DNA of 64,000 nt, taken from NCBI RefSeq assembly GCF_040938485.1, contig NW_027271040.1:3286001-3350000 (forward strand), read 5' to 3'. The notes under the pieces are model-generated. The model was not told the DNA's origin. It saw only the letters and a list, made by a program, of their open reading frames with translations, and did not search any database. The position numbers and the translations under genes are program-made. The DNA comes from Diadema antillarum. Taxonomy: Eukaryota. Of this stretch, positions 1-64,000 are shown piece after piece. The stretch's first letter is position 1, and the number at the start of each line of letters is the position of its first letter.

Positions 1-2993
1 TTTGCCTAAACATACATGGGGATGTAGTGAAAATTCTAGAACTAATTAGTGAAGTTGGAGTAAACTTGAACTACCCATTTAAAAGTTATACATTTTCAAA
101 GTTTTGTGTAAATCCATGTGCTGTCACTGTTGTATGGAAAGGCCGCTATGGTTCATAATGTACCCGTGTTACAACAACATGGAGTAAATATAAAGAGAAT
201 TCCTCTCATTTGCATTTTTCTAGTATAATGAAAGGACACTCCACATGTACCTCCTTCAGAATGCTTGAAGATTAATAATACCCTCAAAATGTATCAAAAT
301 CAAGTCCAGGAAATATGTACTTTTCCACAAGGAAATACTATGAAATGCCCTTTATATTCTATTTACACTGCTGTACTATCATGATATCATGTATTGTTGT
401 ATAGCCTTCCTATCCAATAATGATGAATTCAACCAAAATTTGCAAAGTTATAACTTCTGAACAGATTATCAAAATTCCCTCATATATACTTCACTGATTA
501 CTTCTTCTTCTTTATTCTTCTCCCTCCTTCTCCTTCTCCTCTTCCTCACCATGTCTTAGAAATGGTTTTTATTATACACATTTCTGTTTACTTTTTCTCT
601 TCTGTTTGTTGCTTTCCTTCAAACTTTAAAATTTCTTTCTTTGATTCTCTTTCCTACTGCTTGATTTAAACAAATCCTCTTAAAATCTCAAATTCTATAA
701 TGTCTTCTAAATATCTACCTACTGTAGAAATGCAAGAAACATCACATTTACTATATGTATCTTGTTACATTGAGTCACAATATAAAGTAAACAAAGGCAG
801 TTCAGCGCAGGTATATCCATCCACAGTGACCACATGAACTGTAGATCAAACAGTGAGTATTAGAGTAAACAATAAGTCACTGTCTTGTAATCTTAGGCAA
901 GAAAAATTCAGCATAAATTTGCTTCTTCTTTTTTTTTTTCTAGATCATGACAAATTCTTAATCACCATACCATTGACCTTTTCACCCTTGGTGAGGGCTG
1001 ACCTGTGACATCACAATAGTTTATTCTTGACCTCAGATTTGGAGATCATTGATACACACTATCATTGCCTCTTGTCATATTGTTTGTCTCTGTGTGTGTG
1101 TCCATGCATCACAACTCTTGGTCTACACATGAGTCACTGATACAGTAGGCTGCATGAATCTGTGGTTACCTGGTGATTTCTGTCTCCAGTGGGTGTGGTC
1201 GGATTGGGCACCAGATGAAAGGGTTTTCCCCTATTCTGTCATGCATGTGAGTCATATGGTTACTGGGAAGTGCAGCTATATAGGAGTACAAACTGCTTTC
1301 TTGTTTCCTGGTTTGCACATGAACAGCTGAATAGATGCCTTGTAACATCCATTGCACCTGTTACACTAACTTTTCCTGAAAATGTGTTAATCTTTTTTTT
1401 TTCTAAACCAAACAGAGAAATGAAGATGGTATGAGTGGTTACAGCGTATGAGAGAATTCGTGCAGCACTTCAACAGGTTATCATTACAAACATGCCTGAA
1501 GGATGACCATGTTTACTTTCATCACAGATATATAGAGATTTATATATCTTTTCATGGAGCAATTCATGATATCAATTTTTATGTTGCAGAAGTCATTCAT
1601 TTAGAATCAACTTTGGTTCTACAAATATAGGCCTACATAAAAACAACAGAAAATAGCTATTTCCTCTAGACAATGCATGATATTGTCCATACAAAACCAT
1701 TTTACCAACTTAAATAGCATCAAAAGAGAGATACACTATCAAAGTGACTCTTACAAAAGTATGACTAGTGCTCAAACAATACCACACAGACTGTACTATA
1801 CACCGCACAAAGCTTGGATAATATGCCATTATTACCATTCTGCCGCATACATCCAAGGGGCTGAATAGTGTGGTGAAATGCATGAATGGCGTGATGCCTC
1901 ACTATAATAGCAAGAGCTGGGCGGGGAAGACTCCACGCATGGGAAATTGGTTTTATTAGAGGTTTTCTCAAGTGAGTAGTCCCCACCGCAATGTTTGCGG
2001 GAAAACCTACATGATTCACAAAAGACGTCTCTTTCCCCTTACTTCCGAAATAAAGAATACTTGTCGGCTAAACAGACTTAATAGCTTGTGCTGACCAAAT
2101 CAATGATGCCGCGCAGGCATGTATGACATCATGCCCTCATAAAAGTACATGATGTCATTTTTAATTTTAGCTTCTGTTGGTGGTAACATGGAAGAGAACA
2201 CTTTAATTGATTGAGGCAGTAAATTCAACCACTTAGCCAAAGTCTCTACCAAAAGCAGGGCGAGGTTGTATACTCACTGCTCTCAAAGCGGAGTTCTATG
2301 CATGATGGTATCTGTTTCTAAACAAAGTTGTTCAATCAAGGTTTCTACCACCCACTTAGATCACTTTGAAGAATGTTTCACGTGCACATTAAGGAACAAA
2401 ATTACCAAATGACGTGAGATAGATCACAGGAAATGTGTTGAATTTTCAATGACGGGAGAGAAAGAGGAAATTGTGGGAGAGAGCAAAATTACAACAATCT
2501 TGTATTTTCCTCGGTAGTTGGTTATGGTTCACACCAACCTTAATTCTGTAGCTTTCATATCATTCAATCTCAGACTTTTGAATTCTGGACTCTGCATCTC
2601 TGCATCCCATATAAAATTGCCTTTTCACCGTGACACAGTAGACTTTTTATGTGGATTCATGTGACTTAACCTCAGGATCACACCAAGTACCATTAAACTC
2701 TGTTCCGTCTTCCTGAAAATTGACTATCAATGACTTTGCACAATGCATTACTTGAGCATGGTTATTTTTACAAACAGGATATCTTTTTCTTTTTGTCCCC
2801 TTTCTAAAATAGTCTTTACAATTCACAAAATGCATAGTGAAAATGAAAATGGAACAATATACTGACTGCTTAGAAACCATGCCATCTATCAGCACACAAG
2901 CTTATACACCTTTATTCACTAAATTTGCACTCTCATTTGAATCAAATACAGTGATCTCACTTCCTGAACATGCCTTTTGATTTGCCTTTCTAA

Positions 2994-2994
<1 letters not shown>

Positions 2995-3024
<30 letters not shown>
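2995..3024. repeat. (CT)n microsatellite
   Basis: Direct reading of a near-perfect TC run; it explains the ERERER stretch in ORF 2902..3120. Confidence 0.95.
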
Positions 3025-3235
3025 GTGCATTTTTTTGTGACATGTAACTAGCACAAAAATAAAAGTGCATGTGAATATTTTTGCTTGTAATAAAACGTAA
3101 CAATATTTTATTTGTTTCATCTCACAGAATTAAAAACACACAAAATTCATTTTACCTAAAAGTGCATGTGAACATTTATTTAAAAAACAACAATTTCCAC
3201 TTTTACAGTAGAGTTTCATCCCTCTGTCCAGGGGT

Positions 3236-3237
3236 GT

Positions 3238-3306
<69 letters not shown>
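3236..3306. repeat. (GTT)n microsatellite, followed by a short (GTTT)n
   Basis: More than 20 consecutive GTT units; it explains the poly-Val in ORF 3081..3365. Confidence 0.97.
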
Positions 3307-3309
<3 letters not shown>

Positions 3310-4854
3310 GTTTGTTTGTTATTCTTCTACAGCATTGTTCACTAGATCATATTAGATTTTATTAGTGTAATAACTTATATTCATTTCTGGTCAGTTTCCA
3401 TCTGTTTGTGTTTGTTACATTAGATTTTGACAGCTATACAAAATACCACGGCAAAAAAAAAAAAACATAAAAGGCACAAGAAGACCTAGATTTTTTTTAT
3501 CACATGAATTGTTCAAATAAACTAGAAACCCTGGACAAAAATCATTTGTCTTTTTGGAGGGGTTAAAAACTCAATAAATGTACAGTGGCACAGTGCACTA
3601 CATAATCCCACTGCACACCAAGTGAGCCGAGGTCACCTCAAGCTCTCATTAAACCAAATAATGGTAAAACTTTCTGACCTCTCTTAGAGGTACTGTTTTA
3701 AACGTTGGGAGCAGTGATTTAAAATATGTTTGAGTTATCATATTTGATGCATATGTGTAGGTCAGTTGTATCACATGACATCCTACCATATAAAAAAAAA
3801 AATTGCAGTAAAGCCTACCATATATGGAGATATCACTATTTTTCTCAATAAACTGCAATTGTAGACAGTTCAGTATACAAACAATTTTATCATAACTATT
3901 GTTCACATTTTGTATATTTAACAATACACTGTACTGACATTGATTATACTGATTAAAATTTTTACATTGGTTGTTTCTATCCCTAACTCACATTTGAGGA
4001 CTCTTTTGAAGAACTAAAGCTGGGTTTTTGGTTCATCTACAAATGGTAAATAATGCCTTTAATCAGGACAGTTTCTCTGATTGGGACAAGGATCTTGCTC
4101 CTAAGTTGTCCCAAAGTCAGTCAGCATTGGTGGCTTTATACTTTCAGAATTACGACCTGTGTTACAATACATCCCTGGGTGCATGAATAGAGAGAGTGTG
4201 TGTGATGTATGTCCTAGAGTGCACAAAGACAGGTTTCGCGCATCGATGCCCACCGTCAACACGAGACAGACATACTGTTGCATATTCATGAATGAGAGTC
4301 GCTAACCAACAGGCGTGAAAACCTATTATTTTTCACGAGCCAAGATCACCAGATCATCCACACAGCATCACCCAGTCTGAATGGCATCATCTTTCACTGC
4401 TCTCAAGGATGTCTTTTTCCCCCGTTCTCCTCCTTCCAGGGCGTCTCTTTCGGGATGGAGAGTTTTGTGGTCTCTGAATAAAAGATGTTGTGGGAGCTTC
4501 ACTCCAGCAGGAGGGTGGGGCATCAAGAGTCATTACCATAGATGACATTGGCTAGATGGCCAGTCGTCCAGCATGAGCATCATCTACAATCCTTTCTTTG
4601 ATCTTTTGTGGGGGTAGTGAACTGTAATGATTGCTTATGTAATCATTGCTTCCAGCCATGTGGTATATGTCTTTCCCATCTCTCTCCCTTTCTTTCTCCC
4701 TCTTTATATCTTTCTACCTTTCTATTTCTTTCTTCCTCTTTCATGGTTTATCTAACCATAACTTCTATTATCTACCTATATCTATCTCAATTAAACAAAT
4801 TATCTATCTACTTATCTATCTATCCACATATCTATCTATTTACCTTTCTATGGT

Positions 4855-5094
4855 CTATCTACCTATATACATCTATCTACCTACATGTGTATCATCTATC
4901 TAATCTATACATCTTTCAATTTCTCTATCTATGTAGCGAGCTGACTACCTATTTATCAATCTTTATAACCATCTACCTATATACATCTATCTACCTACAT
5001 GTGTATCATCTATCTAATCTATACATCTTTCAATTTCTCTATCTATGTAGCGAGCTGACTACCTATTTATCAATCTTTATAACCATCTACCTAT
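4855..5094. repeat. Two-copy 114-bp tandem duplication within a degenerate (TATC)n tract
   Basis: ACCTATATACATCTATCTACCTACATGTG... starts at 4861 and again at 4975 and is identical over the unit. It lies just before the N-gap. Confidence 0.9.
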
Positions 5095-5128
5095 TCATCT
5101 AATACCACCTACCGATTTTCTACCAATT

Positions 5129-5268
5129 NNNNNNNNNNNNNNNNNNNNNNNNNNNNNNNNNNNNNNNNNNNNNNNNNNNNNNNNNNNNNNNNNNNNNNNN
5201 NNNNNNNNNNNNNNNNNNNNNNNNNNNNNNNNNNNNNNNNNNNNNNNNNNNNNNNNNNNNNNNNNNNN
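5129..5268. other. Assembly gap (140 N)
   Basis: Run of N. Confidence 0.99.
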
Positions 5269-8200
5269 TCCAAAATAACATTTTCGTAAAGCTCACATAA
5301 GTATTTTGCTTGTTTTGCTCTGCTGGCATTGTTACGTACAGCTTTTTCATACTTTGCTTCCTTTAATGTATTGTCAATATTGTTCATATTACACTGTTAT
5401 AAATGTGACAAATATGAGAAAATATAAATTGAAACTGAAATTGAAACCAACATCACTGTCTTTACTCAGAGCTTGCTATATTAAGCAAATGATATCAAAC
5501 TGACACAAATAACAGATTACTTTGTGGTTTCACATAAATGTCTGATATACAATCTGTGATACTGGTGACTCTTCCAACATGCATTTCAACTGAATATCAT
5601 TCAACTAATGCATGCAGAGCACTAGTGTAGTACCTCAACCCACGTACCCATTGACCTCATTCACTTGCTTTCTGTTATTTCACTCAAAAGCACTTCTATT
5701 TTTTTGCACTTCCTAGCACTGCAATAACACAGTCATGCCAAGAGTAAACAATGACGTCGCAGTGATGTTACAAAAAAACAGCTTTAAGAAAATATCTGCA
5801 TGACATGCACAACTTTCCCTCCAAGAGATAGTTATAAAATTCTTTAGATGTTCATGTAGCAAAGTTTGTTTTATGGTATATTTAGCTTTCTTCGTAATTG
5901 CACTTTAGAACTTGGAGCTGAAAATTAAAGAGAATCAGCATTTTCTTCAAAAGCTCTGGCCTGGGACACCAAGCTGAGATTGCAGTCATAATGGGGAAAC
6001 AATCCCTTCCCTATATCTCAGCAGGACACCAGCCAGGGAATCATTCAATTTGCCCACCAGTCTCTGATGAAGACATCATCTCCACTCAGCCCCAACATCC
6101 ATTCAATCTCCTCCTCACTCCGTCTCCCCCCTCCGCTCCTCGCGTGTTCCGCCTCTACGTTACGCTATCTCAAACGTGTCAAAAGCGTTCCAAAGAAATT
6201 AGCAGGGAAATTTGAAAGCCACGCTGGGCCAACTGTGGGGGGAAGCCAGGGGAAGTTCCTGCCGGTAGGCAGACAACACCGGCCTCAGCAGCGCTGGACC
6301 AACCAAGCACGTCGAAATGAACTTTGATGCTTGGCGGCGCGCAGCGCTGCGAAGCGCAACGACAATTTCATGATGATGATGATGACCAGATCAAATTAAA
6401 GAGCTCCTTTCTCTTTTGAAACGTAAATGTCTGAAAAGCTCTGGAGATTAAAAACATCCTCTTCCTGATTTTCTCTCTCTCTGCCTCCATCTTTATTTAT
6501 CTATTATCTATCTATTATCTATCTATCTGTCTATCTATCTTAACATCTATCCCACACACAAAGAATGACTTGATTAATGAATTCACCATTAAATCAGCAC
6601 AGACATGCGAGATAAAAAAAAAATAACAATAAATTCTCATAAAACGTTGTAGGGGGCCTACTCCCTGCATTCTATTTCTATGTGCACATTGAATCAGTTA
6701 CCACCATCAGATGAAAGAGCACAGAAAGTGTTCATCACTGATAGATTCATTCTCAAAGGGGAGATGTTACTACTTCCAAATATGTTGAATAAGTGATGAA
6801 CTGCATTCATCATGACTTGAGTCTGGTCACTTCCTGGCAGTGAGGTATAAATAAATGCTATCTCTAGACATAATAAGACAATTTTAAACACTGGTATTAA
6901 ACTTCTCTGAAGAGATCCAGGATCAAGGCTAAGTTTTCAACTCCTTTTGTCTACAATTTGCAAGAGAAAAGTTGAAGTTTCTAAGATATCTTTTTTGATA
7001 TTTTCAACACTGACGTTTCAAACAATGAGCCTAGATCTATCTTTGTTCAAATGAATGGCTAGACAGAAAATTATTGTATTGCTGTACTGAGATATATCTA
7101 CTGTGTCCTTCTTGCCATTAACTAATGATATTAAAAAGCGTAGGAGCATATGTGTCTCCATTTAGAGAATGTTACGACTGAGATAATAATCTTTTGATGA
7201 CTGTTATTTCCCTTTAAGGTACAGAGACAAGAAAACAAGACCAGATAGAAAGGGGAAGTGTGTTGACTCCAAGTACTTGAGTATGCAGTCATTCCCTTTT
7301 TCTAAACATCTGTTCCCCGTAGAAGGCAATTAATTTCATGCATAGCAACAAAGAGGAGTGGGATAAGAGCCAAGAAAGTGGAGTGGAAGCAAGGGGAAGG
7401 AAAAAAAAGATTCACTCAGGAAGTGGGAGGAAAGATGAGGCAAGTAGGGAAGCAATAAAAAAGGGTTTTGGAAGAGGATGCTGCCAACCACTCCCGCTGA
7501 TGTCCTCCAGTTGTGAGATGAGGAGGGGAACCAAGAAGGGTTGGCGGCACTAACTCGTCTCCGCTGTAGCTGCCACCAGCATGAAATGTCACTGCTGAGA
7601 GAGGTTCCCCAGGGTAGGAGTACTGTAAATTGGGGCACTCACATACAAAATAACCAGACGCTATCTCTCTATCTCCCTCAGACATTCTGTTTTTTTACAA
7701 AGACTGTGGGTAGATGAAACAATGCCACTCAGCTCCTAAGCATCTTCACATCATTACTGAAATGCCCGAATTAGGTCTGAATACACTCTTGAACACACTG
7801 CTCTTTCCGAAATTGTCCACTTGACATTGTCATCAATTGTGTTGCATTGCCCCACCAATTATCCACCTGCTATATAATGTGATAGAATTTTGTTTCTGCT
7901 GTTTGGAGTTCAGGCCAAAATATTTAAGGAAGCCAGTTCAGCATCAACCAGCATTTTGCAGGACGATTTCTACAATTCTTGAAGTATGGGCAAGGGAAAG
8001 CTGAAATATTAATGGGGTGCATTTTCAAGCTTTGCTGATGATTACGCAAGGAGGAAAATAGTTATCATGCATGGACAACCAATTGATTAGTACGGACAGT
8101 GTCATGTTGGTAACAACAGATAGAGACAAACCTTATCAGCACATCCATATTGTAGAACCAAAAATATTCCAAATATGAAACTTTCCAAAATTTGAGCGGA

Positions 8201-11200
8201 GTGCCCTTTTTGCAGCATAAAGATTTTGTGAATTGTTACTGGCATTCTATATAATGCGTAGGCAAAAGGTTTCACTTGTATTTTACTTCCGCAAATCTTG
8301 CTCCTCGTGCAATTGGCCAAAGTTTCAGGCATGCAAAAATTTCTGGTTTTACAGTATCCTGCCACAGAACACGTCATTTACATTATGTGACTTGTAAACT
8401 GTCCCAAAAATACAGCGGTGGCAGCTAGGAATTTCGAAATGTTTCCACCTGGCCATGACAGAGACGGCATCCTCTTCATCAACAACCTATGGTGATGATC
8501 TACTTATTTCATTTTCTCCCCTTGCTGCAAATGTACAGCAATGCAGTACATCATCCCCATTAGGAGAGGTGACAATTTACACCGGTCCGGGTGGAGGGGT
8601 GTCAAGTTATCGCCAGGGTCGGGTCGTGTGCCGTCCCACCAGGGAGTTGGTCCTGGGCACAACTTCTTCACCTGACGGACCCAATTACGGGTCTCTCTTC
8701 AGATTTGGTGTCATCAGATTGGAGCGGAACATCCATCATTTGGCTGCCATAATTATAGGCATTAAAGACTCCAACATCCACTCTGTTTTTTTCTTTTTCA
8801 TTTTTCCTTTACCTTCAATTCCTACAAAATGATCTATAGAAGTTATTGAAGTTCAGTAATTGGCACGCTAATGACAATGTCAGATGGGATTGACAGTGTA
8901 TTCTGAGATTGGTGTTGAGAGTTGGTCATAGGAAGGCAAATGCCATTAGCAACCAAATTGGGTAACATACACAAAAAAATGAAGATACACACAGACTGAA
9001 GTTCTATGACTCAAAGTCATTATTTTACAGATCATTTTATCAAAATGGGTGCAGTAAATATGCTGTACTCCTGAATTTCTTTATGTCTTTATAATCCAAC
9101 TGGATGGAATTTTGATATTAGCAAGGACTGACAGAGATAGAAAGTATTTAAATCTTAGAGGTTAAGTTTCTATCACTGACAATAAGCAGATAAAAACATA
9201 CATACATAAATATATATAATAAACGGCAAATTGCAAGTTTGTTTATTTGCTTCTTGTATAAACTATTACTTTATGTTTAAACCACAAATTTGAAGAGAGA
9301 GAAAGAGACTTTCAACAATTTCGGGGGGGGGGGGGGGGGGTGCAAAAACAAAACCAAAGTAAAACCAATGTTTTGATGGTAACAATATGAAGTTGAATGG
9401 TAACAAAGTGGGACATAATGATTATTCTCAGCTGTCTCCACTGTTTAGCATTGGTTGAAGTCTGTGGAGCCCCACTAGAAACTTGCAGCGTTACAGCCAT
9501 TGCAATTATTCAGTTTGGATAATATCCGACCCTCCATACACAAACTGACAGCTAGTCATGGTGGACATTAGTGTGCAGTCATGCGTAAAACAGCATTTTG
9601 AGCTATTCTCTTATCGCCTCGCAGTGTGCAAGCTGACCATCGAGCGATAGAGCTGTACGTGGCACATCGAAGGATCGGATTGGCATGCAGTCTCTCTGCC
9701 ATCACACGCGCATGTTTGTATCAATTATGCAGCCAACCCCATTAGGTGCCATGTGCGCCCCACATTCACCACCAACAATCATTACATGCAATTGGACAAG
9801 AGATATATACATTCCCCATCAAAACGCTTTTGTCAACTGAAGAAAGAGAGAAGAATAGCTACAGGGGGAGAGAGGGAGTGAGAGAGAGGGAGAGAGGAGG
9901 AGGAGGAGGAGGAGGGGACATCAATGCACCCACCTCCGATCCCATACCCCCCTCGATTCTCTTTCAGTCAAAAGGCCACCGGCTGCGACGCACCATGCCG
10001 CACAATTTAATATGATATGCATTAAACATGCAGTCACTGGTCCATAGCTTTGCCATATGTCAGAGCTACGTGCCTGCAACTCTCAGCTACGGATGCAAAC
10101 ACATCCCTGAGACGAAAAAAAAAATGCTACGGATGAGCACAAGTCTCAAAACAAGTAAAAAAAAAGGACAAAATTTTCATTGTCAAATCAATCATCATCA
10201 CCTAACTATATGGTAGTTATATTGATATTATAATTAGATTATCATGGAATAATGTGATATAGAATAATGTAAAACGAAACCAAAGTGCAAATAAAAATTC
10301 AAGTTTTTCACTTATGTGAACGAGTAAGTACCTACAGTCATACTATTTCTTATCTTGACAACTGTCTGAAAATGTGATTGTGAAAGATTCTTGCTGTGAT
10401 ATTTTACTAGTAAAGTGATTAAAAATCCCCTGCTTCAGAGAAATGCAAAACATATTTCAGAAGAAATATATTTCATAAGTACTTAATCTTTCCACTTATA
10501 ATAAGATCATAATGTTTTCTACCTGTTTGTCTATTCACGGAAAAGGAAGACAGCACCGCCCTGGTCTGTTCACCCTTCATTCTGTCTTTTGTACGAATAC
10601 ACACACAGCCTCTTGAAATGTCATAGAAGAGTACATTGTAAATACACCTTGGGTAAAATAAAGTAACTGGTGTATTTTTTTCTCTAGCTCATACAAGTTT
10701 CCATGGTGCTTCATCAATTACACCAATCTATAGGAGCTAAATTTCATCCAAAAGTTCTTGAATAATACAAGTAATGCATCTCTTATTCAGTTACATGTAT
10801 GATCCATACTGACAGTACTCCTAGATAGCTGAAATTATATTTGACTAACTATGGACTGTGTGAAATAAATCTCTTTGTTAATTTCTGGGACTTACATCAG
10901 TCCTTCATGCCATGGGTCACAAAATGCACTCTGCTTCTACCATCCTACCTGTCCATGTCCCTGGATGCAGCATCACCGTCACAGCTGTGTATCCTAGCAA
11001 CAACCCGCATCCCACCACTCCTCCATCAGGGCATCCTAGCAGGAGCAGTGACCTGGGGGATACCTCATCACACGAACATGCTCAAGATCTACCAAAGACC
11101 TGGAGAAGAATAAAAAGATGAAATACAGAAAATAACTTTTAAAAGCACAAAATCAAAAACTTTTCTTAGATGACTCAAGATGAAAAGGACATACTTTGAT

Positions 11201-13340
11201 ACAAATTCATCACACTGTTCTACTTTTTTTTTTAAACGATAATTGACCACATTTAATTGCCTGTTACAAATATTAGCCATCTTTTCAATGAGCATGTCTC
11301 TCTCGGCATTCCAACAGTTTTCCTTGCTAGCATTTTACTTCCTTCTTAAAAATCAGACTTCATTTCAAATCACTCCCTATGGATGTAATCACATTTAACC
11401 CACTTGACTAGATTCTACTATCAGACTGTTGCAGTAGGTGACATATCTATGGACTGACAAGTTTACTGTCAGATACTGCCAACAGTGAATGTCCATGGAT
11501 GAAGGCAAGTACAGCAACACTAGGTCACATCTCATTCAGCTTTCCACTCCTCAGCAGAAAAAATGTCCAGTTTTCAACAGGAAACTAATTCACTTGCTCT
11601 AAATAAATGACTGTCCTGTGCTTCAGCAGTCATAATTACATGTTAGGTGATCATCAACGCACAAACTTAGTCACAGTCTGCACTATACACATAACATTGA
11701 TTTTGCTACAAGTTGATTGAATTTTACAAGGAGAGACATGTGGAAATTGAATTGTCATATTCTCAAATTGATTCTGAGATCATGTAGTTTGTATCTTGAT
11801 TGATATAATTAGAAATCAAAGTAATCATATGAACTCCTGGGTACTATTAACTATTAATCTTGCTGTGATCATATATTTCCCCTGAAATCGACATTTGAAT
11901 GGGATTTATGAGAAATTTAATCAGTATAATTTGCTTATAATGACTTGATACTTTAAACTTTTTTTTTGTTCTCTCTTGTCAATGTCTGGCAGGACAAATA
12001 GGCACCACACATGCATTTCTTCTTTCCCCCCTCACGTTCCTCTCTTTGTAAATACCCCCCCCCCCCCAACTCATCATTTAAACTATTTGCAAGCATATAG
12101 ATTGTGTGCACGGGGGTTGCAACGATTTTCAAGCTTTAAGCTTATGTTGCAATTCCTTTGCGTGTTCGTTACCTTGAATAATGTAGCTCTCTTAGAGTTG
12201 TATACTATTTCTGTAACTGCTTCTTATCAATGTATACTTATCGTATATATTCTGTCTAGGCTATATGAGATGTACTTGCATACATTTTGTATGCACTCCT
12301 ATTTTGTGAACGCGCATGAAATCTTGAATAAATTAAAAAAAAAATAATAATAATGAGGAACATCACATGATAATTGCAATGATAAGAAAAAAGATAATAC
12401 CATGGATTATTTCAAATTATTAAGATGGCACACAAAACAAATAATAAAAATTAAATAGATGACCCAGGTTGTCAAAGCTGATTGTTTAGCCATACATTAT
12501 GTAACATTGTTCAAATGTAAACCATACCAAACTTCAAAGGATACTTCACAATGTGTAATGAATCCATCAACTCAATTACAGAGCTATCAACATAATCAGC
12601 ATCCAGGAAGCCAGTGGGAAATTAGCAGAGAATCAAGACATTTCTCTTTCCTCAACACAGGAAAAGCAGGCCATGTTTTCAATGATGCAACCATTTTTTT
12701 GCCATTAAAACCAATTATGATAATGGCAGTCTCAATGACCCCAATCTTATCACCAGTGATGTGCATGCCACATCTGTTTCAAAATTCTCCTCACTCTCTC
12801 ACACGAGGGCTCAACATTCTGGATGGTGCAGTTTGAAGTCAAAATAAAGAGCAAGTATGTTTATGTACAGCACTGCTTTAACTACGCTCATTCGTATTTA
12901 TCATTTGTCATGACAAGAAAAAAACAGATATGTCGCTAAAAAACAGAAATGCATGTACCTTACTTAGCATTTACAATGAAAAAAAAAAAGAAAGTGATAA
13001 TTTTTTATGATCTCACCAGAAGAGACATAAAATCACGAGGGACCATTTTTTTACATACATTCATTCCGCATTAAAAAGAAAACCAACAACACAAAATAGC
13101 CCACTGAAACTTGGTAAAGCTTAGACATTGATTCCACATTAGAAAGAAAACCAACCACACAAAATTACACACCAAAACTTAATAAAGCTTAGGAACCTGT
13201 GGAAATACCATAGAGCTCACTGTAAATGTGCACAATTCTGTTCTTCCTTGACACAACTTCCCAGTTCAGATGTCAAAACCTAGACGAATTTAACAACAAA
13301 GGCTTTAGTAAATTTTTTATGGGAGTTTAGAATGAAAATG

Positions 13341-13526
13341 TCTTACCCATTGACCTAGTGATTATACTTCTGTACTCTCTTAAGTGACAGCACACAGAAA
13401 CAAAAAGCAAAACTACACAAATAGAAAGAAGTCATCTTACCCATTGTCCTAGTGATTATACTTCTGTACTCTCTTAAGTGACAACACATAGAAACAAAAA
13501 GCAAAACTACACAAATAGACAGAAGT
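13341..13526. repeat. Two-copy 94-bp tandem duplication
   Basis: TCTTACCCATTG(A/T)CCTAGTGATTATACTTCTG... at 13341 and 13435, with few mismatches. Confidence 0.9.
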
Positions 13527-14481
13527 TATCCGACACAGGCAAAACAAAAAGAATTAAATAGATAAATTACAGCTAGACAAAAATCCTGACTTTAAAGTGG
13601 CACTGTCACATGTGTGACTTCAATGGAAACAAAATCAAAGCCTACTACATAGCGAGAGACAGAAATGAATACATAAAACAAATAATGACCATTTCAGAGA
13701 GAGGCGAACAAAAGACATGGAAGCGCAAATTAAGAGCTAGCATAGACTTTACAAATGATGGTTGTAGAAAGCTCTGAATCGGGTTGCTTGTACTCCTAAA
13801 CCTACAAAACCTCTTAATCACCATCATCTGGTAACCTTCCCAAACAAAGTTGGCAAACATGATGCAACGTTGTTGCCGCTGCTGCGGCTTCAGCTTGTGC
13901 CAAAGAAAATGGAGCATATGTTTGCGAAAAAGGTCATGAAAAAAGCCTTGCAAATGCTGCCAGTGTTTTTTAAAAGAGTGAAATTTTTCTCTTAAAGTAA
14001 AATGACAGTCTGTATCAAAATTGACTTGAATAAACAGAGGCTAAACAAATAAACAAAACCACATATTTTTCTAGGAATCAGACAAAACAAGAAACTAATA
14101 GAAATTTGAGGTTGAGCATGTTTTTGTGAGACAGGGGTGTGTGACACAAGTCAAAGAAATTAGACAAGGCTATTTACTTATGATATTTTCATCTTTCTTT
14201 GGAAGTCAAAGAAAATTAATACAAAATAATTTTTGTCCATGATCTACAAACTATAACTTCCATCCACATCCAAACATGGAAAAGAAAGTCAAATTCAATT
14301 GAAATAAATCAATATTATTTTTACCTCATTTTCAAATCCGTAGTCATCAGGTAGGCCAAAATTACTCCCTGTTTCAACTTCATGAAGATGAAAGAAAAGT
14401 CATTGTTCAAATGTTCAAATATCAAAGCATTATGTTGCCCTTTCTAAAAAGGTTGTAATAGGGTAATGGTGACACCTTTAA

Positions 14482-14870
14482 AGGGATGGTAAAGTTCTGG
14501 TTGAGATGGGGATTCAGGTTTTAACTTTTTGTGAGATAATTAAAAACCACTTATATGAAACATTACAGAGTATATTAATCTAAGAGCAATTCAGAGTTTA
14601 TTTGATGAAAATCCAATTTGAAATGGCTGAGATATCCAAAAGCAAATGAAAGGTGAGTCCCACCTTTTATTGGGACATCGTTTCAATTTCAGTTTGTTTG
14701 TTTGTTTGTTTTTTGGATATCTCAGCCATTTCAAAACGGATTTTCATTAAATACAATTTGAATTGCTCTTAGAATAATATACTCTTTAATGTTTCATATA
14801 AGTGGTTTCTATAGCTATCTCACAAAAAGTTAAACTAAATCCCAATCTCAACCAGAACTATACCATCCCT
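14482..14870. mobile_element. Non-autonomous foldback DNA element with TTAA TSD (Kolobok-like termini)
   Basis: TTAA|AGGGATGGTAAAGTTCTGGTTGAGA ... TCTCAACCAGAACTATACCATCCCT|TTAA, with arms complementary for over 150 bp. A TTAA TSD with purine (AG) termini fits Kolobok rather than piggyBac; the superfamily is an inference. Confidence 0.85.
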
Positions 14871-15761
14871 TTAACGTGTCTGGAGTGACAGAGAAGGGAT
14901 CAGGTTTTCTCTGATCTTAGTTCGGTTTCTCACTTCCAGACAGGACAAAATCAAAAGTAATCTCTTCCTGGAGTGGCTCAGTAAGATCTCTTCCTGTTAG
15001 TATCACATCCTCTGCAAGCTCAGAAACTCTTGGCTGCACTATCAGCTTTTGTCTTGATGTGGATTAGCCATTTTTTGCACATCATTGTGCCTCCCCGGGG
15101 TCAAAGTTCACAGTCATTTTACAGATTTGACCTGCTTCCTACTCCAGTAATCGACTGTTTGCTCAAAAACAAAACCAAAAAGGGAAATATAATTTGTTTC
15201 ATTTTCATTATTTACCATTTTTATCATTTGCTTTAATAGTCCTGATTTTGAGAAGTTGATTGCTTCAGTGAGAGTTCCTAATCATTCAAAGGGAATATAC
15301 ACATCTCAATATTTGTGTGTATTTCACAGAGATTGCTTTGAATCTTGTGCATATTTGTCCAGGTATTTTCAGGTAGACAGTTGATCATTCTATCAAAAAA
15401 GTGTTAAACACAGTGATGTATTTACATCAGGATCCTTGAACTCAAGATGGCACTGGTAATCAGGACAGTCTGTCTGAAATTTCATCTCAAACTGTCCTCA
15501 CGGAAAGTTGCATAGGGTATAAAAGTATTTTTGACCTTTCTTTTTATGTTTTCTATGCTCAGCATTCTTCATAATGTTGCAATCACCATGTAAGCATGAT
15601 GTAATGACCACACAACATACACACCAGTCAGTTTTGTGATGCAGCGTGCCCCTTTATACGTGAGAACACCTCCACCATCTCCTGGCATGTCACACACGCA
15701 TGCACATCTTACACATGGAGCCACAGTTTGAAATGCAGCAAGTTCAAATGTAAGTAAAATA

Positions 15762-15947
15762 CAGTGGACTCCCGTTATAACGAAGTCCTTGGGACCGGCA
15801 GTTTTCTTTCATTATATTAAAATTTCATTATAACTGAACAAATAAACAATTAAAATACATAGAGTGGATAATCATGCGGCCTAAATTTTTACTTCATTGT
15901 AACCAGAATTTCATTAAAACTGTGTTCGTTATAACTTGAGTGCACTG
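15762..15947 (+). mobile_element. Tigger/pogo-type MITE (family with copies at 21393-21566 and 34287-34475)
   Basis: TA|CAGTGGACTCCCGTTATAACG ... GTTATAACTTGAGTGCACTG. The internal sequence is shared with the other two copies. Confidence 0.85.
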
Positions 15948-16934
15948 AACACGAGTTAAACTCAAGGGAAGCTACGTTGTAAGTACAAAGCATCATTTAT
16001 CTATTTAACCATGATGGAACTGTTCTTCTATTTGTCATTTCAAATAAAATTTTCTGAAACTCTGCCAGAACAATTTTCTAGAGCAATGCCATATATGAGA
16101 ACTGGACAGATTAAACTGGACAGAGACTACACAGCAGAAGCTATAGCAACCGAGTGGGACAAGTATGGGGATCAGTAGATGACTTGGCCGATCCAGGCAG
16201 GAGGTGACCAATCAGAAGAGAGAAGAGACAGAGTAGAGAGACGGATTAAAGCGATTGCAGATATTATATGGATATTGGGTCAGGGATAAGACTTAAATGG
16301 ATTTGCTGGATACAGAGGGATGAAGATGATTGCGGGGGAAGGGTTCAAACAGTAGCTGCATTTCTCAACAATTTCAGTTTGCAACAGTCTGCAAAGCAGA
16401 TCTGTAGAAAAATGCAGGGTGTATAGTTATAAGCCAAGCAACCCTACAGTGAACATATACTGCTGTGAGGGAGCAGCATGCTGTTAGAAGGACTCATTCA
16501 GAAATATTTTTGTTTCTTTTTTGCTCGAAATGAATAAATACTCGACGACGTTGTTGTTGCCGTTGTGGTGGTGGTTGTTGTTGTTGTTGTTGTTCAAGAA
16601 AGTTTCATAGCAAAACATAGTAGCTTGTATTATAATTATAGTCATCTTGGATCATCGCTGAAAAAACATCTAAAATAAAACACTAAACATATCTTACATG
16701 ATATATTGTATTTACAAGTCATAACATTAGAAGATATCTCTTTGTGAAGGTTTTTCAAAATCTCAAACTAAAAATGTGGCAAATGATATTACAGATGTAT
16801 GTAAATGGACATTGATTTTTAAACCATCAGTGCCCATAGCTGTGTGATGTGATAGCAGTTTCTGAGTTTTGTTTCATTTCCTTGATTGCTAAAATCTCTC
16901 TGTAATGCTCCCCCCCCCCACCGCCATACTATAG

Positions 16935-17897
16935 TATACGAATAATTTATGAGTTGTGAGTGCATAGGGCACGAATATCGCACGAGGCGCGAGATGAGCC
17001 ACTGGTCTATTCAACAAGGCGCGTAGCGCCGCGTTGAATAGACCAGTGGCGAATCTCGCGCCGAGTGCGGTATTACATGCCCCAATGCACGAACAAAATC
17101 ATAAATTATTCGTTTTATACAACACCTTGTCCACAATCACAATACAAAATTAGTGACCGCCAACTCAGGAAGGCCCAAAAATAAATGTAACAATTAGGCA
17201 GAGAATTGTAAACCACCCTGTGTACTGCTTTCAAACACTCGTCATGATTCGACCACACAGTCACAGGAATCACGAACTCCCCAGGGTCTATACCCATTCT
17301 ACGCTAACGTTAGATCGAGTTAGGCCTGACTGTTAGGTCGATCTGAGATGTCGGTAGATCTAGTAGTAGGTCTAGACTTTGTCTATTTCCGAAAATGATT
17401 TTGTATAAAAACACAGAAAAATAATCAAATTACGGTTTCTCAACTTGAAATGAAGTCTTGATGTTGGGATCACTGTGGTCCACGTAGCAGATCAGAGTCA
17501 AAAGTAAAAACACAGCAGTACCACTAGGTGTATACAGGCCGCGATACATGCAACTAGCTAGGTAAAGTAACTGCGCGTACACGTTTGCAGTACTCCGCCG
17601 CGCCTGGTCTGTGAGACTTACCGGCAGCGCAGCGCAGCCGGCCAGCACGTACACTGTACAATGTAGTTTGCTGGCGCTTTGCTACGGGTGTGAGCCACAG
17701 AACTCTGTGAGCGGCCATGCATTAGTAGCCCCCCACGAAGCCGTGCTATAGTACCTTCGAGCCGTGCAATAGGCCCATGCCAGGGGCCTATTGTATGGCT
17801 GTCACTCTCAATGAGTTTGATAGGTATTTTCTATTGAATGTCATGTGACATGTCCTTGGCCAATCACAATTCGACATCATTCTGAGGTGTTGTATAA
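16935..17897 (-). mobile_element. Non-autonomous element with a terminal ~176-bp hairpin and an asymmetric 13-bp inverted repeat (Crypton-like architecture)
   Basis: Imperfect palindrome 16938-17113 centred on GCGCGTAGCGCCGC; TTATACAACACCT (17115-17127) is inverted at 17885-17897; small hairpin at 17761-17799; CpG-rich interior. The family assignment is inference only. Confidence 0.55.
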
Positions 17898-18320
17898 TCA
17901 AGAGATAGACAGATTCTGAGTGACCTATATAGAAGGTGATGAATAAGGACAAAAACCAACAAGTTAGTGAAAATACATAATGTAAAATGTAATATTACAC
18001 ATGATCACAGATAAAGAGCTTTACTGCAAGGGTCATCACCTGATGAGGTTCAGTCAGTATCTGTTTGACACTCCAAACAGCGCTGTGCAATGGAGGGCCT
18101 CCACAGGAGGTATTACAACACAGAGGATAACAGGGTTTAATTGAGGAAGCAGATCGAACTACACTGGATGCTCGAGGCTCCAACCAAGAAGGAAATGGCC
18201 TCTCTTTATCAGCATGATGAGCACACACCACTTAGAAGCCCCACCCGCTTTTATCTCTTCCATGATTGCAACTTGCATTAATTAAGAGCAATGGCGAATG
18301 AGCTTGACCATGTCGCATAA

Positions 18321-18514
18321 TACTGCAAAACAAAGAATGTTCACGTGCATTTTAATTTCACTAATTTCGCGAGCGCCAAAATTCGCGAAATTTCTTGTGT
18401 ACACTATATGTATTGAATGCCAGTGGCAACTAGCGAAAATTTCATGTCACGAAAAAGGCTGTCAGCTCCAATTCGCAAAAATTTCGTGCCGTGAATAAAT
18501 CATGTTTTACAGTA
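18321..18514. mobile_element. TA-flanked MITE (TACTG/TACCG...CAGTA family; close copy at 47519-47718)
   Basis: TACTGCAAAACA ... TGTTTTACAGTA. The internal AATTTCGCGAGCGCCAA and GGCTCCAATTCGCAAAAATTT motifs are shared with 47519-47718. Confidence 0.85.
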
Positions 18515-21392
18515 CCGTAGTTTGTATACTTGCACCATTGACAAATTGTATTGTGTCATAAAAGGACAAGATGTAGCTATTTGATATAGGTGCATAATAC
18601 CAAATCCCACAAGATCACATTAACGCACAGAAAAAACAAAAACAAAAAAAAACACATGCCCACACACACACGTTACAGAATATCAACAACATGAGAAATC
18701 AGCTGGGATATAAGTAATTATTTTGCAACTGAATGAGCTGCAAGATTTTTAATGTACTTTTGTTTTTCATGTAGCAACATTTCCTGGGGCCATCTTCCCA
18801 GCCGAACTTTGCTTATGAAGATGATTCATGCTTCCAATTATCATCTTAGAACTGTACTGTAAGTATTTCCTCTCACAGTGTTCAATCAACATGAAATTGC
18901 TTCATATCTTAATTTTGTTTTCTAGTAAACATAATGAACATGATGTGTATTGATTTTGCATCTTATGATTATATCAACACTTTGATGAACTGTGTTACAT
19001 TGCATTGGCAATAGAATGCAGGAATAAACTTAACAGAATGTGGTTACATAAAGAAGTAAACATTCATTTATCTGTTTTCCTTTAATTCTATTATCACATT
19101 CAGCTATATTCACTGCACCTTTAAAATTCCTTTGCTGCCTGCGGAGTTCAAACAAACTTTGTTGTAACTCGCCAATCGCACTAATATGTCCTCGCTCATG
19201 TGAAACAATCACACTAAATTGAACACAAAAGAAGCTAATTGCCCATAAAAAGCAAAACAGACATGGCAGCAGCGGCAACCGTGACACTGTCCCGTTGTTA
19301 ACTGCAAAAAAAGTATCAGTACAGCGATTTAATAGCAAACTATTACAGTCCATCAGAACTAAATTAAAAGCCTTGATGTCCGTGGTCCGATGGTGCTGCA
19401 TTTGAAGTGATGTGGTGTCATCTCTAATTACAGCGGTCTGGGCTGCACTATCACTGACATGTTTGAAGCTGAAGTTGGTCCGATGATCATTACATGATTG
19501 AGATAATAAAGGTCACAGTTAATGAGTCTCAAATAAAGTGACTTTTACATTACACCTTGTCCTTTAATTAGACTGTCTTTCAAAAAGGAATCTGATGACA
19601 TGAAGGGGAAGGCTTTTCAAATTTTAAGGTTATTCCATCTCTGGAACAACGGATAACTTGGCAACAACAACAAAAAAGTTGTTTTATGTGTTGGCAAGGA
19701 ACATAATCTCCACCATTAATAATACACCACATCAATTTGTAAAACGAGAAGTCCTTCATCAGAATGTGTCACATATAGGGCATACATCTAAACACTAATC
19801 AAAGACACTGCCATATACAGCCACTGAAAAAAAAAATCCCTCCTGGAGAAAAGCCATGTTAGAGACCCTGTCCGTAGCAGCCACCTGTTAATAGCGGCCA
19901 TGATGTCATCTCCCTTGGGTGGGTGCTGTAGACAGGTTTGACAGTATCTATACCCTGAAAAGCGCCATTCTTGCAACAAATCATGTCTTCCGTGCAGTCA
20001 GTACCGCTCGGACCGACCGATGAAGGTGTACTGTTGATGCCAGCAACACCATCCGGCTCTATTCTACTAATCCGCTCCGTCACACTCGCAGGAGGCTAAT
20101 AAATTACAGACAAACTCATTCCACTAGGGCAGAGAAAATTTCACCCCTTCCTCGATCTTTTCACCACCTTCCCTGATTACCACAGTCCTGGGTCTACAAC
20201 CATAGATGCTGGACTATGGCTCCTCAATGAGCAAGGGAGACAACACCAACACCCCACTTCAATACCTCCATGTATAAAATCTGATTTGAGCGAGAGACAA
20301 ATTTTACCCTTGGCACACTTTTATGACCTTCCCAAGCTGCTTAAAAGTACTTTTTACAATGAATATGTCTGTAATGGACACATAAATTAGGTAACTTGGA
20401 ATGAAATTATTATTTGGTTGTTACACGATAAATTAGTCATAGATTGTAGCTCTGACTCCATGTATCCAGTGGGATTTGATGTCAAAGAGAAATGGGTTGT
20501 ATCAGCTTTTAAAAGATGACCATGGTACTCCCTTTTCTACCACACTCAAAGTTTCAGGCAGTTAGGCTATATAGTGACAAAGTCTGACTACTCCATGTTA
20601 ACAAAACACACATTTAGAAGCATGTTTTCAGAAATGTGATAACAAGAGTTTTTAGGTAAAGAGTAAAATTCCAACAATTCTGCTTCAAAACTATCAGTCC
20701 AAAAATCTTTTGTAAAGTTAGACAAGTATATATACAACTATCAACATAACAATGTGTGCACAGCCCTGCTCCATCCAATTATTGTTATTTATATCTTTGC
20801 CAGCGTGCAAACAAAAACCATGATCTATGCAGCAGTTTCCACCTTTCTCTTTCTCTAGCAATATCTCAATTTTTGAATAACTAATCCTGGCCAAAGCCGA
20901 GACCGCAGGACCAGACAGCAGAACAATGGTCACGGTAACCTCAAAATTTTATCACTGAGAGGGGGGAAGGAAGGGACAAAGAAATTTGAGTGGTAACCAG
21001 CTCCTGGATGGGCAGGTGTGTTGACAAACCTTCAATGATCCCTGACCAAAATGTTTTCTTATTAGTGGAAAAAGGTCATTTCTGGATACCCACCATGCAT
21101 ATCAAAGCCACAAGGAGAAAGTTTGGATGGCTTATCGGTAGATTATCTGGTTAGAAATGCATGCTGGTTATTTCAAATTTGGGCATTTCTAGTAGCACTT
21201 TTTTTTTTCTCCTAGTGAAACACCACAAAGGGCAGTAATTTCCATAGAAATTTACCCGGTAAAGACAAGTTCCGAGTACACTCGGGCAGGTGTCTAAGGG
21301 AAATGCATGTTGTAGCAATATCAGCCCATCCTCAATACTTCTGGTGGAATTCTCTTCTTATCTTAGCATCCTCCTACATTGGACTCGATCCC

Positions 21393-21566
21393 TTTATTAT
21401 GAAGTCCTCAGGACCGGCAGTTTTCTTTCCTTATATCAAAATTTCATTATAACCAAACAAATAAACAATAAAAATACATAGAGCGGATAATGTTGCAGCC
21501 TGAATTTTTACTTCATTGTAACCGGAATTTCGTTATAACCGTGTCCATTATAACAGGAGTGCACTG
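21393..21566 (+). mobile_element. Tigger-type MITE copy, 5' end eroded
   Basis: Colinear with 15762-15947 (GGACCGGCAGTTTTCTTTC...GAGTGCACTG|TA). Confidence 0.85.
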
Positions 21567-21980
21567 TACTGAACATTTATATTTGAATTTATATACACTA
21601 GGATAAACTAAAATAGACCCTTTTGATCTACTATTCCTCTGTGAGACACAACTACTACTTTGAAGTATCTCTATCAAATTTCTAGTTGAGGATATGTATT
21701 TTAGCATGTTCAGCTAGATTATGGAAAGACAGCTAGAACAGTGAAACATATTATCAGGTATTTGATATAAAAAACTGCCTTGATAACAGCACATGAAGAC
21801 TGGTACAAATTACATCACGGCAATAAAAGTAATTGGGCAGTTTACAACACCTTACGACTTGCTTCAATCTAAAACGATTTTTTTTTTCTTGGCAAAACCA
21901 GAGCACAGAAACACCAGCAGGTATTCCAGCCAATGTTTGAATAGCTGCATCATGTGAAACGTCATTTTCAAAACACACTT

Positions 21981-22798
21981 GGGTAATTCCATGAAGTTGG
22001 GGCAGTGTCCATGTAGCATCGTGATATTTAACAAATACATTTCAGCATAACTCAATATTAATTATGCTATACATTTATTGTTTGTAGGCTATACATTTGC
22101 ATTGAGGCCACACATTTTCCTGGAAATTTTGTGCCATTCAGACTCAATTTTGATGAAGTTATTAAATAATATGTAACAGTGTCCTGTAGCATCGTGAGGT
22201 GTCCATGTAGCATCATATTTTAAAATTTGGTCCTAAGAGACAAATTATGGCAATTAGCTTGACCAAAATTTGATGCAATATGCATATTTACAAGATATGA
22301 ATAAGATAGCTGAATATCTCAAATTTCCTGTACACAATTTTAATTTTAAAAGAAAATTACAAAATGTATCACGATGCTATGCGGTGTCCTTTTTTGCGAC
22401 ATTTGGTGGACACCGCGTAGCATAGTGACACATTGTGTAATTTTCTTGTAAAAGTGAAACTGTGGAAAGGAGAGTTAAGATATTTAGCTATCTGACTAAT
22501 CTAGTAATTATGCATATTATATCAAATTTTGGTCAAGCTAATTGCATTAATTTGTCTTTTAGGACCAGATTTTAACTATCATGATGCTACATGGACACGT
22601 CACGATGCTACAGGACACCGTTACATATCGTTTTAATAACATCATCAAAAATGAGTCTGAATGGCACAAAATTTCCAGGAAAATGTACGGTCTCAATACA
22701 AATGTAAAGCCTATAAACAAACAATATATGTATAGCATAATTAGTATTGAGTTATGCTAAAATGTCACACTTTGTGCCCCAACTTCACGGAATTACCC
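21981..22798. mobile_element. 818-bp foldback DNA element with a 4-bp TSD (ACTT); Sola2-like
   Basis: ACTT|GGGTAATTCCATGAAGTTGGGGCA ... TGCCCCAACTTCACGGAATTACCC|ACTT (23/24 outer TIR match). The arms stay complementary almost to the centre near 22390-22410. The superfamily is an inference. Confidence 0.8.
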
Positions 22799-25436
22799 AC
22801 TTACGATGTACGTAAAATGTTTTTACTATGTTCAATAAGTGTACTCATTAAAACGGTCAATCCTATAAAAGAGCTAAATTTCAGATAAATGTATGGTTCA
22901 ATGTATTGTCGTCACTATGTTCTATTATTTAAAACAGTGGTGAAGGTTATGAAACAATACAAAATTCATATTCTTTTATAAACGCACACAAAAATATACA
23001 AAATAAAGTGAGATTAATGCAGTGATACACTGTATGTGAGGCAAAGAGAGGACTGAAAACATCTTGCACGATTCATCATAATACGGCAATCTTGTAACAG
23101 TGGACCAAGAGAGGATCGAGAGACAGAACGTGAAAAAAAAGAAGAGAGAATCTTTCGGTGGAAGAGGTGATCAATCAATTCTCATTAGCAGCACAAGATG
23201 GCCATCGGAGGTAGCCAAGCACGAAATGGACTGAGAATGAGTGTATAGAAAAGGAGTGTGCCATCATTGAATTTCTGCCTCTTTGGACCAACAGGTGCAC
23301 CAATACCTCCGTAAAAGCATGCGACCAATCTCAATCAAAGTGTCGGAATGCGCCCTTCTACTTACGAGAGGGGAAAAAAATAGAATAAAAGAAACTGATG
23401 GCTACCAGAATAAAAGGATGGCGGGAAATCCAGAGAGGACAAAAGGAGGTCTGGATACGAGATTTGAGCGGTAGAAATGAGGAGTTTTTAAGGCTTTGAA
23501 CTCGTGTGAGCTGCACTGTGTGTAAATATGGCAACAATGGGCACGTGTCTGGGGCTAAATCAAATGTTTGTTATTGATTACGTTGTACGCTTACACAGGA
23601 TTCTGGAACCAAGTTCCAATTGGCACAAATTTATCAAAACTGCATTGAAATACACTTTTTGTTGGTGTATATCTTTGAAAAATGTGAATAATGGGCATTA
23701 AAAAGAGAGAGATTTAGAAATCTGGGTATCTTCAACTGGGAATTTTTATTTTATGAATTATACCCAAGTATTATATCATGATTCTGGCGCCTGGACAAGG
23801 TTGTTCAAAAGCATTTTCATTGCTTCTCTAGTACTATCCAATATACATGAATCATAAAAAATTTTTAAATGGGACAGCTGGCATCTATTCAGTATTTTTA
23901 GGTTCCAAATTTAAAGAAACAGATCATTCTATCTCACAATCAAAATTCCATCAAGTCATTCCCAATTACAGTGCAATCGTTGAAACGATTCTGAGTAGGA
24001 ACCAAAGTTCACCATTTGTGCAAACTACCCCTTTACCACTACCAGCAGTGTGTGTGAGTGTGCACCCAGCCACCCACCTGCACTCTTGTGATTTTTCACT
24101 CCAATAATTCAATGAGAACTAGATTCAGCCCTTTCATTGGCATTGACCGTACCATCACTGATGATTGAATGATAATGGAAACAAAACATGAGGAGAAGTG
24201 TGGTGGGGTTGCAAGCACATGTTTGAGGTATCCTTCACTTTTTGTCTGGTGTTGTTTTCTCAAAATGATGCACATTGCTAAAAGAGTCAATATAGACTGC
24301 AAACAGCAGTTAAGTCATTTCACCATCATCCATACGCTCAATATCACACAGCATTATCATGACATCCTTTGTTCCAAGTGGACTGAAAGAAAGTTAGGAC
24401 AATGTTCTGCTGTTGACAGCTATCATACCATCACATCATATCACACTTGATTGCAACCATGTCGTTGACAGTACAATGAGACAACCACATGAACTCTACT
24501 ACAAAGTCTTTCATTCTTACTACCATCATAACCGAAGTCTTACATGTTGTGGCATTAAAAAAAAAAAAAAAAAAAAAATCATCATACGTACTTACTCTAA
24601 CCTGTGCATAGAGAAAAAAAACCCAATATATCACTTTTTTTTTATTTGAGATACCATATTCGAGACTAAGTCTGCTGAATGTTAGAAAAACAATAAAACG
24701 TGTTAATTTCAAAAATACATTTATTGCTACATGATGAGTACAGTATCATTGAAAATGTTTCATTTTTCTCAATTTGCAGATGACCTACTCAAAAAAAAAA
24801 TGAATCTTATCGGTTTTAGCATTCAAACTCTTCATATCCAGATATCTAGTTTGTGATGTGTAGTCTCAATTCATATTATTAGAAAACAGGGATATTAAAA
24901 AACAAATCAATAGCTGGAAAAATTTTTCCAAAATAAATCATGGTTAGAGTCCAAACTGAAATGGTTGAAAAACCGTCAAAGTTCTGGAAACCCTTTCCAT
25001 TTTCATTGGTGCAGACAATATATCATTGCTGCTCATTCTGGCATTCAAACTGAATTTGCATCAAACCACAAACCCATCTTCAGATGCTCAATATTACAAG
25101 CTGCCTGGCATGACGCAAATCTCTCGTTTGAAGAGGCTACACCCCAGTAAATAATGCCAGTGCATATCTTGGCAATCAATGACTTAAAGTCAAAGATATA
25201 AAACACCTGTTTCTTGACCCTGGCCTAATCTAAGCATCAGTCATCGCCACAGCGCCACAGGAGGGGGGGGGGCACCGCGAGAGGAGGAGATTGTTTTGGT
25301 TTTGGCATGGGCCATGTAGCTCCATGGTGCGTGTGTGTGTGTACGTGTGTGTGTGTGTGAGTGTAGACATTCAGCGTATGCAGACAGAGCATGCCTGTAC
25401 TGTAGTGACCGGAACTATTGTCATTCCATGTTGCTC

Positions 25437-25566
25437 NNNNNNNNNNNNNNNNNNNNNNNNNNNNNNNNNNNNNNNNNNNNNNNNNNNNNNNNNNNNNNNN
25501 NNNNNNNNNNNNNNNNNNNNNNNNNNNNNNNNNNNNNNNNNNNNNNNNNNNNNNNNNNNNNNNNNN
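25437..25566. other. Assembly gap (130 N)
   Basis: Run of N. Confidence 0.99.
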
Positions 25567-26161
25567 CAGGCTGATTGTAACCAGGGAGGTAGTCTCACCT
25601 CCCCGTTGTAACTCACTGCCAAATAGCACATTGTCAGCACCGGCAAACTGGCAATGCTCTCCTTCTTATTCCTGTATTTTCGTTATTTACGGGTCGATTT
25701 TTTTCGTTCGAAATGTAAAATGGATGACCATAGAATTTCTCAATAGAATATAAAATTGAAAACTTTAGAAAGGATAGAGAAAATTGAGTTCACTTTGAAT
25801 GGTCTGCCACAGGCAGATATCCTTATCATGCTCTTACGTAATACGACAGCTGCTTTCTCAATGATCCAGTCAGCAGGCTGATTGTAACCAGGGAGGTAGT
25901 CTCACCTCCCCGTTGTAACTCACTGCCAAATAGCACATTGTCAGCACCGGCAAACTAGCAATGCTCTCTTTCTTATTCCTGTATTTTCGTTATTTACGGG
26001 TCAATTTTTTTCGTTCGAAATGTAAAATGGATGACCATAGAATTTCTCAATAGAATATAAAATTGAAAACTTTAGAAAGGATAGAGAAAATTGAGTTCAC
26101 TTTGAATGGTCTGCCACAGGCAGATATCCTTATCATGCTCTTACGTAATACGACAGCTGCT
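25567..26161. repeat. Two-copy ~307-bp tandem duplication abutting the gap
   Basis: CAGGCTGATTGTAACCAGGGAGG... starts at 25567 and 25874 with only a few substitutions. It may be real or an uncollapsed-haplotype artefact. Confidence 0.85.
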
Positions 26162-27019
26162 GGAGTCATCAAACCCTGGCTTGGCCTCCAGGTTTGTCAC
26201 GCCTGAGCAGAAAGTTTATTTGCAATGGACAAGTCCTTCGACTCCCAACTCCCAAACGACGAATATACGCACCCCACTTTGGGTATGCCCCAGTTGGGGA
26301 CTCGCCTCAAACGAGGGATTGACGGCATGGGCTGTGATAATTCATTCACTCTCCATCATACACTGTGTGTGTCAGGTTCAGCTACTTTTATGTTTCCCCA
26401 CAATAACAATTTTGACTCACCTACCCAAGAGGCTTATAACTCAATCAAAACACTTCTAACCATGTTCTACCATCTCCCCCAACAAGCATCAGATGAGAGA
26501 GGGAGGAAAAAACAGAGCCCAAATTCTGCCATCTCAGAGGGCACGACAATTACATCAGTTTACAGAGAGGTGATTGTCACTGTGTCTTAATGTGATAGGA
26601 CATTGAATACTCTTCAATTTCAGCATTTACCGAGCACAGTTTGAAAGAGACTTTCACTCGACGGCATCTTTCACGCCGAAAAGCGTCATGTAAAAGCACC
26701 AGTATACAAACTATCCCCTCAAGGAATGGAGTATCGAAATTGGCAAACAAAACGATCGATGCAGTTCTGGAAGCGGCCAAGTTTCTGCTGGCCACAGCTG
26801 TCACTATACATGAGCAATGGTCATTGCTAACTTGCCTGTCTGACGACTTGTGTCCACTCCAAGGCTTAGTTCTCTTCACAGACTGCGCTTTTAACCCTTA
26901 CAATGCCAGTCTTCCACACACCTAGGACCAAGAATTAAGGACTGTTTTTGATTATAAAATTCACACACTTTATCTTTTGTCATATGATTTCAAATTGCCC
27001 ATTCCACTGAAAATCTTAA

Positions 27020-27589
27020 AGGACAAGTTCACCTTCATAAACATAAGGATTGAGAAAATGCAACAATATTAGTAGAACACATCAGTGAAAGTTTGAAGAA
27101 AATTGGACAATCGGTGCAAAAGTTATGAATTTTTTAAATTTTTTGAGTTGGAACCGCTGGATGAGGAGACTACTACAGCTTGTGAGTCATATGCGTACAA
27201 CAGTATAAAGAAAATATAAAAGAAAATTCAACATATTTTCACTTTTTTCGCATAATAAAAGAGCAATTGACTTGCCTCTTTCTAAAGGCAGGGGGAATAA
27301 TATTACCCATAACATTTATCGGTAACGAGTCAGGGGAATGTGTACTTTTTTCAAAAGATGGAATTTTGTGAAATTCTCTTTATATTTTCCTTATATTGTT
27401 GTACGCATGTGACATCTAAGTTATTCATACACTGCAGTAGTCTTCTCATCCAGCGGGTACTGCACAAAAACTTCAAAAATTCATAACTTTTGAACGGATT
27501 GTCTGATTTTCCTCAAACTTTCAATGATGTGTTCTACTAATATTGCTACATTCTCTCAATCCTTATGTTTATGAAGGTGAACTTGTCCT
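27020..27589. mobile_element. 570-bp non-autonomous element with long TIRs and TTAA TSD (Kolobok-like)
   Basis: TTAA|AGGACAAGTTCACCTTCATAAACATAAGGATTGAGA ... TCTCAATCCTTATGTTTATGAAGGTGAACTTGTCCT|TTAA; about 160 bp of imperfect TIR. Confidence 0.88.
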
Positions 27590-28009
27590 TTAAATATCTC
27601 TGTTGACATAAGAACATAAGCACTGACCAATTTTATCAAGCCATGAAGACTAGTAATGTCTGGCTTATCCCTTGAATATCAGCTATATTGACTTCATCAT
27701 ATAAAAAAGCACAACTATAAATGTACAACAGGCATTCAATTTATCATTAGAAAAATTTCTAAACATTATCAGGGGTCAGAGTTTGCTGATCTGACATTTT
27801 TTTTTCCAATTATTATCCTAATTATTACTGTGAGTAATGTACATCACAGATCACACAGAGAAGAAAGCTGTTGCAACAACTAGTGCAATCACACATTTTT
27901 TTTTTACATTTTTACTTTTAACATTTAACATCAATTCCTAGACATCCTCACAATCACTACATGATATTTACATATTCTGCTGCGGCAACACATTACTTTT
28001 GAGTAAAAT

Positions 28010-28420
28010 CACATAAATCATAATCATCTTCATCTTTCTCCTCCTCCTCCTCATCCTCCTCCATCATCACCATCACTACAATTATCAGGATTATCATCAC
28101 ATTCACCATCACCATCATAATACTATCAGAGAGTTCTATCAATATAATCATTACCGTCATACCTACTAGCATCATGTCAGTCACTACCTCTGTCATTGAC
28201 ATCATCATAATCATCAACCAATACCTGCCGCCATGATCCCGCCATCATCACCATAATCATCATCATCATCATCATCATCAATATGTGACATCATATCCAT
28301 CAGCATTACAATCACCATCAACACCATTATCATCTTCATCATCACAAACACAAGCACCATCATAGTTATCATCTCATTCATCTTTACATTACAACACATC
28401 ATCAACCGCAAAGTATGATT
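28010..28420. repeat. Degenerate (CAT)n low-complexity tract
   Basis: CAT/ATC/TCA triplets dominate; it explains the Met/Asp/Glu-rich spurious ORFs 27993..28217 and 28214..28444. Confidence 0.9.
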
Positions 28421-30066
28421 ATCAAAACATTGGTACAACTTCATAAAGATAAACTTCTACTCACACACTCTTGAGATTCTCTCTAAATGTATGTGCCATT
28501 GCATTTGCTATATTTTATCATGATGGTAGAATCAGCTTAATTATATCTAAACAACTTATGTTAAAATCTTATCTTTAAATGCGATAAAAAGAAACAACAC
28601 ACCTGCTTAATTGGCCTCACTACCCTTGATGATAGTGCTGTGTTATCACCGATCAGAATATTGCACCTGCTAATTGTAAACAAGTTATTAGAATCTTGTT
28701 GTGGCCTGGGAAACTTGGGGCATGGTCGTATCAGGTTTATATTCAGGTACCAGATATTACTAACCAAACTGTCCCCTTTAAAATCCACGAAAAAAAATAC
28801 ACTACAGGACTTTGCTCAGACACATAAAACTTGACTTATATTTCAACATACCTTCAGCATACTAAATTACCAAACATTTGTTACAGAATCAATCTTATAA
28901 CAGCTACACTCAACAAGTCAATTGTTGAATACAATAAATTGTGGATCATGATGAATCTGAAAACAGGCAATGGCACTCTTTCCCCAATCACAGCTTCCTC
29001 AATTTCCTTCAAGTGTAATAGACAGGAAAAAATTAGGAATTCTGTGCCATCTATTGAGACATATCTCAGATTTCTCAGGTTTTAACTGGTACAGAATGGC
29101 TCAGTCGACGGAATCACTGGGGCTGTAAGAAAGACTACAACCACGGTCATTGTGTTACCAGGTAAGTAAATTTGCTCTCTTCCACCAGCTGCCCTAAACA
29201 AGCCTCTTGAGTGTCATGGAAGCCGCTGACTGATTAATAAGTTATATTTACTGTTAAGATGAAATAATCTAATAAAGCCTGCCACAAAGGCTAGAGCAAA
29301 CACACAGAGAAGACCAGCTTTTGGTCTGGTACCACATTGAGGCAGTTTCCAATCGGATATAACAATGGGTTGATAAGAAGATAGAGGTGTTTCTTCTCAC
29401 GATTCTGAAATTAGCCACATCATCTATTGCGCACCATATTTTATTTTTCTCACTGCCCTAGAGAGAATGCTTTTGTTTAGTGAATGTATTGATGTGTGTA
29501 TTATATGTGAAAGTGCATGTTTGCGTGTGTGAGTACATGATCTGATGTTATTACTACTGTTTTATTGACAAAAGAATCATAAGGAGTATAAAGTACTCAG
29601 CATCTAATTTCCATTGACAAGAACTCTCTTCTTTTCCTCCATACAGGCGGAGCCTTTTATTTATCTTTTAAAGACAATTTCAGTATTTCATTCCATTTTT
29701 GCAATTCTTCCTCTTTCTATTCCTTTTCTATCTTGCTGCATAAGATTGACTATATACTGTTAACTGCAGTAATTTGTCTTCACACATAAATCTCTTCATT
29801 ATCTCCAGCCCCAAGGGTGGAAAGACAGAAGGACGCCCTCTATAGTTAAAGAATTACACAGTTAGTAGTACGGCCTAATTCTAATAGTAATACTGTTGTG
29901 GTTGCAATTCTGGACCACCTTAGCACTGCCATATGAAGGTGTTCAAAATTGATATGTAATATAACATCACCCTTGTCAATGGAACCAAATCAGTTTCAGT
30001 GCAGTCACATCACTATCTGGGGAGCACTCTAAGCTTTGCACCCTTTTTCTTGCATTCACAAATAAA

Positions 30067-30633
30067 AGGAAAAGTTCACCCAAACATGAGTGAATTGAGT
30101 GAATGCAGTCTAATATTAGAACACATCAGTTAAAGTTTGAAGAAAATTGGACAATCTGTTCAAAAGTTATTAATTTGTGAAGTTCCAGTGCCACCATTGC
30201 TGGATGAGAAGACTACAAGGTTGTGGCATCACCGTGCACATGACAATGATATAAAGAAAATGTACACAGAATATCACAAAATTTAATTTTCTATGAAAAG
30301 TTCACATTTCCTCGACTTGTTACTGTAGGAACTACATGTTAAGGGTAATATTGTTGCCCCTGCCTTCTGACAGAGTTAAGTGCTCTTTCATTTTGCTAAA
30401 AAATATGAAGATATGTTGAATTCCGTTTAAAAATCCTTTAGATTATTGTCCTGCAGTGACATCACAGACTGTTGTAGTCTTTTTATCCAGCAATGGCAGT
30501 CCTGAAAAGTTCTTTAAAAATATATAACTTTTGAATGCATTGTCCAATCTTCTTCAAAATTTCACTGATGTGTTCTAATGATAGTGCTGCTTTCACTCTT
30601 AAATCCACACATACATTTGGGTGAACTGGTCCT
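30067..30633. mobile_element. Older relative of the 27020-27589 TTAA element
   Basis: AGGAAAAGTTCACCC ... GGGTGAACTGGTCCT|TTAA. It shares GAACACATCAG...AAGTTTGAAGAAAATTGGACAATC and GCTGGATGAG(A/G)AGACTAC with 27020-27589. Confidence 0.8.
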
Positions 30634-31196
30634 TTAAATCCAGCCATGATGACAGCCTACTTCCATCAGCCACCCTTTTACACACCTGATTAGAGATTAC
30701 ATTTGTGGATAGAATGTCTTATACAGAGGCATATGGGCCATGCTTGGTCAGCAAATAATTGTCTAGTGTTTTCCCGGTTTAAAAAGATCATGTTCGAATA
30801 AGCATTTGAATAAATGTTTTGGAAAAAAATACAATCTCCTTTAAAAAGTTCACCGCCAACATTTTGGGTGGAATACAAAATGTCACATATTTCAATACAT
30901 CAACTTTTGCAGGAAGTTGATTGTGAAAATGCTAAGCAAAGTTCTGAAATCTGTCAAGTATGAAATTGAATCAATTCTAGAACTACTGTACATGAACAAA
31001 TTACATGTCAAAAGCTGAAACAAAATCGAAGGATATCGTGCATAATTCATTTACTTTTCCATCAAAATGTATCCATCACAGGTATCACAATGACATATTA
31101 AGGTGTCTTATACTAAATTTATCAGCAGTAAAAACTATACTGATGCAAATACAAATATCTCTAAAAATACAGTTTTTTTAAAGGTCTATAAATTAA

Positions 31197-31281
31197 CCCT
31201 TTGAGGACGAGTCCCGAGTATACTCGGGCAGGTGTCTATGGAAATTGCATGTTGTAGCAAAATCAATCCATCTTCAACAGG
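31197..31281. mobile_element. 85-bp mini-MITE with TTAA flanks and CC termini (piggyBac-like); related copy near 21255-21335
   Basis: TTAA|CCCTTTGAGGACG...CATCTTCAACAGG|TTAA. The internal CCGAGTA(T/C)ACTCGGGCAGGTGTCTA palindrome is shared with the copy near 21270. Confidence 0.65.
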
Positions 31282-32589
31282 TTAATATCGACCGAACTAC
31301 TGTTTGATTCGAAAATGAAACTGCCATTGAATAGTTTTAAAAGGAATCATAAATTTTCACTTTTAAATTCATATTCTCAACTGAAATGATTATTTTGATT
31401 GCACTTTGATATGTCTTAATTTGTTCTTTTATTCTGTTCTTTTCTTTCAGCTCTTGGCTCTCTACTTTTCTATACTCGCGATACTGTACATTATATTTAT
31501 GCTTACTTGGGGTCAGCGATTCACAAGGCTTATTGCTCTTCTCTGTTGACCCCCATTCGAATGAACTTATGCATCGGTATTGTTCTCGTTGTTGTTTTTG
31601 TGTATGTGTGTATATTTCTTTTCAAGGTCATATTGCTTTATTTACATCTCCATTGTAGTTGTTTTCATTGTATTAATTGTTTGCTGTTTTTATGTCGAAT
31701 GTTGAACACTGAGAATTTTTAAAGGCACGATAACTGCTGACTGAAACAAAGCTTCATTTTCTAATTTCATGGAAAATTGTACAAAGACTTACGACATATA
31801 TCAGCTGAAATACAATTATGCTCTGCTTAATGAGAGAGAGGTATAATTTGATCAACCTTATTGTAATACTGCATGATTTCAAGCAAGGATAAATTACCTT
31901 TACTTTGAATTATAAAAACAATCACATTTGAAGTTACATTTGCAAAACATTACCTATCATACTATTGGGAATTATATTTAACCACTAAAAATTGCATAAT
32001 TGAAATGACATCCATACCAATTCTCATCTTGAAATGCATATGTAACAAAATAATTTGATAGTGAACAATTTTTCATCTTAACTTGTTTATTTAATCTACG
32101 ACACTTCAGTTGAGTTGGCATAGGAAAAAGAATATATCTACAGTAAATCTTATTCTAAGTAAAAATACTGTAAAAGCAGAAACATTTGCAGTACATTTGC
32201 AAATTTTGTGCTACTTTTGGTTAGCATGAATTCTATAACCCTAAAAAATATCTTTCATATTTCTTGACACGGCTTGAACTGTATGCTTCAAAATCATATT
32301 CTGTCTTTTCTGTGATTTGGATGAAAACATACGAGTAAGCATTTGTGCAGTGCAAATTCAATTGAACATGCAAATATATGTTTGAACCGCTCAATGAAAA
32401 AAAATGATAATAATTGTGAAAATATCAACATTTAAAGTATGTGCCTAATACTATACTTTTAGATTTTCTGACAGTAACTTTCTTCCGGGACTATTAATAT
32501 GGAATGTTTTATTCTCGCATCCTTTAATTATTTTTTTTTTCCTCTGATTGTGAGTACTGGAATGAGTCTTAGGAGTGTATCTTTGAAAA

Positions 32590-33120
32590 TTAAGTATAGT
32601 TTGAGACTTCAATTAAATTTTGATCTGGGTCCCTAAAGTATACAGATTTGATAGGGCCAACAGCTCCAGTCCGCATCACAGGGCCTTCCTCTATGCTGAC
32701 CCCACACTCCCCTAGCCGGGCCATCACATCTACGATAGGTGTGTTGGATATAAAGCAGAGATCAGCTGACCCTGGGGTGGGGCATGCCGCCTTGGGCTCA
32801 AACTCCTTGCCCGCCTGGTGGAGGTTGATCTTTTGGTTGCCAAAGCGGAGAGCCTTGCGCGTCTCTTTGAATGTGATCTCCTCCATGCCGAGAACACTGG
32901 TGTAGAAGCGAACGGTGGCAGCCATGTCTCTGACCGTTAAAACCAAGTGGTCAAGGTGGTCAATACGGATAGCTCCAGTGGAGGACATGTCTCTGGTATA
33001 TTTCTGAAGCAATGCCCTTAGACACTGCGGTGTAGTTGGAGCAACTGTAGACTTGTGGATATCCAACAATGGGTACCTTTTCAGCAAGTAACACACATTA
33101 GAGTTTATGCTTCTCAGCAT
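32590..33120 (-). CDS. GLOD5: Glyoxalase domain-containing protein 5-like (VOC superfamily), 176 aa, single coding exon
   Basis: Translation contains IDHLDHLVLTVRD..ATVRFYTSVLGME, ALRFGNQKINLHQAGKEFEPKA..PTPGSADLCF and GPV.RTGAVGPIKSVYFRDPDQNLIEVSNY, which are characteristic of GLOD5 and related VOC proteins. The acceptor TTTTCCAG lies just before the ATG at 33120, and AATAAA is at 32508-32513 (minus strand). Confidence 0.92.
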   Translation of the reverse strand: MLRSINSNVCYLLKRYPLLDIHKSTVAPTTPQCLRALLQKYTRDMSSTGAIRIDHLDHLVLTVRDMAATVRFYTSVLGMEEITFKETRKALRFGNQKINLHQAGKEFEPKAACPTPGSADLCFISNTPIVDVMARLGECGVSIEEGPVMRTGAVGPIKSVYFRDPDQNLIEVSNYT

Positions 33121-34286
33121 TCTGGAAAATAGCAAACCCAGGGAACACTTTCAATGGACCAACTTTGTACTATTATTTATGCACAGTGAACCAAGGCACA
33201 AGGATATTAGATAGGTTCCAAGAAACAGCTCATCCAGTCCACTTCTGGCTGCAGAGTTGGCCAGCCTCCTAACAACATTGAGACAAACAGGACAGAAACT
33301 CACTTTTCAGATCAACAAGATTCCATATGCTGTTCCACACAGTTCACAGCAGTTCCATTGCTTAGTCTTAGAGATGTTGCTACAACCATAGCCCTCATAT
33401 CATCATGGAGAGCTTCCAGGTTATTTTAGAAGATGTCTGTCAAGCAGTCTGAAATTTAGAAAATTTAGATGAGATACCATATACATTATACAAAGATGCA
33501 GAATGTTTTGCTGTCTAATCTATTAATGTTGAAGTAGTATACCTCACAACACAATAGTAAATAAAATCATTTGGTACGACAACAAAGCACCACCTACTTA
33601 TTTTCACAAGAACAAAAACTGCAAGTGTAGGCAAGGTCTGACTGTTTTTGGTTTACTAGAATAATTTACATCCATATATCACATTAGCCTCTGATATATG
33701 GATTCTTAATTTTTGAGAAAGAAATGGGTTAAGATGAGAACATAACACAAAGGCATGAAACTGTCAAAAAGTGAAAATTATTAATATTATTATACAAAAC
33801 AACATAAGCTTTCTAAAAGATGTTGCAAACTGTCAGGTCTTTATGCAACATGAATAAATTTTGTTGAAGTTGAACTCTCAAATACAATTGTGCTCTGTTG
33901 ATATGATTGAGAGTGATAAACGTAAATCTAACTGATAGAATTCTACAACACATATACTCCAATAAATCCTTAAATCAATCACAGAAGGATTCATTTTGTG
34001 TTGGTTTTCAGGTTCAGATGAAGAATCAACAATCTATTTTCACACAGATCAATCATACATGGACCTGTTCAAATGCATCAAGGGCCAAGGTAGAAGGTTT
34101 TGCACTGAATGTCACAACAGGCATTGTCTAATCACATCCATAGCCCAATCAATCAGGTAACAAATGAGATGTCACAATTCATTGTTATCCATACATTCAA
34201 TAGAAATTTGTGTTCACACTACTTACTTCAGCAACATGTGCAACTTAAATGCCAATGGATCATGACCAACTATTACTACATCAATA

Positions 34287-34475
34287 CAGTGCACTCTTAA
34301 AAAGAACACGGTTATAACAAAATTCTGGTTGCAACAAAGTAAAAATTCAGGCTGCAACAGTTTCCGCTTTATTTATAATAATTTCCACTGTTTACTTGTT
34401 TGCTTATAATGAAATTTCGATATAACAAAAGAAAACGGCTGGTCTTAAGGACTTCGTTATAACGGGAGTCAACTG
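34287..34475 (-). mobile_element. Tigger-type MITE copy (reverse orientation of the 15762 family)
   Basis: TA|CAGTGCACTC ... CTTCGTTATAACGGGAGTCAACTG|TA. Confidence 0.85.
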
Positions 34476-35292
34476 TAATGCAATGCAAGCACTGCCCCTC
34501 TGTGCTCCAAAGTTGGCAAAGAGAACTTGATGCAGCAATTTAATATATTTCAAAAGACATTATGATAAAGCTTCTGCATCTTTCTTTCTTTGTCTCAGAA
34601 CAGTAGAAAAGGTAATTACTGATTCTCACACTGAATAGCTAGGGCCTCTCATGCCTCAGGACATAATTCCATCTCATCACATAATTTGGACCTTTAAATG
34701 GGTTCCACATCTCAAGGATTCTCACCTTAGGGGCTACAGGTCTTGTTAATATATCCATGAATGGCCTTGGCATATCACAGCATTCATAAATTCTTCTTCT
34801 TCTTTTTTACGACTGCCCATCACATTTTCGTATTGTTCTTCTTTATTGCTTGATTTTCCCCAGTATGGAGAACTGCAAAGGTTGTGCAGGGTTATCTGCC
34901 AACACTTTTTTTCTCTCCTTCCAGTCTGAGAGGGTGATACAACAAGACCAGAGACAAGAGTTATTAATATAATAGTACAGCAGAATCCAACTTATTGAAG
35001 AGTGAATGAGCCTGGTAGGTAAAGAAAGCATTCACTGTACACTGATTCAGCTGTTGTGGTTAATGTGGGAGGATGTTGTTCGTCACATAGTTTTGGCCAC
35101 TTAGCCGACTAAACATTCATAATGATCCACCCAACAAGTGGATATGGATCATACAATGACAATGTTTCAGCAGTACCAGTGCCAGTGGCAGTAGTGTAAG
35201 GGAACATTGTAATGTGTAAACGGTTGTAACAGATTCGCCGAGAGAGGGCGGAAAAGATGTCGAAAGATGGCGACGGTCAACGGAGGACTTAC

Positions 35293-35770
35293 GTTGACGT
35301 TTGGGTACCGAAGACCGAATTAAAAGTGTTCGAAAGGCAATTCCCTGTCTGGTTCTAGTGTCATTCCCCGTTGTGCAAAGTTGTCCCCTTTCAGTAGGCC
35401 TACCGGTACGACTCGGCACGAGGCTACGTTACGTACATACTGAAGTGCCACCTGGACAACATACGCAAATATCGGTTTATGGGACTATACAAACATGCTA
35501 CTTCAACAACTGTACTGACTCTTGTGTATTACAATTCGATGTTAAATCGAAAGGAAAGCAAAAATCATGATGCTTCATCATATTTTTCATGTTTTCACAC
35601 GTTGGAAACCGTAAATTCACACTGGGAATAAAAATAGTGGCGCAGTTAATATTTACCCCGATCTAAATTCTTGCATTTTGGCACAAGTCCGGTCCAAGCA
35701 CACGACAGATCATGTGACGTTCGCTAGCAAATTTAATAGTGCGTCAGTACTGTAGAGGGCGCTATAAACA
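35293..35770 (-). promoter_or_regulatory. Putative CpG-rich promoter and non-coding first exon of the GLOD5-like gene
   Basis: CpG-dense segment in an AT-rich background; minus-strand donor C|GTAAGT at 35292-35287; MiT/TFE-type E-box TCATGTGAC at 35710-35718; CTCF-like core AGAGGGCGC at 35754-35762. A possible further UTR exon lies at about 33304-33450 (TTTCAG acceptor, GTGAGT donor). Confidence 0.45.
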
Positions 35771-35964
35771 TTGTCACAGTGTCACAGAATGCAGCTGCTC
35801 CCACATGGGTTTTTGCACCCTAGGACCTACTCTGATTCATCGCTCGGGTGTTTGCCCGGGGTGTTTTAATGTGTGTTTGTTTTTAATCCAGTTTTTGCTG
35901 TAAAATCCTAATGATCATAATTTCTCATTCATCTACCACCGTATTTACATCTTTTAATGACATT

Positions 35965-38900
35965 CATGGGCGTCACCAGGGGGGGTGCGTTGGGTGCGAA
36001 CGCACCCCCCTTCAGATCCTTAAAAAAAAAAAAAAAAAAAAATCAGTCTGCGAGTGACCTCAACGCCGGACGCTTAATAATTATTCTTTTCTATTTTCTT
36101 TTTTATAGTTTGCACCAGGGACACACACACAAACACACACACACACACACACACAAAAAAAAAAGCTCGTCGGCAAAAACAATACGCACCCCTGGTTCTG
36201 GCAGCGCTGATTTTATACATATCTATCAGTATTCTACAGTGTTTACTATCTATCGACCGTACGGATCGGAGCACTTACTCAGTATACACGTTTGCATGTA
36301 CCTGTGCTACTTACAAGTATGTAGGGTCTATGTATTACTAAAACTGACCACATTGCCAGCCCAAGAGCGAGCCTTAGCCTCATTAAAAAAAAATAAAAAT
36401 GGAGGGGCAAGCATATTTTAGTTTTGCCCCCCCCCCCCCCCATAATTAATGATTCCCGAAATGAGAAGATTTTCTTGCTTTTGAAAGAAAAAAATGTTGG
36501 CCCCATAAAGATATTGGACGGCAAGCGCACCATTTGCCAACCCCACATAATCATAATTCCCGCGATGAAAAGATTTTCTTGCTTTATTGTTAGAATTCAA
36601 GAAATCTGTCCAATTATTTCACTCAAAAGCAGTGGCGTAACAATGGTAACTACGGAGGAGGGGGGGGGGGGTGCGCCCCCTTCCAATCCGCTGGTTAAAA
36701 AAAAAAGATTTACCGAAATAGTAGTTCAAGTGTTAGTAAACTGCATGCTTTTGAATGAAAGGGTGATCCAGAAATAAGATATTTTTCTATGATTTCCTTT
36801 AACCATAATTAAATAGGCATATAGCGTGAAACATTGTTCAAAAAGCCCGGACCCGACAAAAGATTGTGATTCCTGGTCGGCATTCTGCATATAAGCAGGA
36901 TGTGCGCAGTGTACTCAGTACATCCGAACGAAGAGTCGCTACAATGTTGCGCAATGTGATGTAGAATGTACACCTTTGTACCTTACGCTTCGTAATTATC
37001 AAAGCTAGATCATTGACTTTGCAGTGTTGCTTTACATACTAGTCTATATCAAAATGTCTTGCATTGCCAATAAAAAGACTTGACCTGGGGTAATTCCTAA
37101 CTTTTCCATGTATATAATACACACACACAAACAAACACGCACAATTAGTTTAGGGGATGCTCTGTAAAGTGCAGATTTTGGACATCCTTTCCCCGCTTGG
37201 TCACTTTGACGCCACCTCGCTGGTCATACCTCCCCCAGTCATGAACATAAACCCACACCCTTGACTACCACTGGATCTAGGGGGAGGGGCGCATCGGGCG
37301 TCCCCCCCCCCCCCTTTCATTTCCAAAGCGAAAAAAATAAATAAAATAGCTGCAAACGGCAGTTTTGGGACAGTAAAATGTCAAAATTTTCAAGCTCGCT
37401 CGCTCCTCTCGCTCGCATTTAGTCCTAATGCCATTCTCCTGAAGTTGCTGCCAGTAATTGCCGGCAGTCGCGCCTGGTGCGCCCCCCCCCCCCCTTAATT
37501 TCCAAAGCGAAAAAATATAGCTACAAACGGCAGTCTGGGGACTATAAAATGTCAAAATTTTCAAGCTCGCTCGCTCCGTTCGCTCGCATGTAATCTTTAT
37601 GCCATTCTTCTGATGTTGCTGCCAGTAATTGCCTGCAGTTGCGCCCGGTGCGCCCCCCTTAATTTCCAAAGCGAAGAATTAGTCCTAATGCCATTCTCCT
37701 GAAGTTGCTGCCAGTAATTGCCGGCAGTTGCGCCTGGTGCGCCCTCCCCCCCCCCCCCCCCCCCTTAATTTCCAAAGCGAAAAAATATAGCTAAAAACGG
37801 CAGTTTGGGGACTGTAAAATGTCAAAATTTTCAAGCTCGCTCGCTCCGTTCGCTCGCATTTAATCTTTATGCCATTCTTCTGATGTTGCTGCCAGTAATT
37901 GCCTGCAGTTGCGCCCGGTGCGCCCCCCCCCCCCCCTTAATATCGAAAGCGAAAAAATATGGCTAAGAACGGCAGTTTTTGGACTGTAAAATGTAAAATT
38001 TTCAAGCTCGCTCGCTCGCATTTTATTGTTATGCAATTCACCTAATGTTGCTGCCAGTAATTGCCAGCAATTCCGCCCGGTGCCCATCCCCCTTAATTTC
38101 CAAATCGAAAAAATATGGCTAAGAATGGCAGTTTTTGGACTGTAAAAATGTAAAATTTTCAAACTCGCTCGTTCCGCTCGCTCGAATGTAATCATTATGC
38201 TCTCCTGATATTGCTGCCAGTATTTGCCAGCAGTTGCGCCCGATGCGCCCCCTTCAATTCTAAAGCGAAGAAATATAGCTATACAAACGGCAGTTTGTTT
38301 GTTTTTTACTGTAAAATGTCAAAATTTTCAAGCTCGCTCGCTCGCTCGCTCGCTCGCATTTAATTATTACGCAGTTCTCCTGATGTTGCTGCCACTAAAT
38401 GCCGGCAGTTGAGCCCGGTGCGCCCCCCCCCCCCCCCCCACCCTCCTTTATTTCCAAAGCGAAAAAAATATGGCTCCAAATGGCAGTTTTGGGACTGTAA
38501 AATGTCAATATTTTCAAGCTCGCTCTCTTCGCTCGCTCGCAGTTGCGCCCGATGCGCCCCCTTCAATTCTAAAGCGAAGAAATATAGCTATACAAACGGC
38601 AGTTTGTTTGTTTTTTACTGTAAAATGTCAAAATTTGCGCCCGATGCGCCCCCTTCAATTCTAAAGCGAAGAAATATAGCTATACAAACGGCAGTTTGTT
38701 TGTTTTTTACTGTAAAATGTCAAAATTTTTCAAGCTCGCTCGCATTTAATTATTACGCAGTTCTCCTGATGTTGCTGCCACTAATTGCCGGCAGTTGAGC
38801 CCGGTGCGCCCCCCCCCCCCCCACCCTCCTTTATTTCCAAAGCGAAAAAAATATGGCTCCAAATGGCAGTTTTGGGACTGTAAAATGTCAATATTTTCAA

Positions 38901-40350
38901 GCTCGCTCTCTTCGCTCGCTCGCATTTAATTGTTATGCCATTCACCTGATGTTGCTGCCAGTAATTGCCAGCAGTTGCGCCCGGTGCGCCCCCCCCCCCC
39001 TTTAATTTCCAAAGCAAAAAAAATATGGCTACAAATGGCAGTTTTGGGACTGTAAAATGTCAAAATTTTCAAGCTCGCTGGCTAGTTCGCTCGCATTTAA
39101 TTGTTATGCAATTCTCCTGATGTTGCTGCCAGTAATTACCGGCAGTTGCGCCCGTTGCGCCCCCACCCCTCCTTTATTTCCAAAGCGAAAAAATATAATG
39201 GCTCCAAATGGCAGTTTTTGGACTGTAAAATGTCAAAAATTTCAAGATCGCTTTCTTCGCTTGCTCGCATTTAATTGCTATGCCATTCACCTGATGTTGC
39301 TGCCAGTAATTGCCAGCAGTTGCGCCCGGTGCCCCCCCCCCCCCCCTTAATTTACAAAGCAAAAAGATATGGCTACAAACGGCAGTTTCGGGACTGTAAA
39401 ATGTCAAAATTTTCAAGCTCGCTCGCTCCCCTCGCTCGCATGTAGTCGTTATGCCATTCTCCTGATATCGCTGCCACTAAGTGCCAGTAATTTGTCGTTT
39501 CACACCGTCATTCCATAATCCATTTATAGGGGGTACAACCCCCTCCGGCACTTCCACACCCTCCCCCCACCCTTGCTCGCTCCCTCGCATACTAACCCCC
39601 CCCCCACCCCCCCCCCCCCCCCCCCCAAGATGAAATCCTAGCTACGCCGGTGCCCTCTCCCCGCTTGGTTTCCCTTAAAGGTAGGGGATACCTTTTACAG
39701 ACCTCCCAAAATGCAGCAAAACATTAAATATGAACCTCAGGGGACTTGTTTAGGCCACTACTGAGAAATTTGGAAGTCAGCAGTTATCTACAATTTGAAT
39801 AATGCACAAAACTCAACTACTCAGTAGTTCTTTGTGTCAGCCACACTTAAGCCTTTTTGTTGCAGTCTTCTGTATTTTTTATCTATAAACACAAATCTAA
39901 AAGTATAAGAGCTGATGTAATAACAGAGTGTGTGGCAAGAATGTATATAGAAATTTTTGTAAGTTTTTATGAACTTTCTTCGCAAAATATACATGATGGA
40001 CACACATGCATTGCATGGGTCTGCAAAGGTAGCCTAGTAATGTACTGGAATTTACGGTGAGCCCCGAAAAAAATTCAATTCAAAATCTAACGGTCAATAA
40101 AAGTGTACTAAATGTTACCCTCCACTTTCAATACTTTATGGGAGTTTCTAAAATGATACTCTCTTCAACATACCATTGTATTTGTACAACTCTTCATTTG
40201 AGGCATGCAAATGGGATTCCCTACCTTTAAAAAAAACAGTAAAAGTCTAGGGATTGAGAGCTTCCTATAGTCTAAATATCTGTTAAAAAATCTCGTAAAC
40301 ATTTAGTGTCAAAACGCACCCCCCTTGAAAAAAAGCTGGTGACGCCCCTG
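35965..40350. mobile_element. 4.4-kb non-autonomous composite TIR element with a 5-bp TSD (ACATT)
   Basis: ACATT|CATGGGCGTCACCAG ... CTGGTGACGCCCCTG|ACATT (14/15 TIR match). AACGCACCCCCCTT occurs near both ends. No transposase ORF was seen inside. Confidence 0.75.
37300..39480. repeat. Tandem satellite, unit ~165-190 bp, about 14 units including partial ones
   Basis: Recurrent unit: poly-C, TTAATTTCCAAAGCGAAAAA, GGCAGTTT.GGGACTGTAAAATGTCAAAATTTTCAAGCTCGCTCGC, GATGTTGCTGCCAGTAATTGCC, GCAGTTGCGCCCGGTGCGCC. Unit starts are near 37320, 37499, 37663, 37768, 37940, 38097, 38259, 38452, 38567, 38657, 38835, 39006, 39178 and 39350. Confidence 0.93.
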
Positions 40351-40568
40351 ACATTGCGTGTTAGTTAGGATAGTTGTAACTTTTATGCCCTGCGATATGG
40401 TAGGTTTCAGGTTTAGAGAGGGGGATGTTCAAAAACATGTTCACTCCGAGAGCTGCCTACTAGTAACTACATCATACAATTGATTATACAATTATACAAA
40501 TGTAGATATTTTGGAAGACAGTTTATTTGTGTCTCAAAATCGGCTGACAAGCCCCCCCCAAAAAAAAA

Positions 40569-40613
<45 letters not shown>

Positions 40614-40681
40614 AACAAAAAAACAAGCAAACAAATAAACAAAGTTTTTTTTTTTCTGGTGCCACTTCTAGGGGTTAACCG

Positions 40682-40741
40682 GAAGAAGAAGAAGAAGAAG
40701 AAGAAGAAGAAGAAGAAGAAGAAGAAGAAGAAGAAGAAGAA
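40682..40741. repeat. (GAA)n microsatellite; (AAC)n tract nearby at about 40570-40613
   Basis: Direct reading; explains the poly-Phe, poly-Cys and poly-Ser ORFs. Confidence 0.97.
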
Positions 40742-41814
40742 GGTGGTCTGCTGCATGTTTTGGGTGCAACTTCCGGGGTTAGCCGGCTAACAAAATTCAC
40801 AGTTTTGATGCCACTCAGCTGCTGACAAGCAGCAAAGATAAACAACGAAAAGTCAAACCCTATATCTTTTGCAAAAGAGTGGAGGAGGGGCAAAATCAAG
40901 ATCCTTGTAAATCCACACACACAAAAAAAAAGAGTACGGGCCCCTTCAATCCCCCATGCATAATAATAGTCATGGGCGCTTTTTATTTTATTTCAGTGCG
41001 TTCCTTTTTCATACAATTAAGAATATAACAGAAAGCCAAACGAATAGAGTTATCGAGTAATATTCAAACAGTGAATTACATGGCTACAGGTAATATGGTT
41101 CCAGGCCTGTAACTATAGGAGAGGGGGGAGGTTTCAGGGGGTTCCGCAGAACCATTATCGTAAGCACATGCTTGACAAGAATGATGGCCCCACATTTATA
41201 CACATTATAATACAATCATCAAAGATAATCCAGTCTCCACTGGGGAAGACAGGTCCACCTGGACAGTACAGGCCTGTGTTGGAGTCAACCAGAATAATCC
41301 ACGCACCCCGGCGCCACGTTTTCAAAAGTTGGGGGGGGGGGGGCGCACTTCCAGGTTTCATGAGCTAAAAAGCAAAAAAAGAAAAAGAAAAAAAAAGGCC
41401 TTCATCAGCGCAACTTCTGGTGCCACTTCCGGGTTTCTTCAGGTGACAAACCAAAAGAAGAAGAAGAAGAAAAAAAAAAGTCTTCAGCATATCTTTTTCA
41501 TTCCACTTCCCAGTTGGGGTGGGGGGGGGGGGGGGACCAAAATGGTGACCTTATGTATTCCTCAGTATGGTTAAAAAAAAAAAGAAAGAAAATGGGGGCC
41601 CTTCCCCTGCCCCCACCTCCCGTTCCACCGGCCCTGTGATTCTCCACTATCCTATCATAAGCAGCTCTACTCTCACTCCTCTGATCATTCATCCTCTATC
41701 AGTATTATACTCTGCATATTACACATGTATCTTGAACTCATATCACTAACAATCCAATATCCAATATACTAGTACAACTTGTACTAATAAGTAGGACCTA
41801 TATTGCCCTACTTT

Positions 41815-51549: not shown

Positions 51550-53920
51550 TACAGAAACCACATTTTGCCTGACAGTGTGTGTTCATCTGTGTGTCTAGTA
51601 TATTTGTGTGTTAGTTTTGCGTGGTGGGGAAGGAAGTGTTGTGGGGATATGATGCTTTTTGACATGGAATAAGTGAAAAAAAAATAGGAGCACACCATTA
51701 TTTCATTGTCTGATCTGACGATGCACAGATATCATGACTATTTCAGTTTTTCAAAGGTCTCAAAACATCACACTTTTACAATTATTAGGCAGCCTGGATG
51801 GTATTTGCAGAAGTTGAATGGATTTCCATGGGTGTAGGGATATGACTGATTACACAGAAACATGAATCTAAGGCATCTTTGTATTTTTTCCCCCCTCAAA
51901 GTATAGATGTACATGAATGTGATCAAACACTGACCAACACAAAGGGCAGAGTTTGCCATATTTCATGCTAGTTGATACATGTGGCATTTATGTCCCATAT
52001 ATTTCCTGTAAATATTTGGGTGAATGTTTGTACAGTCAACCTTGCCAAGTCGAATCTATTCGGGCTGAAAAAAAAAAAAAAAAAGCTTTGACTTATGATG
52101 AGAGATCAAAAAGTCAATGGAATATAAAGAGATGAGGACTTGAAAAGACATTCGGCTTTTTTAGGCAATGATTTGACTTACTCAAGGTCGACTTAAGCAG
52201 GGTTGACTAGTGTATCATGTCTGAAAGTATGTGTGCTGGTATAGGTTCATTTGGGTTTCCCCCACCATAGATCTGCTCTTTGTACTTTCAAAATGTATAC
52301 TTGTCATACTTGGTGTTGGAGACAGGAAAGATATCTAATGAGCATGACATCAGAAACGGCATGAAGGTCTATTGACATGACTGCAGGAAATTGTGTGCCA
52401 ATGAAAGCTTGTACATTCTAAATATTGAAGCTTCCTGTAATTCATTAAAAGAAAAAAGAAAAAATGCTTTGAAACATGTGAGGTAATCATAATTCACACT
52501 TCTACACAATCCATGATCAATGTTCCTGGAAATGATGGTTTTTAAAGGTAAAATATTTGGGCTATAGAGTAATCACTATTTCAAGTACTGAATTTTGTAT
52601 ACCCCCATGACAAAGGATATTCTTGGGGGAAAAAAAAAAAAACCTTACCAAAGAATTGCCTGACACATCAAGATCATGAGGTGTTGAAATGCAATGGGTA
52701 CGTACAGGTGACTGGAATACTGTAGCCTGTTAAAAGGTTCTCAGTGGAAAAATATCCAGTCATTTGAAAAGATGAGTAAATAGTCTTGTGGAAGTAATAG
52801 TGTGATTGCAGGCAGACAGAGCCTTACCATAACATCTAACTCATCAAAATCTTTCAAAATCATGTTTGTTCACAAATATTTTATAATGGCCACAAAAGGA
52901 AGAAATACCAGCTCAGACGGGACACAATTCAATCACACTTCTCAACAATTTTCTTCATTTTTTGTAAGAAAACCAATATTTTATTCTCGCATCAGACATC
53001 ATCATACACAACATCAGTATCACTTTCTCTTTAGCAAGATCTTGGGAGATTGTGTAGGCTTATTCTATAATATCCCCAAAAGAGTTAAAATCTATAATTT
53101 GGCAAAGTACATATAAAAAATATTTACATCATCATTGAAACAAATAAAAATCTACATTATGCTATAACTACAGATATAAGCCTGGGGTATACAGGAGGGT
53201 GCCGAGCGGTGAATACAACATGCCGAGAACATGGCATTACAGGGAAGTCCTGTTATAGCAAGGTCAGACAAAACAATCTTCTTTTAACAAGGTAAAGAGG
53301 TGGGTCACAACAAACCTTTACATATAAGACTTCCGAAGGTTTTTTTTTTTTTTTTTTGATGGAGATAAATTTTGGGCCGAAAAAGAATGAAAAATAAAGA
53401 ATTTGTTGGGATGTAATAATAAGTTTGGTCCCGATCAAAAAGTGGGCAATATTACAAGCCGTGTCTAAACCAGCAAACTACTGCTGCATAATCAGTCTTC
53501 ACCTATCTGCATTATAGCTGCGTGCTTGCTGTGACTAACCCCAGTGACTAGCACCATGGTGTGCTTCACATTTACATGTACAGTGTATCTGAGCTCCACT
53601 GGCTTAGTGGATAAGGTTGTAACAAAACGCAGGTTCCATCTGCGACATTATTACTGTCAGATCTCAAACATTTTGGCAACATGCGTCGTCACGTCATATT
53701 ATGTACATGTATATCTATCATGGCGGAACACAGTCACACAGTGTACGTTCACGGGTGTATTCAAAGTGTACGGACACAATGAGAGTCCTACAGTGATATT
53801 ACAATTACAATGAAAATCAAATTACCATAAATAAGTCAGACAAGACGACCTTGAAATAACAGGAATCCCTGCAGGAGGCCACAAAAATGAAAAATGTGTA
53901 GATTAACTTCTATGCAAGAC

Positions 53921-54105
53921 TACTGTAAAAGTGGATATTTTCGCACACATAATTTTTCACGCTCATCCGCGAAAGATGAATTTCACATGTTTTTAATTGC
54001 ACGGAATCAAGACACTCATTAGTGGAACATACAACATGCAAAAATACTTGTGTTTTTATTTTCGCGCTTGTATCTGTTCGCGCGAAAATGTCCACTTTTT
54101 CAGTA
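53921..54105. mobile_element. TA-flanked MITE (47007 family)
   Basis: TACTGTAAAAGTGGATATTTTCGC ... GAAAATGTCCACTTTTTCAGTA. Confidence 0.85.
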
Positions 54106-55349
54106 TGCTGCAAGAAAAATGCAAAAATAAAGCAAATGTCAATGTTAAAGTGCTTAGCACCTATGCAAAACATACACCTGTAGCTGTACAACTGACAAAT
54201 CCACCAACAAAACGCAACAAAGCCATCAATCAGCGAGTACATAATGAAACCATGTCATGGTTACAGTATCATGGATATTTGTCACAAAGAGCTGTGACAG
54301 ACACAATTTACCTCTTATTGTCTTGAAGAAAATGAGAACAATTTCTACTATCATCTACCATATGATTAGTTCCAAGACATGATTCACACAACTGAAAAGA
54401 TCACACAATGGATGTTGATGCCATATGAGAACTTCACAATTAACATTATTTATAATAAAACGCAATAATACTTTGCAGGAAACAGATTTTGTAAATACAA
54501 TGTATCTAGTTGCATTTCTATTCAAACAACAAGCAGATCATCAGAATAACAGGTAATGTGACGAGAGAGCCTCTAAGCACCTAGACTTTGAAGGAATTTC
54601 AGATTTTTAATACAACACTCTATACATCCATATGACCAGCTGTTTTAAGAGATTCATGATAAATTGAATAAATCTAGGTATCAAAATTTAATCAGTATTC
54701 ATGCAGACTCAAATGTCATTGGAGTGTTGTGTCATTAATACTTTTGCAAATAGATACACATTATGTACAAGGTAGTCATACAAATCAGAAGTTATTCACA
54801 AAATATTATACAAACAGGCTTGAACACTTGGACAAAAGAAACATATCTCAAGCAGGTGACAATAACACATTTTTTTTGCTCTCCTTTCAAAGAAAAAAAA
54901 CCAACAAATAACATGCAAGACCTTCAAGGATCCGTGATGCACAGAAAACGATTTACACTAGCACAGGGAGGTTTGCACATGAATGCACCATTCCTGTTAT
55001 TAATGCTTGCATGTATTTGCACTGAAAAAAAACCCACATGAATCCAATCTGCATCGAAAAACTTGTGCTGATATTGCAAAACTACAACATTTTTGTGTGT
55101 AAGAAACTCTCACAAATTCTGTGAGGGGCCAATATTCCCAAAATCAAAGTGCACACGAAAAATTTTGTCTGCACTGAGCCCCGGTGGTAATTCACAAAAG
55201 TTTCATGCCGCGAAATTCGGCTCCAATTCGCAAAAGTTTCATGCTGCAAACGTTCTTGGTTTTACAGCAAAGATACGCTACAAATCTAAACCATACAAAC
55301 CTTTTAAAAAAAAACCTTATAAATAGATACCCAAAAAAATACAGTGCCC

Positions 55350-55552
55350 TACTGTAAATGTGGAAATTTTCACGGTGTTGAAATTTTCGTGCAACCATAA
55401 GCTTGCGCGAAAATAAAAGCACGTCAATATTTTTGCGTGCCATATGTTCCAGTAGTTGATGTCTTGGTTCCGCGGAATTAAAAACACGCAAAACTCTTCT
55501 TACCCGTCCAAGCACGAAAATCAGTTGCGCAAAAATATCCACTTTTACAGTA
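55350..55552. mobile_element. TA-flanked MITE (47007 family, opposite orientation)
   Basis: TACTGTAAATGTGGAAATTTTC ... AAAAATATCCACTTTTACAGTA. The internal TTGATGTCTTGGTTCCGCGGAATTAAAAAC is approximately the reverse complement of the 47007 interior. Confidence 0.85.
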
Positions 55553-56389
55553 TCTACATTACATTCATACACGAGAGGATGAAATATTATGTCTTTACAA
55601 ACCAACATTGCTGGGGGGAAAAAATTACTATCAGCGTTTGCATTCTGCAAGTAGGAAATAATGATGTCGTTAACTAGCATGTTGCCCCTTTTGTCATCTC
55701 TTACAAATGGTGAGTAAAACAAATGCTTTCCAGAAACTCTCAATGAGTCTGCTACAAAGACCTTATATATCTATACTTTCTTGGTGAAAAAACACAAATA
55801 ATAAATTCAATGCTAAATATACCACGTGTGGATTAAAATAATCATATTCTTCTTTCCTATTTCCTAATGCTGCCATTTTAAACATTTATGCGAGTCTCTC
55901 AACATATCTCATATCGAATTCTGATTATTGTTGGTTATTCGCTCCTATGTGTACATACTTGGCTATATCTTTAAATCCCAAGTTACCAGTTGACACCATA
56001 GTTCATAGAGCTCAACACACAAACATACACTAGTTCACAGAGCTCAATACACAAACATACACACACACTATTAAAGAGAAAAACATATTTCATTTTCATC
56101 CACATCTAATGTTCACAAGGCACTGATGACATCAGGTATTCACAACTGATTAGCAAAGAACCCTGCAGAATGTCTCAGCAGAGGGAGTGTCTGTTATACA
56201 TCATGCCTGAGGTCCTGTAATTCTACAATTCTGTAATACATGGAAACACCACTGTAACAAGCTCACTCACAAGGTCCCGCTTGTAACAAGGTGAATTCTG
56301 CGGTCCTGGTTTTCCACTACTGCACTACTGTGTTCAGCTGGTCTCTTCTATAGTACATTAATAATGACATACCAGTTATGACTTTAAAA

Positions 56390-56730
56390 TAGGGAGATTC
56401 AGATTTGTGAAGCGGATATTAAGAGAGGAATACAAAAGACCCTGTTCTGCACATGCGCAAGACTGCTTTCAATATCAGAATCGATCTCGCCTCATGTGCG
56501 TTTTCACAACTGTTCTTAGCAATTTTAGTGTCCGCTCAGATTAATGACACAGACAATATTACTTGATGCCATATAAAGGACAAAAGACACATGGGGGCGC
56601 TATTTTTCACTTTGCAACGGCTGCGTCTTCGCAAAAATCTAAAGCTACTCTGTAACATGATGCAAGGAGAGAGGAGAACGGTAAACGCAAAGTCGTCTTA
56701 ACATTGGTGTCACAAATCTAAAGCTCCCTA
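56390..56730. mobile_element. ~340-bp TIR element, superfamily unassigned
   Basis: TAGGGAGATTCAGATTTGTGA ... TCACAAATCTAAAGCTCCCTA (19/21 TIR match); no clean TSD seen. Confidence 0.7.
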
Positions 56731-57486
56731 CTGGCAGTCCCAGTGACATCAATACAATAGGGTTTCCCTTCATACATGTATAATCAATTCTATATATTGA
56801 AGTCAAATCTATGAATGGACAATATGCTTCAAATGAAGAAATATTTGACTTTAATACATGATTGATGTAACTGGCACATATTCCTGACAGTTTGGTCTGA
56901 GTATTTGACTGCTACTGTGTCAGAAATAAATCCTGTGCAACTTTTACTTGTGCACAGTTGACTAACCTACAAATATTTGAATGAAACTTGGCATGTACAA
57001 TGTATGAGTGGGCAAAGTTGTGTGTATCAACTTTTGGGCACACATGCTCAAGGTCAAGAGGTCAAGGTCAAATGCACAAAATTTCACTATGTCCCCCATA
57101 TCTATGCAATGCCAGAAGGTACTTTCTTGAAACTCTGCTATGTCAGGAAATGTTTCCGCACACACACGCCCTTTCAAATTCATGCTCTCACACCCGCCTT
57201 TGTTCTTGTGTTTGCACAGGCGTGACGTCCCTTTTGTTGAAAATGCAAGCAATTGCTTGTGCAGGACAAGCAAAAGGTTATGCATATGGAGGCAATTGCT
57301 CGAGCTAGACCTTTTGCTAGACTAGCTTGTGCTTTTGCTTGAAGCAATTGCTTACAAGCAATTGCTAGTTTTATGTATTCGGCCCAAGGATAGCGAACAT
57401 TCAACACTGTTTGTGACAAACCTGTCATTTTAATATTTTGCTAATTATGTGAAAGTCCTATCACACATTGTCAAGACATTGTACTA

Positions 57487-58790
57487 CAGGAGAATCCTGT
57501 TCTAACGAGATCATTCCAGCCAATTTTTCTCGTTATATCCGGATTCTCGTCGTATCCGAACAATTGATAGACATCCTTAAGTCTGCGCACGGCAGCTCTG
57601 GAGGATGTGGAAGAAGCACTTCTGACTTGGTTCCGTGATGTTCGCGCCAAAAACCTGCCTGTGAGCGGACCACTGCTAAAGGAGAAAGCGGAAAACTTTG
57701 CCCGGCAAATGGGCCATGATGGCTTCAATACTTCAACTGGCTGGTTAAATCATTTCAATGAGAGAAACGGTATTCGTCAACTACGGGTATGTGGAGAGAG
57801 TGCTGGAGTTGATGCTGAGACTGTTGATACGTGGCAAACCAAGACATTGCCTGCAATCATGAAAGATTACACACCGGAGAACATTTTTAACGCTGACGAG
57901 ACTGGTCTTTTCCATCGAATGACTCCGGATAGGACTCTGGCTTTTTGACGGGGAGGAGTGCTACGGCGTGAAGCAGGCCAAAGATCGACTCACAGTGATG
58001 TTGTGTTCGAACATGATGGGGACGGAGTAAAATCAGGCCACTTGTCATCAGTAAAGCGAAAACACTAAGATCACTGAAAAATGTGCGTGCTCTTTCGGTA
58101 GATTACATCGCCAACAAGAAGGTGTTGATGATATCAGATAAATTTGAGGCAGCTGGACAGGAAGTTCTTGGCCCAAAAAAGACGAGTTCTCCTGTTTGTC
58201 AACAACTGCTCCGCTCACCCCAACATCACCGGCCTGCAGTCCATCATTCTTCAATTCCTCCCTCCAAACACGACGTCACACCTGCAGCCGATGGACCAGG
58301 GGGTCATTCAGAGCTTTAAGACCCATCATATACAACTAATGAAAGCCTGCTAGGTAAGTATCAAGTGGGCGAAACCCCATCACTTGTAACCGTCAAAGAA
58401 GCCATCAAAGCAATCCACTCTTCATGGGAGCAGATCAGTGCAGCATGCATTGCTCATTGTTTTGAGAAAGCCGGATTTCAGCCTCAAGAGGAAGCATTCA
58501 AGCCGAACCTATTGATGTCCCTGATGGCCCATCATCTCCGCCCAAAAACATCTGGGAAAGAATGGGACACCATAACATTCCTGCAACATCCAACGACCAG
58601 GCCAGCGACAGTGACGACAGCATCTGGAGTCACATCAGCTGCCATCTCAATCTCCATGACATCTCTTTCTGCCAGTACACCACAGCAGTCTTCCATGCAG
58701 ACATGCACCAACCAAAGTTTTTGGTTTTTTATATGTTGGGCTTCCATATTATGTTTGATGTATCAATCATATGTATTTTAGATGGGTGCC
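57487..58790 (+). mobile_element. Decayed pogo/Tigger (CENP-B HTH + DDD) transposon, internally deleted
   Basis: The TA|CAGGAGAATCCTGTTCTAACGAG terminus joins almost directly to LEDVEEALLTWF...P.SGPLLKEKA..FA...F..STGWL.HF..R (CENP-B HTH). Then come ENIFNADETGLF, KDRLTVMLCSN, VLLFVNNCSAH (second Asp changed to Asn), FLPPNTTSHLQPMDQGVI and W..IS...IAHCFEKAGF, split by stops and frameshifts. The right boundary is approximate. Confidence 0.93.
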
Positions 58791-59068
58791 ATCATATGCG
58801 AGATATAAGAGATCCATAGGCCTACAGCTATAGGTGTGAGGTTCTGTTGATAGATTATAAATCTAGGGAGACAAAAGTTGGACAAAAGGGTCAGGTCAAT
58901 GTCCAGTAGACTTCCCATTAGTTTTCCAAACAACTTCACAAATATAAATTATCAAATGCTGCATGCCACAGCTGCATGCATTCTGTGATTTTTACCAATT
59001 GATATGATGATTGATTGGAGAAAAATAATTATTTCCTTCAATTTTTTCCTGCTCTCATTTAATTTCAG

Positions 59069-61775
59069 ACCCAAGATGGTGAGGCTGAAAAGCATGTCTC
59101 TTCTGAAGCAAATCGTGTAGAGTATGCGGCAAAGCCAACCTCAAGCAGAGTCTCAACTTAGCATCATATCAAGGTCTTCTGCAAGAGACTGTCAGTATAA
59201 TATGCATTGACCATGATGTAGATGGCATACATGGGAAGAAAGCCTGTAACAAGTGCCGCCACAATTTGTTGAAAAGGAACGAAGACCCAAGCCATCACAT
59301 TGAACTATTTACATTCAAACCACATGACACAGACTGTCAATTGTGTTCTACGAAGAAAAGGTAGACCAAAGAAGAGTACTGCTGCAAGGATAGTTCTGGA
59401 GTAGAATGACATAAGACTGATATCCCTTTATCTACAGCTGCTCATGTCAGAAATCTAACTGCAGAAATTTTCATCAGATCTGTGTAAACCTTCTGTTATT
59501 GATTCACCTACTACAACAAGCACAGCACCACTAGAAATTGAAGAGCAAGCTTTTCCAGCTGAAAAATACGCACCAAAGAGATTTGTTCATAATCACTTGG
59601 CAGATATTTTATCGTGTGTAATTTGTAATTGTATTACAAAAGGCCCACTTACTGGACAATGTGAACACATCTATTGTAGAGATTGTTACAACCAGTGGTT
59701 TTCAAATAGTAGTGTCTGTGCTAAATGTAAGTTTATTGTAGTAGAAGGTGAATTTTCAGGAAAGTCAGGGTTGGTTTAATGATATTTTCTCTTCTTTGAA
59801 AGTACAGTGTAGCTATCATGTGAATAGTTGTTCTTATACATGTAAACTGGCCGAGTTCAAACAGCATGAAGTAGCTTGAAGTAGAAAGTCAGAACCTCCT
59901 GTCAAAAAAAGCATGTAATAAAAGTGCATCTCGATCAGGTTAGAAGTCCAAAACCCCTCTAATTGACGCAAGGAAAGATTACGTAAAGACTAAGAGGTTA
60001 GCCCCAGTTTTATCTCAGATAGATCGTTTTTGTAATAGAACATTAGAAGACAAGACCTACATCCTGTTTTTGAATTTTAATTAATCATCTGAAGTGCAAG
60101 AAAGATGCTAGGTGGAAGCAAGTAGATAACGTATGCAGAATAGGTTAGGTTCACTTACACTAGTGGAGTGCCTTGCACTTAGTTTCTTCATTGCAAAGTG
60201 AACAGCAATACAGGAAACATGATTCATTCTTAAAACAAAAATCTGGAGAAGAGGTGCTGAAGCCAGTGGGGGTTCTCGATAGCATTGAAAAAACTTTCAT
60301 GCCTGGCTCTGCCAGGTATGAAATAGAGGGTCAAGCACCCACTGACACTTCCTTCCATCATACCCAAATAAAGACAGTAACAGGCTCAGCTGTTGTTGGA
60401 GAGAGCTTGTATGAACCCATATAGGTTCAAGTTTGATCACAGGCAATACCCAGAGATAAAACGTCCTGAATGTACCAGTTAGGTGGCCATATCCAAGTGC
60501 TTTAGCGAAAACTCTAAAGGAGTTAGATCCTCAAATTCAGGATGGTTTAAGGAAAGAGGGGATTGATCCTCATGATGAAAATGAAGAATTCACAGTCCTA
60601 ATAAAAGATGGTTCAGATGGGATGGCAGATGTGTCAGTGTACAAGGTAAAAAATGACACTTTTCTCCTGGACAAGGCATTTCACCCGAGTTTTGCTATTC
60701 TTCGCATCAAGGCTATCCACCAAGTACAATGTAGGAGGCAATATTATGGTATTTGAAGAAGGAAAGCCTAACTCTGTTCAATGCAAAGGGCCATTGCTGG
60801 AAGGATTCAGTGACGATAATGATATATTGACGGCTAATCTGTTGCAGATTCCTATCGAGGAAAAGAGGGAGTTTCTTAAGGGAAAGGTTATGAAAGTGTG
60901 GTGCACGGATCTGTGGAGACGTTTCCACTCTTGATTTTTCAATTCCATGACTGATGAGTAGCTCGACAGAGCTGAAGGCGGACTTGCTGGCAGTGGTTCC
61001 AGGTACCTGTGCATTTTGTGCACTGCTACTCAGGAAAGTGGTAAGTCCAGACTGGGTTCTTTTTAAGTTAATCAAACCTATATCGCATGACTTCAGCGAT
61101 TGCTGATTACATTCAAGTAAATCCAGATAAGCTGTCAGAAGCTGAATTGGACAGTCTCTCACTTGGTGTGAAACAGCGTCCCTTATTGAAGTCCGATGCT
61201 GAGGCAATACTTCTAGATGCTACTCAATCCAACATTAATCTTGGCATTTTCTTCAAAAAAAATCATCGTGAGAAAAATTGCAGGAGTGCGAAGTGGGAGC
61301 TGACATAAGACATCAAAGGACTAGTGGAGCATGCTGAACATAAATTTGATGCTCACATAAGAAAGCATGTTGGATCAGTTCCCCAGCTTGTGATGCCTGG
61401 GAACTACTCCAGACAGTTGTGTTCTGAGAAGAATGCACAAGTCATCCTCTCACGTATTCCCAATGAGGAAAGGCAGAAGCGTTTGGATGCTGTTATGGAG
61501 AAGTTCTGTTTGTTACGTTCAGTGTATAGTGCAAATACGCCACGTGTTACACATGTCAATGAACTCCACCAGTTTGAGGATGTCGCTGTGGAAATGGGTA
61601 GAGAATTGATCTCTCACTTTGATTATGTCACATGGCCCAATTACTTCCATAAGGTCACAGAGCACCCTCAGGAAATAATTGAGAATGAGGATGGACCTGG
61701 TTCAGTTGGAGCCATTAGCGGAGAAGGCAATTAAGCCAAGAACAAGCTCTTTTACAACACCTAAAAAGAATGTAG
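59069..61775 (+). pseudogene. RAG1L: RAG1-like (RAGL/ProtoRAG-type) recombinase/transposase pseudogene
   Basis: Colinear RAG1 motifs across frameshifts: CRVCG...DGIHGKKACNKC (59116-59256), FKPHD.DCQLC..GRPKK, C3HC4 RING CVIC...CEHIYCRDC...CAKC (59615-59728), SLKVQC...C...H..., ECLAL...QQY, GSDGMADVS (D600-equivalent 60616-60618), VFEEGKPNS, MTDE (D708-equivalent 60953-60955), EGGLAGSGSRYLCILC, MPGNYSR, WPNYFHKVTEH, SVGAISGEGN*AKNKLF. More than ten stops and frameshifts. Confidence 0.95.
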
Positions 61776-62009
61776 CTATCCAATTGGTCAATTGCCCATC
61801 ACATGACAATTAGTTAAAAGTTCCATCGCATGCTGTGGGTGTCAGCCATGCAATTTTGTTGGAGCAAAATTGGATAGCGCATGGTTGACGTCACCCATTT
61901 CTACCGAGTCACGATGTTAAACTCAAGATTCACAGAAAACGGTTGCCATTTCTGTGCTAAATTCAAGAATCTCTGTGGACCACATCTGTTGACTTTGGAG
62001 ACGTTGTAT

Positions 62010-62964
62010 AGAACAAATAGTGTATGGGCTTTACTCATATTAGCATATTAGCCTGGCCTTTGACCTTTGACCTTAAAATTCCCAAGAGAATTGCTGTCAG
62101 GAAGAACACGCATAAATATGTACCAAGTTTCATGATACATTGAGTAACTTTCAAGATATGGAGGATAAAAGTGAATATAGCACTTTCACTTGACCTTTGA
62201 CGTATCAGCAGGAAGTTTCCAAGAGAATCTCCATTGGGCAATATATGTATATATTAGGTTTCAAGAAAAATCCTGCAAGCACTGCAAAAATATGATGTAA
62301 ACAGTACAATTTTGAGTTGACCTTGACCTTTGACCCCTAAATTCCCTAGATAATCCCTGCCATTCAGTACATGCATATGTACCAAGTTCCATGAAGATAC
62401 CTTGAACCATTTGCAAGATATGGAAAGAAGTGCAATTTTAACATTTTCTCCTGACATTTCACCTCTTGACCTTTGACCTCAGGACTTGAAACGCTCTCTG
62501 GAGAATCTTTATTCAGTATTACATGTCTACACTGAGTTTCAAGAAAATACCTTGAGGCACTGCACAGATATGGGGGAATAGCATAATTCTTAGCATCTGA
62601 CCTTGACCTTTTGACCTTTGACCTATTGCCAATTTCACTTAAACACTACCTACTTAACTGCCCCTTCGTACGTCATCCTGGCATGAGGTTTGGTGAAAAA
62701 TGCTTCCTCCAGTCTTGAGTTATCGCGTAAACAGATAGATTTTAGGGTTTGACCATAATCTTTGACCTTTGTCCTCTGGATGACTTCACCCAAAATCTAA
62801 TCAAGTAATTGCCCCATCATACTTTATACTTGGACCAAGTTTAGTAAAATTCCACTGAATATTACTCAAGTTATTGCGTAAACAAATGGGAACGGGCGTA
62901 TGGACATACGTACGGACAACCCGAAAACATAACGCCTCCAGCACCCTTCGGGCGGAGGCATAAA
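62010..62964 (+). mobile_element. pearl/DINE-1/HINE-like non-autonomous element with tandem core repeats
   Basis: Repeated TGACCTTTGACC cores (about 62060, 62190, 62320, 62467, 62598, 62762) with TACCAAGTTT/CCATGA motifs; an ACGG-type simple repeat; 3' stem-loop GCCTCC-AGCACCCTTCGGGC-GGAGGC followed by ATAAA. A reverse-oriented fragment lies at about 56960-57100. The left boundary is approximate. Confidence 0.75.
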
Positions 62965-64000
62965 GACCCTAGAGCAATTTCCCACCTTGGATGTGCTATG
63001 CAACACATTTGTGCTACAGGGAGCAATACTTTTGCGGGTTGTTAATTTCACCAATATCGTTTGACTCCCTTGAAAGTGCAAGAATAACATTACTACACAA
63101 TGTACAGATTATACAATATATCCATATCAGGATACATACATGATTGACATGTACTAGCCAGTGGAGTACCATCTAAGCAAGAGTGGCTGAAAAGACATTG
63201 GTCCTCACCGCTGATGTCAACAAATACCGGTATATTCCGAGCTTGACATTGTTGACTATGACATTTATCTGCATGATTGCTATCACATCAGAAAAGAGTC
63301 TTAAAAGATCACCATGGTGGTCAAAGGAACGAATCACTCAGATATACAAAATCATGAAACTTTTGACCACAAAATTGACCACAAATACTTCTACCCTCAT
63401 TGCCCTTTCAGAGGAGGCAGTCACAGGGTAAACAACAAATATTGCTATCACCCCATCAGTGTGCTTTACACGTTCAGATGAAGTTTTCGATTGGCCTCAC
63501 TTGTTTAAACTCATATTTCATATTTACATGAAGATCACACAAGTTGTGCATCAAGAATGGCATTCATGTGTGTGGCAATTAAAGTAGTACATCTTTTAAC
63601 AGCTCTATGAAGGAAAGTAATTCATTTCATGCAACATAATATTCACAGCAGCCATGATTTTATTTTTTAAAGTGTTTATGGTAAGCTGTGCAACTTAAAT
63701 ACTAGTACCTATACATTATGCTACTTCTACCACCTTACTTTCACTACTACAGGTACTCAGTGCTAGATCTTTTTGCTTTTGAATGTCCAATATATTGGAG
63801 TGGCAATGTGAATCCTTGCTTGAAATTAATTTTTCCTTCATTTATAAATTTTGACATCCACAGTTCATCTCTACCTCTCATCTGGTCATCTCTCTCAAGA
63901 ATGCTTGGTACAAAGCACAAGAAGCACCTAGAGAAAATGTTTGATTTAGAATGTACTTGTACCAGGAGCAATTCAAATGAATGAAACTCTCCTATTCACA

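Follow-up and report, generated by a model that had tools for sequence, protein, structure and literature searches.

We found that positions 59076–61752 (+) of the analyzed window, which comprises 64,000 nt of the Diadema antillarum assembly (GCF_040938485.1, NW_027271040.1 3,286,001–3,350,000, forward strand), contain a colinear, intronless and almost full-length RAG1L pseudogene. It very probably represents a RAG1L gene that is dead and stands alone, and that belongs to the RAGL-B family, the invertebrate line of RAG-like transposases. The original prediction had placed a near-full-length fossil RAG1-like gene at 59069–61775. The gene itself and its domain order were borne out by Pfam, structure matches and alignments, while the exact limits had to be corrected to about 59076–61752. 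All motifs named in that prediction were recovered, namely the N-terminal zinc motifs, the RING, the ZnF-A-like segment, the D600 and D708 equivalents, YLCILC and FHKVTEH. A frameshift-aware alignment, performed with our own DP procedure and BLOSUM62, yielded an end-to-end colinear RAG1L match, in which the relic was read through with an X at each break and no repaired, consensus or ancestral sequence was used. Residues ~4–881 of a 973-aa brittle-star RAG1L (P0005) and 20–969 of a 1032-aa mollusc-type RAG1L (P0130) were aligned, with identities of 40–43% over both references. In the DP alignments, aa 4–881 of P0005 matched 59081–61752 with 40% identity over 849 columns, and aa 216–969 of P0130 matched 59486–61752 with 42% identity over 741 columns.

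All features of the relic lie on the forward strand. A probable start codon (ccaagATGG) and the first ~10 codons (MVRLKSMSLL) were assigned to 59076–59105 by reading the frame, with weak similarity to the references. This piece is one frame off the next one, the alignment to P0005 starts from aa 4 at 59081, and a frameshift is located at ~59106. The N-terminal RAG1 zinc motifs (CRVCG...CNKCR...H..CQLC) follow at 59107–59361 and were detected by Pfam and tblastn. Positions 149–210 of RAG1_imp_bd matched 59191–59361 with an E-value of 3.4e-4, which is below the cut-off, and aa 20–109 of P0130 matched the segment by tblastn with E-values of 8e-7 to 8e-6, depending on the query. A further frameshift then leads into a basic RRKGRPKK segment, which reaches 59401. 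The C3HC4 RING finger at 59612–59731 retains 8/8 zinc ligands, as read from the sequence, and was recognized by Pfam as zf-C3HC4 (E-value 4.6e-5, above the cut-off) and zf-RING_2 (5.9e-6). The ZnF-A-like segment at 59745–59876 was identified by DP alignment to P0130 and had no Pfam match; its second His is substituted, and it is followed by a stop at 59877. An NBD-equivalent segment without the GRPR/K motif is present at 59944–60081, as indicated by DP and by a tblastn match to aa 371–411 of P0130 with 37% identity.

For the core, Pfam matches were made with the stop-free pieces of the three forward frames, and PF12940 matched in order over 60164–61731 with positions 92–140, 175–251, 255–322, 338–359 and 456–585 of 653. 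The first part (60164–60421), extending from the dimerisation/DNA-binding region to the pre-RNase H region, corresponds to positions 92–140 (E-value 0.012) and was matched by many RAG1L proteins in tblastn. The RNase H-fold part at 60460–60717 (positions 175–251, E-value 9.6e-10) carries the D600 equivalent as a GAT codon at 60616–60618 inside the motif KDGSDGMAD. The subsequent part at 60740–61063, assigned by Pfam, DP and a residue table, has V in place of E649 and Asp in place of E662 (60815–60817), and contains a conserved D708 equivalent (60953–60955) and the CxxC zinc ligands in YLCILC (61010–61012 and 61019–61021). It is interrupted by in-frame stops at 60932 and 60959, and another stop is located at 61064 just past its end. 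A core linker at 61072–61305 was traced by DP across two frameshifts (~61255 and ~61290) and runs into a stop at 61306. The C-terminal core at 61309–61752 (positions 456–585, E-value 2.8e-12) contains V at the R848 position (61390–61392), the HxxxxH zinc ligands in FHKVTEH (61648–61650 and 61663–61665) and a TAA stop at the E962 position (61732–61734), and its homology ends after KNKLF. Equivalents of all four zinc ligands C727, C730, H937 and H942 are thus aligned in the relic.

The DP alignments revealed 9 in-frame stops and about 11–15 frameshifts. Among the catalytic residues claimed to be retained, D600 and D708 indeed persist, but the full set does not: E662 is changed to Asp and E962 to a stop, so that two carboxylates of the catalytic tetrad have been lost. 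With neither an intact DEDE tetrad nor an open frame, the relic lacks the attributes of an active RAG1/RAG1L enzyme and is no longer able to make a protein.

Sequencing reads confirmed that the relic is a real locus and not an assembly artefact. Contigs from the DNA runs X1 and X2, which originate from two studies, match the relic at single-copy depth and share the stops from 59877 to 61306. The contigs covering the stops at 59402 and 59456 show no alternative letter, and the stop at 61732 is present in a zero-difference contig of run X3. Relative to the window, contigs of X1 and X2 are shorter by 1 nt at 59904 and by 7 nt at 60724, and each difference closes a frameshift; both of these frameshifts are peculiar to the present assembly or haplotype. 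In run X3, the indels in 61072–61305 vary between haplotypes. In X1 and X2, contigs over 58800–61750 have the same depth as the single-copy flanks, and by this measure no sister copies of at least 90% identity were detected in these runs, copies under ~90% being outside the range of detection. Haplotype differences fell on third codon positions in 10 of 23 cases, as counted by hand, and their codon positions give no sign of ongoing constraint. None of the RNA runs examined holds the relic, which is weak evidence of silence. A live gene, in which the breaks would represent introns or assembly errors, is extremely unlikely on these data. While it would fit with the two frameshifts absent from the X1 and X2 contigs and with a splice-acceptor-like tract upstream of the ATG, it is contradicted by 9 in-frame stops in conserved blocks, including the E962 codon, which are unchanged across independent contigs, by the absence of the C-terminal ~60 aa and of any RNA run with the relic, and by the collection of proteins searched, which contained none from 59076–61752 and a best representative of only 52% identity.

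The missing C-terminal ~60 aa correspond to the part beyond PF12940 position ~585. Judging from the homologous proteins, the lost codons would include the CCGHC DNA clamp (CCGHC zinc-knuckle tail). All tblastn alignments stop at 61752–61758, and searching with RAG1L C-termini across the 64-kb window gave no further match. The end of homology at 61752 coincides exactly with the start of a high-copy mosaic repeat (61753–62100, not assigned to a strand), which adjoins and truncates the relic and was recognized from contig depth, loose ends and direct repeats. Contig depth in run X1 rises from ~25 to 3,300–15,000 at the start of the repeat, loose contig ends accumulate at 61753, and degenerate ~130/260-bp repeat units run on to ~62780. 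The sequence downstream of the relic, 2.2 kb to the window end, consists entirely of repeats, and a RAG2L relic or the missing C-terminus could sit just past the window end.

In a search against solved structures, BbRAG1L (6b40_A) was the best match for the two best pieces of the relic, with E-values of 1.9e-29 for the C-terminal core and 1.2e-18 for the RNase H-fold part, whereas vertebrate RAG1 chains scored 1e-12 and 3e-8. Only RAG1/RAG1L chains appeared at E≤1, so there was no match to Transib. Among 1.84 billion representatives, 103 relatives were found, the best at 48–52% identity; the named ones belong to Diadema, Amphiura, Asterias, Ptychodera, Branchiostoma and Lytechinus. A Transib or Chapaev transposase, which has only the shared superfamily in its favor, is of negligible probability as the source of the relic: no chain besides RAG1/RAG1L was matched, the strong relatives are all RAG1L proteins, and the N-terminal cysteine motifs, RING and ZnF-A precede the core in the colinear arrangement of RAG1/RAG1L. 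Grouping with either of these transposases, which had been named as the outcome that would speak against a RAG1-like gene, was therefore not observed.

Within the RAG1/RAG1L proteins, members of the RAGL-B family lack E/Q at position 649 and the GRPR/K motif of the NBD, and their residue 848 is hydrophobic (PMC10629977). The relic has V at 649, V at 848 and no GRP in the NBD-equivalent segment, although position 848 separates it from vertebrate RAG1 only, because RAGL-A shares M848. In a first tree, it was placed in an unresolved polytomy. A second tree placed it inside a clade excluding RAG1/A-like sequences (SH-aLRT 99), and an AU test rejected, by a modest margin, its grouping with the latter (p 0.021); the A-like rows were defined here by their grouping with turtle RAG1, the tree containing no named RAGL-A reference. 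On the basis of residues and phylogeny, the relic is assigned to RAGL-B and not to RAGL-A/vertebrate RAG1 or Transib. The proposed resemblance to invertebrate RAG1L rather than vertebrate RAG1 was accordingly confirmed by the far better E-values with BbRAG1L and the RAGL-B-type residues, and the WPNY signature agrees with the RAG1L consensus (WPNY...HKV.EH). By contrast, the designation as ancestral to the V(D)J recombinase had to be abandoned, since the relic falls into the sister family. Compared to vertebrate RAG1/RAGL-A (Martin et al. 2023, PMC10629977), it shares the fold, the zinc ligands and the N-terminal RING/ZnF-A but lacks an E649-type residue, the GRPR/K motif of the NBD and Arg at 848, and its E-values are 1e-12 with vertebrate RAG1 versus 1e-29 with BbRAG1L. 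With BbRAG1L of the amphioxus ProtoRAG (PDB 6B40), it has in common V in place of E649, a hydrophobic residue in place of R848, the absence of GRPR/K and the same domain order. However, the ProtoRAG element is intact and equipped with TIRs, TSDs and RAG2L, whereas the relic is dead and truncated before the CCGHC tail, and neither ends nor a partner were found.

The second tree, which was calculated without the published type II genes of S. purpuratus and P. lividus and without echinoid type II/B2 sequences, showed the relic as sister to a clade of Asterias and echinoid sequences with moderate support (SH-aLRT 85). A B1/B2 split and 'B-like' RAG1L copies have been described in echinoderms. The type I (B1) genes such as SpRAG1L share the family and the phylum with the relic and represent its nearest clade in this tree, but they are opposite to it throughout, being intact, lacking a RING, containing introns and standing tail-to-tail with RAG2L. 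Echinoid type I RAG1L-RAG2L genes are reported as intact and expressed (PMC9885083), and their RAG1L as lacking the RING (PMC10629977). We also considered whether the relic arose by segmental duplication of the domesticated type I gene of its host and then decayed. Such an origin would be consistent with this sister position and with the RAG1L of Diadema setosum being the best-scoring named representative for the C-terminal piece (48%; 47% by tblastn), but it is very unlikely, since nesting of the relic among the type I genes of echinoids was rejected by the AU test (p 0.033, again a modest margin), the relic shows no similarity to the Diadema loci at the nucleotide level, and no RAG2L adjoins it. 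Because the relic keeps a RING, which is missing in the proteins P0001, P0127 and P0128, and lacks either of the two introns of the Diadema gene, it does not represent the domesticated echinoid RAG1L in decayed form.

The claim that the locus documents a copy of a RAGL transposon was not substantiated, because no RAG2L, TIR pair or sister copies of at least 90% identity were found, but a transposon copy is plausible. Using the RAG2L of the mollusc-type element L001 and Diadema RAG2L fragments as tblastn queries, we obtained nothing below an E-value of 0.6 in the window. A search for inverted repeats around the relic gave no genuine flanking TIR pair, and a TIR search in L001 itself gave nothing usable. 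The motif CACTATG, which we take to be the ProtoRAG-type heptamer, and the Diadema-type end CACGTTCARCTT occurred at or below chance and were wrongly placed for the relic ends, the 3' side being repeats. A flanking pair at 57050–57135 and 62258–62618 was rejected as an element end, because it resembles the degenerate repeat units filling 62040–62780. Neighbors in the window are a glyoxalase-domain ORF and a GST gene; the synteny expected with the SpRAG1L/2L locus was not seen, as its neighbors DECR1/Rhpn1 are not in the window. One of the solitary S. purpuratus copies, LOC115920226, is listed as adjoining a GST.

The missing introns and RAG2L would also be explained if the relic were a processed pseudogene, retro-copied from the spliced transcript of a solitary RAG1L gene. 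The relic is solitary, single-copy and contiguous where the Diadema RAG1L gene has introns, and multiple exons have been reported for the RAG1L genes of echinoids (PMC9885083). The missing introns do not discriminate, however, because the intact transposon-type RAG1L of L001 is equally intronless, and the searches gave no parent gene above ~50% identity, leaving a retro-copy unlikely. The relic most likely goes back to a RAGL-B element with a RING that inserted long ago, or to a solitary 'type II' RAG1L copy derived from such an element; in either case, the source lineage would be distinct from the domesticated echinoid RAG1L-RAG2L pair. Judging from homologues, the ancestral state would have been an intact intronless RAG1L gene of ~1000 codons, whose product presumably contained N-terminal zinc motifs, RING, ZnF-A, an RNase H-fold DDE core and a zinc-binding C-terminal domain. 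Together with a RAG2L partner, RAG1L proteins of this kind would cleave DNA at inverted ends of the CAC type, and their insertions would be accompanied by 5-bp duplications.

Given that 5.1% of single-base changes create a stop, the 9 stops in ~890 codons correspond to ~7% neutral change (3–13%) since constraint was lost. Combining this Poisson count of 9 with urchin substitution rates at silent sites, we roughly estimate that constraint was lost tens, not hundreds, of millions of years ago. It is possible, though rather doubtful, that the relic represents a second RING-bearing RAGL-B lineage, which predated the asteroid/echinoid type I split and, in this Diadema-like urchin line, stayed constrained until a few tens of Myr ago, alongside a still-mobile-looking element of the type I clade in Diadema setosum. 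In that case, two or more RAGL-B lines would have persisted in echinoids up to recent times, of which one may still be active; this would contradict the published view that all echinoderm RAGL loci are immobile.

The relic is a real but fairly ordinary fossil, since comparable dead copies are already documented in sea urchins. Unannotated sea-urchin RAG1L pseudogenes were published by Yakovenko et al. 2023 (PMC9885083) and Morales Poole et al. 2017, the latter also describing fossil RAG1L fragments (bioRxiv 10.1101/100735), and urchin genomes contain 3–7 RAG1L sequences each, of which ~60% were deemed likely pseudogenes (PMC9885083). Like the relic, the type II or solitary urchin copies are unannotated, apparently unexpressed and without RAG2L, and they lack TIRs, of which no pair was found around the relic either; the relic differs from the published type II copies and pseudogenes in being intronless, RING-bearing and nearly full-length. 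The suggested computational resurrection finds no consensus basis in one decayed copy with nearest relatives at most 52% identical. Because the relic is dead and belongs to the B family, it has no direct bearing on the origin of V(D)J recombination. It contributes a further dated and well-preserved example to the record of RAG-like elements in echinoderms, reveals a RING-bearing RAGL-B gene separate from the domesticated urchin pair and, after a check of the orthologous sites in other urchins, may serve comparative genomics as a marker.

In Diadema setosum, we observed a RAG1L-RAG2L pair within a unit of ~14.7 kb, which has inverted ends of the CAC type and 5-bp target-site duplications and is present in two copies on different chromosomes with 99.5–99.8% identity. 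If confirmed, this unit would be the first echinoderm RAGL element with marks of recent transposition, and it is of larger value than the relic itself.

Stop-free pieces read in three frames follow each other in RAG1-like domain order between about 59076 and 61752 on the forward strand. This aligned span agrees to about 25 bases with the 59069–61775 of the original prediction, which had described a fossil RAG1-like (RAG1L) gene. Pfam matches to RAG1_imp_bd (profile positions 149–210; 59191–59361), RING families with zf-C3HC4 above its cut-off (59612–59731), and RAG1 PF12940 (positions 92–140, 175–251, 255–322, 338–359, and 456–585 of 653; 60164–61731) are colinear along the relic, all on the forward strand. 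Among all solved structures, the two longest relic pieces best matched the amphioxus ProtoRAG protein BbRAG1L (6b40_A, 1.9e-29 and 1.2e-18), versus about 1e-12 and 3e-8 for vertebrate RAG1. Because no chain besides RAG1 or RAG1L appeared at E ≤ 1, there was no match to Transib, one of the two groupings that had been named as the contrary outcome. Frameshift-aware protein-to-DNA alignment, as previously proposed and performed with our own implementation, showed the relic to be colinear with two RAG1L proteins: residues 4–881 of P0005, a 973-aa protein of the brittle star Amphiura, corresponded to 59081–61752 (40% identity, 849 columns), and residues 216–969 of P0130, a 1032-aa mollusc-type protein and the best full-length match, to 59486–61752 (42% over 741 columns), with residues 20–109 of the latter matching 59107–59349 as a separate segment. 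The colinear domains, the BbRAG1L matches, and these near end-to-end alignments confirm the fossil gene, and its RAG1L similarity is far beyond chance. The original start was probably the ATG at 59076, after which the frame shifts by one base, as indicated by weak similarity.

The gene for P0130 is intact and intronless, includes the RING, and lies together with an intronless RAG2L gene at L001:10001–15096 on a 96-kb contig (ENA ERZ26168041). The protein is 70% identical to one of Pinctada imbricata, and the RAG2L gene, arranged tail-to-tail, codes for 452 aa with a Cys/His-rich tail at its end, which marks the pair as a mollusc-type RAGL element. It probably represents a mollusc transposon of RAGL-B, one of two families of RAG-like elements, with vertebrate RAG1 on the side of the other, RAGL-A. 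A Helitron-type gene adjoins the pair, and a repeat search detected no TIRs around it.

The relic is consistently interrupted by nine in-frame stops (59402, 59456, 59877, 59941, 60932, 60959, 61064, 61306, and 61732) and by 11 to 15 frameshifts, the number varying with the guide protein; no intron-sized gap occurs anywhere along the contiguous sequence. All alignments with homologues end at 61752–61758, yet these proteins continue for another 60–110 residues, and the CCGHC tail is missing. In mouse RAG1 numbering, D600 is retained within KDGSDGM (60616–18), as is D708 (60953–55) with a stop two codons on, while E662 is replaced by Asp (60815–17) and E962 by a TAA stop (61732–34). All of the zinc ligands C727, C730, H937, and H942 are retained (61010–12, 61019–21, 61648–50, and 61663–65), as are 8 of 8 RING ligands; the second His of ZnF-A is lost. 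E649 and R848 (61390–92) are both represented by Val, and the NBD-equivalent segment contains no GRPR/K motif. By the criteria of Martin et al. 2023 (PMC10629977), which separate RAGL-B from RAGL-A and vertebrate RAG1, this residue pattern is RAGL-B-like and neither RAGL-A-like nor vertebrate-like. The earlier suggestion that the gene can be computationally resurrected was judged to be wrong.

When 1.84 billion representatives were scanned in full with HMMER, a 141-aa relic piece yielded 103 relatives with best identities of 48–52%, and the relic's own protein was absent from this collection. Relatives named "V(D)J recombination-activating protein 1-like" came from Diadema setosum, Amphiura filiformis, Asterias, Ptychodera flava, Branchiostoma lanceolatum, and Lytechinus pictus, and true RAG1 of turtles was also found. 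For the phylogeny called for in the original prediction, the relic was read through with X at each break. In a tree of 29 rows, it fell into a polytomy of RAGL-B-type sequences and joined neither the RAG1-containing clade nor the echinoderm type I clade (the domesticated RAG1L-RAG2L). After removing the worst long branches (23 rows), it belonged to a clade leaving out the RAG1/A-like rows (SH-aLRT 99), as sister to an Asterias plus echinoid clade (85), followed by the 973-aa Amphiura protein (89). The AU test rejected grouping the relic with the RAG1/A-like rows (p 0.021), so the description as ancestral to the V(D)J recombinase was mistaken with respect to direct ancestry. Nesting among three echinoid type I genes was likewise rejected (p 0.033). 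In addition, the relic and the mollusc-type proteins have a RING family, which is absent from the precomputed domains of the echinoid type I proteins, and SpRAG1L is stated to be without RING (PMC10629977); the Diadema type I gene contains two introns near residues 63 and 257, whereas the relic is contiguous at those places. The trees and AU tests, RING retention, and lack of introns argue that the relic is a separate echinoderm RAGL-B lineage, possibly the one that Morales Poole et al. call "B2" or "B-like".

DNA runs X1 and X2, which come from two studies, have contigs that contain the relic stretch and are identical or near-identical to the window over 58800–62100. Contig depth is the same over the relic as in its single-copy flank, at about 25 in X1 and 5.7 in X2, and accordingly there are no sister copies at ≥90% identity. 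The contigs contain the stops from 59877 to 61306 and show no alternative letter at 59402 and 59456; the stop at 61732 is present in one contig of a further run, X3. Second haplotypes differ by 5–7%, with 10 of 23 differences on third codon positions, i.e., without excess. Compared with the X1 and X2 contigs, the window is longer by one base at 59904 and by seven at 60724, each difference creating a frameshift; these two lesions are therefore assembly- or haplotype-specific, representing either haplotype differences or assembly errors. More haplotype indel differences occur in X3 at 61261–61290. None of the RNA runs on record contains the stretch, a weak indication that the relic is silent.

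Based on an intact RAG1L coding sequence, in which 5.1% of single-base changes produce a stop, nine stops in about 890 codons would correspond to about 0.07 substitutions per site after constraint ended, with a Poisson range of about 0.03–0.13. With the silent-site rates that we assume for urchins, the gene presumably died tens of millions of years ago. Most of the roughly 55% protein distance to its nearest relatives would thus predate gene death, suggesting that the lineage had long been represented by a functional gene.

Directly upstream on the same strand lies a decayed pogo/Tigger-type transposase (57470–58800; HTH_Tnp_Tc5 E 1.3e-17, DDE_1 E 1.4e-11). At 61753, contig depth rises to 3,300–15,000, and the loose ends of dozens of contigs fall on precisely this position, indicating that the relic ends where a mosaic of short repeats present in very many copies starts (61753–62780; 130–600 times single copy, measured up to 62100). 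This mosaic begins exactly at the end of RAG1L homology and carries internal inverted bits (gctatccaatt / aattggatagc); degenerate units of about 130/260 bp rich in tgacctttgacc follow, with an inverted copy at 57050–57135, and repeats occupy the 3' side up to the window end (64000). No RAG2L occurs anywhere within the 64-kb window, no inverted pair flanks the relic except copies of a repeat, and element-end motifs are at chance level only. The earlier designation as a transposon copy has therefore stayed unproven, and an origin by transposon insertion is suggested by family membership, by the lack of introns, and by the presence of the RING; alternatively, the relic may be a retro-copy of a solitary RAG1L gene.

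Urchin genomes contain 3–7 RAG1L sequences each, about 60% of which are unannotated and unexpressed and were taken as pseudogenes; solitary "type II" copies were also described, and S. purpuratus shows no mobility (Yakovenko et al. 2023, PMC9885083). For urchins, Morales Poole et al. 2017 reported many fossil RAG1L fragments without TIRs, and for echinoderms a B1/B2 duplication. In view of these studies, the relic is a further case of something already known. The S. purpuratus solitary RAG1L LOC115920226 is listed beside the GST gene LOC587859 (PMC9885083, Table S2). The window also contains a GST gene about 10 kb from the relic, a possible lead to orthology. Another window gene is an apparently single-exon 132-aa ORF with a glyoxalase/dioxygenase domain (32593–32988, reverse strand; Pfam E 2.3e-10), for which the protein collection holds no identical product on record.

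In the Diadema setosum assembly GCA_964275005.2, two chromosome records each carry a copy of the gene for the RAG1L P0001, within units of about 14.7 kb at L002:6588–21362 (OZ188196.1) and L003:6593–21221 (OZ188186.1). The units are 99.5–99.8% identical with unrelated flanks, start with CACGTTCAGCTT and finish with AAGTTGAACGTG (inverted match of 12/13 bases), and are flanked on both sides by 5-bp duplications, CGCCT in L002 and CAGTT in L003, the latter unit being inside the range of another gene. Both copies encode the same intact P0001 protein of 853 aa, in which the zinc ligands and the CCGHC tail are retained along with the complete DEDE tetrad, and position 848 is M; the P0001 gene is convergent with one for a 475-aa kelch-type RAG2L. 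The unit has the appearance of an echinoderm RAGL-B transposon that was mobile recently, and the literature searched contained no publication on it. If true, it is the kind of element called not found in echinoderms by Martin et al. 2023 (PMC10629977), according to whom these animals have no known RAGL element that is both intact and transposition-competent. The Lytechinus locus L007 has no repeats in common with the window, which shares with Diadema setosum an interspersed family of about 190 bp at 78–87% identity (15760–15947, 21375–21568, and 34284–34477); one such repeat has since been inserted at L002:10291–10481, in only one of the two Diadema setosum copies.
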